64,000 nt of DNA from an uncultured Chryseobacterium sp. (lineage in GTDB: Bacteria; Bacteroidota; Bacteroidia; Flavobacteriales_D; Sanyastnellaceae): NCBI GenBank assembly GCA_964511555.1, contig CAZEFR010000001.1:83698-147697 (forward strand), in the 5' to 3' direction. Numbering within the stretch: position 1 is the stretch's first letter; each line of letters begins with the position of its first letter. Position numbers and translations under genes: made by a program. Under the pieces are notes generated by a model, which worked only from the letters and a program-made list of their open reading frames with translations, did no database searches and was not told where the DNA came from. Of the stretch, positions 1 through 64,000 are shown in pieces.

Positions 1-1634
1 ACATCCGCGGAACGAACGGAACAAGTAACGGTATTGTGCCAATGCTTCGTGTGTTCAACGACACTGCTCGTTATGTAGATCAGGGAGGTGGAAAGCGTAA
101 AGGTTCTTTCGCTATTTATCTTGAACCGTGGCATGCAGATGTTTACGATTTCTTAGACCTAAGAAAAAACCACGGTAAGGAAGAAGTTCGTGCGCGTGAT
201 TTGTTCTATGCACTTTGGATTCCGGATTTGTTCATGCAACGTGTAAAAGACAATGGAACATGGACCTTGATGTGTCCAAACGAATGTCCAGGACTTTCAG
301 ATTGTTGGGGTGAAGAGTTTGAGAAATTGTACACCAAATACGAGGCTGAAGGAAAAGGAAGAGAGACAATTAAGGCTCAAGAGCTGTGGTATAAAATTAT
401 CGAGTCTCAAATTGAGACAGGTAATCCGTACATGCTTTACAAGGATGCTGCGAATCGCAAGAGTAATCAGCAAAACTTGGGAACCATTAAGAGTTCTAAC
501 TTGTGTACAGAGATTATCGAGTACACAGCACCAGACGAAATTGCAGTTTGTAATTTAGGCTCAATTGCGTTACCGAAGTTTGTAAAGGACGGAGCGTTTG
601 ATCACGATAAATTGTTTGAAGTGACTTACCAATTGACGGTAAACTTGAACAAGATTATTGACGGAAACTACTATCCGGTGCCTGAGACACGCAATTCAAA
701 CATGCGTCACCGTCCAATTGGAATTGGTGTTCAAGGATTGGCCGATGCATTCATCTTGATGCGCTTCCCATTCGATTCGGAAGAAGCGAAGAAGTTGAAT
801 CGCGAAGTGTTTGAGACGATTTACTATGCATCTTGCACAGCGTCGAAAGACTTGGCAAGAAGAGATGGCGCTTACGAGACCTTCCCTGGATCGCCAGCAT
901 CAAAAGGAATTCTTCAGTTCGATATGTGGAATGTTACTCCAACAGACCGTTGGGAGTGGAGTGTATTGAAAGAAGAAATTTCCAAATACGGAATGCGCAA
1001 CAGCTTGTTGTTAGCACCAATGCCAACAGCATCTACGGCGCAGATCCTAGGTAACAACGAATGTTTCGAGCCTTATACGACAAACATCTATTCAAGAAGA
1101 ACGTTGGCTGGTGAGTTCATTGTAGTGAATAAACACTTGTTGAAAGACCTTGTGAATCTTGGGTTGTGGAATGATAACTTGAAGAATAAATTAATGTCTA
1201 CAAGTGGTTCCGTTCAAAACATTGATGAGATTCCAGATAACTTGAAGGCCCTTTATAAGACAGCTTGGGAGATTTCGCAACGTGTGGTTATCGACATGGC
1301 TGCTGATCGCGGAGCGTATATCTGTCAAAGTCAGTCATTGAATATTTTCATGGAGAATGCAAACTTCGGAAAATTGACCTCGATGCATTTCTATGCATGG
1401 GAGAAGGGATTGAAGACCGGAATGTATTATTTAAGAACGAAGGCTGCTACAGATGCAATTAAGTTTACTGTTGACAAGTCTCAACTGTCACAGCCAAAAG
1501 CTGCGGTTGTTGCTGAAACAGCCCCAGTGACAGTTAATATGAATATTACTCCGGATACACTTTCTCAGAAGAATGTCGATGCTATTTCATGTTCTTTAGA
1601 CAATCCAGATTCTTGCGAATCTTGTAGTGGGTAA
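1..1634 (+). CDS. nrdA: Ribonucleoside-diphosphate reductase alpha subunit, class Ia (eukaryote-like); 5' end lies outside the window
   Basis: Frame 3 is open from base 3 ([34 protein letters not shown]), so the listed GTG at 36 is internal. Motifs seen: SNLCTEI catalytic loop, [10 protein letters not shown], and the C-terminal redox tail [14 protein letters not shown]. Confidence 0.95.
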
Positions 1635-1658
1635 GTTGATTGATTAGTTTATGTTAAA

Positions 1659-1683
1659 GGGTCACGTGAGTGGCCCTTTTTTT
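1659..1683 (+). terminator. Intrinsic terminator after nrdA
   Basis: Hairpin GGGTCAC-GTGA-GTGGCCC (7 bp with one G-T pair) followed by T7. Confidence 0.7.
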
Positions 1684-1755
1684 CTTCAACTTATTTTTAA
1701 TAAGTTCCAACGAACAAGATTTCACCGAATTAAAATATTCGTATCTTGTTCTCGT

Positions 1756-4572
1756 ATGAGAAATCTCTTTATTGCATTCTTTGTATTTTTTGCATGTACA
1801 AGCGCATCTGCCCAAACACTTAGAGGGAAGGTAATTGAACAACAGAATCAGGCACCTTTGGTGGGGGCTGTAGTTTTCCAGAAAGGAACTGGCAATGGCG
1901 TTACCTCTGATTACGATGGAGAATTTTCAATTAAGGTTACTGGCCTTCCAGTTACATTGGTCGCTAAATACGTAGGATTTGCCGATTTCGAAATTACTGT
2001 GACTAACACTGATTTTGTTCTGGTTGAAATGAGTCAGGGAGACTTTGGTCCCACCGTAATAATTAAGGACACGCGAATCACAGAAAAACAGAAGCAGAAT
2101 CCATTAACAGTTGAAAGAATGGATTTGCAGGCAATCAGAAACTCGGCTTCAGGTAATTTTTATGAAGGGTTAGGAGCACTTAAAGGAGTAGACCTGACGA
2201 CAGCAAGCTTGGGATTTCGAGTAATTAATACAAGAGGATTTAACTCAACCTCACCAGTAAGAAGTTTACAATTGATTGATGGGGTTGACAACCAGTCACC
2301 AGGTTTGAATTTCTCTTTAGGTAATTTTCTTGGTGCGCCTGATTTAGATGTGTTTGCAGTGGAAATAGTGCAAGGTGCAAGTAGCGCATTTTATGGCCCC
2401 GGAGCATTTAACGGTGTTATTAAAATGGAAACAAAGGATCCGTTTTTTTATACGGGCTTAAGCACACAATTGAGAGTTGGAGAACGCCAATTGGTTGAAC
2501 CCTCTGTCCGATTTGCCCACGCGTTTTCCAACGAAAAAGGACAGAAGTATTTGGCATATAAGTTTAATGTTTTTGCATTTAAGGCGTTGGATTGGGCTGC
2601 AGACAATGAATCGCCCGTTTATAACAGTGGCTTTTCTTCATCGAATCCAGGAAGATTCGATGCCGTTAATATATACGGAGATGAATATTTTGCGGCAAAC
2701 GATTATTCGGGTGATCCGAACGGTAAGCCTGGGTTAGGAACTTTTTTTAGAACTGGCTACCGTGAATCAGATCTTGTCGATTACAACACTAGAAACGTAA
2801 AGGCAAATGCGTCTATACATCTTCGCTTAAAGCCTGAACTGGAAGAACAATCCCCGGAATTAATTGTAGCTGGTAATGTGGGTCAGGGCACAACTGTTTA
2901 CCAAGGTGATAACCGTTTCAGCCTTCGCAATATTTTATTCTATCAGGGAAGAGTTGAGATAAGAAAAAAGGACAAATACTTTTTACGTGTTTATGGCACA
3001 GGCGAAGATGCTGGTGATAGCTATGACCCCTATTTCACAGCTCTAAGATTACAAGATGCGGCCAGATCTGATGAGAATTGGGCGAACGCATACGTGAAGT
3101 ATTGGCAGGATTCAATTCGCAGCCGAGTAATTGATTTGGGTTATCCTCAATATGTTACCAATCCCAATTGGCCGGCCGAGCCTAACTTTTTTATCGTGCC
3201 AACTGACGAGCAATATTCGAATTGGTCGTCACAGAACATGGACAGCTTAAATTACTACCATCAACTGGTAGAGAATTGGACAAACAATGGCACAGCCGGC
3301 ATCCCAATTCAAGGGCAACTTGGTTTTTTCCAACCAGGAAGTGCCCAGTTCAATCAAAATTTTAATCGAATTACAACATCCAAGAATAATGAGTCGGAGG
3401 GAGGAACCTTGTTTTACGATAGGTCCTCTCTTTTTCATACACAAGGGGAATACCAATGGGAGGGTAGAGGTTTTATAGACTACCGAATTGGTGGGAATGC
3501 TAGGCTTTACAGACCCAATTCAGCGGGAACAATTTTTACAGACGATTCAGCAAGAATATACAACTACGAGGGTGGACTATATTTTGGAGGAACAAGAAAA
3601 TTTTTAGAGAATCGACTTATTGTTAGTGGAACAGTTAGATTGGATAAGAATGTAAATTTCGATGCTTTGTTGAGCCCTGCGGCATCTGTCGTTTTTCAAC
3701 CAAAAAAGAACCATTATCTGAGAGCATCTTTTTCTTCGGCATTGAGGAATCCAACGTTAACAGATCAGTATTTAAATTTAAATGTTGGTCCCGCAATCTT
3801 AAGTGGTAATTTGTCGGGTGTAGATTCTCTTATTACGTTGGCTAGTTTTAACTCTTATCGAAACAGTTTAAATACAGATAGTCTGAGGTATTTCAATATA
3901 GACCCCATTCGTCCAGAGCAGGTGAGAACGTTGGAAGTTGGTTATCGCGCTTCATTTTTCGATAATAAGGTATACCTTGACTTGGGTGCATATTACAGCG
4001 AGTACAAGCACTTCATTGGATTCAACATTGGTTTGGAAGCTACTTTCGATCCGACAACAAATCTCCCCGATGACTTGCAGGTTTATCGTTATTCAGCGAA
4101 TTCAAAGAACACAGTAACAACTCAGGGAGTTAACATTGGATTGAATTATTATTTTCATGAAAAACACAGTTTTGCAGGTAATTACTCATTCAATAGCATC
4201 GTGCGTAGTGATGAGAACGATCCGATAATTCCAGCTTTCAACACGCCAAGGCACAAATACAATTTGGGTATAACAGGTAACAAATTATTCGAGTCGAATC
4301 GAGGTAACTGCTGGGGCTACAGTGTGAATTACAAATGGATTCAAGGTTTCTTGTTCGAAGGTTCCCCGCAGTTTACTGGTTTTATTGACACTTACGACAT
4401 GGTTGACGTGCAGTTGAATTACAATCACATAGAGTCGAATCTTTTTGTGAAGGTTGGAGCCTCGAATGTATTAAATAACCAACAAGTTCAAGTTTATGGA
4501 GGCCCAGCGATAGGCAGAATGGCTTATATTAGCGTATTATATTCGTTCAATCATCAAAAACAAAATAAATAA
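1756..4572 (+). CDS. TonB-dependent receptor with N-terminal carboxypeptidase-regulatory-like domain
   Basis: The ATG at 1756 gives the signal peptide MRNLFIAFFVFFACTSASAQ. This is followed by LRGKVIEQQNQAPLVGAVVF..DGEFSI (CarboxypepD_reg-like), a plug region (INTRGFNS, GASSAFYGPGAFNGVI) and a long beta-barrel ending in YISVLYSF. Confidence 0.85.
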   Translation: MRNLFIAFFVFFACTSASAQTLRGKVIEQQNQAPLVGAVVFQKGTGNGVTSDYDGEFSIKVTGLPVTLVAKYVGFADFEITVTNTDFVLVEMSQGDFGPTVIIKDTRITEKQKQNPLTVERMDLQAIRNSASGNFYEGLGALKGVDLTTASLGFRVINTRGFNSTSPVRSLQLIDGVDNQSPGLNFSLGNFLGAPDLDVFAVEIVQGASSAFYGPGAFNGVIKMETKDPFFYTGLSTQLRVGERQLVEPSVRFAHAFSNEKGQKYLAYKFNVFAFKALDWAADNESPVYNSGFSSSNPGRFDAVNIYGDEYFAANDYSGDPNGKPGLGTFFRTGYRESDLVDYNTRNVKANASIHLRLKPELEEQSPELIVAGNVGQGTTVYQGDNRFSLRNILFYQGRVEIRKKDKYFLRVYGTGEDAGDSYDPYFTALRLQDAARSDENWANAYVKYWQDSIRSRVIDLGYPQYVTNPNWPAEPNFFIVPTDEQYSNWSSQNMDSLNYYHQLVENWTNNGTAGIPIQGQLGFFQPGSAQFNQNFNRITTSKNNESEGGTLFYDRSSLFHTQGEYQWEGRGFIDYRIGGNARLYRPNSAGTIFTDDSARIYNYEGGLYFGGTRKFLENRLIVSGTVRLDKNVNFDALLSPAASVVFQPKKNHYLRASFSSALRNPTLTDQYLNLNVGPAILSGNLSGVDSLITLASFNSYRNSLNTDSLRYFNIDPIRPEQVRTLEVGYRASFFDNKVYLDLGAYYSEYKHFIGFNIGLEATFDPTTNLPDDLQVYRYSANSKNTVTTQGVNIGLNYYFHEKHSFAGNYSFNSIVRSDENDPIIPAFNTPRHKYNLGITGNKLFESNRGNCWGYSVNYKWIQGFLFEGSPQFTGFIDTYDMVDVQLNYNHIESNLFVKVGASNVLNNQQVQVYGGPAIGRMAYISVLYSFNHQKQNK

Positions 4573-4575
4573 AAC

Positions 4576-6081
4576 ATGAAAAAAATCTACTCATTGATTG
4601 CAATTGCTTTGTTGAGTGTAACTGGTGCTTCTGCGCAGCGTTACATGACCGAGCAGTTTTCTTCGGTTGACGTTCAAACGGACGTTACCTATGGCGTTAA
4701 CGCTACTGTTTTGCTATTCCAAGTTGTTGGAGAAGCAGTGCCAGAACAGTTGAAAATGGATGTTTATACTCCTTCAGGAGACACTGAAACTAACCGTCCA
4801 GTGATTCTTTATTTCCACACGGGTAATTTCCTTCCTTTTCCGCAAAATGCTGGAACCGGTGGAACACGCACAGATTCTTCGGTTGTTGAGATTTGTACAA
4901 GATTAGCTAAGTTGGGATATGTAGTCGCATCTTGTGACTACCGCCTAGGTTGGAATCCGATTGCAGCAACACAAGAAGAGCGTGTAAATACGCTTATCAA
5001 CGCTGCTTACCGTGGTGTTCAAGACGGTCGTACTGCAGTTCGTTATTTCCGTAAGACTGCTGCTGAAGATGGTAACCCATACGGAATTGATCCTGAGCGC
5101 GTAGCTATTTGGGGACAAGGAACAGGAGGGTACATCACTTTTGCAATGTCAGGTATTGATGCTTATTCAGATTTGTTGTTGCCTAAGTTTACCTCTAGCG
5201 CTGGTATTCCAATGGTATTGGATTTCGTAAACGGCGATATTTACGGTACTTCTGTAGGAACGAATCCGTTTACAGGTGACACTTTGTGCTATGCCAACCA
5301 CGTTGGTTACAGCTCAGATGTGAACGTTGCTGTGAACATGGGTGGTGCATGTGGAGATATCTCTTGGATTGACGAGACCGACAATCCGATTATTTCATTC
5401 CACGTTCCTTCAGATCCTTTTGCACCGTATTTCACAGGAACCGTAATTGTTCCAGGTTTGAATTTACCTGTTGTGGAAGTTCAAGGAAGTTATGATGTAC
5501 AATTGGCATTGAGCCAGTATGGTAACAACGGCGTATTTGAATTGGCTGAAGGTTATGAGCCTGGTCAAGTTTATACAGATGCTGCGAATTCGACAAACAA
5601 TGGTTTTCATGGATTGTTCCCATTGGAAAGACCAGCGGGAATGGAAGCAGATTCAGGTCCATGGGAGTGGTGGGATCCAGCAACTAACCCAAACAGTGCA
5701 AACGGATTTTTAACAAATCCTGATATGTCAATGGCTAAAGGAATGGCTTATTGCGATTCTATTTTAGGGTATGCGGTTCCGCGTATCGCTTGTGCATTGA
5801 ATTTGAACACAAGTCCATGTTTCATTAGTGTAGACGAAATGGAAGAGGTTTCTTTCAATGTATTTCCAAACCCGGCTAACGAATCATTTGCTATCCGTGC
5901 TTCAGAGCGCGTTAGTGCAGTTCGTGTTTTCGATGCAATGGGAAGAGTGGTTTACAACTCGAACACAACCAATCAAGAAGTTGTATTTGTAGATTCTTCG
6001 AATTGGTCTGCAGGAATGTATACCGTAGAGATTCATACTTCGAACAATGCAATTGCTAGAAAGAAAATGTTGAAGAACTAA
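4576..6081 (+). CDS. Secreted alpha/beta-hydrolase-fold (esterase/lipase-like) protein with degenerate nucleophile motif and a T9SS type-A C-terminal sorting domain
   Basis: Signal peptide MKKIYSLIAIALLSVTGASAQ. YFHTGNF resembles the HGGGF oxyanion motif, and WGQGTGG sits where GxSxG is expected. The C-terminus FNVFPNPANESFAI..GMYTVEIHT..KKMLKN matches the Por secretion tail pattern. The gene starts 4 nt after the receptor gene. Confidence 0.7.
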   Translation: MKKIYSLIAIALLSVTGASAQRYMTEQFSSVDVQTDVTYGVNATVLLFQVVGEAVPEQLKMDVYTPSGDTETNRPVILYFHTGNFLPFPQNAGTGGTRTDSSVVEICTRLAKLGYVVASCDYRLGWNPIAATQEERVNTLINAAYRGVQDGRTAVRYFRKTAAEDGNPYGIDPERVAIWGQGTGGYITFAMSGIDAYSDLLLPKFTSSAGIPMVLDFVNGDIYGTSVGTNPFTGDTLCYANHVGYSSDVNVAVNMGGACGDISWIDETDNPIISFHVPSDPFAPYFTGTVIVPGLNLPVVEVQGSYDVQLALSQYGNNGVFELAEGYEPGQVYTDAANSTNNGFHGLFPLERPAGMEADSGPWEWWDPATNPNSANGFLTNPDMSMAKGMAYCDSILGYAVPRIACALNLNTSPCFISVDEMEEVSFNVFPNPANESFAIRASERVSAVRVFDAMGRVVYNSNTTNQEVVFVDSSNWSAGMYTVEIHTSNNAIARKKMLKN

Positions 6082-6105
6082 TTATTAGTTCTGATCATAA
6101 GAAGA

Positions 6106-6131
6106 AGGCCCTAGAAATAGGGCCTTTTTTT
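6106..6131 (+). terminator. Intrinsic terminator
   Basis: Hairpin AGGCCCTA-GAAA-TAGGGCCT (8 bp) followed by T7, located between convergent genes. Confidence 0.8.
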
Positions 6132-6150
6132 ATTGTCGTATAAATTGAAA

Positions 6151-6540
6151 TTAAGCTTTTGAGATTTTTTCAGACAGTATGGTATACTCTTCAGCTGTGA
6201 ATTTCAATCGCTCTTTTTCGAAATTCATATCGTGAATGTTGTTAATTGGAATTAGATGCATGTGTGCGTGCGGCACCTCTAATCCAATTACGCTTACACC
6301 AATTTTTTTACAAGGAATGACAGCTTGAATTTTACGAGCCACTTCTTTAGCAAACAAATTCAGTTCTTTTAACTCTTTTTCAGGCAAATCGAAGATGTAG
6401 TCTATTTCTTTCTTCGGAACAACAAGGGCGTGCCCTTTTGCGACAGGAAGAATATCTAGAAAGGCAATGAAGAGGTCGTTCTCCGCTATTTTATAACAGG
6501 GTATTTCGCCGTTAATAATTCGAGTGAACAGCGTTGCCAT
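6151..6540 (-). CDS. HIT (histidine triad) family protein
   Basis: Histidine triad HAHMHLIP. Size is 129 aa. The start overlaps the greA stop (TAATG). Confidence 0.9.
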   Translation of the reverse strand: MATLFTRIINGEIPCYKIAENDLFIAFLDILPVAKGHALVVPKKEIDYIFDLPEKELKELNLFAKEVARKIQAVIPCKKIGVSVIGLEVPHAHMHLIPINNIHDMNFEKERLKFTAEEYTILSEKISKA

Positions 6541-7013
6541 TATCTATTGATATCAAGAATTTCGAGTTGAAGGGTGCCAGCTGGTACTTGAACTTCAGCA
6601 ATATCTCCAACTTTTTTACCGAGAAGTCCTTTTCCAATAGGAGAATCTATGCTTATTTTTTTATTGGCAAGATTTGCTTCATTTTCGGCAACAAGCGTAT
6701 ACTCTACCTCTGTGTTAGTTTTTAAATTCTTCAATTTTACACGAGAGAGGATATATACGCGCGAGTTGTCAATATGCGAATCATCAATGAGTCTGGCGTT
6801 CGCAGCGAGATCTTCCATTTTCGCAATGCGCGCCTCAAGGTGGCCTTGCGCTTCTTTGGCAGCGTCGTATTCCGCATTTTCACTTAGGTCACCCTTATCC
6901 CTGGCTTCAGCAATTTGTTGACTTATTTTAGGACGTTCAACCATTTTAAGGTTGTAAAGTTCGTCTTTCAATTTTTTCAGTCCTTCAGCGGTGTAGTATG
7001 CAATATTCGACAT
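6540..7013 (-). CDS. greA: Transcription elongation factor GreA
   Basis: 157 aa with GDLSENAEYDAAKE and a C-terminal SPIGKGLLGKKVGD motif. Confidence 0.95.
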   Translation of the reverse strand: MSNIAYYTAEGLKKLKDELYNLKMVERPKISQQIAEARDKGDLSENAEYDAAKEAQGHLEARIAKMEDLAANARLIDDSHIDNSRVYILSRVKLKNLKTNTEVEYTLVAENEANLANKKISIDSPIGKGLLGKKVGDIAEVQVPAGTLQLEILDINR

Positions 7014-7036
7014 ATTTCAATGGTGTTGTAAATGAA

Positions 7037-7058
7037 GAAACCTCGCGAACGAGGCTTC
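7037..7058 (-). terminator. Candidate terminator hairpin downstream of the PorV-like gene
   Basis: On the minus strand: GAAGCCTCG-TTCG-CGAGGTTTC (9 bp with one G-T pair), followed by TTCATTT. The T tract is weak. Confidence 0.45.
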
Positions 7059-7061
7059 TAA

Positions 7062-7069
7062 CAAATATA
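7062..7069 (-). promoter_or_regulatory. Bacteroidota -7 box (TATATTTG) upstream of greA
   Basis: Plus-strand CAAATATA reads as minus-strand TATATTTG, an exact TAnnTTTG match. It lies about 49 nt upstream of the greA ATG. Confidence 0.4.
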
Positions 7070-7079
7070 GTAAGAATTT

Positions 7080-8117
7080 TTAAAGAGTAATGTGTATTCC
7101 CATACTGTGAATGCCATTGAATGGATTCGTAACACGATAAGAGTAATCCAATCCAATTACACCCCCATTGTCACCGGTAGGCAATTGAATGGTCATTCCA
7201 CCCGTAGGACCAGTTAGAGCACTTTGTGCATTGTAAGTGGTGCTTGAACCAATGTCTTGTTGGAATCCACCGCGTAAAAATAAACGGTCTCTGAGGTTGA
7301 ATTCTAAGCCCAAGGCAAGCTGATCTTTACTGAAAGAGTTAGACGTATAGGCGCTATTTGCAGTAAGTTTCATCTTGTTCTTCATAAGGAAGTCGTACGC
7401 GAAACCAACATTAACCATAGAAGGCATTTCATAAGGCTGCGAACGTTGCTCTACCGTAAGGGTGTTTCCATTTGAAGGAATGACAGCAGACACCGTAAGA
7501 CCGTCGCCTTTGTAGCGCATGGTTGGTCCAACGTTACGAAGCGTTATTCCGAAACGGATGTTATCTTTTTCTCCTGTAACATAACGTATACCCGCGTCGA
7601 AAGCAACACCTTGTGAGCGGACATTGTAGATAGCTTCACTTATAAGTCTAACAGTGATACCGCCATAAATACTGTTCGAAAATTCTTTTGCGAAACTGAT
7701 ACCTATGTTTGAATAGTTAGCAGTGAAAGAACCAATTCCACCTTCGGGAAGATCTTCGGTAGTTCTGTCAATTTCACCAAAGTTCATATTTACAACAGAC
7801 AAGCCAAAAGCTCCTGAATTGCCTATTTTTTGTCCGAAGGCAGCTGAATTAAGTTGTATGCCTGTACCAACGAAATACTGCGTATTTGTGAAAAGTAGTT
7901 CAGTCTTTTTGATGAAGGCGAGGCCAGCAACATTAAGGAAAACACTTTCAACGCCACTTACGGAAGCTAGCGAAGAGTTAGCTAATCCAGAAGAGCGAGC
8001 CCAGGGATTGACCAAAAGATGGCTTGCGCCTGCTGCTCCAGATCTGTCAGGATTTCCCGCAAATGCTGAAGTAAGCGTAACAAAGAGAATAGCGAACGTT
8101 AAGATTGTATTTTTCAT
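7080..8117 (-). CDS. PorV/PorQ-family-like outer-membrane beta-barrel protein
   Basis: Signal peptide MKNTILTFAILFVTLTSAFA. The N-terminal pattern GAAGASHLLVNPWARSSGLANSSLASVSGVESVFLNVAGLAF resembles the PorV signature (PFLLi.pDARaaglGd..A....s...NPAgLaf). Alternating beta-strand pattern throughout, ending HSMGIHITL. Confidence 0.55.
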   Translation of the reverse strand: MKNTILTFAILFVTLTSAFAGNPDRSGAAGASHLLVNPWARSSGLANSSLASVSGVESVFLNVAGLAFIKKTELLFTNTQYFVGTGIQLNSAAFGQKIGNSGAFGLSVVNMNFGEIDRTTEDLPEGGIGSFTANYSNIGISFAKEFSNSIYGGITVRLISEAIYNVRSQGVAFDAGIRYVTGEKDNIRFGITLRNVGPTMRYKGDGLTVSAVIPSNGNTLTVEQRSQPYEMPSMVNVGFAYDFLMKNKMKLTANSAYTSNSFSKDQLALGLEFNLRDRLFLRGGFQQDIGSSTTYNAQSALTGPTGGMTIQLPTGDNGGVIGLDYSYRVTNPFNGIHSMGIHITL

Positions 8118-8137
8118 GATCGTAATTCGATTTCCAA

Positions 8138-11100
8138 TTAGAAGTTATTTAAGTCAACGGGACGCATTACCCCAAACCATTTTAAGATTTTTTCTCCTAT
8201 GCCAGGTACGTTCACATGAATAATGTACGTTCCTGATGCAATGGGTATATTTCTTTCGTTTTTCAAATCCCAATCAATGCTTGTTATTTGATCTGCCTTC
8301 TTGAATTGACGAATACGATTTCCATTAAGGTCGAAAATGGTAACATCACAGATATCAGGAAGATTTGTAATCTTGATTCGATTATCAAGTTTATTGGTTT
8401 CGTAAGAACTGAAAGCATAGTAAGGGTTAGGAACAACATTAATGATATCAAGAACTGATGTTAAAGTGTTCTCGTCACTGGTTGTTGTGGCAATATTCTT
8501 CGTTGAGAAAGTATAGATATTGCGCCATTCGTTTACTGAACCTTCAGCTGATGTCAAATCTGGACTGTTGTATGCGTAGCTCGCGAAGGGTTTCGCAACA
8601 CGAATGCTTATACGCACGTCGTTAGGAATAAGACCTTCTTCAACCGAAAGCAAGGGATGCTCAGGATTTACCAATCCGCTGCCTACCCATGTACAACCTC
8701 TAAATACTTTTTTCCAGTTGGAAGAACTAATTGAAGGATTTGAGAGCGTGCTATGTAAGAAGGCTCCATTGTCGTAAGCTGGGCAAAGAGACAAGCTTGA
8801 GTTTGGACTCGATGCTGAGTAATCTTCCCAACGGAGGTTTTTAAATACATAGATCCAGTGTTGACCTCCAAATAAAGGTTGTCCGTTGTTGGTGTATAGA
8901 CGAGAGCTTGGATTCCAAATCATGTCGCGTCCGTTTTCACCAACCAACCAACTGTCTTCACCGAAAGCCATGTTCAAGCGTTCACCAGTACTTAAGTCGA
9001 TTGCATATCCAGGGAACCAACCCATTCCAATACCAGATACTAAGTCGCCTTCTGCTGCGTTGTATCCAGGTTGTCCGGCCTTTCTTCCATTTTTATCTAC
9101 GGATGGAGCGCGACGCACCTTCATTTTCTCAGGATCAACGCTATTATCTCCATCGTTATCTTCAGCCAATTCAGGGGTAAACTGCATTTCCAATACAGGG
9201 CAGCGGGTCCATTTAGTCTTGTCTTTGGTGAAAACAACATCTATATTGTTCAAACCACGAATACTCGATTTACGCTGCTGATCAAGTTGATCGAGATCAC
9301 TTTTTAGTTCGTTAATGGTAGGAGCAACGTTGTTTACCACGATGTTGTCGTCGTTCGGGTCAAGAACAGTACCTGAAACTAAGCAATAAGGAGACCATGT
9401 ACCACCAACTACCGCTTCGTATTTTTCTTGCTCATCTGTGAATGGGAAACCTGAGCTACCTTGCTCGTAATCGTCGTACAAGGCTTCTGATAATGCTTGC
9501 GGATCAGTTCCTTCAGTTTTTACATTACCAGCCCTAATCCAGTTTTGCTCAGAGAAACCTTCAGCATCCTGAATACCAGTCAACCACGGTTTAGATGGAT
9601 CGGCGTAAGAAATAGTAGAGGACAAAAGTTCGGTGTAATGTCTCACGGTGCTTCCTTCAACTTGGTATTCATATTGTCCCCAAGTAACAGATAAGCCCCA
9701 ATCTAAAATAACGTCTTCACTTGAAGTGTCAAACTTTTTATAAGTACCATAGATAGTTCCATCATCCAGGTTTTCAAGTTCCCAGTACATACTATCAGGT
9801 GCATCTTCACCGAATTCAGTAGTTTTCAGACGAAGTTCAAAGTCAGCAGATGGAACTCTCAAAGGATCAACAACTTTAACCTGCACAGGACCTTTTCCAG
9901 GAGCATAGGTGAGTTCACTTATGTTGTTATTTGCCAAAATGATAGCTTCAGTTTCTGAACTGAGTAATAGATCGTTAGCGCCATTACCTTTTCCCTCAAG
10001 ACGGGTAAGCGGAACACCGTCGCCGTAATTCGAATTTTGTATAGTTCCACCTAATTCAGGCGAAGGAATATGTGGAATAGCAGCTATTTTTTGAATAGCA
10101 CCAAGAGCGCTCTTGCGTGAAGAAAGGAATGCTTCATCTTGACCTTTCTCTAGACCAATATCGTATTGAGAGTAGTTGTTATATCCGTAAGCAATTACCA
10201 TGAAGTAATACGTCTTGTGATTTATCAAGGCGTTATTACCAGTTGCGAATGCATCAGTGGTAACTCGGAATGAGCGCTGAATACCCTCATCTGCACCGTC
10301 TACCTTAAGTTCTGGAATAATATATCCTGTTTCAGGATCTCTAGAGAAATTAATTATTCTTCCAATGCCATTTTCTACGTCACATTGTGCAATTAAGCGA
10401 GCCTTCTGAATATCACCGAGGTCGCTGGCGCTTACATCGTCGCTAGCTCTTTGGTATACTAGATATCCTTCAAATTTATAAGATCTTTGCTCTTCTGTTA
10501 ATTGCGTACCATCTGCAAGTTCTTCTGGGATACTTGGGTCGAAACCACCTTGACTAGGACCATAATTTTCTTGGAAATTTGTGGAGATAGCATTGTCATT
10601 TGACAACATAAGAATGATCTCTTTGTCTAATTCCTGAATGGTAACATCTGGTGCATCAGGACCTGAAACCAACTCGAAACAATTGTCAAATAGAGATTGT
10701 GCTTTATCATCAAACTCGCGAAGAAGTCTTACCGACTCAAAAGGATTTCCGCTATTTGCACGAGCCCAAACAACTCCAAGAGTAATGTTGTTGTAATCAC
10801 CAGGCTTGAGTGTGAATGGGCCTGCTGCTTGAATAAAACGTCTGTCATTTGGCGGATTGCCTTCAGATTCTTCGGACCAATCTTCGGTGATCACTCCACC
10901 TGTACCCCAATGCAAAGGGTCAGTGTCATCTGGGAACATATAGTCAGCATTGATTTCTGTTACATTAGCACCAGAGGCGCCGTTTCCGCCGTAGTTCATG
11001 CGTTGTCCATTCTTCCAAAAACCTCTCATGTAATTGTAGAAGTGACTTGGTAATGCAGGTTCTCCGTTTACAGGATTTTGACTGTTGTTGTAATAAACGA

Positions 11101-12331
11101 ACTTTCTCATTCCAAAACGTTCGTTGTCTACAACACCATCGCCGTATCCAATACCCAAACCTTTGTAGGGAATACCGTCTTCGTCAATTGCTTCAAGTAT
11201 ATCGGTTGTAAGCGGGTTATCTTTGTTATCGGCATCTTGGTAGGGTCCTTCGAAGAAATCCACACCAACCGCTGGTGGGTTCGCACCATAACCTAGCGAA
11301 GAAGCAGTAGTCTCATCGAAGGCATCTCCGTTGTAGCAGTATCCAAGACCACGTTGAACATCACAACCAACATAGTCATCTACAGAAGTACCCAAGTCAG
11401 CATCAACCCATGATCCGAAATAAGTTTCTGTTAATGTTTGTGAACCTTGGTTAATTAGGACGTAATTGTAGAAAGTCATGTTATTAACCTCGTCGTTCGA
11501 AGTAAAAGCAAAAGCTTGAGCACGAATCTCCATTCCAATGGGTTGTCCTTGAGATTCGGTGTGCGCATTTCCTTTATCGTTGAAGATCCAATAAAAAGTT
11601 TGGTCACCGTAAAGAGGAACAATGTCTTCTCTACGACGCTCAGCACAATTGATTTCTCTTAAGAAATCGTACCAAGGATAGTCACCGTTTTGAGGGTTAT
11701 AGAATCCATCATTGTCGTAATCGTAAAATGGTGCCAGGTATAAATCTTGGCCTGCAGCAGTATTTCCAATAGCAGGGTATTCGTAGAAGTAACCAGGAAT
11801 AGCATAGTCTGTAGCACAGTCAGTTCCTCCGGCTTGAATGCAATCGTAATATGCTCGGTGCTTTTGGGCATCTTGTCTGAAAGAGACAAAGAATCTATCG
11901 TACTGCTCGCAAGTGGTTTCATTCACGGATGCTGTACCATCGTTAGTAAGAGGACCGGGCCAGTAGTCATTTCCAGATGCTCTGAACGTAATCGCTGCCA
12001 ACTTCAGCTGTTGGTCTGGCGATATACCACCCATCCACAATGAACCGGCATATATTGAAGACACTCCGCTTCCTTTCGGAACTTCGTAAGCTGCTCTGCT
12101 TAAAGAACGACTTTGCCACATGGAACCACCTGTTTCAATGAGTGCTTTAACGTTGTTCCAAGCCAGGTCTCTTAGACCAGTAGCAGGAGCGCACAATGCT
12201 GCTCTCGATTCTGCTACAACATCAGCATTCTGGGCCATCCCTGAATTTTCAAGTACTGATTTGTAACCGAATGCTTGGTTAGCAAAACCAAGTGAAAGAG
12301 CAATTAGACCGAGGTATATATTTTTTCTCAT
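8138..12331 (-). CDS. Very large secreted protein of unknown function with DxDxDG calcium-binding-type motifs and a T9SS-like C-terminal domain
   Basis: The ATG at 12331 gives the signal peptide MRKNIYLGLIALSLGFANQAFG; the ORF track extends to 12349. Motifs FYDYDNDGFYNP, AIDEDGIPY and AEDNDGDNSVDP are present. The C-terminus VVPNPYYAF..VTIFDLNGNRIRQF..WDLKN..ASGTYIIHVNV..KILKW resembles a type-A/FlgD-Ig-like sorting domain. Confidence 0.75.
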   Translation of the reverse strand: MRKNIYLGLIALSLGFANQAFGYKSVLENSGMAQNADVVAESRAALCAPATGLRDLAWNNVKALIETGGSMWQSRSLSRAAYEVPKGSGVSSIYAGSLWMGGISPDQQLKLAAITFRASGNDYWPGPLTNDGTASVNETTCEQYDRFFVSFRQDAQKHRAYYDCIQAGGTDCATDYAIPGYFYEYPAIGNTAAGQDLYLAPFYDYDNDGFYNPQNGDYPWYDFLREINCAERRREDIVPLYGDQTFYWIFNDKGNAHTESQGQPIGMEIRAQAFAFTSNDEVNNMTFYNYVLINQGSQTLTETYFGSWVDADLGTSVDDYVGCDVQRGLGYCYNGDAFDETTASSLGYGANPPAVGVDFFEGPYQDADNKDNPLTTDILEAIDEDGIPYKGLGIGYGDGVVDNERFGMRKFVYYNNSQNPVNGEPALPSHFYNYMRGFWKNGQRMNYGGNGASGANVTEINADYMFPDDTDPLHWGTGGVITEDWSEESEGNPPNDRRFIQAAGPFTLKPGDYNNITLGVVWARANSGNPFESVRLLREFDDKAQSLFDNCFELVSGPDAPDVTIQELDKEIILMLSNDNAISTNFQENYGPSQGGFDPSIPEELADGTQLTEEQRSYKFEGYLVYQRASDDVSASDLGDIQKARLIAQCDVENGIGRIINFSRDPETGYIIPELKVDGADEGIQRSFRVTTDAFATGNNALINHKTYYFMVIAYGYNNYSQYDIGLEKGQDEAFLSSRKSALGAIQKIAAIPHIPSPELGGTIQNSNYGDGVPLTRLEGKGNGANDLLLSSETEAIILANNNISELTYAPGKGPVQVKVVDPLRVPSADFELRLKTTEFGEDAPDSMYWELENLDDGTIYGTYKKFDTSSEDVILDWGLSVTWGQYEYQVEGSTVRHYTELLSSTISYADPSKPWLTGIQDAEGFSEQNWIRAGNVKTEGTDPQALSEALYDDYEQGSSGFPFTDEQEKYEAVVGGTWSPYCLVSGTVLDPNDDNIVVNNVAPTINELKSDLDQLDQQRKSSIRGLNNIDVVFTKDKTKWTRCPVLEMQFTPELAEDNDGDNSVDPEKMKVRRAPSVDKNGRKAGQPGYNAAEGDLVSGIGMGWFPGYAIDLSTGERLNMAFGEDSWLVGENGRDMIWNPSSRLYTNNGQPLFGGQHWIYVFKNLRWEDYSASSPNSSLSLCPAYDNGAFLHSTLSNPSISSSNWKKVFRGCTWVGSGLVNPEHPLLSVEEGLIPNDVRISIRVAKPFASYAYNSPDLTSAEGSVNEWRNIYTFSTKNIATTTSDENTLTSVLDIINVVPNPYYAFSSYETNKLDNRIKITNLPDICDVTIFDLNGNRIRQFKKADQITSIDWDLKNERNIPIASGTYIIHVNVPGIGEKILKWFGVMRPVDLNNF

Positions 12332-12360
12332 GCTGTGTGAATAAATCATTTTGAAGAAAA

Positions 12361-15300
12361 TTAAAAATCAAATCTCATTCCTAAACGTATTTGACGTGGC
12401 GCACCCAAATTGAAAGGATTGTTGACAAACATGCTGTAGTAGTTTCTGAATGATTCAGGATTGTTTTGGGTGTTGATTACGTTCTGGTATTGAGCCGCGG
12501 CAAGGTAACCGTCGTCATCAGGAGTTCCAGTAAATCTGTATACACTTGAGACATTTTGAGTATTCAACAAGTTTGTTATCCAGAAGTAAACGTTCAGATT
12601 TGCAGCTTTTTGTTTGTCTCCTTCTCCCCCGAACTTCAAACTGAAGTTCTTATCGAGGTTCATGTCAACAGTGAATTGCCATGGAAGACGTGAACTGTTG
12701 ATGCCACCTGCAGTTGTTGGGCTAATTTCCCCTGTAATGGGCGTGGGGAATACTTGAGCGGTGTATGGAGTACCTGAACCCAAGTTAGCTATAAGGTTAG
12801 CACCTGTATTTGCAAAAATTTGTTTTCCAAACCAAACGGGTCCGTTGTATTCTTTTCCTTCTCCATAACGATAGTCTACAGTAGTCACAATTCTGTGACG
12901 CTGATCGTAATTCACAGGAGCTACAGTTCTTAAGTTTGGAAGTCCTGCATTAATAAGGGCCAATTGCGTTTGTGTAGTTGAACCTGTTCCGTCTGCGAAT
13001 TGAAGCGTATACGAGGTTTTCATCCAAAGATTACCTGTTCTTCTCAAATCATAAGTTAAGGTCAAACCTTTAACAGTACCGAAGTCAAGGTTTCCGAAGG
13101 CACTATATGTGCTCGGGTATGCTCCATTGAATCGGCGAACTTGTATCATGTCGCGTAATTCACGATAGAAAGCTTCAACTTTGATAGAAGATGTTTTAGA
13201 CAAAACTTGTTGGAAACCAAGTGCGTAATCTACTGTTTTTTCAGGACGTAGATCAGGGTTATTTAACAACACGTTTCTGTTTTCCATAAACAAATAATCA
13301 ACTGGATTGAAGCGATTGCTTGTTGTTGGACGTTGTGTTAGGATGTCGTAGTGCGCGAAGAATAGCGCCTCTTCCGAGATAGGGAAAGAGAAGGCTACGC
13401 GAGGCATGAAGTTAACAGCAGGTGTATATTCTCTGAAGGCATTGCTTGTTAGAGCAGCATCTGGGTCAACGCTCAAATATGGATTAATTTTTCCACCTGC
13501 AGCAATGCTTGTGAAAGGGTCATTTACAAGTGTTCCTTGTGCATTGTACCAGTTATCGCCATCGCGGTATCCTTGAATCGCCGTTGGGTTGTTTATATCA
13601 TCTACGTAAACCACGAAGTTGTCTCCAATGTTGGATGGACGAGAAGTACCGAAGTCGCCAAAATCAACCTCACCTGCGGTAAAGGCTTCACTGATAACGT
13701 AAGGATCCTTCGGAACGTATTGGTTTGCATCGTATCTGTCGATACGCAGACCCACGTTAAAGATTAAGTCGTCGAAGGCGAACTTATCCATGATATAACC
13801 TGAAATGTATACAGGCTCGAAAGCACCTACCGAACGAGTATAGTATGAACCATTTCCAAGAGAATACCTTTCAGCGAAGAAATCGTCTAAAGATGGTCTT
13901 CTGCTTAACATGTTACCTCTGTGATCGAAACCGAAATAGGTAACTACGTTATTTCCTGAGTTTAATAGGTCATCGGCACCGAACATGTCAACTGACAAGA
14001 AATCTGGACTCAAACCATCTGTGTTTATAAAATCTGTTCCGTTAGGATCAAGACCCATAGCAGTTCTTAGATTATAATCGAACTCAAATTGATCGCTACC
14101 AACGAGATTTGCGTAATCTACGTATGTGAATGTTCCGTTGTTCGAATAAATAGGGCTATCTGTGTCTAACTCTTGGTTGTGGTAGTTTGCATATTGACGG
14201 GCTAGCGTCCACAAGCTAATAGGAGCAACCGCGTATCCGGCATCTTTACGCTGCTCGAATTCAAAACCAACTTCGATGGCGTGATCACCGATATCAGCAG
14301 AGCCAGAACCGGAAACACGGAATTGATTGTTTCGAGAAATACTATAGTTGTTTGATTTAGCACCAACGTGTGACCAAAGATCATAAGTTCCGGCGGGCTG
14401 TTGGCCATTCACTAATCCATTACCACCTTGAATATTGGTTATCGAAGCATATGGAGAATTACCAATCTGCTCTGTTTCTGAGGTAAAGTCATTTATAGAG
14501 GGGTCGAAGAATTGGTTGTCTGTAATAATAGGATCTGTTCCATTCAATACTTCGGTTACATATGGATTGGTATTGAAAAGTGTGAAGAATTGGTTTGTTA
14601 TTGCAGCAAGGTCAGGATTGTATTCAGACGGTGTGAAGTTCACGTTAACGTCCTGCCAACCGTTCTGCTCGAAATAGTTTCCAGAACTATTTAATGTGTA
14701 TGAAGGCGTTCTGAAAATGTCGAAATTACCAACGTGACCATATCGGAAAAGATTTCCACCGTGTGTAGCGTCTTCTGACCGATTGTATGAGCTGCTATAA
14801 TCTGCTTGAATTCTGTAGAATACATTTTTAAGATTCGAGCTTGCAGATTCGTCTTCTGCATTTTTGAAACGCTGCGCGAATTTCGCGTAAGCACGCCAAT
14901 CGAGCCCTGTGTTTTGCTGGTTATTCTCCCAGTTCATTAACATGTTTCCATAGTCAAAACCATTTCCGCGACTTATCGCTGCTGTACCCCCGAAGGTTAG
15001 CGTAACGTTTTCAGAGGCATTTAAATCAATTTTACCAACAAGATTCGCTTGTCTATTGCGAACGTTCATTCGCGTATTGATTTTTTCAAAATCATTTGCT
15101 GTTAAGAAATCGGCATTGTAAAGTGCGCCGTTTACTGTTCCGTCAGCCTGAACGTTTTGACGCAATGGATTTGCCAAAAGTCCTTGACGAGCATCTTCTT
15201 TCATGCGATAAACTCCACCAAAGGTTGGTCCACCGTCTACAATATCTGTGTAGTTTCCTGATAAAAAGAAGCCAAGGATAGGTCGCCCTTTTGTTCCGTC

Positions 15301-16122
15301 AGCCTTTTTTCTAAACAAAATAGGTCCAGATAAAGAACCTTCAAGAAGGTTATAGCCGTAATAATCCAAACCTACTGCTTTGTCTCCAACTTGAAAACCT
15401 GAGGTAATTGCTTCAATACCCCCGGTGTATTCAGACGAAGCTGATCTCAGTGATATGTTAATGACACCGCCCGTTGCATCACCAATATTTGCTGGAATAC
15501 CACCGGTGATTACAGAAACTTCTTCGATAGCAGATTTCGGAAGTGAAGTAGACCCACGAACCTTAATACCATCAATGTATACCCATGTCGAATTGGTGCG
15601 GGCACCACGAATAGAGATACCTCCACCTGTTCCGGCTGAGCTAACACCTGCAACGGTTTGTGCAAGGCCAAGCGCATCACGACTAGGCATTTTCTCTAAC
15701 TCTTCGCGAGTTACAGTTCCTCCGGAAGCACCACCATCTTTATCAATGAGGGGAATTCGGTATTCTTTAATTTCTACGGTATTCATTTCCACCCCTGGGC
15801 TCAATTCAGCATTCGCGAATTGAATTTTTCCGGCAGAAATAGGAATTCCTGTTTGACTTTGGGTCTGGTAACCAACAAAGTTGAATTGAACCTCGTAGGT
15901 TCCAGGATCAATTGGTTTAATGGTGTATTGTCCATCTGGATCTGTTTGGCCACCTGTAATCAGATTTCCATTCAAAAACAGAACCACATTCACGAAGGGA
16001 AGAGGTTTCTTTGTCTCTTTGTCAATGACTTTTCCTTTTAAAGATCCACCGTTTCCTTGTGCAAATAAACTTGACACTGAAAGGATCATAAAACTCAAAA
16101 GGAGGTATACTTTTCTCTGCAT
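12361..16122 (-). CDS. Oversized (1253 aa) TonB-dependent-receptor-like outer-membrane protein with CarboxypepD_reg N-domain
   Basis: Signal peptide, then LKGKVIDKETKKPLPFVNVVLF..DPDGQYTI. Plug region (ISIRGARTNSTWVYIDGIKV, GGIPANIGDATGGVINI), and a terminal barrel strand RQIRLGMRFDF. Confidence 0.85.
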   Translation of the reverse strand: MQRKVYLLLSFMILSVSSLFAQGNGGSLKGKVIDKETKKPLPFVNVVLFLNGNLITGGQTDPDGQYTIKPIDPGTYEVQFNFVGYQTQSQTGIPISAGKIQFANAELSPGVEMNTVEIKEYRIPLIDKDGGASGGTVTREELEKMPSRDALGLAQTVAGVSSAGTGGGISIRGARTNSTWVYIDGIKVRGSTSLPKSAIEEVSVITGGIPANIGDATGGVINISLRSASSEYTGGIEAITSGFQVGDKAVGLDYYGYNLLEGSLSGPILFRKKADGTKGRPILGFFLSGNYTDIVDGGPTFGGVYRMKEDARQGLLANPLRQNVQADGTVNGALYNADFLTANDFEKINTRMNVRNRQANLVGKIDLNASENVTLTFGGTAAISRGNGFDYGNMLMNWENNQQNTGLDWRAYAKFAQRFKNAEDESASSNLKNVFYRIQADYSSSYNRSEDATHGGNLFRYGHVGNFDIFRTPSYTLNSSGNYFEQNGWQDVNVNFTPSEYNPDLAAITNQFFTLFNTNPYVTEVLNGTDPIITDNQFFDPSINDFTSETEQIGNSPYASITNIQGGNGLVNGQQPAGTYDLWSHVGAKSNNYSISRNNQFRVSGSGSADIGDHAIEVGFEFEQRKDAGYAVAPISLWTLARQYANYHNQELDTDSPIYSNNGTFTYVDYANLVGSDQFEFDYNLRTAMGLDPNGTDFINTDGLSPDFLSVDMFGADDLLNSGNNVVTYFGFDHRGNMLSRRPSLDDFFAERYSLGNGSYYTRSVGAFEPVYISGYIMDKFAFDDLIFNVGLRIDRYDANQYVPKDPYVISEAFTAGEVDFGDFGTSRPSNIGDNFVVYVDDINNPTAIQGYRDGDNWYNAQGTLVNDPFTSIAAGGKINPYLSVDPDAALTSNAFREYTPAVNFMPRVAFSFPISEEALFFAHYDILTQRPTTSNRFNPVDYLFMENRNVLLNNPDLRPEKTVDYALGFQQVLSKTSSIKVEAFYRELRDMIQVRRFNGAYPSTYSAFGNLDFGTVKGLTLTYDLRRTGNLWMKTSYTLQFADGTGSTTQTQLALINAGLPNLRTVAPVNYDQRHRIVTTVDYRYGEGKEYNGPVWFGKQIFANTGANLIANLGSGTPYTAQVFPTPITGEISPTTAGGINSSRLPWQFTVDMNLDKNFSLKFGGEGDKQKAANLNVYFWITNLLNTQNVSSVYRFTGTPDDDGYLAAAQYQNVINTQNNPESFRNYYSMFVNNPFNLGAPRQIRLGMRFDF

Positions 16123-16364
16123 AAAAACCAGGTTAAGGAATTATTAAACTATACAACGGCCGCTAAAATAAGGCAAGCTTGGCTTAATTACCAAAGTTCG
16201 TTGAAGCAATCTGTATTTTTTTTGTTATTTATTCTGATTATCAAAGTGCTAGACTGTTTCGGCTAAAGGTAAAAAGCGAATTTAAGCAGTTCAATCAAGC
16301 ATTCGGTACCGATTCGTTTTTTTTGGTCTTGAAATGAGCGGTTTTTTTTCTTTTCTAAGAATGT

Positions 16365-16640
16365 TTATTGCCTCCGAACCCACATGCGCTTGTACCAAGG
16401 CATATTTCCAAGTCTCCTCAGTCTTTGTGATTTTTTTAGGTTTTTTCTCATTCTCTTTTTTCCTTTTTTTCCTTGTGCATCTTGATGTTTTTCTACCCTT
16501 TGCAAGTATTCAGTTTCTATGAGATCGTGTTGTTCTTTGCGTTTTGCCCGAGAGTTTTCAGGAGTTATGACTGTGTTGTCGGGTTGTCCGAAAACCGTGA
16601 ATCCGAAGAAAATAAAAATTAAAGTCAAGAGTTGTTTCAT
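16365..16640 (-). CDS. Small secreted polybasic protein (hypothetical)
   Basis: Signal peptide MKQLLTLIFIFFGFTVFGQ followed by a Lys/Arg-rich tail. The ATGA start/stop overlap with the upstream gene supports that this ORF is real. Confidence 0.5.
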   Translation of the reverse strand: MKQLLTLIFIFFGFTVFGQPDNTVITPENSRAKRKEQHDLIETEYLQRVEKHQDAQGKKGKKRMRKNLKKSQRLRRLGNMPWYKRMWVRRQ

Positions 16641-17536
16641 TTTCTGAATTCGTATGAATACTTCGTAATCGTTATGTCTTTGGAGTTCATGTCTTGGTCA
16701 AGCGTAGCTTCTATGAAGGAAGTTGAGGTGTACAAGATTTCGATTTCTCTTTGAAGGACAGCATTAGAGTGGTATGACACTTTTGTTAAGTTTCCTATTC
16801 TATCATATTGAAAAGACTCACGTTTAATCTCTTTCTTAGAGGCGTTTTCGATGGTTGATATTTGTGCAATCCAGCCCTTGTCGTTGTAGGTGTATTCTTT
16901 CGTGAAGCTCTTTCCGCTAAGGTTCAGCTCTTTTTCTTCTCTGGTGACAAATCCGGAAGAATCTCTGTAAACCAAATCAACTGAATAAGGAAGGCCGTAA
17001 TTGTTGAAGCTTTCTCTTCGAAGTGTATATGCTGAAGGCTCGCTGTACTTGAAAGACTCAGAGTTCACAGTTACAGTAAGTCCTGGTATAAGCTTTAATT
17101 TGTCAACGCTCTTATTTTCAGAAACAGAGTTGTCAATTCGTTCCACCCTTCCTTTATTATCGTAAAAGAATGAGGTTGTTGAATAGCCGTTGCGACCCAA
17201 TTCATTTCTATTTTGAACTAAGCCCAATTCATTTCTGTCAAATACAATATGCGTGCTATCAACGATACTTAGCACACTTGTTACCGCGTCGATTTTTGAG
17301 AGTTGCCCAGTTTCGTTGAAGTGGTAGACTACAATATCGGGTCTGTTTTCTATTGCCTTTCCAGTTCTCTTCATTTGGCATACACCGGTTATGCTTATGA
17401 TTTTATTCTGCCAAAGAAATTCCTGACTAAAAAACATTTCAGACTGAAAGGCCTTTCCTTCACGGTTGTCAATAATTTGAGTTGCACCTGAATGGGCTAT
17501 GAAAAGGGTTATGGCAAAAAATAAGTTACGAATCAT
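16637..17536 (-). CDS. Secreted protein made of YD/RHS-like repeats (hypothetical)
   Basis: Signal peptide MIRNLFFAITLFIAHSGA. Repeated Y/F-D-x-x-G motifs: YHFNETGQLSKID, FFYDNKGRVERID, YTYNDKGWIAQIS, FQYDRIGNLTKVS. Confidence 0.7.
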   Translation of the reverse strand: MIRNLFFAITLFIAHSGATQIIDNREGKAFQSEMFFSQEFLWQNKIISITGVCQMKRTGKAIENRPDIVVYHFNETGQLSKIDAVTSVLSIVDSTHIVFDRNELGLVQNRNELGRNGYSTTSFFYDNKGRVERIDNSVSENKSVDKLKLIPGLTVTVNSESFKYSEPSAYTLRRESFNNYGLPYSVDLVYRDSSGFVTREEKELNLSGKSFTKEYTYNDKGWIAQISTIENASKKEIKRESFQYDRIGNLTKVSYHSNAVLQREIEILYTSTSFIEATLDQDMNSKDITITKYSYEFRK

Positions 17537-17650
17537 GGTACAAACATAAAACCGAAGTGAATAAGTTCACCAATTGGTGGAAAAGCTTTCAACTGTCCAT
17601 AGTGTTGTTTCGGGCAGAACGAACGAACTTTGTATTCATATTATTTCAAC

Positions 17651-18919
17651 ATGAAAGACCAAATTATTTTCGATTTAATCGAGCGCGAGAGGATCCGACA
17701 AACAAACGGAATAGAGCTAATCGCTTCAGAAAATTACGTAAGCAATGACGTTATGCAGGCTACGGGGTCTGTTCTTACGAACAAGTATGCGGAAGGTCTT
17801 CCGAGAAAGAGATATTATGGTGGTTGCGAGGTGGTAGATGAAATTGAACAAATTGCGATTGATAGATTGAAGATGTTGTTTGGCGCTTCATGGGCGAACG
17901 TTCAGCCTCATAGCGGGGCTAATGCGAACAGTTCTGTAATGCTGGCAATACTTAATCCGGGAGATGCTATTTTGGGCCTAGATCTTTCTCAAGGTGGGCA
18001 CCTAACCCACGGCTCTCCTGTAAACTACTCGGGAAAATTGTACCGACCGTTTTTTTACGGGGTGGAAAAAGAAACCGGACGGGTAGACATGAATAAAGTT
18101 CGAGAAAAGGCTATAGAGTGTAAACCTAAGCTTCTTATTTGCGGAGCAAGTGCATACAGCCGCGATTGGGATTATGCTGCATTTCGGTCGATAGCCGATG
18201 AAGTTGGGGCTGTACTTTTAGCAGATATTTCTCATCCGTCTGGTCTCATAGCTGCCGGATTGCTCAATCATCCCTTTCCTCATTGTCACATTGTAACCTC
18301 TACCACTCACAAAACCTTACGTGGACCGAGAGGCGGTGTGATTATGGTTGGAAACGACATGCCAAATCCATTGGGTTTAAAAACTATGAAGGGTGAAGTT
18401 CGTTCGCTATCTTCAGTGCTTGACAGTGGGGTGTTTCCGGGTATGCAAGGCGGCCCGCTAGAGCATGTTATAGCGGCGAAAGCTGTAGCTTTCAATGAGG
18501 CCTTAACAGATAATTTCAAATTATATGGAAAGCAGGTGATGGCTAACGCGAGTGCCCTTGCAGATCATCTTACCGCAAAGGGTTATGAGATTGTTTCCGG
18601 AGGTACAGATAATCACTGTTTCCTTATTGATCTTCGTAATAAAAATATTTCGGGAAAGGATGCGGAGCATGCCCTTGTAAGTGCAGAAATTACCGTGAAT
18701 AAAAACATGGTTCCTTTCGACGATAAATCACCGTTCGTCACTAGTGGAATTCGAATTGGAACACCAGCAATTACTACTCGCGGATTGAACGTCAGTGATA
18801 TGGCTTTTGTGGCCAATGCAATTGATAAAGTTATTTCAAACGCTTCAAACGAAGATGTGATTCGAGCAGTGAAAATGGAAGTACACGAACAAATGTCTTC
18901 GAGACCATTATTTGCGTAA
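17651..18919 (+). CDS. glyA: Serine hydroxymethyltransferase
   Basis: The ATG at 17651 gives [13 protein letters not shown]. Motifs seen: LIASENY, TNKYAEG, and [14 protein letters not shown] (PLP lysine). Confidence 0.95.
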
Positions 18920-20485
18920 TCTGAAAAGATCTTCTTTTGATAGAGGGCGCTCGTTTCCGCGCCAAATAAAGTCCTCCAATTTGAATTGTGAGGATTTTGT
19001 TTTTTGAATGCTATTGTACAAGCTGTTTGGCTCGTTTTCAAGTGTAACTTTTTGAATTGCTTTTTCTTTCAATTCAATGCGAATGTTCGAACAGTCTGAT
19101 CTGTTCAAACCGGTGAGTTTAGTGCTTTTGTTTTTCTCTTCTGTTGAGAAATAGGCGAGTTGTCCATTTCCATTAATTTGAACTTCGTGAAGATCGTTTT
19201 GAATGAATTGTCCGTGCAGCGATTTCCCTTTTATCTGGTTGAAGTATCCGGGCACAACTTCGGATGCTAAAAAACTTTTCTCTGGAACAAAAAGAAAATC
19301 TAAACTGTCATTTTTGAAGTGCAGATTTATCTCTGTTCCCGTAAGTTGATTTGCGTCGTTCCACAGGACGGGAGAGTAGAACATTCGCATGACTGAATCT
19401 GCTTCAGACAGTGAAAGAGAATCGCATTTGCCTTGTAAGTCTTTGCTGAACAGAATCACGTTGTGATAGGCTTTAATGTCGCGGTTTTTATCACTTGTTT
19501 TCTTGGCAAACAGAGTGTCAGCTACAATGAAAAGCGTGTCTTTATTTTCGAGTGTTTTTTCGAGAATACTTTTTCCGGTTACCCATGAAATTTCGTTTGT
19601 TTCCTCGTGCCTTCCATAATCACCCCGAATGGTTAAGTCGGAATTGTTGTCAACGATAATTACATGCTGAAAAGCTTCGCCCCATTTCTCTTTTCCATTG
19701 TAAAAAATGCTGTCACCGAATAGCGTTTGTTCTTTCGATTTTACGCGTGCATTTTTCTTGAAACTGCAGGTCTCTGTTTTCGAATTGAAGAAACCGTTTT
19801 CACATGTTATTTCAAGGTCTTTTCCTGTTATTGTTGTGGGTCCGAAGAAATAGGATATCTCTGTAACAGTGTTGTAAAGCATGGTGTCTGAAATTACAGT
19901 GTAGTCTTTGTTCTTGACAGTTACTTTTCTGCGAAAAGTGAAATTGTTAGAAGGGCTGTGATAGCGTCCCGTTTGAGAAACCAATTCGTTGTTATTCTTG
20001 CTTGAAACTACCTTGCCACCTCCGGAATATGTTGCTACTTCAGTTTTCAGGTTGTAAGACATGTTGGGTGAAGTAAGGGTCATTGCCCCATCTGTGAAAA
20101 TACAATTTTCGTTTATGGTTGCAACCTGGGTGGCGTCAGTGAAAAAGAGTTTTTTTCCTGAAATAGTGTACTCACCTGGTTTGTTTACACGAATGTTTCC
20201 GAAAGCCTGGAAATTTCCATTATTAAATTTATATGCCGAATCACAAAGAAAATTCGTGCCGTCGAAGTTCAAATGAACGTTTCCTAATAGGCGTTGCCCA
20301 TTGACTAGATTTTTGTTGAATGCAATTTTATCGGCATGCACCAATTGCACGTGTTTGCCTTGTCCTTCTGCGTTCTGCGAAATCAGAAATACGGAAAGCG
20401 CAACAAGAAGTATTTTAACGAAGTTGTGTATTGTTCGCGGTTTATCTAACAATGGTTTGCTCACGGTCTGGACCAACGGAAACAT
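18908..20485 (-). CDS. OstA-like (LptD N-terminal-like) domain protein
   Basis: Repeated OstA-like beta-jellyroll segments ([34 protein letters not shown]). No start codon lies downstream of the purA stop, so the start (M at 20485 or 20515) overlaps purA by 44 or 74 nt. Confidence 0.7.
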
Positions 20486-21710
20486 AGGTGATAGGAATTT
20501 CCAATTCCTTTTCAATGAATGCGATGTAATCTGACAGCTCCTGTGGGAATTCTTCGATTGTTCTAATTTTAGTCAAATCAGTATTCCATCCTTTTAAAGT
20601 GGTGTAAATAGGCTCTACTTTTCCGTCTAACAAATCGTAAGGCATCTCATCTGTTTGCACACCATTGATTGTGTAGTGTGTGCAGACATGAATTTCTTCA
20701 AAGATGCTAAGTACATCTGCCTTCATCATGTACAACTCTGTGATTCCGTTTAGTCGACAAGCATAGCGAAGCGCGGGAATATCTAACCAACCGCAGCGAC
20801 GAGCACGACCGGTTGTAGAACCGAATTCGTTTCCTTCTTTGCGCATGCGTTCTCCAACTTCATTTTCTAGTTCAGTGGGGAATGGGCCACTGCCAACACG
20901 GGTGCAATAGGCTTTGAATATTCCGAATGCCGATCCAATGGAATTCGGTGCAATACCCAGTCCAGTGCACGCTCCCGCAGCAACCGTGTTACTTGAAGTA
21001 ACAAACGGATAAGATCCGAAGTCAATATCGAGAAGTGAACCTTGGGCACCTTCAGCTAAAATCTTTTTGTTTTCGCGAATGGCTTTGTGCAGGTAATTTT
21101 CGCTGTCTATGAAGGTTAAAGTCTTTAACACTTCGATTCCTTGGAACCACGCTGCTTCCATCTCGTCAAGTGAATATTCGAATTGAAAATGCGAAAGCAT
21201 TTTCTTGTGCTTTTCTACAAGCGTGTTGTATTTTTCGATGAAGTTTTCTGAAAGAATGTCACCGATGCGAAGGCCATTGCGACCTGTTTTGTCCATGTAG
21301 GTTGGACCAATACCCTTCAAGGTAGATCCAATTTTAGACTTCCCCTTTTCGGCTTCAGAAGCTGCGTCGAGAAGCTTGTGTGTCGGAAGAATGAGATGCG
21401 CTTTTTTCGAAATTAGAAGTCGTGATGCAACATCTACATTTTTAGCATTGAGTTTTCCTATTTCGGTAGCGAAAACGATGGGGTCAATTACAACGCCATT
21501 TCCAACTACATTGGTAACATGATTATGGAAGATTCCACTTGGAATGGTGTGCAGAACATGTTTTGTTCCGTTGAACTCGAGGGTATGACCCGCATTGGGT
21601 CCGCCTTGAAATCTGGCTACGATGTCGTATTTCGGAGTTAATACGTCTACAATTTTCCCTTTTCCTTCATCGCCCCACTGAAGGCCTAACAATACGTCTA
21701 CTTTGCTCAT
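20442..21710 (-). CDS. purA: Adenylosuccinate synthetase
   Basis: QWGDEGKGKIVD P-loop, GPNAGHT, TTGRARRCGWLD. Confidence 0.97.
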   Translation of the reverse strand: MSKVDVLLGLQWGDEGKGKIVDVLTPKYDIVARFQGGPNAGHTLEFNGTKHVLHTIPSGIFHNHVTNVVGNGVVIDPIVFATEIGKLNAKNVDVASRLLISKKAHLILPTHKLLDAASEAEKGKSKIGSTLKGIGPTYMDKTGRNGLRIGDILSENFIEKYNTLVEKHKKMLSHFQFEYSLDEMEAAWFQGIEVLKTLTFIDSENYLHKAIRENKKILAEGAQGSLLDIDFGSYPFVTSSNTVAAGACTGLGIAPNSIGSAFGIFKAYCTRVGSGPFPTELENEVGERMRKEGNEFGSTTGRARRCGWLDIPALRYACRLNGITELYMMKADVLSIFEEIHVCTHYTINGVQTDEMPYDLLDGKVEPIYTTLKGWNTDLTKIRTIEEFPQELSDYIAFIEKELEIPITYVSVGPDREQTIVR

Positions 21711-21739
21711 TCTGATTTGTAAAGCACAAAAGTAGTGGG

Positions 21740-23086
21740 TTATTCAAAATAAGCCTTATTTTCTTCAAGGAAATTTTCCAACTTACTTCTCATGATGAGT
21801 CGGCTAATGACTTTCATATTCGAGTCAAGCGCTATAAGCGTGGGAGTGGAAGGGGAAGGGTAATGTTTAGCTAAGTGTGGGCGCTTGTCCATGGGGGGAA
21901 GTACGTTGATCCACGGTTGTTGATGTGTTGATAAGTGATTTTTCCACAGCGCCTCTTCTTTGTCAATGGAGATGGCATAGACTTCCAATCCTTTTTCGTG
22001 GTATTTTTTATAAATCTCTTGGAGCTTAGGGTGGAACTCTTCACAATGTGAACAATTACTTCTCCAAAACATGACTAAAGTCACTTTGTTTTTTTTACAA
22101 GTTTCTTCAAGCGAAATGGTCTTCCCTTCTTGATTTGGGTACTTCAGTTCGGTGGCTTTTTTACCGGGAGAGCAGTTTTTCAAAGACTCAATGAGGCTTT
22201 TGGTGTTTACACTGAATGAAGCATTATCAGAGCATCCATCTGCGTAATTGTTTAGGTAGTAGGAGAGTCCCTCTTCATTTTTATAGTCCAACATTTTATT
22301 CAACATGAAAGAATGCAGGTATTGGTTCACGGCTTCATTCTCACCCATTCGTCCCAACAATTCATCTGTAAATTTCTGAGCGTATTCTTGCGGGTAGGAC
22401 TTGTAAAGCTGATTGAAGTATTGGTTGAGGCCACGCACGAAGGCATAGTGAAACAGTATTACCTCGTTATTGTAGTCAACATTTCCGAGAAAATGCTTGA
22501 AATAGATTGTGCTGTCGAATTGCATGAAGTCATGCGGAAGTCTGCGACAGAAAAGCGGTGCAAAGTTGGAGTAGACCTCTGAATTTTGTGCCTCTTTGGA
22601 CTTTTCTAAAGTCTTTGTATTGATGATTTTTTGCTTGTTCAGGAAAGCAGGATGGGTGATTGATTTGTACGAATCGAAATCCAGTTGAAGGTTTGCATAC
22701 AGCGTTGCTAATTCAACATAATCCACTTGTTCATCTGAAAGAAAGAGAGAGGTAGGTAGTCCGTTTAGTTTCAAGAAGTCTAGAGTTAAGTCAATGGATT
22801 TCGGAAGCGTTTTCGGGTTAATATAAAAGTCGGTCCAAGCTTTGCCTGATCCTGAAAAACGAAGGCGGTATTGCCCGATATGGGAAGGCGTGAAGCTTAT
22901 TGAAACGGCTCCCTCTTCATCTAACTCAGAAGTTGATAGAATTTGCCACTGGTCCTTTTCAAAGGCTTCGAGAAATACTTTTTTAGAACTCTGCACCGGT
23001 ATATTTTCAACATGAAGTTTCATACTCGTTTGCCCGAATGCAATCGATAAGCCAAGGGTCAATATGACGGTGAGAATTGATTTCAT
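21740..23086 (-). CDS. Secreted thioredoxin-fold (TlpA/AhpC-TSA-like) protein with a long N-terminal domain
   Basis: Signal peptide present. The C-terminal thioredoxin fold carries a WRSNCSHCEEF CxxC motif. Confidence 0.8.
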   Translation of the reverse strand: MKSILTVILTLGLSIAFGQTSMKLHVENIPVQSSKKVFLEAFEKDQWQILSTSELDEEGAVSISFTPSHIGQYRLRFSGSGKAWTDFYINPKTLPKSIDLTLDFLKLNGLPTSLFLSDEQVDYVELATLYANLQLDFDSYKSITHPAFLNKQKIINTKTLEKSKEAQNSEVYSNFAPLFCRRLPHDFMQFDSTIYFKHFLGNVDYNNEVILFHYAFVRGLNQYFNQLYKSYPQEYAQKFTDELLGRMGENEAVNQYLHSFMLNKMLDYKNEEGLSYYLNNYADGCSDNASFSVNTKSLIESLKNCSPGKKATELKYPNQEGKTISLEETCKKNKVTLVMFWRSNCSHCEEFHPKLQEIYKKYHEKGLEVYAISIDKEEALWKNHLSTHQQPWINVLPPMDKRPHLAKHYPSPSTPTLIALDSNMKVISRLIMRSKLENFLEENKAYFE

Positions 23087-23087
23087 G

Positions 23088-23119
23088 GTGAAAAAAAAAG
23101 GTCACCGAAGTGACCTTTT
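23088..23119 (-). terminator. Strong intrinsic terminator after the lipoprotein operon
   Basis: On the minus strand: AAAAGGTCAC-TTCG-GTGACCTTTT (10 bp) running into a 9-nt T tract. It ends 4 nt before the next ATG (23086). Confidence 0.75.
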
Positions 23120-23134
23120 AAAAGGGATTTAAGA

Positions 23135-23716
23135 TTATTTACCTTGAGAAAGTTTCTCCATTTCTTTGTCGAAAGTTTCTTTGAATTTTTCGTAGTTGTA
23201 GTCAGCTTTTAATTTGTCATTTTTAGACAACCCACTTTGGTATGCATCTGCGATAGTGTTTCCGCTTAACTCAAGAGCAACGTAACTTACATAAGTTCCA
23301 TCAGGGCGTTGAGTTAATTTTTCACAGATTTCAATGCAACCGCGAAGTTCTTGGTCAACAACTGTGCGAGCCATTTCGTTGAAAGACTCAGTTACTTCTT
23401 CTTTGTTGTTTACTTCAGTGGAGTTAACGTAGTTGTCACCAACAATTTTCATTGTAGCGCTGATTGTTTTTCCCATTTCAGACATAGCGTTTGAACGCGC
23501 TTTTTTCTTAGCAGTCTCACGATCCATGCTCTCGCCTGTAGCGGTTGAACGAAAAGCTTCGTTGGTACTTTTGTAATCATTACCTGAGCAGTATTCATTG
23601 ATGATTACTTCTCCTTTTGGGTCTGGAGTTTTCACTTCGTCTTTGTTCTTCTTGCAAGAAGGGATAGCAACCATTGTCATTGCAGCAATTGCTAAAAGGG
23701 TAATACGTGTTTTCAT
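23135..23716 (-). CDS. LPP20/FlgP-like lipoprotein
   Basis: Lipoprotein signal MKTRITLLAIAAMTMVAIPSC. Pattern TGESMDRETAKKKARSNAMSEMGKTISATM...VDQELRG...YVSYVALELS resembles the LPP20 family. Confidence 0.6.
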   Translation of the reverse strand: MKTRITLLAIAAMTMVAIPSCKKNKDEVKTPDPKGEVIINEYCSGNDYKSTNEAFRSTATGESMDRETAKKKARSNAMSEMGKTISATMKIVGDNYVNSTEVNNKEEVTESFNEMARTVVDQELRGCIEICEKLTQRPDGTYVSYVALELSGNTIADAYQSGLSKNDKLKADYNYEKFKETFDKEMEKLSQGK

Positions 23717-23764
23717 TTTGTCAAGATATTAGTTGTATTGTTGTTTTCAGTTATTGTGCCAAAC

Positions 23765-25147
23765 TTACAAAATAATTTTAATTATTTCTGGGATTAGCGT
23801 GGTTTCAATAATTTCTCTTTGTTTTTTATACGCTTCTAAGACTGCATTTTCGTGAGAAAGTTGCACGCCTTTGACTCCATTGATGCTGTGTTCATATACA
23901 GGAGAGTTTGTTTTGGTGTCGTTAACAACAAATTTACCATCGATGTACGCTACTTTAAAACCTTGAATATCTTCTCCTGCTCGCGGATTTACGTTTATGT
24001 AAATGACGTAATCTGCATTTGTTTCACTTGATTCAATTCGCATGCCTCGGCTAACGAGGGTGTTTTTCGTTGTTTCTGAAAGCGTTGTGATTTTAGTGCC
24101 GTCGAGTCGAAATTCATTGGTTGTTATGAAGAAAGTGGGTGCGAGAATTTCAATAGGAATTTTCCTGCTATCAGTGTTTATCCCTGTTATGAGAGCTTTT
24201 GCAAGGTCGGAATCTAGGTCCTGAGGTACCAGGGCGTCAATGACTAGACTTAGTTCAAGAGCGTTGTTTCTGGCCTTGAGAGATACATTGTCTACATCGG
24301 CTAAAATAATTCCATCATTATCAGACATGACAGTTTTAGGTTTCATGAAATTGTCTCTTTGATAAGAATATCTCACATTTATGCCTCGCACACCTTCGCC
24401 TTTGTATGTAACCATTATCGGTACTTGAGCTTTGAAAGTGTTTTTAGACGAAAGAACGATATTCTTGAGAGGTGTTTCAAAGCGCAAGTCGGCTAATACT
24501 GCTCTTATCTCGGAAAATAGTTCGTTGTCTATGAAAATTTCGTTCCCATTTTCATCTTTTACTCTGTTTACCTCAGTCCAGTATGGTTTCAGAGCAAAAA
24601 GCCCGTGATAAAAAAGATCTATAGCAGTTGGTATATTTTTATTCTTTTTAGCCTCTCTGCCTTTTTTTAAAAAATCCAACGCTGATCTCAGTGTATTGTC
24701 TTTTTTCTGATCTTTTTTTGTTTGATAATCGAGCTTGTTAAGTCTGTAGTAGACGGCATAAATTTCTTTGTCCTCCCATATTCCAGCAACTTCATAATCT
24801 TCCAACAATTCAGAAGATGATGTTGTAACGTTTGAACTAAAGCTTTCACTGAAGGCTTTATTTACTTCCATGGTATTAAAGAAGGTTTGGCCTTCAACTT
24901 TCACAGAAATCTCTGTTGCTAAATCGTTCAGGGCTAATTTCTTTGCTATTGCTTGAAATTCTGTTGGCTGCGTAATCTTCGAGCAAGTGGCAATGCCAAT
25001 GTAATACGCAGAGTTAATTGGTCTAGAAGACACCCATTCTGGTTTTGGTTGTGGAGGAGGAACAACTGTTTTGACTGAGTCTTTAGAGCCACATGCATTT
25101 AGCAGAACGATTCCCAAAAAAAGGAAGTATTTGTAAAATAGTTTCAT
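23765..25147 (-). CDS. Lipoprotein with N-terminal LPP20-like domain and a C-terminal domain of unknown function
   Basis: Lipoprotein signal FLGIVLLNACGSKD. PEWVSSRP..YYIGIA..QAIAKKLALNDLATEISVKVEGQ..EDYEVAGIWED..YAVYYRL fits the LPP20 pattern. TAATG overlap with the upstream gene. Confidence 0.6.
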   Translation of the reverse strand: MKLFYKYFLFLGIVLLNACGSKDSVKTVVPPPQPKPEWVSSRPINSAYYIGIATCSKITQPTEFQAIAKKLALNDLATEISVKVEGQTFFNTMEVNKAFSESFSSNVTTSSSELLEDYEVAGIWEDKEIYAVYYRLNKLDYQTKKDQKKDNTLRSALDFLKKGREAKKNKNIPTAIDLFYHGLFALKPYWTEVNRVKDENGNEIFIDNELFSEIRAVLADLRFETPLKNIVLSSKNTFKAQVPIMVTYKGEGVRGINVRYSYQRDNFMKPKTVMSDNDGIILADVDNVSLKARNNALELSLVIDALVPQDLDSDLAKALITGINTDSRKIPIEILAPTFFITTNEFRLDGTKITTLSETTKNTLVSRGMRIESSETNADYVIYINVNPRAGEDIQGFKVAYIDGKFVVNDTKTNSPVYEHSINGVKGVQLSHENAVLEAYKKQREIIETTLIPEIIKIIL

Positions 25148-26517
25148 TAGGGAACAAGCGTTTGCATTTGTATTTTGACGTTATCAGCAATCTTCTTTGC
25201 TATTTCAATGTACAAGTCATTGGCGAGGTCATTTCCATCGCGAAGGTTTCTTCTTGCGTTAAGCATTTCTCTCAGTGCATTGCGATCTCTAGTGTTGGTA
25301 TTCACTACATTCCCGTTAGCAGGGAGCAAATTGTTTGTATTTCCGCCATAAACCGCATAGATTACCTCGTCTTTTTTCTTTTCAGTAAAGATGTCGTTTT
25401 TAATCAAGGAAGCGGTTTCAATAGAAGTCATTTTGTATTGGATAGAAACGTTGGATTCTGAGAAGTTGTAATACTCATCGAATTGAGTTGGTTTGTATTC
25501 AGTGTCGTAAAATGTTTTTCCTTCAGAATTTACTTTCTTCACTTGATAGGATTCGAAGCCGTTTCGAGTCACTTTTCGAATTTGTCCATTTTGTACGGTG
25601 TGATTCAGGACGGTTCCCGTTATCAGTGCTTTAGCTCCTGATATTTTGCCAATTTCAACAGCATTAGATTCAGAGAAAATTCCGCTCATCTGAATGCGTT
25701 GTTCAGCAAGAATATTATTAAGGTTTTCACGATCTATTACATGAAGAAATGGATCGTTAATCTGAGTCAGTGCATTTAAAATGTAGGCTGTTGCTTTCGT
25801 GTCGCTTCCCTGCATGTTGGTGCCGTTGCTAAAGGGAAGTAATGCAACGGTATACTTTCCCCTTTCAAGAGATTTCTTTTTGAGCTCTGCAGACTCTTTG
25901 TATCCTAATTTACGTTCTTCAACTTTTATAAAATTGTTGTAAGCTGCACGGTAATGTTTGGCCTCAAATTCAGTAACTGCCTTTTGATAAATGGGTTCGA
26001 GGTATGCGATATCTTTTAGTTCGCCTGCATTTTTGAAATTGGGGTCAAGTCTACCAATTTCATTGAAATTGATTTCAGCATCTGCGAATTTATTTTCTTC
26101 AAGTAACGAGGCTCCTTGTTCGTAGAGATCAGTCAAGTATGATTTTTTGACTTTTTCAAAGTCGCCATTGTAGAAATCGGGAATTTGAAGTTCTACGCCT
26201 ACACCGGCAATCTTCGCTTTGTATTCTCTTGCTGCAATGAAGGAATAAACTGCTTCTTTTTTGTTCCCAAAACTGCTTTTTTGACTAAAGTCACTGAGCA
26301 TGTTACTCAAAACTGTTTGCCCAGTTTTTTTCATTCCAATTTGGGCGTCTATGTTGGCTCTTTTTTTCCAAAGCGCGGTGTAGTAATTCTCAGAGGCTTC
26401 TTTGGTCAATCCAGCCGCCTCTTGTTTCTTAGCAAGTTTCGTAAAGTATTTGCTGTTGTGACAAGACTGAGCAGTCACTAGAAGAAGCGCGCTTAAGAGG
26501 AAAAGGACTGTTCTCAT
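25147..26517 (-). CDS. Lipoprotein with TPR-like helical N-region and a CsgG/LpoB-like C-terminal domain
   Basis: Signal LLLVTAQSC. YTVALLPFSNGTNMQGSDTKATAYILNALTQINDPFLHVIDRENLNNILAEQRIQMSG..GAKALITGTV..VSIQYKMTSIETASLI follows the CsgG-family pattern (PF..tg...l...L....f.v.eR..l..il.E....G..GA..ii.G.v). Confidence 0.55.
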   Translation of the reverse strand: MRTVLFLLSALLLVTAQSCHNSKYFTKLAKKQEAAGLTKEASENYYTALWKKRANIDAQIGMKKTGQTVLSNMLSDFSQKSSFGNKKEAVYSFIAAREYKAKIAGVGVELQIPDFYNGDFEKVKKSYLTDLYEQGASLLEENKFADAEINFNEIGRLDPNFKNAGELKDIAYLEPIYQKAVTEFEAKHYRAAYNNFIKVEERKLGYKESAELKKKSLERGKYTVALLPFSNGTNMQGSDTKATAYILNALTQINDPFLHVIDRENLNNILAEQRIQMSGIFSESNAVEIGKISGAKALITGTVLNHTVQNGQIRKVTRNGFESYQVKKVNSEGKTFYDTEYKPTQFDEYYNFSESNVSIQYKMTSIETASLIKNDIFTEKKKDEVIYAVYGGNTNNLLPANGNVVNTNTRDRNALREMLNARRNLRDGNDLANDLYIEIAKKIADNVKIQMQTLVP

Positions 26518-26519
26518 AA

Positions 26520-27626
26520 TTATTTCGTTTCAATGTATTCATTTAGCTCTTCCGTACTCGAATCGAAGTTGAAGGCTTGACTTACATTGTAGTAATTGTT
26601 TTGGTCGAAGCAAAAATCGTAAGCATATTTTGCGAATTCTAGACGAGTTTCTTCGAATCCGAAAATTTGCATGATTTCAAGAATTTGGTCTGTTGTAAGG
26701 CAATTGGCTTTTGCGACTTGTCTTGCCGTTGACAGCCTGGTGTCGTCGAATCCCTTACTTTCTATGGTTTGTTTAGCTCTGCCAAAGCTTGCTGCATCCA
26801 TTGATCGAGTGCAGTTTCCGTTTCCAGAAATGGTAGCATTCGAGGGCTGGGTTGAAGATGGTTCGCTTGGACGTGTTGAGTGAGCTGGGACGGTGGAATT
26901 GCTTGAGGAAGTTGATGTTGTAGTTCTGGTAGTTGTTGTGGTTGTTCCAGATGTTTGAACATCCATGTTTGGAACATTCATGTTAATACCCATGTTCATT
27001 CCGTCTACATTAATATTCATTCCAACGTTTCCACCAGTAGTTGTGGAATTGGTTTCGCTGACATTTACATTCATTCCGAAGTTTACGCCGTCTACGTTAA
27101 CATTCATTCCAACGTTCCCCACATTTGTGGGATTGGCGTTTGTGCCGGTTACTGTTGTAGTAGTTGTTGTATTTGAATTTCCGCTGTTCACGACTCCGGT
27201 GGAGTTCTGCGTTTGAGTTGTGCTCGCAGGCACATCGTCTGCAACGGCGAAATCTTTCACGTTATTGTTGGCAGGGGAGTTCGCTGTAGAATTAGCAGAA
27301 ATAGGGTTTTCTGTAAAAAAACGAAGGACGTACTCACCTTTTTTATTTTTCTTCACTTGGTAGGTAACTTCCATTCCTGGATGAAGTGCAAAGTTGTTGT
27401 TGGAGAAATCGGCAAGTGATGCATCTTGAAAATCTACTCGTGCTTGGTAAAATTCTGATGTCAAACCTGTAAGCTTTATGTTTGCTTGAGGTGCGCTGTT
27501 CATGGCTTCGCCGTTTAAGTAAAGTGTGAATTTCTCTCCTGCTTCGGAATAAATTACGGCATTCATTTGAGCAAAAGCGTTTGAGAAAGAAAGGAGGGCT
27601 AGGGTTATTAAAGCTATTTTTTTCAT
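26520..27626 (-). CDS. Secreted protein with an N-terminal beta domain, a Thr/Asn-rich linker carrying GMNVNV ladder repeats, and a C-terminal DUF4476-like domain
   Basis: Signal peptide MKKIALITLALLSFSNAFAQ. The C-terminus MDAASFGRAKQTIESKGFDDTRLSTARQVAKANCLTTDQILEIMQIFGFEETRLEFAKYAYDFCFDQNNYYNV matches my recollection of DUF4476. Confidence 0.65.
   Translation of the reverse strand: MKKIALITLALLSFSNAFAQMNAVIYSEAGEKFTLYLNGEAMNSAPQANIKLTGLTSEFYQARVDFQDASLADFSNNNFALHPGMEVTYQVKKNKKGEYVLRFFTENPISANSTANSPANNNVKDFAVADDVPASTTQTQNSTGVVNSGNSNTTTTTTVTGTNANPTNVGNVGMNVNVDGVNFGMNVNVSETNSTTTGGNVGMNINVDGMNMGINMNVPNMDVQTSGTTTTTTRTTTSTSSSNSTVPAHSTRPSEPSSTQPSNATISGNGNCTRSMDAASFGRAKQTIESKGFDDTRLSTARQVAKANCLTTDQILEIMQIFGFEETRLEFAKYAYDFCFDQNNYYNVSQAFNFDSSTEELNEYIETK
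26973..27119 (-). repeat. Two in-frame 60-nt direct repeats spaced 87 nt apart, encoding GNVGMNVNVDGVNFGMNVNV and GNVGMNINVDGMNMGINMNV
   Basis: The DNA segments 27001-27032 and 27088-27119 are near-identical (ccgtctacRttaaYattcattccaacgttYcc). The peptide units are 15/20 identical. Confidence 0.85.
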
Positions 27627-27731
27627 CGTAATTAGGGTTGTCTTAATTGGTAAATTTAGTTATGAATCTATATGTAGAAAAGTTTATGCCAAAAAATAAT
27701 GCCTTAAGAAAGGGAAGCTAGTTGGTTTGGT

Positions 27732-27739
27732 TAACTTTG
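27732..27739 (+). promoter_or_regulatory. Bacteroidota -7 box TAACTTTG
   Basis: Exact TAnnTTTG match, 6 nt upstream of the ATG at 27746. Confidence 0.4.
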
Positions 27740-27745
27740 TTTGCG

Positions 27746-29056
27746 ATGGAAACGAAGAAAATAGTAATGTTTGGCGCAGGAAGAAGCGCACGTCATTTAG
27801 TTTCTTTTTTAGTGAAAGGAGCTATGGAAGGGAAGTGGAGTGTGGTGATAGCCGATACGAATGTGTCGCATTGGATTGAAGAATACGGGAGTCTTAGTGA
27901 AGTACATTTTATTTCTGGGGATGCGACAAACGCCGAGTTTCGTCATGAGTTGATTGCTCATTCGAGTTTAGTTATTTCAATGCTTCCAGCATTTATGCAT
28001 GCGGAAGTTGTGAAGGATTGTATCAATTTTCACGTGCATGTCTTCACTCCAAGTTATGTGAGTCCGGAGGTAAACGCCATGCATGAGCTAGCCCAACAGG
28101 AAGGTGTTTTGGTTTTGAATGAAATGGGTGTAGATCCTGGAATAGATCACATTTCGGCTATGGAAATCATTCATAGGTTAAAAAGTCAAGGGGCTGAAAT
28201 TAAATCGTTTGAATCATATACAGGAGGGCTTGTTGCTCCTGCAAGTGATGATAATTTATGGGGATATAAAATTTCATGGAATCCAAGAAATATAATACTT
28301 GCGGGAAGTTCTGGACATGCAATGTATCGCGAGAACAACAAACTTCGAATGGTTCCTTATTATAAATTGTTTGACGAAGTAGAGACTGTTCTTGCGAGTG
28401 ATGGTGTACGATATGATGCTTACCCAAACAGAAATTCAGTGCATTACCTCGAGTTATATGGATTAGAGAATGTTCACAAACTTGTTCGCGGAACATTGCG
28501 TAAGCAAGGCTATTGTAGAGGTTGGTCCTTTTTAGTGAAGAACGGTTTCGTGAATGATGATACAAAAATTCCGGCAGGTGAATTTTCAACATGGGCAGAG
28601 CTATCTGAGTCGTTGCTCGGTTTGAATTTCAACATAAACAATGAGAATGAAGAGGTGGCAGAGATGTTGAAAGAAATCGGAATCTTTAGCAATGAGCCAC
28701 TGAGCAATGAAGAGCATACTTGTGCGCAGCATCTTCAACAACTGCTTGAGAGAAAATGGATGTTGAAGGAAGGTGATTGCGATATGATTGTGATGGTGCA
28801 TAAATTCGGTTATAAGCTGCATGGAAAGAATCATATGTTAACCTCTTCGATGGTTTTGGAGGGAGATGACGAATTGAGAACAGCGATGTCGAAAACAGTG
28901 GGTATGCCAATCGCCTTTGCAGTTGATCGTTTATTCAATGGTGATTTTTCTTCACGTGGTGTTCAAATACCTGTGACCGCAGAGTTTTACGTGCCTCTAT
29001 TGCAAGACCTTCACAACTACGGTATTTCATTCGTTGAAACCATTGAAGAAATATGA
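27746..29056 (+). CDS. Saccharopine dehydrogenase family protein (NADP-dependent)
   Basis: The ATG at 27746 gives METKKIVMFGAGRSARHL (Rossmann fold). Also GVDPGIDH and ISWNPRN. Confidence 0.85.
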   Translation: METKKIVMFGAGRSARHLVSFLVKGAMEGKWSVVIADTNVSHWIEEYGSLSEVHFISGDATNAEFRHELIAHSSLVISMLPAFMHAEVVKDCINFHVHVFTPSYVSPEVNAMHELAQQEGVLVLNEMGVDPGIDHISAMEIIHRLKSQGAEIKSFESYTGGLVAPASDDNLWGYKISWNPRNIILAGSSGHAMYRENNKLRMVPYYKLFDEVETVLASDGVRYDAYPNRNSVHYLELYGLENVHKLVRGTLRKQGYCRGWSFLVKNGFVNDDTKIPAGEFSTWAELSESLLGLNFNINNENEEVAEMLKEIGIFSNEPLSNEEHTCAQHLQQLLERKWMLKEGDCDMIVMVHKFGYKLHGKNHMLTSSMVLEGDDELRTAMSKTVGMPIAFAVDRLFNGDFSSRGVQIPVTAEFYVPLLQDLHNYGISFVETIEEI

Positions 29057-29601
29057 AAAAAATAATTCTGATACTGTTCATATTGCCGTTTTCTATAATG
29101 GCTCAAGAGTATCGGAAGTGTCCTTCATTCAATGCCGATGAAAATTGGGAGACGGTTGAGTCGTTTGTAGAGAATAGAAAGAATGTTGAAGAACTTGTCG
29201 GGTGGCTTATATCAACACCGCCTACAGAGCAATTGATTGAACGTAGTGCAGCAAGTATTTTTGTTATGGAATGGGTGACGAAAAACCCTAATCTGTTTGT
29301 GAATGTCGAAGTTGGCCCTTACAACGATTATCTCATTACTGAAGATTTAATGTTAGCCTATTTATTCGGAAATGTCAATTATGTATTGAAGCATGAAGGA
29401 AAAGTAAAGCAGGAAACGCAACGAATCGCCGGATTAAAGGCATTACTATTCTTAATAGAGCACTCGGATTCTTATTCGAAAAACAAAATTTTTAAACCTC
29501 TTTTACGCGCAAACAGAAAAGGCGAGTTAAATGAGTTTGATAAAGAGATGTGGATGAACTATAAATCCCAAGCATTGTTGTACTTGGAGAAATTGAATTA
29601 G
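29053..29601 (+). CDS. Secreted hypothetical protein
   Basis: Signal peptide MKKIILILFILPFSIMAQ. ATGA overlap with the upstream gene, and a 1-nt gap to ispH. Confidence 0.6.
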   Translation: MKKIILILFILPFSIMAQEYRKCPSFNADENWETVESFVENRKNVEELVGWLISTPPTEQLIERSAASIFVMEWVTKNPNLFVNVEVGPYNDYLITEDLMLAYLFGNVNYVLKHEGKVKQETQRIAGLKALLFLIEHSDSYSKNKIFKPLLRANRKGELNEFDKEMWMNYKSQALLYLEKLN

Positions 29602-29602
29602 A

Positions 29603-30811
29603 ATGAAGAAGTTCGAAGTACCAGAGCATTACAGATCTAACATTCTCGGAAGAATAAAAGAAATTCGTAAGGTCAATGATCCAAGAAAGAAGGATCACTC
29701 ACCTTTTGTTTTTCATGTTGGAAAAACAGAGTTTGTGATACCAAGACATTTCGGATTTTGCTACGGTGTTGAGAATGCGATTGAAATTGCTTTTCGAACT
29801 GTTGCCGAAAATCCTGGAAAGCGAATTTTTCTATTAGGTGAAATGATTCACAATCCGCAGGTCAATGAAGATTTAATTGCGGAAGGAATTCAGTTTTTAG
29901 TAGATAACCAGGGAAATCGTCTCGTTGATTTTTCAACTCTTAGTTCAGAGGATGTTGTTATTACTCCAGCCTTTGGAACTACTGTTGAAATAGCGGCGGA
30001 ATTGGCAGAATTGGGGGTTCACCTTGAGCGTTACAACACCACGTGTCCATTCGTAGAAAAGGTTTGGAAACGCTCGGCCGAGCTAGGAAACCGTGGATAT
30101 ACTTTGGTCGTTCATGGAAAATATTTGCATGAAGAGACGCGCGCTACGTTTTCGCATGCTGCGGAAACAGGACCTGTAGTGGTTGTTCGCAATGATACGG
30201 AAGCGGAGTTGCTGGCGAGATATATACGGAAAGAATTAAGCGACGAGCAATTTGAAGTCGATTTCGCGAATAAATATTCTCCTGGTTTTGTTGCGTCAAG
30301 AGATTTGCAAAAAATTGGTGTAGTGAATCAGACAACTATGTTAGCCAGTGAAACGCAGCAAATAGCAAATTATCTGAAGGACGTAGTTGTTCAAATGCAT
30401 GGTGAAGAGGCAACAACAGATACCCGCGACACGCTTTGTTATGCGACGAACGACAATCAAAATGCAACAATTGGAGTACTGGAAAGCGGAGCGCAATTGG
30501 CAGTGGTGGTCGGTGGATTCAATTCTTCGAATACCATTCAGATTGCGACGATTTTGGGCGAAAAAATGCCAGTGTATTTCGTTCGTAATTCCAATGATTT
30601 TATGTCCTTGGAAAAGGCGATTGTTTTCAATAGTAAGGCATTGAAGGAAGAGGAAATTGCTCCTTCACTTCTTCAACAAGAAAATTTAAAAATCGTTGTT
30701 ACGAGCGGGGCTTCTTGTCCGGATAAAATCGTTGATCATGTTATTCAGCGAATCCTGGAGCTGCGCGGAGAAACAGCATCGGTTGAGTCAGCTTTGGAAG
30801 GGCGCATATAA
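29603..30811 (+). CDS. ispH: 4-hydroxy-3-methylbut-2-enyl diphosphate reductase, long form
   Basis: FGFCYGVENAI, TTCPFVEKVW, HEETRAT, NQTT, LCYATNDNQNA, GGFNSSNT. The protein is 402 aa with a roughly 50 aa N-terminal extension. Confidence 0.92.
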   Translation: MKKFEVPEHYRSNILGRIKEIRKVNDPRKKDHSPFVFHVGKTEFVIPRHFGFCYGVENAIEIAFRTVAENPGKRIFLLGEMIHNPQVNEDLIAEGIQFLVDNQGNRLVDFSTLSSEDVVITPAFGTTVEIAAELAELGVHLERYNTTCPFVEKVWKRSAELGNRGYTLVVHGKYLHEETRATFSHAAETGPVVVVRNDTEAELLARYIRKELSDEQFEVDFANKYSPGFVASRDLQKIGVVNQTTMLASETQQIANYLKDVVVQMHGEEATTDTRDTLCYATNDNQNATIGVLESGAQLAVVVGGFNSSNTIQIATILGEKMPVYFVRNSNDFMSLEKAIVFNSKALKEEEIAPSLLQQENLKIVVTSGASCPDKIVDHVIQRILELRGETASVESALEGRI

Positions 30812-30862
30812 AGTGAATAAATGTGCAATCGCAATCGCGATGTTCTGTTGTAAATTTGGAAG

Positions 30863-32644
30863 ATGAATAGTTCAGGTGTCATTCAGCTATTGTCTGATCA
30901 AGTTTCCAATCAAATCGCTGCGGGAGAAGTTGTTCAACGACCATCCTCCGTTGTGAAGGAATTGGTAGAGAACGCAGTTGATGCAGAGGCTACTCAAATT
31001 CGTGTGGTAATTAAAGATTCTGGGAAGACTCTTATTCAGGTGATTGATGACGGAAAGGGAATGAATGAAGTGGACGCTCAGCTTTGCTTTGAACGTCATG
31101 CTACTTCTAAAATTCGCAAGGCAGAAGATTTATTCAACATTACTACAAAAGGATTTCGAGGTGAAGCTTTGGCAAGTATCGCATCTGTTGCGCAGGTTGA
31201 ATTGATTACCAAGCGTGAAGAAGATGAGTTGGGTGTTCGAATTGAAATAGATGGGGGAAAGTTAATTTCAAACGAGTCACTTGAAGCGACGAAGGGATCT
31301 GTTTTTTCCGTTCGAAATTTGTTTTTCAATATACCTGCGCGTAGATATTTTTTGAAGACGGACGCAATTGAGTTTCGTCACATCATTGATGAATTCGAGC
31401 GCGTAGCGTTGACGCATCCCGATGTACACTTCGTGCTGACGCACAACGGGAATGTTGTTTTTGATTTGCCGAAATCTAATTTGAAGCAGCGATTGGTTCA
31501 TGTGTTTGGAAACAAATACAACGACCAGTTGATTCACTTGGACGAGGATACTGAGATTGTAAGAATTTCAGGATTTGTTGGAAGGCCGGAAATAGCAAAA
31601 CGCACTCGAGGTGATCAATACTTTTTTGTGAATCAGCGATTTATTAAAAGTCCGTTCTTGAACCATGCCGTTCAGCAGGCTTACGAACAAATTCTTCCCT
31701 CCGGAAGTTTTCCATTTTATTTAATCTCATTGGAGGTTCCCCCTTCAACCATTGATATAAATATTCACCCGACGAAGACCGAGATTAAGTTTCAAGACGA
31801 AAGAAGCATTCACGCTCTGCTGCATGCAGCTGTGAGAAGAGGTTTGGGTAAGAATCAGGTAGCACCTTCGTTAGATTTCGAACAAGAAAATATCCCTTTG
31901 ACGCAAGTAAGTCCGGGTTCTGTGCGTGTTCCGCAAGTAGACGTGAATCACGATTTTAACCCCTTTCAGAAGGCGGATTCTTGGCAACAGAAGTCGCGCA
32001 ATTGGATGGAACAATTTGCGCAAGCGGGATTTGGATTCGAAAAGGAAAGCGCGCCAGATCAAGAGCAAATAGAATTCGATTCGGAAGAGTGGGGAGGTGG
32101 AACACCTTTTCAGATTGGACGAGTTATTATTGGATGTGAGATAAATTCAGAGTTGAAGATGTTTCATCAAACGCGATTGCATTGGCAGGTTTTGTTTGAA
32201 GAGCATTCGAATCAGAACAGTCATTCATTTGTTGCGCAGCAGCTTTTATTCCCCATTCCATTACATGTTCAACCAAAGGACATTTCGCTACTTCAGCTGC
32301 ACGATGTTTTATTGGCCTCGTTTGGGTTTGAATTGAATTTGGAAGAAGAACCTGAGATTATTGCGGCTCCTTCTAATTTAGATGAGCAAGGTGCTTTAAA
32401 CTTTATTGAATTAGTATTGGAAAGTTTAAGGTTGGGTGTTGAAGGTCCGGATTTGCGAATGAATTTGTTGAAGGATTATACGCGCAGACTGTCTGTAAAG
32501 AAAGGACAAATGTTAACGGTTCCTGAGATGTTGGATTTACTGATTCGATGGAACGCATGTGAAAATAAAAATTTCGCTCCAGATGGAAAGGCCATTGCCT
32601 TGACTTTTGGAATCGATCATCTAGAAGATCAATTAGGAAAATAA
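30863..32644 (+). CDS. mutL: DNA mismatch repair protein MutL
   Basis: IAAGEVVQRPSSVVKELVENAVDA, DDGKGM, GFRGEAL, INIHPTKTEI. Confidence 0.95.
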   Translation: MNSSGVIQLLSDQVSNQIAAGEVVQRPSSVVKELVENAVDAEATQIRVVIKDSGKTLIQVIDDGKGMNEVDAQLCFERHATSKIRKAEDLFNITTKGFRGEALASIASVAQVELITKREEDELGVRIEIDGGKLISNESLEATKGSVFSVRNLFFNIPARRYFLKTDAIEFRHIIDEFERVALTHPDVHFVLTHNGNVVFDLPKSNLKQRLVHVFGNKYNDQLIHLDEDTEIVRISGFVGRPEIAKRTRGDQYFFVNQRFIKSPFLNHAVQQAYEQILPSGSFPFYLISLEVPPSTIDINIHPTKTEIKFQDERSIHALLHAAVRRGLGKNQVAPSLDFEQENIPLTQVSPGSVRVPQVDVNHDFNPFQKADSWQQKSRNWMEQFAQAGFGFEKESAPDQEQIEFDSEEWGGGTPFQIGRVIIGCEINSELKMFHQTRLHWQVLFEEHSNQNSHSFVAQQLLFPIPLHVQPKDISLLQLHDVLLASFGFELNLEEEPEIIAAPSNLDEQGALNFIELVLESLRLGVEGPDLRMNLLKDYTRRLSVKKGQMLTVPEMLDLLIRWNACENKNFAPDGKAIALTFGIDHLEDQLGK

Positions 32645-32650
32645 AGTGCT

Positions 32651-33355
32651 ATGAGAATGAATCTAACACCGGCGGTAAAGAACATCATAATTATTAATGT
32701 TCTTATTTACTTGGCTTGTTTTGTTGTTCCGGGATTGAACGACGCCTTAACAGGATATTATTTCGCCAGCCCGAATTTCAGACCTTGGCAAATTGTGACA
32801 CACATGTTCATGCATTCGCAGTATGACTTTACACATATATTTTTCAATATGTATGCCCTGTATTTGTTTGGAACGGCATTGGAAAATTATTGGGGCACAA
32901 AGCGTTTTGTGATTTATTACATGACGTGCGGAATTGGCGCCTTTTTCTTGCACATGGGAGTGAGTTATCTTGAAATTCAGAAGATGCTGCAATCCCTTTC
33001 AGACAAAGAGATTTACCAAGTAATGATAGTTGGTTTAGAAGAGGGAAGGTCGTACAAAGTGCAAATGGTAGAATTGTATTCGGCCATAAATACAGGTGTT
33101 GTTGGGGCTTCGGGAGCCGTTTTCGGTGTTTTACTGGGATTTGGAATGTTATTTCCTAACACAGAATTAATGTTGTTGTTCCCGCCCATACCGCTAAAAG
33201 CGAAATATTTCGTTATGATTTATGGGGCCATTGAATTTTACCTAGCCATGCGTCAAACTGCCGGCGATAATGTCGCCCACTACGCTCATCTTGGAGGAAT
33301 GATTTTCGGTTATCTTCTGTTGAAGTATTGGCAGAAAAACCCTAAGGCATGGTAG
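32651..33355 (+). CDS. Rhomboid family intramembrane serine protease
   Basis: Multi-TM protein with GASGAVFGVL (GxSG) and HLGGMIFG motifs. Confidence 0.85.
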   Translation: MRMNLTPAVKNIIIINVLIYLACFVVPGLNDALTGYYFASPNFRPWQIVTHMFMHSQYDFTHIFFNMYALYLFGTALENYWGTKRFVIYYMTCGIGAFFLHMGVSYLEIQKMLQSLSDKEIYQVMIVGLEEGRSYKVQMVELYSAINTGVVGASGAVFGVLLGFGMLFPNTELMLLFPPIPLKAKYFVMIYGAIEFYLAMRQTAGDNVAHYAHLGGMIFGYLLLKYWQKNPKAW

Positions 33356-34170
33356 ATCGTTTTCGAAGCACTTCTATTGGTTTGAAATTACTGATTGCCT
33401 TGTTGGCTTTTGGTTTTATTGTTCGAATGGTTGTCGTTCTTGTTTCTGTCAACTACAATGGCGCTTCCGATATTGAAGCGTTTGATTCATATGTTGGATT
33501 TTCTACGAGTGGGGAACGAGTGACTTGGATTTGGACGTGGCTGACCTATAGTTTTTTTCATGCTGAAGTCAGCCATTTTGTATGGAATTATCTACTGTTG
33601 ATGCTTTTGATTTACTGGTCGAAGGACAGGTACGTTGGTTTCAATGCATGGAGGTATTGGATTGTTGGTGTTCTCGGCGGATTGCTGTTTCTTTTTATGA
33701 ATGAGAAAACCTTTTCGCTCATAGGCTCTTCCGCCGGAATAACGGCGCTTTGGTCCGGTTGGCTTGCCGAAGGGTTTTTAAATGGAAAGAAGAGAGATCT
33801 GACTTTTTGGTTGGGGTGTATTGTATTTTTATTTTTGGAAGGAATAGATATCGCGAATTACGAGTTAGGTAATTTGTCTCTGTTTGCTCACATTGGTGGA
33901 GCGTTATCAGGTGCTCTGTTGTATTTTTTTGAAAAGAATAAAATCGAGAAAATGAATTGGTGGTCGAAGATAGTTTTATGGTTTACCCCATCTCCGAAGT
34001 TGACGGTTAAACGAAGCAATGTTAGGTTTCAAACCGACGATGAGTTCAATGCTGAGCGAAAATTGAAAGAAGATTATTTGAATTCAATTTTAGATAAAAT
34101 TTCGCGTTCAGGTTTTGAAAGTCTTTCAACCAAAGAAAGAACTTTCTTAGATCAGCAAAAGGAAAAATGA
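33349..34170 (+). CDS. Rhomboid family membrane protein (second paralog) with a soluble C-terminal tail
   Basis: GSSAGITAL and HIGGALSG motifs. It overlaps the upstream rhomboid gene by 7 nt. Confidence 0.7.
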   Translation: MVDRFRSTSIGLKLLIALLAFGFIVRMVVVLVSVNYNGASDIEAFDSYVGFSTSGERVTWIWTWLTYSFFHAEVSHFVWNYLLLMLLIYWSKDRYVGFNAWRYWIVGVLGGLLFLFMNEKTFSLIGSSAGITALWSGWLAEGFLNGKKRDLTFWLGCIVFLFLEGIDIANYELGNLSLFAHIGGALSGALLYFFEKNKIEKMNWWSKIVLWFTPSPKLTVKRSNVRFQTDDEFNAERKLKEDYLNSILDKISRSGFESLSTKERTFLDQQKEK

Positions 34171-35291
34171 TGGAATCGCCAGCGAAGGAAATAAAGAAGT
34201 TGAGCCATTGGGGTAAGTTCGTGCGATTTGTTTTTCGTATCTTTAGTTTGATAGTTTTATCGGCGTACTTAATTTCTTTTGTTTCGGCCCACTTCACGCC
34301 AAGTGTTTTTATGTTTCTTAGCGTCCTTGGTTTGTTCTTTTGGCCGTTGTTTATTTTGTTCGTCATCGCTGCTGTTATTATGGCTTTCAGAAAAGAATGG
34401 AAATGGCTGCTTGCATTCGGCATTTGTTTCACGTTTTCTCTTTCAGACCTATTTTCATTTTTTAATTTCAAGACGAAGACTGATGTTTCTGGTCAGGGAA
34501 TAGGTATTACCGTCATGACGCACAACACTCATTTGATGGGGTTTTATGATGGTGACAATGCCAAGAAGAGTAGAGATGCGATTATTGGTGAAATTCAAGA
34601 GGTAAAACCTGATATTCTCTGTCTTCAAGAGTGTTATTGGAATACGAGTGGTGGCGATTTTTTATCTGAAGTTGATCGGAATAATATTTTGGAGAGTTAT
34701 AACATTCATGAGAGGTCAACACATGTTCTTTCCGACGGAGGTCGATTCGGATTAGTTATTTTTTCTCGCTACCCTGTAGTTAGTCAAGGTCAAGTTCCTT
34801 TCGAGAATGAGGTAAACAATTTTTGTATTTACGTAGATGTTTTGGTGGGAAGCGATACCCTGCGTGTTTACAATGCGCATTTACAAAGTTTTCGTTTGAA
34901 GAAAAAGTCACTTGAATTATTCGATCAAAAACTCGACATGAATGAAATACAGAATGAGAGTAAGCCTTTGTTTGTTCAGCTTTATCGTTCTTCTCTTAAG
35001 CGATCGCAGCAAGTGAATGTTTTAGCTGCCCATGTCGAGGCGTGCAAGTATAAGGTAATTGTAGCGGGTGATTTCAACGATACACCCGTATCCTATACCT
35101 TTAATAGGCTAAGTAAAAAGTTGAACGATAGTTTTAATGAGGCTGGAAGAGGTATAGGCAGTACATATAAAGGTCCATTGCTAGGATTACGAATAGATTA
35201 CATCATGCATAGTGAGGGATTGAGAGCAAGAAGTTATAAGACAAGTGATGCAGGATTCTCAGACCACAGACCTGTTATTGCAACTTTTTAG
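34167..35291 (+). CDS. Membrane-anchored endonuclease/exonuclease/phosphatase (EEP) family protein
   Basis: N-terminal TM helices, then DILCLQE, NAHL, GDFND, SDHRPV. Confidence 0.8.
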   Translation: MMESPAKEIKKLSHWGKFVRFVFRIFSLIVLSAYLISFVSAHFTPSVFMFLSVLGLFFWPLFILFVIAAVIMAFRKEWKWLLAFGICFTFSLSDLFSFFNFKTKTDVSGQGIGITVMTHNTHLMGFYDGDNAKKSRDAIIGEIQEVKPDILCLQECYWNTSGGDFLSEVDRNNILESYNIHERSTHVLSDGGRFGLVIFSRYPVVSQGQVPFENEVNNFCIYVDVLVGSDTLRVYNAHLQSFRLKKKSLELFDQKLDMNEIQNESKPLFVQLYRSSLKRSQQVNVLAAHVEACKYKVIVAGDFNDTPVSYTFNRLSKKLNDSFNEAGRGIGSTYKGPLLGLRIDYIMHSEGLRARSYKTSDAGFSDHRPVIATF

Positions 35292-36024
35292 TGTTCCATT
35301 TGAGTCGGAAGTATTCATACGGTGTTAGCGTAAGTAAAACCATGGCCAAACCATAAAAAAAGTCTTCAATAGGCACGCTCCAAATTCGAATTCCAAGATT
35401 ATAGTTGTTGTTGTAGCGCACGATTGCTTCTGAAATATTTACTTGCGAAGTGTTCAATAAATCATATTTGTAAAAATGCAATCCGGTTAGAATTCCATTT
35501 GAAATAAAAAATGGGATAAGGAGAATGAACCAAGCAAATAGAAAACTGCCAAGAAAATTTGATTTCATTTTCATATGAATAACCAACATAAGAAGGCTCA
35601 TGACGGTAGCAGTAAATGTGTACCAAAGATTGTTAAGGCCTGCGTAGATTGCTAATGCTGCTGACGTTAGTGCAATGGCAGAACTACTAATTTTAGTGAA
35701 TGTTTCGCTGGGTGGGGTCTTTTTGAAGTAACGTACGCATTCGAAAGTAAAAACACAAGCAAAAGGAACAGCTATAAAAAACAACCACTCTTCAAGAGGC
35801 AAAAGGAACCACCTTCCTTGAAGAGTGTATTCGTTATTGAAGCTCCAAATTCCCCAATGTGTAAAAAGTATATCCCATGGAATATAGATTGCGAACATGG
35901 TGAGAAGACCAATAACTAACGGTTTAAAGTTCTTATAAAAAGCAACGCTTTTGTGGAAGCTTAAAAAGAATGGACCTGAGAGACAGAAAAGGTCTACAAG
36001 TATGTAGGCGAATTTCGGATTCAT
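35275..36024 (-). CDS. crtY: Lycopene cyclase, fused CrtYc/CrtYd (lycopene cyclase domain) type
   Basis: Polytopic 249 aa protein with two copies of the PxE(E/D) signature: LLPLEEWLFF and SVPIEDFFYG. ATGA overlap with crtZ. Confidence 0.8.
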   Translation of the reverse strand: MNPKFAYILVDLFCLSGPFFLSFHKSVAFYKNFKPLVIGLLTMFAIYIPWDILFTHWGIWSFNNEYTLQGRWFLLPLEEWLFFIAVPFACVFTFECVRYFKKTPPSETFTKISSSAIALTSAALAIYAGLNNLWYTFTATVMSLLMLVIHMKMKSNFLGSFLFAWFILLIPFFISNGILTGLHFYKYDLLNTSQVNISEAIVRYNNNYNLGIRIWSVPIEDFFYGLAMVLLTLTPYEYFRLKWNTKKLQ

Positions 36025-36494
36025 TTAGAAGCTTTGGCCTGTTTGAATTTAAGTTCAGCCTTGAAATATTTCATGGGTACGATAAGCATTCCGAAGCATT
36101 CTCCTTCTTCTTTGTACTGGTTCTTGTGGTGAACTTTATGTGCTTTACGAATGGCACGAAAATACATGTTGTCTGTGTTGTCGAACCAATGAAATCTTCG
36201 ATGAATAAGAACTTCATGAACCAAAAAATAGCCAATGCCGTATGCTAATATTCCAAAGCCTACAAAGGTTCTAGGATCGTTTCCGTTCATCATTCCGAAC
36301 ATTATGAGAAGCCAACTTGGTATTGCGTATATGAGAAAAAACACATCGTTTTTTTCAAAGAAACCTGGGGTAGGTTGGTGGTGATCTTTATGGAAATACC
36401 ACATGAATCCGTGCATAACGAATTTGTGAGTGAGCCATGCCATTCCTTCCATAACAAGGAACGTGAGAACAATTATTGCTATGTTGAATATCAT
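36021..36494 (-). CDS. crtZ: Beta-carotene hydroxylase
   Basis: The ATG at 36494 gives MIFNIAIIVLTF. Histidine boxes HKFVMHG, HKDHH, HEVLIHRR, HKVHHK. ATGA overlap with idi. Confidence 0.88.
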   Translation of the reverse strand: MIFNIAIIVLTFLVMEGMAWLTHKFVMHGFMWYFHKDHHQPTPGFFEKNDVFFLIYAIPSWLLIMFGMMNGNDPRTFVGFGILAYGIGYFLVHEVLIHRRFHWFDNTDNMYFRAIRKAHKVHHKNQYKEEGECFGMLIVPMKYFKAELKFKQAKASK

Positions 36495-37009
36495 GATTGA
36501 ATTGTTTTTAATTCCATTAGTTTGTTTAGCGCGATTACAAACCAAGGGGTAAATCTTTCGGGTGAATTCGAAATTTCTACAAGAAGATTATTTATTTCAA
36601 TGTATCGAAAGTCAGATACTTCTTCTTTGTTAATACAAGGTAGGTTGTCTGTCTCACCTATGAATACGTGGTCGAATTCATGCTCTATTAGTCCGTTTTC
36701 GAGAGCAGCTTTATATAGAAACGAGAATTCGTTTTTCAAGGAGCATTTCAGGCCCATTTCCTCTTGAAGTCTGCGGTAGGCGGCGTCTAATGTGGTTTCA
36801 TCTTCTCGCGGATGAGAGCAGCACGTATTTGTCCATAGTCCACCACAATGGTATTTTCCTGAAGCTCGTTTTTGAAGAAGTAATTTCTTTTCTGAGTTGA
36901 AGATGAAAATAGAAAATGCACGATGAAGTGCTCCTTCTTCGTGGGCTTTTTGTTTTTCCATTTTCCCAATAACGTTGTCTTGCTCGTCTACCAGAATAAC
37001 GTATTCCAT
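36491..37009 (-). CDS. idi: Isopentenyl-diphosphate delta-isomerase, type 1 (Nudix)
   Basis: HRAFSIFIFN, WTNTCCSHP, EHEFDHVF. Confidence 0.88.
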   Translation of the reverse strand: MEYVILVDEQDNVIGKMEKQKAHEEGALHRAFSIFIFNSEKKLLLQKRASGKYHCGGLWTNTCCSHPREDETTLDAAYRRLQEEMGLKCSLKNEFSFLYKAALENGLIEHEFDHVFIGETDNLPCINKEEVSDFRYIEINNLLVEISNSPERFTPWFVIALNKLMELKTIQS

Positions 37010-37524
37010 TAGAGTTGACTGTATTTAGATTTTAGATCGGCACTAATATTTTCACTTTGTATCATAAACTGAATTACAATTTTCCAGAAGGCTTTGGTTT
37101 TATTTAATTTTCCGGTAGAGAGTGATTGGTAAATGTAATAGGAGTCTTCTGCAAGTTTGTCGTGATACTGAAGCATCCAAGGTGCTTTGTCTTGAACCGA
37201 GTAGCGAAGAAATCGAAGCTCTTCATTCCAATAATCATTGGCGATTGCTTTTTCAAGAAGATCTTTTCCTTTACTGAAGTAACTTAATTTTTCAGCTGGG
37301 TTCGACACAAGTTCGGCGTACATCGCCGTTGCCACGCCAAGATAGGCTTGCTGCGTGTTGTTTCTGTTTTGAAGACTCGCGCAATAGTTGTAAAACTCTT
37401 TTTTCGCGGGTTCGTTTTGCGCCGATATAAAAAGTTTTTGGCATTGAATCTCTTGTCCGAAAACTAACGGTGTGTAGATCAAAAGAAATGTCGCTAAAAG
37501 TGTTTTATCAAAAGCGATTTTCAT
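37009..37524 (-). CDS. Secreted helical hypothetical protein embedded in the carotenoid operon
   Basis: The ATG at 37524 (TGATG overlap with the crtB stop) gives the signal peptide MKIAFDKTLLATFLLIYTPLVFGQE. TAATG overlap with the idi start. Confidence 0.6.
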   Translation of the reverse strand: MKIAFDKTLLATFLLIYTPLVFGQEIQCQKLFISAQNEPAKKEFYNYCASLQNRNNTQQAYLGVATAMYAELVSNPAEKLSYFSKGKDLLEKAIANDYWNEELRFLRYSVQDKAPWMLQYHDKLAEDSYYIYQSLSTGKLNKTKAFWKIVIQFMIQSENISADLKSKYSQL

Positions 37525-38366
37525 CACAATAAATTTAAATTGTGCTGTAAGTAACTTTTTGCTAAGAGTGCAATTTTTTTAGGGTTTGCAACTCTCACTC
37601 GCTCTTTCAAAATACGGTCACAAGGCAGCGCTTGAATTTTAAGAAACAGTTTGTAGTAGTATTTGAAAGCAATAAGAACGCCAAAGCGCGCTTCTTTAGG
37701 AAGTTGGAGTATTCCGATATACGCTTGTCTAAAGTCTTCTTTAATTTCTTCTTCGATAGTCTTTTTTGTTGGCTCATCGAATTGAGTCATGTCGACATTT
37801 GGAAAATAAACTCTTCCTAGAGCGTTGTAATCTGCGTGTAAATCGCGCAGAAAATTAATCTTCTGAAAAGCTGCGCCAAGTTTCATGGCCGATGGCTTTA
37901 ACTTTTCGTATTCTGCTTGGTTGCCGTTCACAAAAACATGCAAGCACATTAATCCAACGACCTCTGCAGAACCTAGAATATATGTTTCGTAAGACGCTCT
38001 GTCATGTTCCATTTGGTGAAGATCCATTTCCATACTTTTTAAGAAAGTATCTACAAGATTCCACTCAATATTGTACTTGTGGTAAGTATGTTGAAAGGCA
38101 TTTAAGATCGGATTCAGTGAAATACGTTCTTCAATGGCTAAGACAGTGTCTCGGCGGAAACGTGCCATGAGTTCATGCTTTTCAAAATCGTGAAAGGTAT
38201 CCACAATTTCATCGGCGAAGCGCACGAATCCATATATGGCATAGATCGGATTTCTAATTTCTTTACCGAGTGTTCGAATGCCCAAACTGAAACTTGTGCT
38301 GTATGCTTGCGTAGTGAGCTTACTGCAATTGTATGAGACGTTGTCGAAAAGTGGTTTTCCCGTCAT
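37524..38366 (-). CDS. crtB: Phytoene synthase
   Basis: SFSLGIR, YGFVRFADEIVD, NFLRDLHADY..GRVYFP. Confidence 0.92.
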   Translation of the reverse strand: MTGKPLFDNVSYNCSKLTTQAYSTSFSLGIRTLGKEIRNPIYAIYGFVRFADEIVDTFHDFEKHELMARFRRDTVLAIEERISLNPILNAFQHTYHKYNIEWNLVDTFLKSMEMDLHQMEHDRASYETYILGSAEVVGLMCLHVFVNGNQAEYEKLKPSAMKLGAAFQKINFLRDLHADYNALGRVYFPNVDMTQFDEPTKKTIEEEIKEDFRQAYIGILQLPKEARFGVLIAFKYYYKLFLKIQALPCDRILKERVRVANPKKIALLAKSYLQHNLNLL

Positions 38367-38369
38367 ATT

Positions 38370-39845
38370 TTAAGATTGAAAGAGTAGTTTGTTCATGGTT
38401 TCGGCTGCGAGTTGTCCGCTTATGATGCTTGGAGGCATTCCAGGCCCGGGAACGGTTAGTTGCCCGGCATAAAACAAGTTGGTGAGTTTTTTACTTCTCA
38501 TGGAAGGTTTTAGAATAGCTGTTTGTTTAAGGGTATTTGCGAGTCCGTATGCATTTCCTTTGAAGCTGTTGTATTCCGAAATAAACTCTTCATGTGCGAA
38601 ACTTCTTTTGTAAACAATGTGACCGCGAATGGTTTCGCCTGTTCTTTTTTCGAGACGATCAAGCATGTTTTCTAGGTAAGTTTCGCGAAGCTCTTCATTG
38701 CTGCTTAGGTTGGGTGCAACAGGAACTAATAAGAAGATATTTTCACAATCAGCGGGTGCAACATGCTCATCGGTTAATGAGGGGACACATGCGTAGAATA
38801 AAGGCTGTGTCGGCCATTGTGGTGCATCATAAATCTCTTGAGCGTGTTTGTCGAAAGGTTCATCGAAGAATAAGTTATGATGCAGAAGATTTTTGACACG
38901 TTTGTTTATCCCGAGATAAAAAAGTAGTGAGGAGGGCGACATGGTTCGCGATTCCCAGTATTTGTCATTGTGCGAACGGTCTTCAGGGGAGAGCATTTTC
39001 GTTTCAACGTGGTGGTAATCCGCAGCTGCAATGACAGCATCCACCTCAAAATTTCCAGATGATGTTATGACACGTGAGGCCTTTCCGTTTTTCGATTCAA
39101 TTTGAGAGACTGTGTTTCCGTAGTGAAAATTGACACCTAGTTTCTTGGCTACCTTTTCCATTGCTTTTGGAATTTCACCCATGCCATTTTTGGGATACCA
39201 AGTCCCAAGTTCCAAATCGGCATAATTCATTAGACTGTATAAAGCAGGTGTTTTTTCTGGCTTTGCGCCGAGAAATAGAACAGGAAATTCAAGCAGCTGT
39301 ATGATTTCAGGGTGCTTAAAATATTTTCGAATGTGGGCTGAAATGGAATTGAATAGGTGAATTTTCACTGCTGCTTTTAAAATTTTCAAATCGAAAAATT
39401 CAGTAGCTGAAAGTGAGGGTTTCCAGACAAATTCCCCCATGCCGGTCTCGTATTTAAATTTTGCTTCGGCAAGGAATTTTTTTAAATTTTCCTTGCTTCC
39501 AGGCTCTAGTTCTTCCAATTTATCTCCTAAAGCATCTGCAGAAGCAGGTACATCGAGTATGTCGTTTGAGAAGTATACGCGGTAGGAAGGGTCTAATCTT
39601 TCCAATGAATAATATTCTTCTCTTTTTTCTCCGTATTGTTCGAAAAATTGTTCAAACACTTCAGGCATCCAATACCAACTGGGACCCATGTCAAAGACGA
39701 ATCCGTTTTGTTCGAAAACACGGCATCTACCGCCAGGGGTGCTATGTTTTTCAAAAACATGTGTATCGAAACCGAGTTGAGCCAAACGACAAGCAGCAGA
39801 CAACCCTGCGAATCCTGCTCCTATAACTGCAATGCGTTTTTTCAT
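38370..39845 (-). CDS. crtI: Phytoene desaturase
   Basis: The ATG at 39845 gives MKKRIAVIGAGFAGLSAA (FAD Rossmann fold). C-terminal GQLTVPGPGMPPSIISG. Confidence 0.92.
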   Translation of the reverse strand: MKKRIAVIGAGFAGLSAACRLAQLGFDTHVFEKHSTPGGRCRVFEQNGFVFDMGPSWYWMPEVFEQFFEQYGEKREEYYSLERLDPSYRVYFSNDILDVPASADALGDKLEELEPGSKENLKKFLAEAKFKYETGMGEFVWKPSLSATEFFDLKILKAAVKIHLFNSISAHIRKYFKHPEIIQLLEFPVLFLGAKPEKTPALYSLMNYADLELGTWYPKNGMGEIPKAMEKVAKKLGVNFHYGNTVSQIESKNGKASRVITSSGNFEVDAVIAAADYHHVETKMLSPEDRSHNDKYWESRTMSPSSLLFYLGINKRVKNLLHHNLFFDEPFDKHAQEIYDAPQWPTQPLFYACVPSLTDEHVAPADCENIFLLVPVAPNLSSNEELRETYLENMLDRLEKRTGETIRGHIVYKRSFAHEEFISEYNSFKGNAYGLANTLKQTAILKPSMRSKKLTNLFYAGQLTVPGPGMPPSIISGQLAAETMNKLLFQS

Positions 39846-39925
39846 AAAGTTTAAAACAGAATGCCGTGTTTTTTGTTCTCTATTTAACAAAAATTCAAGA
39901 GCTTGGGTGAAGATACCTCTAAAAA

Positions 39926-40891
39926 TTAGCGTACCCTAATTTTGCGCCCAATTTTTAGGTTAGTCGAGGGCTTTATGCCGTTCAGCTTGCACAGTTTTGA
40001 GACGGTAGTTTTGTTTTTATTGGCAATAGAAGAAAGGGTGTCTCCTTTCCGAATGGTGTGATATTTACTTCCGGAAGTATTTTTCGAATTGTTTGAAGCT
40101 CCGGCTGCAACAGCTGGTTTTGTGGGTGCTGCAAGTTTTTGCTGAGTGAGTTCGAAGACAGGTGATTTAAGTGCTTTTTGATTTGGTATTATCATGTAAG
40201 CAGGATCAAAAGGGTTCCCAAGGTATCTTGTTTCGAAGTGAAGATGCGAGCCATATGATCTACCTGTATTTCCTCCTAAACCTAACGTGGTTCCTGCCTG
40301 CACATATTGTCCTGGAACAACCCATCTAGCCGACATGTGAGCGTACAAAGTTTCAAGGCCATTCGGATGCCTAACAACAACCACGTTACCATATGTGTCA
40401 CTGAATTGTGAGATTCTGACAAGGCCCTCAAACATACTGTAAACAGGATCTCCGGTGTTTAAATCTAGGTCCAGTCCTGCATGCAGTCTTCCCCATCTTG
40501 GACCGAAAGGTGATGTTTGACGGCCGACATCGGTAGGAAATGCAAAGTCACACGAATCAATAATAAGTTGAAATTGCAATGCAGAATCCGATTGGAAGGT
40601 GATGTTTCTTTTCTTATGCCAAATATTTTGAGTATCCCAACTTTGGTAGTTGGCATAGCTTGGAATAGTTGAAAGAGAATCATCACGCTCTTTCATATTC
40701 AGATTTATTTGAGGAAGAAGCGGTGTAACGACTAGGTTGTTTTTGTAGGTTTTTAGATAGTCTTTAGCGTTTGCCCACGCCGAGGTGTCGGCCATAAGTT
40801 CAAGCGCCGATTCAATCGACCCCGAAGGTTGAGCCTGAGATGAATACCCCAGAATTCCAAAAAGAACAACGAATATGACTCTATTAAACAT
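39926..40891 (-). CDS. M23 family metallopeptidase with C-terminal LysM domain
   Basis: HAGLDL (HxxxD), GSHLHFE (HxH), and LysM YHTIRKGDTLSSIANK..LNGI..LKIGRKIRV. Confidence 0.88.
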   Translation of the reverse strand: MFNRVIFVVLFGILGYSSQAQPSGSIESALELMADTSAWANAKDYLKTYKNNLVVTPLLPQINLNMKERDDSLSTIPSYANYQSWDTQNIWHKKRNITFQSDSALQFQLIIDSCDFAFPTDVGRQTSPFGPRWGRLHAGLDLDLNTGDPVYSMFEGLVRISQFSDTYGNVVVVRHPNGLETLYAHMSARWVVPGQYVQAGTTLGLGGNTGRSYGSHLHFETRYLGNPFDPAYMIIPNQKALKSPVFELTQQKLAAPTKPAVAAGASNNSKNTSGSKYHTIRKGDTLSSIANKNKTTVSKLCKLNGIKPSTNLKIGRKIRVR

Positions 40892-40954
40892 CTACTGCGA
40901 AAATAAGGATTAATTTTTTAACGAGTTTAGAGCCACATTTCGGAGATTTGCAAA

Positions 40955-41659
40955 ATGATAAAAGTTAACCTACTCGTTGTATCGGTTCATCCGGATGACG
41001 CAGAAATAAGCGCGGCTGGAACCATTATTAAGTCTGTTCAAGATGGTAAAATAGTTGGGTTAGTTGATCTAACGAAAGGTGAAAAGGGGACACGTGGAAG
41101 TGCAGAGCTTCGTATGATTGAGGCGCAGCGAGCTTCCGAGATTATGGGTACTCACTATAGAGAAAACCTCGGTTTAGAAGATTGCTTCTTCACAGATTCT
41201 CCTGAAAATAAAATGAAGGTTATTGATGTTATACGAAAGTATAAACCAGATGTTGTCTTTACAAATTCACTTCGCGATAGACATCCGGACCATGCTCGTG
41301 CAGCAAAGTTAGTAGCAGAATGTTGCTTCTACGCTGGTCTTCCGAAAATAGAGACTTCGCATGAGGCATGGAGGCCAAGGTCTGTTTATCACTTCAATCA
41401 GGATTTCTATAATCAACCAGATTTCGTGGTTGACATTACATCACAAATGGATCTGAAAATCGAAACGTTGAAGGCTTTTTCAAGTCAGTTTTTCGATCCG
41501 AATTCACAAGAACCAAAGACTCCAATTTCCGGAGAAGAGTTCTTTGATTTCATTAAAGGTAGAGCCATGGATTTCGGTCGCTACGCGGGATATCAATATG
41601 CAGAGGGATTCATTGCATCGCGTCCTATGGGAATGCGCGATGTTTTCAGTCTAGATTAA
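40955..41659 (+). CDS. bshB1: PIG-L/LmbE family deacetylase, likely bacillithiol biosynthesis deacetylase BshB1
   Basis: VSVHPDDAEISAAGTI and RDRHPDHARAAKL. Size is 234 aa. Confidence 0.75.
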   Translation: MIKVNLLVVSVHPDDAEISAAGTIIKSVQDGKIVGLVDLTKGEKGTRGSAELRMIEAQRASEIMGTHYRENLGLEDCFFTDSPENKMKVIDVIRKYKPDVVFTNSLRDRHPDHARAAKLVAECCFYAGLPKIETSHEAWRPRSVYHFNQDFYNQPDFVVDITSQMDLKIETLKAFSSQFFDPNSQEPKTPISGEEFFDFIKGRAMDFGRYAGYQYAEGFIASRPMGMRDVFSLD

Positions 41660-42847
41660 CGTCTCTTTTTTCTTCAACTTGAAATAAAAGAAAACTTGCA
41701 CCAAGCATTGCGTCATAAACGCTGCCGAAGCTGCCAGGCAAGCACCGTTAATATTGTCGCTCGGAATTAGGATTGCAGAGCAATAAATAGCGACAGAGAA
41801 TCCAGTTACAGCGGAATAGAAATTGTATTTGTGCAAACCTTTTCCTGAAAATAAATGGGCGAAAGACACAGTGGCTGCATTAGCAATTATTCCAGGGACA
41901 AGAAAAAAGAATCCCTCTTTTAAAAATGCAATGTCATAGTCTACAAATACTGCAAGCCAAGAATTCGGTACGAGCATGAAGCAGAGTGTTCCGAATGTCG
42001 TTGCGGAAATTCCAATGATTAAATATCGTTTAGTAAGTGTGAGATGTTCACTGAAATTCGTTGTTTGCGCCACCCGCGATGCGAGTATGGACGAGAGACT
42101 TTTTACAACAGACCAGAGTGCTTCAGCCACATACAGAAGTATGGAAAATACACCTGCGAAAACTTTTCCTTCAGCACCTATATTTTCAAGGAAGTACAAG
42201 TACGAACGCTGATTTCCTAAATGAAAAATATTTCCCAATTGCGCATATCCACCAAGTTTTGCTGTTTGTTGCAAATCGCTTTTCGATAAGTCGAAGCGCA
42301 TGTTTTTCCACGCTTCCGAAGTAAGATAAAATCCAACAGAAGCGGTTAGTATGAACGCAAGTAACTGTCCTGAAATAAACGCTGTAATTCCCCAATCTGT
42401 TGCCAAGTAAAAGCATGTTACGAAAGCCAAGGAAGAGATCGATTGTGTGAAAAGTAAAATTTGATAAGATTCAATTTTTTCCTTTCCCAATAAAATCATT
42501 TGTTGCAAAACAAAAACAGCCTGAAGCGTTCCTAAAAGAATTGTGAACCCTACGAATGGTGCGTTTAAAACCAAGAGCAGTGCAGAAGTTAAAATGGCAC
42601 TAATTACAATCCATAGGAGAGAAGGAAGCGCAATTTTATTTTCACCCATACGAGGAATTAAATAGATGAGCGCACCTCCGCCGATGAACTGACTTAACGT
42701 GGCGAGAATGAGAATTCCGAAATTGATGAGTGCAATGGTTCCTTGTCCTTCAACTTGAACAAAATGCAAATTCAAAAGCACGAGCAACAAAGCTGAAACC
42801 AGTCCGAATGCTCTATTCAATATGGAAAGTAATTCTACTCGCTTCAT
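41651..42847 (-). CDS. Polytopic membrane protein, polysaccharide flippase (Wzx/MOP)-like
   Basis: About 12 predicted TM segments. ATGA overlap with the upstream glycosyltransferase gene. The family assignment is tentative. Confidence 0.5.
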   Translation of the reverse strand: MKRVELLSILNRAFGLVSALLLVLLNLHFVQVEGQGTIALINFGILILATLSQFIGGGALIYLIPRMGENKIALPSLLWIVISAILTSALLLVLNAPFVGFTILLGTLQAVFVLQQMILLGKEKIESYQILLFTQSISSLAFVTCFYLATDWGITAFISGQLLAFILTASVGFYLTSEAWKNMRFDLSKSDLQQTAKLGGYAQLGNIFHLGNQRSYLYFLENIGAEGKVFAGVFSILLYVAEALWSVVKSLSSILASRVAQTTNFSEHLTLTKRYLIIGISATTFGTLCFMLVPNSWLAVFVDYDIAFLKEGFFFLVPGIIANAATVSFAHLFSGKGLHKYNFYSAVTGFSVAIYCSAILIPSDNINGACLAASAAFMTQCLVQVFFYFKLKKKETLI

Positions 42848-43980
42848 TGATTTAGTGCTTGCTCGTATGCTTCGATGAATTTTTTTCCAACTGAATTGAA
42901 TGAGAAGTTATTCTCGGCGTATACAGAAATTTCTTCACGATTAATTTCATGCATTTCATGATGTGAAGTTAACAACGCATTCATTAATTGCTCTTCATTC
43001 TTCGCATCAATGAGTTTGTTCCATCTGCAGAAGCCCATGTGCTCTGCAATGCCGCCTACGCGCGTTGCAATGACATTCATTCCGCTGGCCATGGCTTCGA
43101 TCATTACGAGAGGTAAGTTTTCGTAGTTGCTGAAAAGAATAAACGTATGTGAAGCATTCATTTTTGCTGCGACTTCTTGTTGGTTCAGGGCCCCGAAAAA
43201 CGAGATGCTGCTTTCGCGGATGTTCAATTCCTGACTTCTTTTTTTCCAATGTTGAATATCACCATCGCCCCCAAGTTCAAGCAGGACCTCTTCCACTTGA
43301 TCTGAGAATTTTTTCCAAACTTGAAGAATGCCTTCAATGTTTTTGTGGTTGTTAACTAGGTGTGAAATATGAAGAAAAGTATGGGTTGAATTTTTGTTTG
43401 CAATCTTGAAAAATCCGGTATTCACAACATTCGGAACAATAACCGAAGGTTTGTTGAATCCGAGTTTACGCATAGCATCTTCGAGTTGCTGAGTAACAGG
43501 AAGAAGAAGATTCGATTGGTTTGCAACATAACGCATGTAGCTGCGAATGGGCAACGGTAAAGGCCCTCTTTCAGTCGCGTGATAGCCTGTCCAGTTGTCT
43601 GAAATGACAAAAGGAATTTTCCATTTCCGTTTAATGTAAAGTGCCTGCCATCCTTCCGTCCAAACCATATTGAGTTGAATGATGTTGGGCTTGTTCGTTC
43701 TGAAATTGATGTATTCAATTCCTTTTTTCAAAGCGCGGATACGATTTCGAAAAAGAAATCCATTGGATGAATAATAAACTCGAACAATGCGGACATTGCT
43801 TTCTTCGGCATCTTCAATCGTGAAATTTTCAATTGTGCTGTTCTTCGATAGATACAGTACGGTAATCTTCGCGAAAAGGGCAACTGCCTCTGCGTGTCGC
43901 TGCACAAAATTCCCAAGGGTGTTGTGTGTTTTGCTTGGGAACCAGCTGCTGAGAAAGAGAATATGAAGTTGCTTTTTCAC
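42844..43980 (-). CDS. Glycosyltransferase family 4
   Basis: C-terminal GT-B motif NYENLPLVMIEAMASGMNVIATRVGGIAE. Confidence 0.8.
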   Translation of the reverse strand: MKKQLHILFLSSWFPSKTHNTLGNFVQRHAEAVALFAKITVLYLSKNSTIENFTIEDAEESNVRIVRVYYSSNGFLFRNRIRALKKGIEYINFRTNKPNIIQLNMVWTEGWQALYIKRKWKIPFVISDNWTGYHATERGPLPLPIRSYMRYVANQSNLLLPVTQQLEDAMRKLGFNKPSVIVPNVVNTGFFKIANKNSTHTFLHISHLVNNHKNIEGILQVWKKFSDQVEEVLLELGGDGDIQHWKKRSQELNIRESSISFFGALNQQEVAAKMNASHTFILFSNYENLPLVMIEAMASGMNVIATRVGGIAEHMGFCRWNKLIDAKNEEQLMNALLTSHHEMHEINREEISVYAENNFSFNSVGKKFIEAYEQALNQ

Positions 43981-44043
43981 GCGTGCAAGATACTAATTCA
44001 AAAAAATACTCAGGTCTATTTGTTCAAATAGAAGTTATGTGTT

Positions 44044-44051
44044 TATCTTTG
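44044..44051 (+). promoter_or_regulatory. Bacteroidota -7 box TATCTTTG for tRNA-His
   Basis: Exact TAnnTTTG match, 13 nt upstream of the tRNA 5' end. Confidence 0.5.
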
Positions 44052-44064
44052 CGCCCTCTTAGAC

Positions 44065-44142
44065 GGTGGTTTTAGCTCAGTTGGTTAGAGCATCAGTTTG
44101 TGGTTCTGAGGGTCGTGGGTTCGAATCCCATAAGCCACCCCA
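44065..44142 (+). tRNA. tRNA-His (anticodon GTG) with encoded G-1 and encoded 3' CCA
   Basis: Manual cloverleaf: acceptor GTGGTTT/AAGCCAC, D arm GCTC..GAGC, anticodon loop TTGTGGT, T arm GTGGG-TTCGAAT-CCCAT. The extra 5' G pairs with discriminator C73. CCA is at 44140-44142. Confidence 0.95.
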
Positions 44143-44152
44143 CTGGAAAAAG

Positions 44153-44180
44153 AAAAGGTCGACGTTTGTCGACCTTTTTT
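44153..44180. terminator. Bidirectional intrinsic terminator between tRNA-His and trxB
   Basis: AAAAGGTCGAC-GTTT-GTCGACCTTTT (11 bp), flanked by a T run on the plus strand and an A run that reads as T on the minus strand. Confidence 0.8.
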
Positions 44181-44201
44181 GTTTTCTATCCATTCAATTG
44201 T

Positions 44202-45152
44202 TTAGTGAATTCCTTTCGAAGCTAAATAACGCTCAGCGTCTAAGGCAGCCATACATCCGGTTCCTGCTGCAGTTACTGCTTGACGATAGTTTTTGTCAGC
44301 GGCATCTCCTGAAACAAATACCCCTTCAACATTGGTTTTAGAGGATCCTGGAGTGTTTATGATGTAACCTGTTTCGTCAGTGGTAATGAATTCTTTGAAT
44401 ACACCCGTATTCGGATTGTGTCCAATTGCAACAAAAAAACCGGTTATATCTACCGTGCGATTTTCTCCGGTCTCACTGTTTTTGAATATTGCGCCTTCAA
44501 CAGCATCTTTGCCAAGAATGTCAACCGTTGTAGAATTCCAAAGAATTTCAATATTAGGGGTTGCTAGGACGCGATTTTGCATGGCCCTTGAAGCACGCAT
44601 TTTATCACTTCGAACAATCATATAAACTTTCTTACAAAGTTTAGCAAGGTAGGTAGCTTCTTCAGCTGCTGTGTCTCCAGCGCCAACGATAGCAACATCT
44701 TGATTGCGATAGAAGAATCCGTCGCATACTGCGCAAGCACTTACACCGCCGCCTAAATTACGAAGGCGAATTTCGTTGTCAAGTCCCAACCATTTAGCAG
44801 AAGCTCCGGTTGCAATAATAACAGCATCAGCAGAAATTACGTGTTTTCCATTGTCAATTTCGACGAAATGCTTACTTCCCGAAAAATCTACTTTCGTCAC
44901 CCACCCGTTACGAATATCTGTTCCGAAACGCTTGGCCTGATTTTCTAAATCAGCCATCATCTCCGGTCCTTTAACGCCATTTGGGTACCCAGGGAAATTG
45001 TCCACTTCAGTCGTGTCCATTAATTGTCCACCTGGCTGTTGTCCTTGATAAATTACAGGCTTCATATCGGCGCGTGCTGCGTAAATAGCCGCTGTGTAAC
45101 CAGCTGGTCCGCTGCCGATAATGAGACATTTGATGTGTTCGTTCGCTTCCAT
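44202..45152 (-). CDS. trxB: Thioredoxin-disulfide reductase
   Basis: IIGSGPAGYTAAIYA, the redox-active CAVCDG, and GAGDTAAEEA. Confidence 0.95.
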   Translation of the reverse strand: MEANEHIKCLIIGSGPAGYTAAIYAARADMKPVIYQGQQPGGQLMDTTEVDNFPGYPNGVKGPEMMADLENQAKRFGTDIRNGWVTKVDFSGSKHFVEIDNGKHVISADAVIIATGASAKWLGLDNEIRLRNLGGGVSACAVCDGFFYRNQDVAIVGAGDTAAEEATYLAKLCKKVYMIVRSDKMRASRAMQNRVLATPNIEILWNSTTVDILGKDAVEGAIFKNSETGENRTVDITGFFVAIGHNPNTGVFKEFITTDETGYIINTPGSSKTNVEGVFVSGDAADKNYRQAVTAAGTGCMAALDAERYLASKGIH

Positions 45153-45177
45153 ATTATTCTAATTTTTATTGAGTGGA

Positions 45178-45185
45178 CAAATATA
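45178..45185 (-). promoter_or_regulatory. Bacteroidota -7 box TATATTTG upstream of trxB
   Basis: Plus-strand CAAATATA is an exact TAnnTTTG match on the minus strand, 25 nt upstream of the trxB ATG. Confidence 0.45.
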
Positions 45186-45225
45186 ATGTGACTGAAGCTT
45201 GACACTGTGTGATTTTACGCACAGG

Positions 45226-45981
45226 TTATTCAAAAGCTGTCATAAGAAATGCATCCCATAACGGATCTTCCGGGGGTGGTGCCGAGATTACAACTGGTGT
45301 TTTTTTTACAGGATGAATAAACTCTATTTTTCGGGCGTGAAGGTGAATGCTCGCATTGTCGTTGGTACGCTTGCTTCCGTATTTAATATCGCCTTTGATA
45401 GGACAGCCGAGTTGGGAAAGTGTTGCGCGAATTTGATGGTGTCTGCCCGTTTTCGGATATACTTCAACAAATGTGTAATGGTCACCCTTGCCCAATACTT
45501 TGTAATTCAGTTCAGATTCTTTTCTGTCAGGTGCGGGTTCGTTGTAGAAGAATGATTTGTTCTGCTTTTCATCTTTCCATAAATAATTTAATACATGACC
45601 CTCCAATTTTGGTGGTGCATCCTGAACCACAGCCCAATAGGTTTTAGCCACATCGCGCGATTTGAAGTCCATAGTTAGCCTCGATAGTGCTTTACTGGTC
45701 TTGGCATAAACAACCACACCGCTGACGGGCCTGTCTATTCGATGAATAGTACCGCAAAAAACCTCGCCAGGCTTGTTGTATTTTGCTTTTATGTATTGTT
45801 TTATAATATCGCTCAAAACAACATCACCTGTTTTATCGCCTTGCACAATATCAGAATTACGCTTGTTAACGGCAATGATGTGATTGTCTTCGAACAGGAC
45901 ACGAAGATTTTCAACAGTTGTTACTTCAAGCGGTTTTTTTGGTGCTCGGTCCCAGACTTTGGGCGCGTTTTTTTTCATCAA
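45226..45981 (-). CDS. RluA family pseudouridine synthase
   Basis: Catalytic-Asp motif [15 protein letters not shown], plus GRHHQIR. Confidence 0.88.
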
Positions 45982-46793
45982 TACTGCTCTTTGTCGTTCG
46001 GGAAATCAACGCTTCTTACATCGCTTACATACTGCTCCAATGCAACGCGCATTTGCTCACCCATGTTTAAGTATTTGCGTAAGAATCTCGGAGTGAATCC
46101 TTCGGTAATTCCAAGCATATCGTGTAATACCAATACTTGCCCGTCAACGTCGCTTCCCGCGCCAATTCCTATGATCGGAACATGTACTTCTTGCGCAACA
46201 CGTTTAGCGAGTGCAGCGGGGATTTTTTCAAGAACAATTGCAAAACAACCACTTTCTGCCAGAAGCTTAGCGTCGTGAATAAGCCTTTCGGCTTCGGCTT
46301 CTTCCTTAGCGCGAACTTGATAAGTTCCGAATTTGTATATGCTTTGCGGTGTTAAGCCAAGGTGTCCCATGACAGGAATACCGGCAGTTAAAATTCGTTT
46401 TACACTTTCAACAATCTCTTCTCCACCTTCCATTTTAATGGCGTGTCCCCCTGTTTCTTTCATAATACGTATGGCAGAGTTCAAGGCTTCTTTCGAGTTC
46501 CCCTGGTACGATCCAAAGGGCATATCTACAACAACCAATGATCTGTTGCTTGCTCGCACTACGCTAGCCGCGTGGTAAATCATTTGGTCTAACGTAATTG
46601 GAAGGGTAGTTTCATGTCCGGCCATGACATTGGATGCGGAATCTCCAACAAGAATGACGTCTATTCCAGATTGATCTACTATGAGTGCCATGGAGTAATC
46701 ATATGCAGTAAGCATAGAAATTTTTATTCCCTTGTTCTTCATTTCCTGAAGAGTATGGGTTGTTACTCTGCGGACTTCTTTGTTTACTGACAT
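45978..46793 (-). CDS. panB: 3-methyl-2-oxobutanoate hydroxymethyltransferase
   Basis: [36 protein letters not shown]. Confidence 0.95.
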
Positions 46794-46826
46794 TTCTTTT
46801 TGTTAATTAAGAGGCAAAAGTGAGGA

Positions 46827-49817
46827 TTATTCTTTTACAAATATTTTTTTCGCGACAATTCCTTTTGCGCTATCTGAAATTTGAATGGCATACATGCCAT
46901 TGCTGAATGTTGAAACGTCTATTCGTGTTGAACCTTGATTCTGCATGTTTCCAGTATGAGTCAATTTTCCTTGAATGTCGAAAATAGAATAAGTCAACCC
47001 TCTGAATTGCGCTTCAGCAACCACTTGAATGTGGTCCTGGGCAGGTGAAGGATAAATTCTGAAGACAGATTCTTCTTCCTCATTCACATTCACGTTCGAT
47101 TGGAAATGTGCTGTGAATTGAGCGGAGTTTAAGGAAATATTTCCAAGCCAAATAGAGTCTAAGATATCATCTATAAGACTGCTGTTTTCCCAATAAGCGA
47201 ATTCATATCCGGGATTTGCAATGGCTTCAATTTTCACGGGCACGCCGTCGAAGTACACTCCTGTCCATGGATATTCAGTAGGTTGAATGGTGCTGATGTG
47301 AATTTGTCCAGAACCTGCTGGTAATACATCTAATGTGACATCTACTTGATTGGGTAGGTTGAAACGGTCTTGAATGTGATTGCGAACTTGCTCCGTTCTG
47401 CAAAGCAATTCTGATTGGAATGTCAAGTGATTGTTGTAGAATTGGTCCATCTGTCCAGGAACGTTATTCGCATCTCCCCAACGTTGGTATTCATTTGGCA
47501 TTTCAGGTGCTGTTAAATTAAAATAACGATTCTCTATAGCAATAAGTCTTTCAGGACGATAGTTGGTGTTCATCAAATCAGCAAATCGATTGATGAAGTA
47601 GTTTTTGTACTGTGTATTTTGAATGCTCTTTAGCCAGATGTTGATGTACGGATTGTCGGTGCTCTGTCCTGAAATGTAATCGATGTGATTGAAAAAACAA
47701 TCGGTCCAAGCATTCGGGTTTAGCGCCAATTCCAAATCAATGGTTGCGAAACGCCATCTGTTGTTGGTCACATTTGAGCGATGAATTTTTATGTTATTCT
47801 GCGGCCAATCGACATTTCCCATCCACGATTCGGAAATGATATAATCGGTGTAGTAGGTCATATCGAAATGCTGATCGGCGTCATTCCAATAGTTAGCACT
47901 TCCCGGATTGAGTGCATTGAATGCGTTATATGAATTCCAGAAATTATCTGTTGATCCCTCTACCGCCCGCAACATACCGCCGTACCAATAACTCAGAGAC
48001 ATGATTTCAACGGTATTTTTAATAGCGCCTTCATTTTCTCGGAACATCTCTGCGTTGTACTTCTCTCGAAGTTCATAAAGCCCGAAGTACTGTCCGTTTA
48101 TGTAGACAGTTGCAGGTCTGTATGCGCTGTAGTTGGCATTTGCTCCGCGACACATCATTTCAGCCTGACAAGCTTCTTTGTATGGAAGAACTAAATACTG
48201 ATTACTGCCATTTCGCAAATAGAATTCGGAATATTTGTTTCTGTTAGGTCTTCCAGGAATAATAACTTCATTCACCGATCCTTCTCCTAACACGCTGTGT
48301 GCTAATTCCAGTCTAAATGAATGTTGAGGATGTGAGCGGCTTCCACCAGCTCCTCCATCTATTTGCATTCCTGTGTTTTGAGAAAAAACCAATGGGTGTC
48401 CTGGAATGGAGTCGAAATAATCGATATGTGCATCGCGCAGCCAGTCTTGATCCCAATTGTCGAAAATCCCTTCGCTTCCATAAAGATTCGCATTGTCTGT
48501 GGTGATGGAGAGAATAGGAGTGGTGTGCGTGATGTTGAAGAGAAAAGAAGCCGAAGTTACATTACTCGGAATGTGGTTCGGTTTGAAAGCCCTTGCACGA
48601 AGAATTCTTGATTGGAAGAACGGGATAGGTATTCCCGTGTAAACGGGTGAATTGAAATTTGGTTCACTTCCATCCGTTGTATATCGAATTGTTGATGGTG
48701 CAGTATTTACATCTAGAATTGAAACGCCAAATGGAGTTGAATAAATACCGGGGTTATGGTCGAAAAGCGGTGCAATGGCATAGCCCAATGCAGGTGCTTG
48801 GTTGTTGCTTGCTTCTGGTGTTGGATTGGCGAAAAGCGAATTCGAGTTAGAACCATTTGGATATCTTCCAATACTCATGTCGAGGGCTTGACAATTAATG
48901 AATAAACTATTTTCAAGAACCTGCGAAGGGTTGAATAAAAACAGCGTGTCACCACTTCCAGAAAGTTTGAAATTGGTGTGAAATTGCGTTCCAGTATTTG
49001 GAAGAAAAGTATTCGTCATGGAAACTTCTGGCGTGTTCTTCATGGCAATTTCAATGTAGGTATATTCCACAGGATCTGTGGCCGCTACATTAAATCCAAG
49101 CGAATTGATAGGTCCAGCAGAGAGTCCGGCTGCCGTAAGTTCTGCTGCTGGAATGAGCATTTGGTTTCGCGCGCTCCAGTACCAGTTTCCATAGGGTGCA
49201 GGGTAATCGGTATTTCCGTTTTGAATGTTACCTGTTCCGATGGTAACGCCATTCAATTTCATGTTCGGACGTTGATTAGCAACGCTGCCCAAAACAGTTG
49301 AACACGACGCTTCGCTACCATCATTGTATGCGTATGTTGTTGATCCGTATGATGTAGCAGACTGTCTAAAAACAGAGTTGGTAATGTAGCCAGTATTGCT
49401 GTAGGAGCATACGTTTACGGCTATGCTCGAAACGCCATCCCATTGAAAAGGCGTCGTGAAGTTGTGCGTGTTCCATCCAACATATGGAGTGTAAGTTCCA
49501 GTATTGACTGTGGTGGTGAAAGGCGAAGTTGCAAATCTGTTTTTTTCGCTACAAAAAACAACAAGAAATTCTCCAGGATTAAGCGTGTAATGGGGGAATG
49601 TCCACTCTGTCGGAGTAGTAGAATTGTCCGATAAAGAATAACCGAAAAGATCGACTGCTGAATTTCCAGCGTTGTAAAGTTCAACCCAATCTTCGTATTC
49701 ACCATCTTCATCGGTAATTAGACTGTAGTTCTTATTACTTCCTTCGTTAATTACAATTTGAGACCAAAGTGGGTTTGAGAGAAGTGAAATAGTAAATATT
49801 ACAACAAGGTTTTTCAT
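46827..49817 (-). CDS. Large secreted CotH-family protein with N-terminal lamin-tail (LTD) domain, a chitobiase-C-like domain and a T9SS C-terminal sorting domain
   Basis: LTD: IVINEGSNKN..EDWVELYNAGNSAVDLFGYSLSD. IRYTTDGSEPNFNSPVYTGIPI. CotH-like: SFRLEL..YLRNGSNQ..TVYINGQYFGLYELREKY. CTD: FRIYPSPAQDHIQV..GMYAIQI..KIFVKE. Confidence 0.75.
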   Translation of the reverse strand: MKNLVVIFTISLLSNPLWSQIVINEGSNKNYSLITDEDGEYEDWVELYNAGNSAVDLFGYSLSDNSTTPTEWTFPHYTLNPGEFLVVFCSEKNRFATSPFTTTVNTGTYTPYVGWNTHNFTTPFQWDGVSSIAVNVCSYSNTGYITNSVFRQSATSYGSTTYAYNDGSEASCSTVLGSVANQRPNMKLNGVTIGTGNIQNGNTDYPAPYGNWYWSARNQMLIPAAELTAAGLSAGPINSLGFNVAATDPVEYTYIEIAMKNTPEVSMTNTFLPNTGTQFHTNFKLSGSGDTLFLFNPSQVLENSLFINCQALDMSIGRYPNGSNSNSLFANPTPEASNNQAPALGYAIAPLFDHNPGIYSTPFGVSILDVNTAPSTIRYTTDGSEPNFNSPVYTGIPIPFFQSRILRARAFKPNHIPSNVTSASFLFNITHTTPILSITTDNANLYGSEGIFDNWDQDWLRDAHIDYFDSIPGHPLVFSQNTGMQIDGGAGGSRSHPQHSFRLELAHSVLGEGSVNEVIIPGRPNRNKYSEFYLRNGSNQYLVLPYKEACQAEMMCRGANANYSAYRPATVYINGQYFGLYELREKYNAEMFRENEGAIKNTVEIMSLSYWYGGMLRAVEGSTDNFWNSYNAFNALNPGSANYWNDADQHFDMTYYTDYIISESWMGNVDWPQNNIKIHRSNVTNNRWRFATIDLELALNPNAWTDCFFNHIDYISGQSTDNPYINIWLKSIQNTQYKNYFINRFADLMNTNYRPERLIAIENRYFNLTAPEMPNEYQRWGDANNVPGQMDQFYNNHLTFQSELLCRTEQVRNHIQDRFNLPNQVDVTLDVLPAGSGQIHISTIQPTEYPWTGVYFDGVPVKIEAIANPGYEFAYWENSSLIDDILDSIWLGNISLNSAQFTAHFQSNVNVNEEEESVFRIYPSPAQDHIQVVAEAQFRGLTYSIFDIQGKLTHTGNMQNQGSTRIDVSTFSNGMYAIQISDSAKGIVAKKIFVKE

Positions 49818-49829
49818 GTCCTAAAGGTA

Positions 49830-50528
49830 TTAATCTTTGCTGCTTTTTGCTTTTTGAAGTTCTTGTGCAATGGCTGCTTCAACAAGCGGTTCCATAATGA
49901 GATAACCCGCTTTATTCGGATGAACACCATCATCTCCGAGTTCTATGCGCAATCCGTTACGTTCGTCCTTCATGTGTGTGTGGAAGTCTACAAAAGTAAT
50001 GTTATGCATTTCTGCGTAAAATTCAAGCGCAGCATTTAGTTCAATAATTTTTTCAGCCGGCTTCTTTCCCGGACTCCAGGAATAATCGAAAGCAGGAAGC
50101 ACTGAGCAAAGAACAACGCCTATATCATTAGCCTTGGCCAGTTCAATCATAGAGAAAATGTTGTCTTCAATCATATCAAGAGTTACATCGCCCGTATTTC
50201 CTGCGATGTCGTTCGTACCTCCGAGGAATACGACAACTTTGGGGTGAAGATTTACTACATCTGCTCGAAAGCGGAGAAGCATTTGAGAAGTTGTTTGGCC
50301 ACTAATTCCTCTGTTAATGTAGCTTTTTCCAACAAAAAATTCAGGATGAATACTACTCCAGAATTCAGTAATTGAATTTCCCATGAAAACAATGCGCTCT
50401 TCGTTGTTTCCTGGATTTTCGAGCCAAGTGTTTGCCTTTCTATAGTAAGTCAGATTTGCCCAGTCTTGAGTGTATACCGTGTTATACATGGCCATGATTA
50501 AGCAAAGTGAAAGTAGTCTTCTTGTCAT
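49830..50528 (-). CDS. SGNH/GDSL-type hydrolase (secreted)
   Basis: Block I FMGNSITE, block III GGTND, block V DGVHP. Confidence 0.8.
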   Translation of the reverse strand: MTRRLLSLCLIMAMYNTVYTQDWANLTYYRKANTWLENPGNNEERIVFMGNSITEFWSSIHPEFFVGKSYINRGISGQTTSQMLLRFRADVVNLHPKVVVFLGGTNDIAGNTGDVTLDMIEDNIFSMIELAKANDIGVVLCSVLPAFDYSWSPGKKPAEKIIELNAALEFYAEMHNITFVDFHTHMKDERNGLRIELGDDGVHPNKAGYLIMEPLVEAAIAQELQKAKSSKD

Positions 50529-50646
50529 AAGTTCATTTCAAAGTTAGCTCAGGCCTTGCGTAATTCATTGTCAGACGTTGATAATTTTACTTTTCAGGGT
50601 TCGAGGCAAGGAAGTTTCGCGTTTTCTTCGAAGAAAATTAAGAGAT

Positions 50647-51954
50647 ATGTCGGCTTTTGAAATTGTTGGTGGCAATGCTTTGAAGGGAACAGTTATTCCT
50701 CAAGGTGCGAAAAATGAGGCGTTACAAATTATTTCTGCGGTATTGCTTACTGCAGAACCTGTGATTATTCGCAATATTCCGGAGATTATTGATGTGTTGA
50801 AGTTGATAGATTTACTTCAAGACATTGGTGTGAAGGTGGAGAAGTTAGCCAAAGGCGAATTCAAATTCATTGCCGATGATGTGAATCTTGAATATTTAAA
50901 GACGGAAGATTACAAGAAGAAGGCTGCTGCTTTGCGCGGATCTATCATGCTTGTGGGGCCTATGCTAGGCAGATTTGGTCAAGGATACATTCCTAAGCCA
51001 GGGGGAGATAAGATTGGTCGTCGTCGTTTAGATACGCACTTTACAGGATTTCAAAATTTAGGTGCTACGTTTAATTATGACGCCGTAAATTACTTTTACA
51101 GTGTCACTGCTCCTCGTTTGAAAGGTGCGTACATGTTGCTCGACGAAGCTTCTGTAACAGGAACTGCAAACATTGTCATGGCCGCGGCATTAGCAGAAGG
51201 TACAACCACGATTTACAACGCAGCTTGCGAACCCTATTTGCAGCAGCTGTGTAAGATGATTAATCGCATGGGTGGTAAGATTTCGGGCATCGGTTCGAAT
51301 TTACTTATCATTGAGGGGGTTGAAAAATTAGGTGGAACCGAGCACAGATGCCTTCCAGATATGATTGAAATTGGATCTTTCATTGGAATGGCCGCCATGA
51401 CGAAGGGAGACATTACGATCAAAGATGTTTCTTACAATGATCTTGGAATTATTCCTGAAATGTTCCGTCGCATGGGCATTCAAGTGGATCTTGTGAACGG
51501 TGATGACCTTCACATTCCAGCGCAAGATTCATATGAGATTGATACCTTCATCGATGGCTCTATCATGACCATTAGCGATGCGCCTTGGCCAGGGTTCACT
51601 CCAGATTTAATTTCGATTGCTTTGGTTACTGCGACACAAGCAAGAGGTTCGGTCCTAATTCATCAAAAGATGTTTGAGAGTCGTTTGTTCTTCGTTGACA
51701 AACTTATTGATATGGGCGCGCAGATTATTTTGTGTGATCCACACAGAGCAACCGTTATTGGCCTCGACCGCAAGTCGACCTTAAAAGGAGTGACCATGTC
51801 TTCGCCTGATATTCGTGCGGGAGTGTCCTTGTTAATTGCGGCATTGAGCGCGAAAGGAAAGTCAACGATTCAGAACATTGAGCAGATCGATCGCGGCTAC
51901 CAGGATATTGAAGCGCGATTGCAAGCATTGGGAGCAGATATTAAGCGCGTCTAA
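50647..51954 (+). CDS. murA: UDP-N-acetylglucosamine 1-carboxyvinyltransferase
   Basis: The ATG at 50647 gives MSAFEIVGGNALKGTV..GAKNEALQI. Also GGDKIGRRRLD and TFIDGSIM. Confidence 0.95.
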   Translation: MSAFEIVGGNALKGTVIPQGAKNEALQIISAVLLTAEPVIIRNIPEIIDVLKLIDLLQDIGVKVEKLAKGEFKFIADDVNLEYLKTEDYKKKAAALRGSIMLVGPMLGRFGQGYIPKPGGDKIGRRRLDTHFTGFQNLGATFNYDAVNYFYSVTAPRLKGAYMLLDEASVTGTANIVMAAALAEGTTTIYNAACEPYLQQLCKMINRMGGKISGIGSNLLIIEGVEKLGGTEHRCLPDMIEIGSFIGMAAMTKGDITIKDVSYNDLGIIPEMFRRMGIQVDLVNGDDLHIPAQDSYEIDTFIDGSIMTISDAPWPGFTPDLISIALVTATQARGSVLIHQKMFESRLFFVDKLIDMGAQIILCDPHRATVIGLDRKSTLKGVTMSSPDIRAGVSLLIAALSAKGKSTIQNIEQIDRGYQDIEARLQALGADIKRV

Positions 51955-52006
51955 ACTCTTTGGCAAGAACTTTGGCTTGTGAGCAACAGACTGTTCTATA
52001 TTTGAA

Positions 52007-52579
52007 ATGAATTCAACAATTATGAAAAAAAATCTTGCCCCTTTCGCTCTGCTACTCGCAGTAGTTGCCATGTTCAGCTTCACTTCGGTTAAGCAGAATG
52101 ATACCAAACCAACTTCAACCAAAATCGGATTGGAGATTGGAGACGAAGCACCTAACATTATTATGAAGGGTGTTGATGGAAAAGACTTAAAGCTTTCTTC
52201 TTTAAGAGGTAAAATGGTTTTGATTGATTTCTGGGCTTCATGGTGCGGACCTTGCCGCAGAGAGAATCCGAATGTGGTGGCTGCTTACAACAAGTACACA
52301 AAGGCCAAGTTCAAAACAGCAAAAGGATTCGAAATCTTTTCAGTGAGCTTCGATCAAAACAAAACAGCTTGGGAAGAAGCCATTGCGAAAGACGGATTGT
52401 TGTGGAAGTATCATGTTTGCGATATGAAGGGATGGGCGAATGCGGCCGGACAATTGTACGGTATCTCAAGCATCCCATCAAGTGTGTTAATTGACGAGAA
52501 CGGAATTATTGTCGCGAAAAACCTTCGCGGACCAGCTTTAGACATGGAATTGGACAAGTATGTAGCTTCGTTCAATTGA
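52007..52579 (+). CDS. TlpA-family thiol:disulfide oxidoreductase (secreted thioredoxin fold)
   Basis: FWASWCGPCRRENP. The start could instead be the ATG at 52022 (MKKNLAPF). Confidence 0.85.
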   Translation: MNSTIMKKNLAPFALLLAVVAMFSFTSVKQNDTKPTSTKIGLEIGDEAPNIIMKGVDGKDLKLSSLRGKMVLIDFWASWCGPCRRENPNVVAAYNKYTKAKFKTAKGFEIFSVSFDQNKTAWEEAIAKDGLLWKYHVCDMKGWANAAGQLYGISSIPSSVLIDENGIIVAKNLRGPALDMELDKYVASFN

Positions 52580-52603
52580 TCTGATTATATAAGTTATCTT
52601 TGC

Positions 52604-52630
52604 GGGCCGAATACATTCGGCCCGTTTTGT
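52604..52630 (+). terminator. Intrinsic terminator
   Basis: GGGCCGAA-TACA-TTCGGCCC followed by GTTTTGTTTT. Confidence 0.75.
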
Positions 52631-52633
52631 TTT

Positions 52634-52647
52634 CTGACAGCCTGTCG
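52634..52647 (+). promoter_or_regulatory. Inverted repeat CTGACAG-C-CTGTCG upstream of grpE-dnaJ (candidate operator)
   Basis: GACAG/CTGTC perfect inverted repeat with a 1-nt spacer, 57 nt upstream of the grpE ATG. The same core occurs upstream of dnaK at 63482-63497. Confidence 0.35.
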
Positions 52648-52703
52648 CACTTTGCGGTGTGGCTTAAGGATTGAGTAATGGGGTTTATATTAAAATTTTG
52701 ATT

Positions 52704-53249
52704 ATGACAGAAGAATTGAATGACAATCAGTCACAAGAATTGGAAAACAACGAGGTGAATGAAACACCAATCGAAGAGACTGCCGCAGAACCGACAGCTG
52801 AAGCAGAGCCTTCAAATGACGAGTTAGTGGCAGAGTGGAAAGATAAATACGTGCGATTGACGGCTGACTTCGAGAATTTCAGAAGGCAAAAGAACAAGGA
52901 AAGAATTGAATTATTAAGCAATGCTTCGCGCGATGTGATTAGCGGTTTGCTTCCAGTATTGGATGTGTTCGAATTGGCCATGAAAGCCAATGAGACGAGC
53001 GAAGATATTCAGGCGGTGAAGGAAGGTTTCGCTCTGATATACGGAAAGCTTTTGGGTGAATTGGAAAAGAAAGGTCTGAAGCCTATGGAAAGCAATGGTC
53101 TTCCTTTCAATGTAGATTTTCATGAGGCCATTACTGAATTCCCAGCTCCAACAGAAGAGCAAAAGAATACGGTAATCGATACAATGGAGAAGGGATATTT
53201 GTTGAATGATAATGTTATTCGCTACGCCAAAGTAGTGGTAGGAAAATAA
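52704..53249 (+). CDS. grpE: Nucleotide exchange factor GrpE
   Basis: The ATG at 52704 gives an acidic N-terminus. Also [14 protein letters not shown] and LPVLDVFE. Confidence 0.92.
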
Positions 53250-53251
53250 TT

Positions 53252-54358
53252 ATGGCTAAGAGAGATTATTACGACGTATTGGGTGTTTCGCGCAGCGCAA
53301 GTGAAGCTGATATAAAAAAGGCTTATCGCAAATTGGCTATTCAGTATCACCCCGATAAAAATCCAGACGACAGTTCGGCTGAAGAAAAGTTCAAAGAAGC
53401 TGCAGAAGCCTATGAGATTTTAAGTGATAATCAGAAGCGTCAGCGCTACGACCAATTTGGTCACGCCGGAATGGGCGGAGGCGGAGGTCAAAGCTATGGC
53501 GGCGGAATGAATATGGACGATATCTTCTCTCAATTCGGAGATATCTTCGGTGGGTTCGGTGGTGGTGGTGGTGGAAGATCGAGCGCAAGAAAAGTGAAGG
53601 GAAGCAATCTTCGTATTCGTGTTAAATTGAATTTAGAGGAAATAGCCTTTGGAACCACCAAGAAAATCAAGGTTTTCAAGATGGCGAATGCCGATGGCGT
53701 GACTTACGATACCTGTTCTACTTGCGGAGGTTCGGGACAGATACGCCGCGTGCAACAAACCATTCTCGGAGCTATGCAAACGGCAAGCACCTGCAACGCT
53801 TGTAACGGTGCCGGAAAGTCTATCAAAGACCGTCCGAAAGATGCCGATGCCTACGGACAAGTCCGCAAGGAAGAAACCGTTGAGATTAAAATTCCAGCGG
53901 GTGTGGGTGAAGGAATGACTTTGAATGTTTCTGGAAAAGGAAATGCAGGTCCATTCGGTGGAGTACCAGGAGATTTATTGGTTCAGATTGAAGAAGAAGA
54001 ACACAGCGAATTGAAGCGCGACGGCATTCACTTGTACTACGATTTGTATTTGAATTTCGTAGATGCCGCTATGGGCGCAAGCATTGAAATTCCATTGGTA
54101 AAGGGCAAGGCGCAGATTAAGATTGAAGCTGGAACGCAAGCGGGTAAAATATTAAGATTGAAAGGAAAAGGTCTCCCAGATGTTAACGGATACGGTACTG
54201 GAGATTTGATGGTAAACATCAATGTTTGGACGCCACAGAAACTTTCTTCGGAAGAAAAAGAAATTTTAACGAAGCTTCGCGAATCGGAAAATTTCAAACC
54301 TAATCCTTCAGCGAAAGACAAGAGCTTTTTCCAACGTGTAAAAGAAATGTTTCAGTAA
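53252..54358 (+). CDS. dnaJ: Molecular chaperone DnaJ
   Basis: J domain YHPDKN, a G/F-rich linker, and four CxxCxGxG zinc motifs (partly degenerate: [16 protein letters not shown]). Confidence 0.97.
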
Positions 54359-54365
54359 TTAGGCA

Positions 54366-55151
54366 ATGGAGCAGGAAGAAGAGAAAACTGAGTTTGCGCG
54401 CTACTTTCTGCAGATAGCCTATGACGGAACGAATTATCACGGGTGGCAACGCCAGCCGAATGCCCATTCGGTTCAAGAAGAAATAGAAAAAGCCCTCTGC
54501 AAAATTTTACGTTTGCCGAAGGTGGTGACACTCGGCTGCGGTCGCACAGACACGGGTGTTCACGCAAGCGATTTTTATCTTCATTTCGTTCCGGAAATTC
54601 ATGAGTTGAATGAAGAGGAAACGTTGTTCCGATTGCAACAGGTGTTGCCGAAGGACATTGCGGCCTATAGACTTTTCAAAGTGAACAATCGCGCACATGC
54701 CCGCTTCGATGCCAATGAACGTTCTTACGAATATCGCATTGCAAAAAAGAAAGATCCCTTCCAACGTAATTACACATATTTCTACGGTAAAGAATTAAAC
54801 GTTGAGGCCATGAACAACGCCGCTCAATTAATGTTAGGTTCTCATGATTTTGCTTGTTTTTGTAAGTCGGGCGGAGGTCAGATGACGACCATGTGCGATG
54901 TGCGAGAAGCAAGGTGGGAAGAAAAGGATAGCTTGCTCATCTTTCACATTACTGCCGATCGATTCCTTCGGAATATGGTTCGCGCTGTTGTTGGAACGTT
55001 GTTGCAAGTAGGAAGAGGCGAAATGAGTTTGGAAGAATTTCAAGAAGTGCTGAATAGCAAATCGAGAAATGCGGCAGGAGAAAGTGTTCGTCCGAATGGA
55101 CTGTTTTTAACTCGAGTAATTTATCCGGAATCTACATTCCGAACAAACTAA
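54366..55151 (+). CDS. truA: tRNA pseudouridine(38-40) synthase
   Basis: YDGTNYHGWQRQ, GCGRTDTGVHAS, RFLRNMVRAVVGT. Confidence 0.93.
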   Translation: MEQEEEKTEFARYFLQIAYDGTNYHGWQRQPNAHSVQEEIEKALCKILRLPKVVTLGCGRTDTGVHASDFYLHFVPEIHELNEEETLFRLQQVLPKDIAAYRLFKVNNRAHARFDANERSYEYRIAKKKDPFQRNYTYFYGKELNVEAMNNAAQLMLGSHDFACFCKSGGGQMTTMCDVREARWEEKDSLLIFHITADRFLRNMVRAVVGTLLQVGRGEMSLEEFQEVLNSKSRNAAGESVRPNGLFLTRVIYPESTFRTN

Positions 55152-55154
55152 AAG

Positions 55155-56897
55155 ATGGCATCAGGTAAGGCATTTGATTGGAAAATATTTGGAAGACTGT
55201 ATAGCTACAGCAAGCCTTATCGCGGTGGATTCGCTGTGACGCTTTTGTTGGTTTTAGTGCTCTCGGGATTGACAGTGGTTCGCCCCGAGCAAATGCGGAA
55301 CATGTTAGATGTGGCGGTACCTGGCGGAGATCCCACGCAAATATTGAATGTAGCCATTTGGTTTTTTGTGGTGTTGGCTGTTGAGATTTTACTTCAGTAT
55401 ATACAAACGCTTTCCGCCAATAGCGTTGCGCAGAGCATTACACTTGATATGCGTGAAAAGGTCTATGCGCAAGTCATTCGATATAAGTTGAATTACTTCG
55501 ATAAGACTCCTGTTGGACAATTGGTAACGCGTCACATTGGTGACATCGACGGTATTGCGGAAGTATTTAGCGTTGGACTTTTAGATATCATTCGAGATAC
55601 GCTGAAACTGTTGGTTATTGTAGGATTCATGTTTTTTCTCGATTGGAAGTTGACGTTGATTGTGATGCTTCCCATTCCCATTTTGCTTTGGGCCACGCGC
55701 TTGTTTCAACAAGCCGTGAAGAAGTCGTTTCAAGATGTTCGAAATGAAGTAGCGCGTATGAACGTGTTCGTGCAAGAGCACGTGACGGGAATGAACATTG
55801 TTCAATTCTTCAACCGTCAGAAAATAGAAAACGAAAAGTTTGTAGAGATTAATGCGCAGCAGCGCGATGCGCACATTCGCGGCATCTGGGCCTATTCCGT
55901 ATTCTTTCCAGTAGTGGAAATTCTTTCTGCACTGTCTGTTTCTCTCTTGCTGTGGTGGGGAGTGAAATCGAGTTTGAATTTGGAAATGTCACCCGGATTA
56001 ATCCTCGAGTTCAGCACATTCATTGCCATGATGTACAGACCTATTCGTCAGATGGCAGACAACTTCAACGTACTTCAAATGGGTGTGGTGAATGCAGAAC
56101 GTGTATTCAAATTAATGGACGAAGATCATTCGGAAGAAGATGCGCTGCATGAAGAGATGCAGGAGGTGAATGGAAGAATTGAATTCCGAAATGTGAGTTT
56201 TCAATATGTGGAAAATCAACCGGTGTTAACCAACTTCAACATGATTATTGAAGCGGGTAAGAACGCGGCTATTGTCGGTTCTACGGGGTCTGGAAAGTCG
56301 ACGTTGATTTCTTTGTTGAATCGTTTCTATGAAATAAATGAAGGCGAGATTCTAATTGATGATGTCGCACTTTCGAAATTGCCGTTGATTTCGCTTCGAA
56401 AGACAATAGGTGTTGTGCTTCAAGATGTTTTTCTTTTCAGCGATTCCATTCGAAACAATTTAACCTTGTACAACACCGAAATTTCAGACGAGCGCATGAT
56501 CGCTGCTGCGAAAATGGTGGGTGCGCATGAGTTCATTATGGCGCTTCCGGGTGGTTATGATTTCGATGTGAAGGAAAGAGGAACGTTGCTCAGCACAGGT
56601 CAAAGACAATTGTTGGCATTTGTACGCGTCTTTCTTCAAGATCCGAAAATAGTTATTCTCGATGAAGCCACATCGAGCATCGACACGGAGTCTGAGTTGT
56701 TGATTCAGCGTGCGACAGAGCTCCTTACGAAAGACAGAACTTCAATTGTTATCGCGCACAGGCTTTCAACCATACAGCAAGCCGATGTGATTTTTGTGTT
56801 GGAAGAAGGAGAGATTATTGAGCAAGGAAGCCACCAAGAACTCATGAACATGAGCGGTCATTATCGTAACTTAGTGGAACTGCAATACAAGAAATAA
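55155..56897 (+). CDS. ABC transporter, fused permease/ATP-binding protein (MsbA/lipid exporter-like)
   Basis: Six-TM N-domain. Walker A GSTGSGKST, signature LSTGQRQ, Walker B ILDEATS. Confidence 0.9.
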   Translation: MASGKAFDWKIFGRLYSYSKPYRGGFAVTLLLVLVLSGLTVVRPEQMRNMLDVAVPGGDPTQILNVAIWFFVVLAVEILLQYIQTLSANSVAQSITLDMREKVYAQVIRYKLNYFDKTPVGQLVTRHIGDIDGIAEVFSVGLLDIIRDTLKLLVIVGFMFFLDWKLTLIVMLPIPILLWATRLFQQAVKKSFQDVRNEVARMNVFVQEHVTGMNIVQFFNRQKIENEKFVEINAQQRDAHIRGIWAYSVFFPVVEILSALSVSLLLWWGVKSSLNLEMSPGLILEFSTFIAMMYRPIRQMADNFNVLQMGVVNAERVFKLMDEDHSEEDALHEEMQEVNGRIEFRNVSFQYVENQPVLTNFNMIIEAGKNAAIVGSTGSGKSTLISLLNRFYEINEGEILIDDVALSKLPLISLRKTIGVVLQDVFLFSDSIRNNLTLYNTEISDERMIAAAKMVGAHEFIMALPGGYDFDVKERGTLLSTGQRQLLAFVRVFLQDPKIVILDEATSSIDTESELLIQRATELLTKDRTSIVIAHRLSTIQQADVIFVLEEGEIIEQGSHQELMNMSGHYRNLVELQYKK

Positions 56898-57313
56898 TGA
56901 CACACGCCGAAAAGATTGTAGAATCTATGTTTGCGAACGACGCATTTAGCCAATGGCTGGGTATAGAGCGTTTGAGAATTGAACCAGGGATTTGCGATTT
57001 GCGCATGACGGTTCGCGGCGAAATGCTAAACGGATTTTCTATTGCCCACGGAGGAATATCTTATTCGCTTGCAGACACAGCGCTTGCCTTTGCTAGCAAT
57101 GCACACGGACTGAAGTGTTATTCGGTAGAGACGTCTATTTCGCATGTGAAACCGGTGGTGGAAGGAGATGTGCTTTCAACGTTGGTTGAAGAGAAAAGTT
57201 TATCGAAGCGCATCGGTGTTTACCACATCACTGTTTTCAATCAGAACAACGAAGCTGTAGCGTTTTTCAAAGGGACTGTTCATCGGTCCGAAAAATCATG
57301 GGAAATCGCATAA
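56897..57313 (+). CDS. PaaI-family hotdog-fold thioesterase
   Basis: NGFSIAHGGISYSLADTA. 138 aa. TAATG overlap with the ABC transporter gene. Confidence 0.8.
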   Translation: MTHAEKIVESMFANDAFSQWLGIERLRIEPGICDLRMTVRGEMLNGFSIAHGGISYSLADTALAFASNAHGLKCYSVETSISHVKPVVEGDVLSTLVEEKSLSKRIGVYHITVFNQNNEAVAFFKGTVHRSEKSWEIA

Positions 57314-57352
57314 TTTTCAAGGACTTTCTTCCTTAAATCGTAAATTTGCACC

Positions 57353-58570
57353 ATGCAAGAAAATACGCGTGTTGGCAAGGTTTCCCAATTGTTGGAAAAG
57401 TTATCTGAATCTGCAACTTTAGCTATGGCCCGTATGGGTCGTGAATTGGCTGCAGAAGGTAAGCCCGTGGTGAACCTTTCTATTGGTGAACCCGATTTTA
57501 ATACACCTGATTTCATTAAGGATGCTGCTATTGCAGCCATTCATGCAAATGTTACGCATTACCCGCCTGTAAACGGATTTCCAGAATTGCGTCAGGCGAT
57601 TTCAAATAAGTTTAAGCGCGATAACGGACTTTCTTATTCACCTGAACAAGTGGTAGTAAGCACCGGAGCTAAGCAGAGTTTGGCCAATGTAATTTTAGCA
57701 TTGGTGAACCCAGGCGACGAAGTAATTATGCCGAGTCCATATTGGGTAAGTTACGCTGAATTGGTGAAGATGGCCGGAGGTACCGTGGTTGAGCTGCACG
57801 CTGGAATTGAGAGCAATTTCAAAATTACTCCAGAAGGATTAAGCAGCGCCATTAACGATAAAACGAAGTTGATCATTTACAGCTCGCCTTGCAATCCTAC
57901 GGGTTCTGTATATAGCAAGGAAGAGCTTGAAGCGTTGAGCAAAGTGATTCTTCAGCACGAAGGTGTTTATGTGATAAGCGACGAAATTTATGAGCTAATT
58001 AATTTTGTTGGAAAGACGCATTCTATCGGTGCTTGCGAAGGTATGTTAGACCGCACCATTACGGTGAACGGTGTGTCGAAAGCATTCGCAATGACGGGAT
58101 GGAGATTGGGATATATTGGAGCGCCGCTTTGGGTTGCTCAAGCTTGCAATAAAATGCAAGGACAAATTACAAGTGGTGCAAACACCATTGCGCAGATGGC
58201 AGCGAAGGCAGCTTTAGAAGCAGATCCTTCTGTTGTCAGTGAAATGATTGCTGTATTTAAATCGCGCAGGGATCGTGTTTATGGGGGTCTTTCTAAAATC
58301 CCTGGATTGAAAATTAATTTACCTGAAGCAGCGTTTTACTTTTACATAGATGTTACCGCTTTCTTTAACACAACAGACGGTGAAACCGTTGTGAAGAGTT
58401 CGGAAGATATGGCCATGTATTTGTTGCGCAAAGTATATGTTGCAACGGTAGCCGGAGATGCCTTTGGTGATTCAAATTGCATTCGTATTTCTTATGCAAC
58501 TTCTGAAGAGAATTTAGATCAAGCCGTTTCCCGCATGACACAAGCCTTATCCGAATTAAAACCCTTGTAA
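57353..58570 (+). CDS. Pyridoxal-phosphate-dependent aminotransferase, class I (aspartate aminotransferase-like)
   Basis: LSIGEPDF, NPTG, and SKAFAMTGWRLGY (PLP lysine). Confidence 0.9.
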   Translation: MQENTRVGKVSQLLEKLSESATLAMARMGRELAAEGKPVVNLSIGEPDFNTPDFIKDAAIAAIHANVTHYPPVNGFPELRQAISNKFKRDNGLSYSPEQVVVSTGAKQSLANVILALVNPGDEVIMPSPYWVSYAELVKMAGGTVVELHAGIESNFKITPEGLSSAINDKTKLIIYSSPCNPTGSVYSKEELEALSKVILQHEGVYVISDEIYELINFVGKTHSIGACEGMLDRTITVNGVSKAFAMTGWRLGYIGAPLWVAQACNKMQGQITSGANTIAQMAAKAALEADPSVVSEMIAVFKSRRDRVYGGLSKIPGLKINLPEAAFYFYIDVTAFFNTTDGETVVKSSEDMAMYLLRKVYVATVAGDAFGDSNCIRISYATSEENLDQAVSRMTQALSELKPL

Positions 58571-58571
58571 A

Positions 58572-59573
58572 GTGAAGAAAGAATCTGTACAATCGTTTTT
58601 CAATTCATTGTCTGGCAAGACCATCTTGGTTGTTGGAGACGTTATGATTGATGCCTATTTGTGGGGAAAAGTTGAAAGAATATCTCCGGAAGCGCCTGTG
58701 CCCATAGTGCATATCCAGAAGAAAGAAAATAGATTGGGTGGCGCAGCGAATGTGGCGTTGAATGTAAACAGCTTGGGTGCTAAAGCCATCATGTGTTCAG
58801 TTGTTGGAGATGGGTCGAAGGGTGATATTTTCCGAAAGACAGCGAAGGATTTGGGTTTTAGTACAGAAGGAATTATTGATTCTACAGAACGTATGACAAC
58901 CGTGAAAACGCGCGTCATTTCTGGTGGACATCACATTGTTCGGATAGATGATGAAATTACATGGCCGCTGTCTGCAACAGACGAACGGAATTTACTCGAT
59001 TGCATAGATCAGATATTAAGTAGACAGAAAATAGATGCCATTGTTTTTGAAGATTACGACAAAGGGGTTCTAACAGAGAAGGTGATCTCGCAAGTCACAG
59101 CCAAGGCAAAGTCTTTGAGCATTCCAGTGAGTGTTGATCCGAAATTGAAAAATTTCATCTTGTATAAAGACTGCACGCTTTTCAAACCAAATTTGAAAGA
59201 GTTGAAAGAAGGAATGAAGGTAGAGTTTGCCGCAGACGACACGTCCGCCATTGAACAATCGCTCTTGAATTTACGAAATGAGTTGAATGCCGAAGGAGTT
59301 ATGGTTACGCGATCAGAATATGGTGTAACATCATTCGACGGCTCAAGCTTTTCAACGCACGCAGCGCACAAGCGCGAGATTGTTGATGTTTCTGGCGCTG
59401 GAGATACCGTAATTGCTGTTGCAACTTTAGCCTTAGCTTCGAATTGGAATTTAGCAGACATTGCAGAGATAGCTAATCTTGCGGGAGGTTTGGTTTGCGA
59501 GAAAGTGGGCGTAGTACCAATAGATAGAGAATTATTACAGTCGGAAGCAGAGCGAATTGCTGTTTCAGTTTGA
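58572..59573 (+). CDS. D-glycero-beta-D-manno-heptose-7-phosphate kinase-like (RfaE domain I, PfkB family)
   Basis: GTG start. VVGDVMIDAYLWGKVERISPEAPVPIV..RLGGAANVALN, DVSGAGDT. Confidence 0.8.
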   Translation: MKKESVQSFFNSLSGKTILVVGDVMIDAYLWGKVERISPEAPVPIVHIQKKENRLGGAANVALNVNSLGAKAIMCSVVGDGSKGDIFRKTAKDLGFSTEGIIDSTERMTTVKTRVISGGHHIVRIDDEITWPLSATDERNLLDCIDQILSRQKIDAIVFEDYDKGVLTEKVISQVTAKAKSLSIPVSVDPKLKNFILYKDCTLFKPNLKELKEGMKVEFAADDTSAIEQSLLNLRNELNAEGVMVTRSEYGVTSFDGSSFSTHAAHKREIVDVSGAGDTVIAVATLALASNWNLADIAEIANLAGGLVCEKVGVVPIDRELLQSEAERIAVSV

Positions 59574-59605
59574 ACAAAATCGATGAAAATCGAATTCATG
59601 TAAGT

Positions 59606-60331
59606 ATGGAAACAGTTAAGCCCTACAATCAAGGTGGAAAGAAGGAAGAGGTTGAGCAAATGTTCGATCAGATTGCGCACAGCTATGATTTTTTGAATCA
59701 CTTCTTCTCCTTGGGAATCGATATCATCTGGCGCAAACGTGCCATTCGTATTTTAAAGAAATACCATCCGAAGAAAGTACTCGATGTTGCTACAGGAACA
59801 GCCGATTTCGCGCTTCAGGCAGTGAAGTCCAAGTTGAATGCCTCGTCTATTGTTGGAGTAGATATCTCAGAGGGAATGTTAGAAGTGGGAAGGAAGAAGG
59901 TGAAGGAAAGAGGCTTCGAACAAATTATTGAGCTGCGAAGAGGCGACTCTGAAAATCTTCCTTTTGAAGACCACAGCTTCGATGCCTACACTGTTGCCTT
60001 TGGTGTGAGAAATTTCGAAAATTTGGAACAGGGCATGCGCGAAATGTTACGCGTGTTACGTCCGAATGGAGTAGGAGTCGTTCTAGAGTTTTCTCGTCCG
60101 AAACATTTCCCCATTAAACAATTGTTCGGATTTTATTTCCGATTCATCATGCCAACACTCGGCAAATGGGTTTCGAAAGACAGCCGCGCCTATGAGTACC
60201 TTCCTGAATCAGTTGCGCAATTTCCTTCCGGAAAAGATTTCTTAGACGTTATGGAAAAGGTCGGATACAAGCGTGTGCGCTGCATTCCGTTAAGCGGAGG
60301 TATTGCGAGTATTTACATTGGTGAAAAGTGA
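59606..60331 (+). CDS. ubiE: Demethylmenaquinone/ubiquinone methyltransferase
   Basis: The ATG at 59606 gives METVKPY..VEQMFDQIAHSYDFLN. SAM motif VLDVATGTADF, plus LRPNG. Confidence 0.9.
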   Translation: METVKPYNQGGKKEEVEQMFDQIAHSYDFLNHFFSLGIDIIWRKRAIRILKKYHPKKVLDVATGTADFALQAVKSKLNASSIVGVDISEGMLEVGRKKVKERGFEQIIELRRGDSENLPFEDHSFDAYTVAFGVRNFENLEQGMREMLRVLRPNGVGVVLEFSRPKHFPIKQLFGFYFRFIMPTLGKWVSKDSRAYEYLPESVAQFPSGKDFLDVMEKVGYKRVRCIPLSGGIASIYIGEK

Positions 60332-61599
60332 AAATAGAAATTCTTCCTTCGGAAATTAGTGGAACCGTTTCGGCGCCAGCTTCGAAAAGTATTGCGCAAC
60401 GATATGTAGCCGCTGCTTTGCTTGCCGCTGGAGAAACAACCATTCGTCATTATCCGAATTCAGAAGATCCTTTTCACGCAAGAAAATTGGCAGAGGCTTT
60501 AGGAGCCATTGTTCAACTTTCAAAGAACACATTAACCATCAAAGGCGGATTTCCCGCCAATGAAATTCACGGAATACGCACTCCGCAAAAAAATCTTTTC
60601 GCCGGAGAGTCGGGTTTCGCATCGCGCTTGTTTGTACCTATTGCTGCGCTGCACAACAGTGAAAAAGTATTGAATGGAACAGGCACATTATTAAGTAGAC
60701 CTTTCTTCGAATTCGAGCCTTATCTCAATCCATTCGGTGTAACCGTTTCAACCAACCAAGGAAAATTACCTTTGACTTTTTCAGGACAATTAACAGCGGG
60801 AAAGGCTGAATTGTCTGCTGCAAATTCATCGCAATTTCTTTCGGGAATGCTTATGGCTTTGCCTCGCTGCACGGGCGATTCAGAATTGGTGATAACCGAA
60901 TTGAATAGCAAGCCTTACATTGATTTAACCCTAGCGGTGATGAAAATGTTTGGTGTTGTGGTGAAGGAAGAGGAAGGCACCTACTACATCAAAGGTTCAC
61001 AGAAATACAAACCACAAGATGTGTCGGTCGATGGTGATTGGAGTGCCGCCGTGCCTTTGCTTATCGCAGGAGCATTAACCGCAACCGAAGGTTTGTTGGT
61101 GAAGAATTTAAATACGCGTCTTCCTCAAGCCGATCAGGCTATTTTGGAAGTCTTCGAATTAGCGAAAGTGAAGTACACGCAGAACGAGAATAGTGTGAAG
61201 GTTTTTGCAAGCACCATTCAGGCATTCGATTTCGATGCCACACATTGTCCAGATTTATTCCCTTGCCTAGCGGTGTTGGCTTCCTTCGGAAACGGCGTGT
61301 CAACATTGAAAGGCGCGAAGCGACTGCACGTTAAGGAAAGCAATCGGGCGAACGCCATTGTTGAAGAATTTGCGAAATCTGGAATACGTGTTGTTGTGCG
61401 AGGTGATGATATGATGGTTTATCCGGGACATGCCCGTCCTGCTGTTTGGAACGTTCACAAAGATCACCGCATGGTTATGGCAGGCGCGCTTTTTGGAATT
61501 GCAGGAGCGAAGACCGTGTTGCAAAATCCAGAGGTTATCTCGAAGTCGTATCCCGACTTTTTCAAAGACATTCAAGCAATTGGAGCAAAGATGAAATAA
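60328..61599 (+). CDS. aroA: 3-phosphoshikimate 1-carboxyvinyltransferase (EPSP synthase)
   Basis: GTG start. APASKSIAQR, LSRPF, KESNRA, DHRMVMA. Confidence 0.88.
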   Translation: MKIEILPSEISGTVSAPASKSIAQRYVAAALLAAGETTIRHYPNSEDPFHARKLAEALGAIVQLSKNTLTIKGGFPANEIHGIRTPQKNLFAGESGFASRLFVPIAALHNSEKVLNGTGTLLSRPFFEFEPYLNPFGVTVSTNQGKLPLTFSGQLTAGKAELSAANSSQFLSGMLMALPRCTGDSELVITELNSKPYIDLTLAVMKMFGVVVKEEEGTYYIKGSQKYKPQDVSVDGDWSAAVPLLIAGALTATEGLLVKNLNTRLPQADQAILEVFELAKVKYTQNENSVKVFASTIQAFDFDATHCPDLFPCLAVLASFGNGVSTLKGAKRLHVKESNRANAIVEEFAKSGIRVVVRGDDMMVYPGHARPAVWNVHKDHRMVMAGALFGIAGAKTVLQNPEVISKSYPDFFKDIQAIGAKMK

Positions 61600-61644
61600 G
61601 TCTTTGCCAATTGAGAAGTATATTCGCATTCAAATCTATTTCGT

Positions 61645-62673
61645 ATGAAATTTACGGCAGAACAAATAGCCGGTATGTTGGAAGGAACAGTTGAAGGAAA
61701 TTCTTTGGCGGAAGTTTCAGGTCTTTCTAAAATTGAAGAAGGCAAAGCCGGAACGCTTACTTTTCTGGCCAACCCGAAATACATTTCTCATATCTACTCA
61801 ACAGGCGCAAGCATTGCCATTGTTTCAAGCGATTTTGTTGCCGAACAACCCTTGCCTGAAACGCTAACGCTTATTCGTGTAGATGATGCTTACGGAAGTT
61901 TCGCGAAGTTGTTAGAGGCGTATAGCCAATTTAAAAGACCGCGTCCGGGTATTCATGCCTCTGCTGTTATAGATGCTTCAGTTGTTCTGGGTGAAAACGT
62001 GCACATTGGAGCAGGGGTAGTGATTGAAGCTGGAGCCTCCATTGGAAGCAACACGGTGATTATGGCTCAGTCCTATTTAGGCGAGCATGTGAAGATTGGA
62101 GATTTCACCACGGTACATCCAGGTGTGAAAGTGTATAGCGAATGTGTAATTGGTTCGAATTGCACGTTGCACGCAGGTGTTATCATTGGCGCAGACGGAT
62201 TTGGTTTCGCACCTCAAGCAGACAATCGTTACGCGAAGGTTCCTCAAATTGGAAATGTAGTTGTTGAAGATCGCGTTGAAATAGGCGCGAATACCGCCAT
62301 TGACCGCGCTACCTTGGGCTCTACCATTATTCGTGAAGGAGTGAAGTTAGACAACCTCATTCAAATTGCACACAACGTTGAAATTGGAAAGAACACCGTC
62401 ATTGCTGCTTTAACTGGAATAGCGGGAAGCACCAAGATTGGTGAGAACTGTATGATAGGCGGACAGGTAGGTATTGCTGGACACTTGACTATAGCGAACG
62501 GCGTGAAAATCGCAGCTCAAACAGGCATCAGTGCTTCTGTATTGAAAGAGAATGTTGTTCTTCAAGGAACACCGGCTGTGGATACCATGGACTTCAAGAA
62601 ATCGTATATTATTCATCGCCGATTGCCGCAATTGCTCGAGCGTATAGAGCGACTTGAAAAAGGACAGAAGTAA
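61645..62673 (+). CDS. lpxD: UDP-3-O-acylglucosamine N-acyltransferase
   Basis: LTFLANPKY, hexapeptide repeats, GADGFGF, IAHNVEIG. Confidence 0.95.
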   Translation: MKFTAEQIAGMLEGTVEGNSLAEVSGLSKIEEGKAGTLTFLANPKYISHIYSTGASIAIVSSDFVAEQPLPETLTLIRVDDAYGSFAKLLEAYSQFKRPRPGIHASAVIDASVVLGENVHIGAGVVIEAGASIGSNTVIMAQSYLGEHVKIGDFTTVHPGVKVYSECVIGSNCTLHAGVIIGADGFGFAPQADNRYAKVPQIGNVVVEDRVEIGANTAIDRATLGSTIIREGVKLDNLIQIAHNVEIGKNTVIAALTGIAGSTKIGENCMIGGQVGIAGHLTIANGVKIAAQTGISASVLKENVVLQGTPAVDTMDFKKSYIIHRRLPQLLERIERLEKGQK

Positions 62674-63446
62674 TGTTATTGCTTCCTTATCTCAAACATT
62701 TACTTTTTGCGAAAGGACCTCACGGTGTTCATTCACCGTTTGTTTTCAAACTTATTACCGATGTGCTGAAGCAGCAGCGTCCTGCGGTTTGGAATCCCAT
62801 TGAAGAAGCGCGAAGAAAACTGTTGGCGAATGATACTGTTTATGTGGTGAAAGATTTCGGGGCGGGAAGCAAAGGCCTTCAGACTACTCGAACCTACTCG
62901 CGCTCTGTGGCTTCTAGCGCCATGCCGAAGAAAAAAGGAGAAGCCCTCCATTTGTTGGTTGAACATATACAGCCTTCCGGGCTGTTGGAAATAGGAACGC
63001 ATTTCGGAATAGGCACACTCTATTTATCAGAGGCTCTTCATTCCACAAAAAAAATAATTACGTTGGAAGGGGACCCCACCCATGCAGCAGAAGCGCGATC
63101 TCTTTTTCATTCCTTCCAGAAAAATAACATTGAGGTGGTTGAAGGAAATTTCAACGACACCCTTCCAACTACTTTAAATGCCTTTCCTGAAATGGAATTG
63201 GTTTATGTAGATGGAAACCATACGGAAGAGGCCACACTTCGCTATTTCGAGGTGCTACTTCAACATAAAAATATCACGTGCATTGTCTTCGACGATATCT
63301 ATTGGAGCAAAGGAATGATGCGCGCTTGGAAGAAAATATGTGCGGATTCTCGCATTGAATTGAGTCTCGATTTCTACTGGTTCGGTGTCATCTTCCTGAA
63401 TGGAAGAATGCGCAAGGAGCACTTCGATTTGTATCTACCGCGCTGA
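62673..63446 (+). CDS. Class I SAM-dependent methyltransferase (O-methyltransferase-like)
   Basis: LLEIGTHFGIGTLYL (SAM motif I) and VYVDGNH. TAATG overlap with lpxD. Confidence 0.7.
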   Translation: MLLLPYLKHLLFAKGPHGVHSPFVFKLITDVLKQQRPAVWNPIEEARRKLLANDTVYVVKDFGAGSKGLQTTRTYSRSVASSAMPKKKGEALHLLVEHIQPSGLLEIGTHFGIGTLYLSEALHSTKKIITLEGDPTHAAEARSLFHSFQKNNIEVVEGNFNDTLPTTLNAFPEMELVYVDGNHTEEATLRYFEVLLQHKNITCIVFDDIYWSKGMMRAWKKICADSRIELSLDFYWFGVIFLNGRMRKEHFDLYLPR

Positions 63447-63469
63447 TTTGTCGGGCGGTTCAAGAGGCG

Positions 63470-63497
63470 TGTCAGAAAATGCTGACAGTTCTGTCAG
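63470..63497 (+). promoter_or_regulatory. Triple half-site element TGTCAG-N6-CTGACAG-TT-CTGTCAG upstream of dnaK (candidate operator and/or terminator)
   Basis: CTGACAG-TT-CTGTCAG is a perfect 7+7 inverted repeat followed by ATTTTATT. An extra upstream TGTCAG can pair with the central arm instead. Confidence 0.35.
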
Positions 63498-63567
63498 ATT
63501 TTATTCCTGATTTCTCAATGGCATATTGGTTGAAATGCCGGGTGAAACAAATTGAAAATTTAAGAAC

Positions 63568-64000
63568 ATGAGTAAAATAATAGGCATTGACCTCGGTACC
63601 ACGAATTCGTGTGTATCTGTGATGGAAGGAAACGAGCCCGTGGTTATCGCGAACAGCGAAGGAAAGCGCACCACGCCTTCTATTGTTGCTTTCGTAGAAG
63701 GTGGTGAGCGTAAAGTAGGAGATCCTGCAAAGCGTCAAGCCATTACGAATCCAACGAAGACGATTTCAAGTATCAAACGTTTCATGGGATCATCTTTCTC
63801 TGAAACAGAAAAAGAAGCGACCCGCATGCCTTACACGGTGGTGAAGGGCGACAACAACACGCCTCGCGTTAAGATTGACGACCGTCAGTATACCCCACAG
63901 GAAATTTCAGCAATGATTCTTCAAAAGATGAAGAAGACCGCTGAAGATTATTTGGGTCAAGAAGTAACGGAAGCGGTTATCACCGTTCCAGCATACTTCA
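63568..64000 (+). CDS. dnaK: Molecular chaperone DnaK (Hsp70), 3' end lies outside the window
   Basis: My translation from the ATG at 63568 reads [51 protein letters not shown], open to the window end. This gene is absent from the ORF track because no stop codon lies within the window. Confidence 0.97.

Follow-up and report, generated by a model that had tools for sequence, protein, structure and literature searches.

A conserved gene trio of Bacteroidota encoding two outer-membrane barrels and a large protein with a T9SS-type tail

Introduction

Several described systems pair an outer-membrane barrel with a large partner at the cell surface. Type B CTD cargo goes with a PorP/SprF-like barrel, as in SprB-SprF (PMC12618676, PMC9143113), and in BamG-BamH of the Bacteroidota BAM complex a barrel of the FadL/PorV superfamily holds a large extracellular protein by means of its loops (PMC12578637, PMC12611786). 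PorF (PG0534 / Fjoh_0118) is a TonB-dependent-receptor-like barrel that is tied functionally to the T9SS (PMC5445135, PMC12704123).

The locus described here lies in a 64,000-nucleotide stretch of DNA (hereafter, the window) and encodes a TonB-dependent receptor-like barrel (gene 1), a very large protein that I call BIG (gene 2) and a barrel of the PorV/PorQ family (gene 3). A first-pass annotation of this DNA could name no characterised system with such an architecture, and a literature search likewise found no description of the trio and no matching system.

A compact and conserved locus

The trio consists of three ORFs on the minus strand, of 1253, 1403 and 345 aa (Table 1), separated by gaps of 11 nt (gene 1 to gene 2) and 20 nt (gene 2 to gene 3); the identical database entry P0001 has BIG start at Met7, which would widen the first gap from 11 to 29 nt. 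Three packed genes between an AT-rich gap and a hairpin are what the first-pass annotation had seen, and the ORFs, the spacing, the base composition and the folding energy confirm each of these elements. Judged by its sequence, the 242-bp gap 5' of the trio is likely a candidate promoter region, and a sigma-70 scan of it returned weak matches whose count was not above that of shuffled sequence. None of 200 shuffled sequences folds as stably as the hairpin, which was not flagged by the terminator scan; it has no clean U-tract, so a role as terminator is uncertain. Going by the layout, the tight unit is the trio itself. Most related loci continue on that strand with greA and a HIT-family gene, a link that is probably positional only. 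Two upstream ORFs of 299 and 91 aa were considered as further operon members and left outside because they are kept in the closest relatives only.

Table 1. Features of the trio and its surroundings, in window coordinates.
Feature	Position	Strand	Evidence or remark
HIT-family gene	6151-6540	-	Pfam match; conserved neighbour downstream of trio
greA	6540-7013	-	Pfam match; conserved neighbour downstream of trio
Stable hairpin between gene 3 and greA	7036-7059	-	-14.9 kcal/mol, z = -4.4
Gene 3, PorV/PorQ-family outer-membrane barrel, distinct subfamily, 345 aa	7080-8117	-	NF033709 139 bits
Gene 2 (BIG), secreted all-beta protein of unmodelled family, 1403 aa	8138-12349	-	No Pfam family; AF2 model
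Derived type A T9SS CTD, BIG aa 1301-1403, extension FGVMRPVDLNNF	8141-8449	-	TIGR04183 22.2 bits (cutoff 23)
Second conserved BIG block, aa 1108-1164, GMGWFPGYAID..TGERLNMAFGEDSW..NGRDMIWNP..GGQHWIYVF	8858-9028	-	Invariant-residue cluster
Most conserved BIG core, aa 251-370	11240-11599	-	Mean pairwise identity 69%, n=80 family members
Ca-loop-like motif, BIG aa 205-228, LAPFYDYDNDGFYNPQNGDYPWYD	11666-11737	-	Family consensus LAPFxDxDGDGxYNPxxGDYPxYD
Gene 1, divergent TonB-dependent receptor-like outer-membrane barrel, 1253 aa	12361-16122	-	CarboxypepD_reg + Plug domains
Plug domain, gene 1 aa 136-240	15403-15717	-	PF07715 5e-11, matching aa 136-220
TonB-box-like strand, gene 1 aa 115-129, VEIKEYRIPLIDKD	15736-15780	-	Conserved directly before plug
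CarboxypepD_reg (prealbumin-like), N-terminal, gene 1 aa 27-114	15781-16044	-	PF13620 4e-15; PF13715 8.5e-15
Upstream intergenic region, AT-rich	16123-16364	-	242 bp, 33% GC vs 42% for trio; putative promoter region

The order of the three genes is conserved across several Bacteroidota lineages. In a sample of 80 loci from Flavobacteriales (Crocinitomicaceae, Fluviicola, Cryomorphaceae, Vicingaceae), Bacteroidales-labelled MAGs and Lentimicrobiaceae, the succession receptor, BIG, PorV-like barrel was retained in 51 of the roughly 67 loci that were informative, and 12 were clear solo copies. (Fluviicola is represented in this dataset by MAGs only.) The order persists among those 51 loci down to about 41% identity, and it survives on one 4.9-Mb contig where the proteins are 44% identical. 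Across loci, matched protein segments lie a median of 42 and 59 nt apart. Synteny among relatives was a check proposed with the first-pass annotation, and it came out strongly in favour of a conserved unit. The trio occurs once per genome, with housekeeping genes around it. About a fifth of BIG family members have neither partner gene beside them, and many genomes carry solo BIG paralogues elsewhere with the same tail. The earlier claim that the third gene is a barrel private to one cargo thus fails, and a tail shared with the solo paralogues fits a single docking barrel used in common.

The three proteins also co-vary. Their matrices of pairwise distances correlate with one another at r = 0.91-0.92 and with those of the flanking GreA and HIT proteins at 0.56-0.76, and the partial r after controlling for these two is 0.82-0.84. 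The mirror-tree correlation is overstated, since distances from long proteins carry less noise than those from the short GreA and HIT.

Two barrels of different families

Gene 1 reads as a divergent TonB-dependent receptor that is not of the SusC type. CarboxypepD_reg and Plug domains were found in all 22 orthologues examined, and an orthologue profile matched the plugs of Cir (2e-12), FepA and PirA in the PDB. Ten of the 22 also carry TonB_dep_Rec_b-barrel (PF00593, best E 1.9e-12), a model that gives no match at E = 10 for the copy in the window, where I found a partial TonB_dep_CU match at aa 957-1094. The region after the plug is oversized for a barrel, at about 1,000 aa, and the protein ends in ...RFDF, so that the N-terminal domain, the plug and the terminal aromatic strand of the first-pass annotation are all in place. 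Immediately before the plug, the pattern V-E-[IV]-x-x-Y-x-V-P-L-I-x-K-D is kept in 22 of 22 orthologues; from its position, this strand is a putative TonB box. With no SusC/RagA model among the NCBIfam matches of gene 1 or its 22 orthologues, and no SusD-family match in a Pfam scan of the ORFs neighbouring the trio (as the annotation had also read it), I rejected the trio as a SusC/SusD pair.

Gene 3, which had been called PorV-like, belongs by its sequence to the PorV/PorQ family. It passes the family model NF033709 with 139 bits against a cutoff of 90, its aa 30-344 aligning to positions 3-325 of the 326 in the model, and every one of its 22 orthologues matches the same model (best E 1.6e-46). 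The orthologue profile matched the solved PorV of F. johnsoniae (6h3i_F) at 8e-16, the single sequence at 9e-5, and in the PDB as a whole this profile found PorV and, faintly, TodX. The equivalog models are another matter. The PorQ model NF033711 gives 76.6 bits (cutoff 220) over aa 5-200 only, the PorV model NF033710 58.1 bits (cutoff 250) over the N-terminal half only, and the PorV2 model 43 bits (cutoff 325). All 22 orthologues likewise miss these three cutoffs, and the best E value among them for PorQ, 2.9e-24, goes barely beyond the 1.7e-21 of the protein in the window. Gene 3 is thus closer in score to PorQ than to PorV. A weak match to the PorP family appeared in 5 of the 22 orthologues, and one to BamG in a single orthologue.

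BIG and its tail

BIG begins with what, by eye, looks like a signal peptide, as the first-pass annotation had said. It gives no Pfam match even at E = 10; 29 diverse family members searched against Pfam and NCBIfam gave matches of the tail type only, and neither single-sequence nor profile searches of the PDB sequences returned anything for the body. The family is nevertheless very large, with more than 6,700 homologues and 7,518 clusters at 50% identity (E<1e-3), and its members share 40-60% identity across orders. Salibacter halophilus is a cultured carrier of the protein family.

Three stretches of the body stand out (Table 1). In the motif at aa 205-228, which is putatively metal-binding to judge from its sequence, A206, P207, D223 and P225 are invariant in the family. 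It contains the one strict D-x-[DN]-x-[DN]-G loop of BIG, the family-conserved DYDNDG at aa 210. Where several DxDxDG loops had been announced, then, one stands, and the other two quoted are of a looser DxDG form, the third of the set lying in a variable region. Besides the conserved core, a second block at aa 1108-1164 gathers the invariant residues F1112, P1113, G1114, Y1115, R1124, N1126, E1131, D1142, N1146 and H1164, and may possibly be a ligand or metal site.

An AlphaFold model of BIG built from 54 diverse sequences reached a pLDDT of 85.6; an earlier one from 40 close homologues had a pLDDT of 59, and the Foldseek matches of the two agree. Foldseek found no global structural analogue in the PDB, only weak partial matches at TM 0.1-0.22 to beta-supersandwich domains of carbohydrate-active enzymes and to fn3 repeats, and a viral structure library gave matches to fn3 repeats and a GH65 sandwich only. 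I take the aligned part of the enzyme targets to be the beta-supersandwich domain, a reading of my own, as the target region is absent from the output. BIG was rejected as a glycoside phosphorylase or hydrolase, with about 350-560 columns aligned at these TM scores and few helices in the model, which make an (alpha/alpha)6 catalytic barrel unlikely. The partial fold matches hint at glycan binding by the modelled protein, and such weak matches leave the glycan idea thin.

The tail, on its sequence, is of the T9SS type and unusually conserved. Its own TIGR04183 score falls just short of the cutoff and PF18962 does not match the tail in the window, but of 29 relatives, TIGR04183 recognises 16 (best E 3e-13) and PF18962 recognises 4. 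The type A sorting domain proposed in the first-pass annotation is thus picked up by these models in part of the relatives and not in the protein itself; several relatives are named 'T9SS type A sorting domain-containing protein' by NCBI. The CTD part of the PorZ model matches the tail at 5.7e-5 and that of 18 of 29 relatives (best E 6e-10). Searched against the PDB, the BIG profile found PorZ (5m11) and PorU (6za2, at E 0.22) only, both in the tail. Two other cargos in the window have canonical CTDs, and against these the tail shows two inserts and a 12-residue extension that ends in a conserved Phe. Its mean pairwise identity of 63% ranks second among the regions of BIG, most of the body lying at 31-56%, and such conservation is unexpected for a cleaved, generic sorting signal. 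Solo paralogues keep the tail of the trio type; within a single MAG, the solo and trio tails are 82% identical, against 69% for the bodies. By analogy with the CTDs of PorZ and PorU, which are retained, the tail of BIG may be retained rather than cleaved.

Proposed function and alternatives

The reading I favour, at a probability that I would place just short of even, is that the trio forms one conserved, T9SS-dependent outer-membrane module in which BIG is held by its cognate barrel beside a TonB-gated importer. Export of BIG would start with Sec and be completed by the T9SS through the protein's derived type A CTD. Its uncleaved tail would dock on the PorV/PorQ-family barrel encoded 20 nt downstream, in the way that PorZ docks on PorQ and PorU on PorV, and so keep the protein of about 150 kDa at the surface. 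Here the first-pass annotation had pictured gene 3 as a PorV paralogue and shuttle; the family stands, and the barrel's leaning towards PorQ, with the exceptionally conserved PorZ/PorU-like tail, fits a permanent anchor in the style of PorQ and PorZ better than a shuttle in the style of PorV. The oversized barrel, whose gene lies 11 nt upstream and whose TonB-box-like strand I count toward TonB dependence, would work with BIG, which would most likely be an extracellular capture or lid partner, in the role that SusD-type lipoproteins play for SusC; the captured ligand, possibly a glycan, would be imported with TonB energy. The retention of the tail, the contact among the three proteins, the direction of transport and the ligand are parts of this proposal that I infer. 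The dedicated machine of the first-pass annotation is partly supported, each refuting check proposed with it that I ran having come out in its favour, while capture and import stay conjectural beside a rival role in T9SS attachment.

That rival, which I consider fairly unlikely, gives the trio an accessory or attachment role in the T9SS or in surface-glycan/LPS handling, analogous to that of PorF-PorZ-PorQ in Porphyromonas gingivalis, rather than one in nutrient capture and import. PorQ is indeed the best equivalog score of gene 3, whose 345 aa are about the length expected for the 37.9 kDa of PorQ (PMC5445135), and the closest tail to that of BIG is that of PorZ. PorF, a protein of 92 kDa predicted to be TonB-receptor-like, is required for T9SS function, and the W50 mutants in porQ, porZ and porF have a common phenotype (PMC12704123). 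A trio strongly conserved, in one copy per genome and amid housekeeping genes, would also suit such a role. BIG, however, reaches 21.7 bits with the PorZ equivalog where at least 260 are needed, in the tail only, and its confident model has no Foldseek match to beta-propeller proteins or to PorZ, on which grounds I rejected BIG as PorZ itself. The PorQ cutoff is missed widely by gene 3 in 22 of 22 orthologues, gene 1 exceeds PorF by about 400 residues, the PorF alignment having 829 columns (PMC7323717; the two are compared by length only), and the P. gingivalis genes porF, porZ and porQ lie far apart by locus number (PG0534, PG1604 and PG0602).

It is improbable that the three genes are mere neighbours, with BIG an ordinary T9SS adhesin or enzyme using the general PorV, the barrel and receptor playing unrelated roles, and the linkage positional. 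Solo BIG paralogues without partner genes do exist, and greA and the HIT-family gene are conserved beside the trio with no obvious functional tie. The gaps of 11 and 20 nt argue otherwise, as do an order kept in 51 loci to about 41% identity, a tail too conserved for a generic signal, and distances that co-vary far more within the trio than with GreA or HIT. More improbable still is an outward role, in which the barrel of gene 1 would help to export or release BIG or another surface component. Oar helps to export or release the protease PopC in Myxococcus, and gene 1 is Oar-like in its N-terminal CarboxypepD_reg, its lack of a SusD partner and its oversized barrel region, some 1,000 aa beyond the plug; but no Oar-type barrel family is among its Pfam matches at E up to 10, the receptor gene is missing beside solo BIG paralogues, and BIG has a T9SS signal of its own, which makes a second export route unnecessary.

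Returning to the module of BIG, cognate barrel and importer, a nutrient system is a poorer fit than a core envelope function to its high conservation, single copy per genome and surrounding housekeeping genes; conservation of the trio is far above that typical of polysaccharide utilisation loci. The proposal in its fullest form is possible but rather doubtful: an unrecognised, widespread surface machine of Bacteroidota, in which a PorQ-like barrel permanently holds the T9SS-delivered, all-beta 150-kDa BIG, of a new fold family, against an oversized TonB-gated barrel. This would add to SusD lipoproteins and soluble binding proteins a third means of giving a TonB-dependent transporter an extracellular partner. 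It would also be the first time that a CTD derived from type A serves as a dedicated, heritable docking tag beyond the T9SS core components PorU and PorZ.

The matter deserves attention for several reasons. BIG represents a very large and highly conserved family that has no domain model, named function or global PDB analogue. If its tail is a permanent docking tag, anchoring of the PorZ-PorQ and PorU-PorV kind would extend from the secretion machinery to an effector module, and if BIG works with the barrel of gene 1, Bacteroidota transporters would have a SusD-independent route to a surface partner. Should the trio instead correspond, in divergent form, to PorF, PorZ and PorQ, it could help to explain the role of PorF. 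The hypothesis can be tested in cultured carriers of the BIG family.

Comparison with known systems

The trio shares with SusC-SusD systems and utilisomes a TonB-dependent barrel with a CarboxypepD_reg-type N-terminal domain, coupled genetically to a large surface partner. It differs from them in that gene 1 has neither a SusC/RagA signature nor a SusD, and BIG would be a T9SS cargo held by a third protein rather than a lipoprotein. As in the SprB-SprF type, a dedicated barrel encoded beside the cargo would specify secretion and surface anchoring, but the tail of BIG derives from type A, not type B, and gene 3 is of the PorV/PorQ family. BamG-BamH offers the same combination of a FadL/PorV-superfamily barrel and a large extracellular protein, although BamH is a surface lipoprotein; I rejected the trio as BamG/BamH, since the BIG and gene 3 profiles match no BAM subunits (provided that the PDB copy used contains those structures) and the weak BamG match is confined to one barrel in 22. 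Gene 1 resembles PorF in being a TonB-dependent-receptor-like barrel, and differs from it, as far as length and description allow a comparison, in having 1253 aa rather than about 830.

In porU-porV, the gene for a protein of more than 1,100 aa whose CTD is retained comes immediately before that of a PorV-family barrel, an order that the trio shares; among the PDB matches of the BIG profile, the tail of PorU ranks second. In contrast to PorU, the BIG of the window matches neither Peptidase_C25 nor NF033707, and gene 3 lies below the PorV equivalog (58 vs 250 bits). I rejected BIG as a PorU sortase, NF033707 being matched by 2 of 29 family members only (best E 3e-05); PorU 6za2 is absent among the 50 Foldseek matches listed for the model. 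The expectation behind the first-pass annotation, that the large protein is no PorU, thus holds in sequence and in fold, and neither family models nor sequence searches matched anything beyond the CTD to other T9SS components (SprA was not compared directly).

The nearest likeness is to PorZ-PorQ, a pair within the T9SS attachment complex of P. gingivalis, where a large surface protein has a type A-like CTD that is retained on a PorV/PorQ-family barrel. The PorZ tail is the best match to that of BIG, and gene 3 is of the size of PorQ, with PorQ as its top equivalog. Yet the body of BIG is unrelated to PorZ by both sequence score and fold, and gene 3 stays below the PorQ cutoff. The trio further differs from PorZ-PorQ in that its genes are adjacent and include one for a TonB-dependent barrel.

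Gene organisation and conservation

Three minus-strand genes encode a putative TonB-dependent receptor (gene 1), a large, predicted all-beta surface protein (gene 2, hereafter BIG) and a small PorV/PorQ-type barrel (gene 3). The tight cluster described in the first-pass annotation is borne out: 11 nt separate gene 1 from BIG (29 nt if BIG starts at Met7, as in P0001, an identical database entry) and 20 nt separate BIG from gene 3. The AT-rich gap that it had placed upstream is likewise there, 242 bp long and 33% GC against 42% for the trio. The hairpin it had reported downstream is a stable fold, but no clean U-tract was seen 3' of it and a simple scan for terminators passed it over.

Features of the trio and of other loci in the window (aa, residues of the product)
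Feature	Position	Strand	Details
Second receptor and esterase	1651-6081	plus	973 aa and 501 aa, 3 nt apart
Hairpin between gene 3 and greA	7036-7059		-14.9 kcal/mol; z = -4.4 vs shuffles
Gene 3, small barrel (ORF)	7080-8117	minus	345 aa
Gene 2, BIG (ORF)	8138-12349	minus	1403 aa
BIG conserved block 1	~aa 205-228		DxDGDG-like loop
BIG conserved block 2	aa 251-370		69% mean pairwise identity
BIG conserved block 3	aa 1108-1164		invariant R, E, D, N, H residues
BIG tail	aa 1301-1403
Gene 1, receptor (ORF)	12361-16122	minus	1253 aa
Receptor CarboxypepD_reg domain	aa 27-114
Receptor Plug domain	aa 136-220
Two signal-peptide ORFs	16365-17536	minus	299 aa and 91 aa
OstA-like/LptD_N/LptC-like protein	18908-20515	minus	535 aa
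LPP20-like and CsgG-like proteins	23765-26517	minus	460 aa and 456 aa
CotH-like cargo	46827-49817	minus	996 aa

Housekeeping genes flank the trio, with GreA and a HIT-family protein downstream and SHMT, an OstA/LptA-like protein and adenylosuccinate synthetase upstream. Freshwater MAGs of Flavobacteriales and Crocinitomicaceae come closest to the window, sharing about 90% protein identity with it. Immediately upstream, on the same strand as the trio, there are two ORFs with signal peptides, the longer with weak RHS-like repeats and the shorter with a very basic tail; because no relatives but the closest keep them (down to 47% identity), I leave them out of the unit. Near the trio is a protein with tandem OstA-like, LptD_N and LptC-like domains, whose synteny is lost in more distant relatives. 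The adjacent LPP20-like and CsgG-like proteins are possibly an outer-membrane secretion or assembly pair.

A genome scan yielded 80 loci, in which gene order was read by tblastn with the window proteins. Among the loci with enough flank, 51 show the order receptor, BIG, PorV-like gene, then GreA and HIT. They belong to Flavobacteriales (Crocinitomicaceae, Fluviicola, Cryomorphaceae and Vicingaceae), Bacteroidales-labelled MAGs, Lentimicrobiaceae and others, and the order holds down to about 41% identity. An independent look-up returned the same trio order on a 4.9-Mb contig. Synteny among relatives, a check set by the first reading, is thus conserved.

A BIG paralogue without partner genes beside it (solo BIG) was found in 12 loci, and in 5 more with short flanks; its neighbours there are unrelated genes, for example a UvrD-like helicase, an M28 peptidase or a mannosyltransferase. 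Since solo copies are several times sister to trio copies in a neighbour-joining tree, they look like lineage-specific duplicates. In two related loci, L067 (~3-13650) and L072 (~470-6930), the trio has a further BIG paralogue as its direct neighbour, with the HIT-family gene on one side of it and the PorV-like gene or GreA on the other, which suggests local tandem duplication as the source of the solo copies. The Crocinitomicaceae contig PACT01000037.1 carries two loci with complementary trio partners: in L011 the receptor and BIG precede HlyD and AcrB genes, and in L013 a UvrD-like helicase precedes BIG, the PorV-like gene, GreA and HIT. Here the trio may have been split by rearrangement, or the contig misassembled across paralogues.

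The two barrels

The receptor carries CarboxypepD_reg and Plug domains and ends in ...RFDF. Combined into a profile, 22 orthologues hit the plugs of Cir (2e-12), FepA and PirA among proteins of solved structure. The window receptor itself goes unrecognised by Pfam's TonB barrel model up to E = 10, whereas the model recognises 10 of the 22 orthologues (best E 1.9e-12), so I take this for a genuine, though divergent, family of TonB-dependent receptors. The part beyond the plug, about 1,000 residues, is much longer than in classical receptors, and a strand between N-terminal domain and plug, VE[IV]xxYxVPLIxKD, is kept in every orthologue at the position expected of a TonB box and may function as one. 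Neither the receptor nor its orthologues match any SusC/RagA model, and no ORF neighbouring the trio matches a SusD family; the receptor is not SusC-type. Its unusual length and the missing SusD-like partner had both been recognised at first reading. Beside the trio lies a second TonB receptor and T9SS cargo pair without SusD, a receptor with CarbopepD_reg_2, Plug and barrel domains followed by a BD-FAE/esterase.

The NCBI PorV/PorQ family model matches gene 3 over its full length (139 bits, cutoff 90), which upholds its original description as a PorV/PorQ-type barrel. The protein falls below the equivalog cutoffs for PorQ (76.6 vs 220), PorV (58 vs 250) and PorV2 (43 vs 325), and the same pattern recurs in 22 of 22 orthologues. 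Searched as a profile, these orthologues hit F. johnsoniae PorV, a solved structure, at 8e-16 and, faintly, FadL-family TodX. Because it passes the family model and fails the equivalogs, gene 3 represents a distinct PorV/PorQ subfamily, nearest PorQ by score and about PorQ-sized (PorQ is 37.9 kDa; PMC5445135).

BIG and its tail

BIG begins with the signal-peptide-like N-terminus already noted, which contains no lipobox cysteine, and Pfam offers no family for the protein, whatever the threshold. One search scored more than 6,700 homologues, the best 120 all full length at 57-100% identity; an exhaustive search gave 7,518 clusters at 50% identity (E<1e-3), 2,277 of them below 1e-30. Their sole source names are 'hypothetical protein' and 'T9SS type A sorting / C-terminal target domain-containing protein'; entries include one labelled KSB1 and one cultured carrier, Salibacter halophilus. 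Pfam and NCBIfam scans of 29 diverse members returned solely tail-type matches.

An AlphaFold model built with 40 close homologues was poor (pLDDT 59), and one built with 54 diversity-chosen sequences was confident (pLDDT 85.6, pTM 0.70) and consists almost wholly of beta structure. In a Foldseek search of the PDB it had only weak, partial matches (E 4e-5 to 1e-3, TM 0.1-0.22, about 350-560 columns) to enzymes of GH15, GH94, GH116, GH65 and GH161 type, which I read as falling on their beta-supersandwich domains; PorU, PorZ and any beta-propeller protein were absent among the PDB matches listed. A viral structure library added fn3-repeat proteins. By these searches the modelled body has no global analogue among solved structures, and its likeness to carbohydrate enzymes is only a hint.

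The tail is a T9SS-type C-terminal domain (CTD). With 22.2 bits it comes just short of the TIGR04183 cutoff of 23, and it matches the CTD portion of the PorZ model at 5.7e-5; the PorZ CTD is matched by 18 of the 29 members (best 6e-10) and TIGR04183 by 16 (best 3e-13). The type A sorting tail proposed earlier probably stands in derived form, recognised in part of the relatives scanned but just under the cutoff in the window copy. Against all PDB sequences, the BIG-family profile finds only the tails of PorZ (5m11, E 0.011) and PorU (6za2, E 0.22), the two T9SS proteins that keep their CTDs, which bind PorQ in the case of PorZ and PorV in that of PorU (PMC10202324).

Two other window cargos carry canonical CTDs (PF18962, 49 bits): the esterase and the CotH-like protein, which has CotH, lamin-tail and chitobiase C-terminal domains. 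The latter shows that ordinary type A tails are in use in this genome. The BIG tail departs from them by two inserts, of 11 and 7 residues, and by 12 extra residues at the C-terminus, FGVMRPVDLNNF, the last of them a conserved Phe. Just one region of BIG is more conserved than the tail, whose mean pairwise identity of 63% would not be expected of a generic, cleaved-off signal. Solo copies keep it too: in one MAG, tail identity between the solo and trio copies is 82%, against 69% for the body, which would fit one shared docking partner.

Interpretation and comparison with known systems

The reading I tentatively prefer is that Sec would carry BIG over the inner membrane and the T9SS over the outer membrane, where its derived tail would stay in place, bound by the cognate PorQ-like barrel in the way that PorQ binds PorZ. 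Held at the surface, BIG may then work with the neighbouring TonB-gated barrel, capturing ligand for it outside the cell in place of a SusD lipoprotein and perhaps handing it over for import. The family assignments, the character and conservation of the tail and the synteny are shown, whereas tail retention, contacts between the proteins, transport direction and ligand are inferred.

The main rival, which I consider unlikely, is that the trio would serve in attachment or in surface-glycan handling, as an analogue of PorF, PorZ and PorQ. PorF is a TonB-receptor-like protein with a still undefined T9SS role, and porQ, porZ and porF mutants of P. gingivalis W50 have a common phenotype (PMC12704123; PMC5445135); the housekeeping-like conservation of the trio also speaks for such a module, but none of the three equivalog/size comparisons was passed. 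A purely positional linkage is less probable again: distance matrices of the trio proteins correlate at r 0.91-0.92 among themselves and 0.56-0.76 with GreA and HIT (partial correlations 0.82-0.84 within the trio), values that, though inflated by protein length, support the link. That the receptor acts outward, like Oar, instead of serving the import and capture I prefer, is very improbable.

In the literature searched I found no description of the BIG family itself, of its derived, conserved tail matched with a PorV/PorQ-subfamily barrel of its own, or of a fixed coupling of these two to a non-SusC TonB-dependent barrel. The parts of the trio belong to known superfamilies, and its anchoring principle has precedents in PorU-PorV, in PorZ-PorQ and in type B cargo with PorP/SprF barrels.

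Follow-up and report, generated by a model that had tools for sequence, protein, structure and literature searches.

Organization of the locus

The locus lies within a 64,000-nucleotide stretch of DNA (the window) and comprises four genes on the same strand, here called A to D:

26520-27626, minus strand, gene A, ORF of 368 aa
25147-26517, minus strand, gene B, ORF of 456 aa
23765-25147, minus strand, gene C, ORF of 460 aa
23135-23716, minus strand, gene D, ORF of 193 aa
23088-23119, minus strand, hairpin and T run resembling an intrinsic terminator, which closes the cluster
27627-27721, minus strand, intergenic region upstream of gene A, containing a candidate promoter, from sequence inspection

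The ORF coordinates gave a gap of 2 nt between A and B, an overlap of 1 nt between B and C (the DNA reads CCCTAATGAAA) and a gap of 48 nt between C and D, in agreement with a preliminary description made from the sequence. The terminator that it had placed at the end of the cluster was also found. Its hairpin, read from 23119 to 23096, is AAAAGGTCAC-TTCG-GTGACCTTTT, and a T run follows. The region upstream of gene A is about 95 nt long, and a saccharopine dehydrogenase gene diverges on its far side. It contains a sigma-70-like site (TTGGCA-16-TAGATT, 27692-27665), and TAAATTTA at 27658-27651 agrees with the Bacteroidota -7 motif (TAnnTTTG) at seven of eight positions. From these sites we infer a candidate promoter for A to D; the region is shared with the saccharopine dehydrogenase gene.

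The signal peptides were as previously proposed, with A a secreted non-lipoprotein and B, C, and D lipoproteins. The Pfam search that had been suggested assigned A to DUF4476, B partially to CsgG, and C to LPP20, and gave a weak LPP20 match for D. In the NCBIfam scan none of the four proteins had a match above any cut-off, and searches with the single sequences against PDB sequences returned nothing meaningful. PDB sequence and profile searches gave no sequence-level match to solved FlgP, Lpp20, CsgG, or PelC chains. The T9SS C-terminal sorting domain was absent from all four proteins (Por_Secre_tail and NCBIfam CTD scans). Two other window proteins, encoded by ORFs 4576-6081 and 46827-49817, carry T9SS-type C-terminal domains. 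No flagellar gene appeared among the window ORFs scanned with Pfam, a minority of the 53 ORFs of at least 150 aa. The module is located in a non-flagellar lineage with T9SS cargo.

Gene A encodes a secreted protein with beta-hairpins and a DUF4476 domain

Protein A is exported by Sec and cleaved between AFA and Q (Gln20, which is invariant). Behind the signal peptide lies an N-terminal domain (about 87 aa). A Thr-rich linker joins it to the amphipathic hairpins, and a Thr/Ser/Pro linker joins these to the C-terminal DUF4476 domain:

26973-27113, minus strand, two amphipathic beta-hairpin units (aa 172-218), from the alignment
26532-26801, minus strand, DUF4476 domain (aa 276-365), Pfam PF14771

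The N-terminal domain belonged to no family in the Pfam scans, and its profile search against PDB gave nothing useful. DUF4476 was matched over profile positions 2-91 of 91 (E 7.7e-20, 71.4 bits against a cut-off of 22.5), and profile search found no PDB relative of this domain. Two Cys residues are invariant in the alignment, Cys272 shortly before the domain and Cys309 inside it.

The hairpin units read VGMNVNV-DG-VNFGMNVNV and VGMNINV-DG-MNMGINMNV. Each has 7+2+9 residues; they sit between poly-Thr linkers and include four G[MI]N[VIM]NV units, formerly described as an Asn ladder. Four runs of at least seven alternating hydrophobic and polar residues occur within 47 aa of A, compared with 1.96 per 1,000 aa in the other window ORFs, and none of 20,000 composition-preserving shuffles reached four. 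The hydrophobic face is strictly V/M/I/L/F and the opposite face polar. Among orthologues the position of the hairpin is conserved and the turn Gly180 is invariant. The hairpins are Met-rich (MDMGMDMG in orthologue L066), and Cu(I) binding by Met motifs was considered and dropped, since Met swaps with V/I/L there.

The preliminary description had compared these repeats to curli and beta-solenoids, a comparison that the alignment did not support. The number of units ranges from one to three (two in the window, three in L001, one in most orthologues), N, D, E, K, T, S, and G all occur at the polar positions, so that Asn is not conserved, and no Curlin repeat was detected. The aligned A sequences do not show the five or more conserved strand-turn-strand repeats of a beta-solenoid.

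Gene B encodes a TPR-like and CsgG/PelC-type lipoprotein

Protein B is lipidated at Cys19, and the lipobox Cys is at least 90% conserved in the family. Its AlphaFold monomer model (mean pLDDT 89.6) has two domains, the second with a protruding hairpin:

25858-26460, minus strand, all-helical TPR-like domain (aa ~20-220), AlphaFold model
25150-25857, minus strand, CsgG/PelC/GNA1162-type alpha/beta domain (aa 221-456), Pfam, AlphaFold model, and Foldseek
25468-25578, minus strand, protruding polar/aromatic beta-hairpin (aa 314-350), model strands at the topological position of CsgG TM1

The Pfam CsgG profile (PF03783) was matched with an E value of 7.3e-9 (35.7 bits against a cut-off of 20.8). 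The match covers aa 216-306 and profile positions 4-101 of 210 only, that is, the N-terminal half, and includes the motifs PF-x-N-x-T and DRE...EQ...SG. Foldseek related the C-terminal domain to CsgG, PelC, GNA1162, HpaA, FlgT, and CT253 (E 2.6e-5 to 1e-3). The top matches were CsgG chains, and TMt for PelC was 0.53-0.63. According to the model, B has the CsgG/PelC/GNA1162 two-layer alpha/beta fold behind its lipobox. A profile search of B against PDB gave weak TPR matches only, and the Pfam TPR_2 match was below its cut-off. An assignment as BamD was rejected (TIGR03302, 12.5 bits against a cut-off of 81.4).

It had been proposed that B is a CsgG-type outer-membrane pore that secretes or displays A, whose Asn-ladder repeats would polymerise. 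Besides the CsgG matches by profile and fold, this agrees with the alternating N/G and hydrophobic repeats of A and with the adjacency of A and B in two divergent lineages. The claim of a CsgG-like B held for the N-terminal half of the profile and for the fold; it failed for the C-terminal half and for the hydrophobic transmembrane hairpins. The sequence of B does not match the full-length CsgG profile. The hairpin at the TM1 position (family consensus GYESYxVKK...YKPVxYxEYYN) is 35% charged, polar on both faces, and about twice as long as CsgG TM1. The mean Kyte-Doolittle values of its more hydrophobic face were -1.05 and -0.87 across 73 sequences; E. coli CsgG strands gave +0.08 to +1.62, a contrast with B that is indicative. 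The stretch equivalent to TM2 (aa 390-427) was modeled as a loop and a helix. The model thus indicates that B lacks the two amphipathic transmembrane beta-hairpins per subunit of a CsgG channel.

The other parts of a curli system were likewise not found. Curlin_rpt, CsgE, and CsgF had no Pfam match in the four proteins, and scans of ten neighboring ORFs gave unrelated families only, with no functional clue. The best tblastn match of E. coli CsgA/B/C/E/F in the window had an E value of 0.3, in a search type that would miss remote homologues. Compared with the E. coli csgDEFG/csgBAC system, B is similarly a lipoprotein, with the N-terminal profile half, its motifs, and CsgG as best Foldseek match, but it differs in the missing second profile half and TM2 hairpin, in the polar TM1-position hairpin, in the absence of CsgE, CsgF, CsgA, and CsgB from the locus, and in its added TPR-like domain.

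Genes C and D encode an LPP20-type and a possibly LPP20-like lipoprotein

Protein C is lipidated at an invariant Cys19. Its model (mean pLDDT 83.8) has four domains:

24737-25042, minus strand, LPP20 domain (aa 36-137), Pfam PF02169
aa 138-185, minus strand, helices, followed by an Ig-like sandwich (aa ~195-335), model
23771-24136, minus strand, LptE/PelC/GNA1162-like alpha/beta domain (aa ~338-459), model

The LPP20 match (PF02169) covers profile positions 1-96 of 97 with an E value of 3.8e-7 (30.9 bits against a cut-off of 25.9). By fold, C matched LptE, PelC, GNA1162, HpaA, and HP1454 (4kzs), and also FlgT. The superposition on PelC had an rmsd of 4.7 at 18% identity, and the normalised TM-score of the C-terminal domain against PelC and GNA1162 was about 0.5. 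For both B and C the fold matches are weak on an absolute scale (target-normalised TM-scores, 0.3-0.63). In the hhalign comparison of B with C just the signal peptides aligned, and the alpha/beta domains shared no sequence relation.

A highly conserved insert of 38 residues (aa 81-118) separates the SHS2 helix of C from the second strand. In the FlgP family, an insert at this place has been reported to correlate with ring formation. The insert of C has a pLDDT below 50 and is not predicted as a hairpin. The LptE-like fold, together with a nearby OstA_2/LptD_N gene, was also considered as a sign of LPS transport; this was rejected because that neighbor is syntenic in the closest genus only.

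Protein D carries an invariant Cys21 followed by a run of Lys (CKKKK). Its LPP20 match was below the cut-off of 25.9 bits (17 bits, E 0.008), and 13 of 18 orthologues had a weak match as well (best E 2.8e-4). An hhalign comparison aligned D with the N-terminal LPP20 domain of C (probability 89%, E 2.4e-6), and its domain may therefore be regarded as resembling a divergent LPP20 domain. Profile searches of C and D against PDB returned nothing useful. D is the best conserved of the four proteins, with 55-78% identity where B has 43-52%.

Conservation and gene linkage

The neighborhood survey that the preliminary description had proposed recovered the gene order A-B-C-D in about 75 of 80 related genomes, down to a B identity of 42%, and the order recurs at 37%. 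In 47 of 72 loci the stop codon of B overlaps the start codon of C, by 1 or 4 nt. Partial sets occur elsewhere in Bacteroidota: D-B-C in Fulvitalea axinellae (Cytophagales), B-C in a Bacteroidales MAG and in locus L083, and B with a truncated C in L089. Locus L090 has A-B alone. Its A is 26% identical and retains the hairpin architecture; the A-B adjacency recurs in this divergent lineage at 26-29% identity. Several lineages carry B-C(-D) without A, and one B relative at 23% identity stands alone. The full-length B family comprises at least 482 clusters at 50% identity (E<=1e-30). Sequence comparison thus supports the four genes as a conserved operon-like envelope module with partial sets in other Bacteroidota classes, and a large Bacteroidota family centers on B.

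A possible lipoprotein scaffold under the outer membrane

Our preferred reading, to which we give a probability of about 45%, is that B, C, and D form a periplasm-facing hetero-oligomeric lipoprotein scaffold, probably ring- or arc-like, with B as hub, A as docking partner, and a structural role. The three lipoproteins would act jointly at the outer membrane, on its inner face. B would supply the TPR-like helical platform and the CsgG/PelC-type domain with its conserved protruding polar hairpin; C and D would supply LPP20 (FlgP-type, SHS2) domains, to which C would add the Ig-like spacer and the LptE/PelC-like domain. A would be a Sec-exported periplasmic partner and not the reason for the module to exist. 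Its two globular ends would be tied by the long Thr-rich linkers to the short amphipathic beta-hairpin, which may dock onto the scaffold by strand addition.

Several lines of evidence argue for this scaffold: the A-B-C-D linkage, the translational coupling of B and C, the partial sets around B, and the size of the B family; the folds of B and C; and the LPP20 assignment of C, with D aligning to that domain. The earlier proposal that the lipoproteins belong to or resemble ring-forming families agrees with the fold matches (CsgG, PelC, FlgT) and the profiles (LPP20/FlgP). The periplasmic orientation is suggested by the conserved lipobox Cys, which has no acidic surface-export motif behind it; in D it is followed by CKKKK. 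The conserved position of the A hairpin and its invariant turn Gly are consistent with docking. The insert of C with its low pLDDT and no predicted hairpin, the weak TM-scores, the lack of sequence matches to solved FlgP, Lpp20, CsgG, or PelC chains, the uninformative neighbors, and the lone B relative count against the scaffold.

There is a precedent for such a structure. The FlgO-FlgP lipoprotein rings of the Vibrio flagellum lie under the outer membrane with C58 symmetry, and anchor and scaffold the membrane without a pore. FlgP is of the LPP20/SHS2 family, and FlgO combines a small alpha/beta core with an extended beta-sheet. The FlgO-FlgP(-FlgT) H-ring of Vibrio and the FlgP basal disk of Campylobacter would be the closest functional analogy to the module. 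In both cases the genes for outer-membrane lipoproteins lie together and one partner is of LPP20/SHS2 type; FlgT, too, was matched by the folds of B and C. Unlike these systems, B carries an extra TPR-like domain of 200 aa, C is a four-domain protein, significant PDB sequence matches and a Pfam FlgO match were absent, and the ring is a deduction.

Most lipoprotein rings known from beneath the outer membrane are accessories of flagella (FlgP, FlgO, FlgT) or funnels and pores for export (PelC, CsgG). If the scaffold exists, a conserved pairing of ring fold types across the non-flagellar Bacteroidota would represent an envelope component of the phylum that has escaped study, and could reveal the role of such scaffolds before their recruitment by flagellar motors. 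Several envelope processes of Bacteroidota, among them the export of surface lipoproteins and the activation of cell-wall synthases, still lack identified outer-membrane components, for which a phylum-wide lipoprotein complex would be a reasonable candidate.

Alternative functions

An unlikely alternative is that B acts like the Lpo lipoproteins, which extend from the outer membrane to activate class A PBPs, with C and D as accessory subunits. LpoA and LpoP contain TPR-like domains, and we know of no Lpo analogue described for Bacteroidota. B is of the same fold superfamily as LpoB, the PBP1b activator, and several of its relatives carry precomputed LpoB matches. However, its own matches were below the family cut-offs, both in Pfam (PF13036, 19.9 bits against 22.3) and in NCBIfam (TIGR02722, 13.6 bits against 110.55). 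The model shows helices from about residue 22 and no long disordered linker past the lipid anchor, and no PBP gene was linked in any context examined.

Somewhat less probable is a split pore, in which B would be a periplasmic ring without membrane strands of its own and the A hairpins, on their Thr-rich tethers, would form the barrel in trans. Such a pore would be an architecture new to any described secretion system. In a milder and likewise improbable version, the trio would be the ancestral form, outside flagella, of the ring scaffolds built by FlgO/FlgP. The two-faced hairpins of A with their flexible linkers and invariant turn Gly, the lack of hydrophobic hairpins at the CsgG TM positions of B, and the recurrent A-B adjacency agree with it. 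But the A strands have just 7-9 residues, are Met-rich, and show no aromatic girdle, a typical feature of barrels in the outer membrane. In many lineages B-C(-D) has no A nearby, and neither a cargo candidate nor an energy source was found.

We consider it highly improbable that the PelC-like domains of B and C and the TPR-like domain guide an exopolysaccharide to an outer-membrane porin. In the Pel system the TPR domain of PelB works with PelC. The dodecameric PelC ring and GNA1162/DUF799 share the small alpha/beta lipoprotein fold with B and C and gave the best normalised TM-scores, but they have no sequence-level match here, and neither pel nor other polysaccharide genes (glycosyltransferase, polymerase, flippase, porin) are linked in the window or in related loci.

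Least probable of all, and largely refuted already, is curli-like export of A, given the partial CsgG match, the hairpin of B, the missing curli partners, the single hairpin unit of most A orthologues with D/E/K/T replacing Asn, and the existence of B-C(-D) without A in several lineages, which contradicts the view that the module serves to export A.

The literature searched gave no account of a CsgG/LPP20/DUF4476 combination, as the preliminary description had supposed: searches on CsgG with LPP20, on DUF4476, and on LPP20 with Flavobacterium found no bacterial study of the four-gene cluster, and those on CsgG in model Bacteroidota species found nothing relevant. A secretin-like particle, which its authors assign to GspD, was seen by cryo-tomography among the outer-membrane complexes of F. 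johnsoniae; a link to the module was rejected. The lpp20 operon of H. pylori (HP1454, HP1456/Lpp20, HP1457) is similar in that several secreted or lipidated proteins of LPP20-type fold are clustered, and HP1454 is among the fold matches of C; it differs in its phylum and in having no sequence-level relation through the solved Lpp20. To our knowledge it has no CsgG-type member. The complete genome of a named species, Fulvitalea axinellae, carries the D-B-C set, and genetics may be feasible there if the strain can be grown and manipulated.

Gene layout and flanking signals

ORF calls recovered the four minus-strand genes of the envelope cluster, here named A to D, at the positions given in the preliminary description. 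The features are as follows:

26520–27626, minus strand: A, 368 aa, secreted non-lipoprotein with DUF4476
25147–26517, minus strand: B, 456 aa, lipoprotein with a TPR-like region and a CsgG-type domain
23765–25147, minus strand: C, 460 aa, LPP20 lipoprotein
23135–23716, minus strand: D, 193 aa, LPP20-like lipoprotein
23119–23096: GC-containing 10-bp hairpin followed by a T run

A and B are separated by 2 nt and C and D by 48 nt, and a single base, in TAATG, is common to B and C. About 95 nt separate A from a divergent saccharopine dehydrogenase gene upstream. The region upstream of A includes a sigma-70-like site, and TAAATTTA, located 25 nt 5′ of its ATG, resembles the Bacteroidota −7 motif. 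Immediately downstream of the cluster terminator, a 448-aa secreted protein (21740–23086, minus strand) has a TlpA/AhpC-like thioredoxin domain at its C-terminus; its synteny does not extend beyond the closest genus, in which B identity is 82% or higher.

Domain and lipobox assignments

The Pfam search confirmed DUF4476 in A (E 7.7e-20). The CsgG pattern described in B was also found (E 7.3e-9), but the match spans only profile positions 4–101 of 210. LPP20, proposed for both C and D, was above the cut-off in C (E 3.8e-7) and below threshold in D (E 0.008). The comparison of D with the LPP20 domain of C by hhalign gave a probability of 89% (E 2.4e-6), and 13 of 18 D orthologues had weak LPP20 matches. 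D, which shows the highest conservation among the four proteins, is best described from its sequence as a divergent LPP20-like protein.

The predicted lipobox Cys held up as well. It is invariant in both C and D, with a conservation of at least 90% in B; in D a Lys run comes after it. None of B, C, and D has an acidic stretch behind this Cys, such a stretch being the Bacteroidota surface-export signal, and from this we infer that all three are oriented toward the periplasm.

Conservation and linkage across Bacteroidota

A pattern scan with one genome per species revealed B relatives in 305 genomes. Most of the best 80 bear the label of a Flavobacteriales or Bacteroidota MAG, and a few belong to Crocinitomicaceae and Cryomorphaceae. 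According to tblastn, about 75 of these best 80 have A-B-C-D in the same order, divergent dehydrogenase included, and A is missing from four loci (L025, L074, L079, and L080). The set is also present where B identity is 37%. The cluster encodes a conserved envelope module. At 47 of 72 loci the stop of B runs into the start of C, sharing 1 or 4 nt with it, which indicates that the two genes are translationally coupled.

Searched with a B profile, 1.84 billion representatives yielded at least 482 B relatives at E ≤ 1e-30. Among the 150 listed, most have 430–480 aa and were matched over almost their full length; named members include Fulvitalea axinellae (FUAX_26700), a Bacteroidales MAG, and a Bacteroidia MAG.

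Genomic contexts of distant B relatives
L087, Fulvitalea axinellae: D-B-C (36%, 27%, and 22% identity), no A
L088, Bacteroidales MAG: B-C, flanked by a LiaF-like gene and a histidine kinase gene
L083 and L084, metagenome contigs: B-C only
L089, 4.87-Mb contig: B, and C without its last domain
L090, 3.25-Mb contig: A-like gene (26% identity) overlapping B, which is followed by an RND efflux operon
L081 and L082, metagenome contigs: B relative at 23% identity, alone

The A-like protein of L090 keeps the plan of A, including VNINVGI-NG-VGINMNV. Judged from these contexts, B is the hub of the module, with the A-B and B-C pairs each recurring independently.

Two of the distant B-C pairs adjoin regulators of the envelope-stress type. 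These are the LiaF-like protein and PF06580 histidine kinase of the Bacteroidales MAG (L088:414–1118 and 4444–5037) and, on a metagenome contig (L083:8833–11719), an ECF sigma factor gene with three adjoining ORFs annotated without function. Such neighbours could hint at a role in envelope integrity, or could be a coincidence.

Protein B and the question of a pore

The AlphaFold model of B (74-sequence alignment) had a mean pLDDT of 89.6; residues ~20–220 are all-helical and TPR-like, and residues 221–456 make up an alpha/beta domain. A Foldseek search of the PDB matched CsgG (E 2.6e-5), PelC, GNA1162, HpaA, FlgT, and CT253, with target-normalised TM-scores of 0.3–0.63 and the small PelC and GNA1162 chains at the top. 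This pattern places B in the fold group formed by these six proteins, without a specific placement in CsgG. A PelC-like funnel has a low probability, as has an Lpo-like regulator.

The strands of the model were set against the E. coli CsgG sequence. At the position of CsgG TM1, between ALITGTVLNH and NVSIQYKMTS, B has an insertion of ~40 residues, 35% of them charged. Both faces of this hairpin are polar or aromatic: across 73 family members the mean hydropathy of the more hydrophobic face was −1.05 and −0.87, against +0.08 to +1.62 for CsgG strands with approximate limits, which makes the comparison indicative. The TM2 position (aa 390–427) is Asn-rich, and the model puts a short strand and a helix there. 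With this polar hairpin and the strand and helix at TM2, modelled B lacks the features needed for a membrane pore. A split pore, with A supplying the membrane strands, likewise has a low probability. The hairpin of B at the TM1 position is strongly conserved (consensus GYESYxVKK...YKPVxYxEYYN), which suggests an interface.

Protein C

The model of C (mean pLDDT 83.8) consists of the following parts:

aa 36–137: LPP20 domain
aa 138–185: two long helices
aa ~195–335: Ig-like sandwich
aa ~338–459: C-terminal alpha/beta domain

The C-terminal domain matched LptE, PelC (rmsd 4.7, 18% identity), GNA1162, and HpaA, and more weakly CsgG, FlgT, and HP1454. A 38-residue insert separates the LPP20 helix from the strand that follows; it contains many invariant residues, but its pLDDT is <50. 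In the FlgP family, an insert at the equivalent position reportedly correlates with ring formation (PMC12222027).

Protein A and the alternating repeats

Four alternating runs lie within 47 aa of A, whereas the other ORFs of the window average 1.96 per 1000 aa; none of 20000 shuffles matched them, so they are far beyond chance. An alignment of 16 orthologues showed a fixed plan: signal peptide, N-terminal domain of ~87 aa (without relatives in Pfam or PDB), Thr run, hairpin, Thr/Ser/Pro linker, and DUF4476. The hairpin is amphipathic (7 + 2 + 9 residues), and its turn Gly is invariant. Invariant Cys309 lies inside DUF4476 and invariant Cys272 ahead of it. The Gln after the predicted signal-peptidase I site (signal-peptide region 27570–27626, minus strand) is invariant in 16/16 orthologues and fits the Bacteroidota "Q-rule" of pyroglutamate N-termini.

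The "Asn ladder" of A had been likened to a beta-solenoid, and the orthologues speak against this. There are two hairpin units in the window, three in the related locus L001, and one in most orthologues, and N occupies the polar positions in this genus, whereas outside it they have D, E, K, T, S, or G (e.g., IDVKMTV-PG-VDMRVEMTV). With unit number and polar residues both varying, the ladder is better seen as a genus-level expansion of one conserved hairpin. In another A orthologue (L066:5948–6964, aa ~180–204), the segment past the hairpin is expanded to VDVTFDVDMGMDMGMDMGMDMGVEI, a Met/Asp-rich repeat resembling the Met-rich motifs with which copper-resistance proteins bind Cu(I).

A lacks a T9SS sorting domain and is most simply read as periplasmic. 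Two other proteins of the window carry this domain (Por_Secre_tail): one esterase-like (4576–6081, plus strand), and one of 996 aa with CotH, LTD, and CHB_HEX_C domains (46827–49817, minus strand). Their presence confirms a Bacteroidota genome with predicted T9SS cargo.

Relation to known systems

The folds and families assigned to the proteins, and the close coupling of B to C, led us to favour the idea that the lipoproteins build a hetero-oligomeric scaffold at the outer membrane, on its periplasmic side. In this scheme A would be a partner of B, perhaps with its hairpin contributing strands to the scaffold. The curli-like export proposed earlier failed its defining tests, given the partial CsgG profile, the polar hairpin at the TM1 position, and an A that is no solenoid.

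PDB sequence and profile searches with the cluster proteins gave no significant match to solved chains. The nearest described counterpart, by a purely functional analogy, is the Vibrio H-ring. Its lipoproteins FlgO (small alpha/beta core plus extended sheet) and FlgP (LPP20 family) assemble into concentric rings, which are anchored to the membrane and make no pore (bioRxiv 10.64898/2025.12.02.691832). Campylobacter offers a related example in its FlgP disk (PMC12222027). Unlike in these two systems, none of the window ORFs scanned with Pfam is flagellar, and the gene set is not described in the literature searched. A-B-C-D would be a new non-flagellar, phylum-wide variant of the known type of sub-outer-membrane lipoprotein scaffold. 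The cluster merits follow-up, though no new mechanism is demonstrated.

Other ORFs of the window

A 535-aa OstA_2/LptD_N/LptC-like ORF (18908–20515, minus strand) was called from a TTG start that makes it overlap the end of purA by ~74 nt; its true start probably lies further downstream. A 1253-aa ORF with CarboxypepD_reg and Plug domains (TonB-receptor or SusC-like; 12361–16122, minus strand) is directly followed by a 1403-aa ORF (8138–12349, minus strand) without a Pfam match at E ≤ 1e-5. The next ORF, of 345 aa (7080–8117, minus strand), also lacks a Pfam match.
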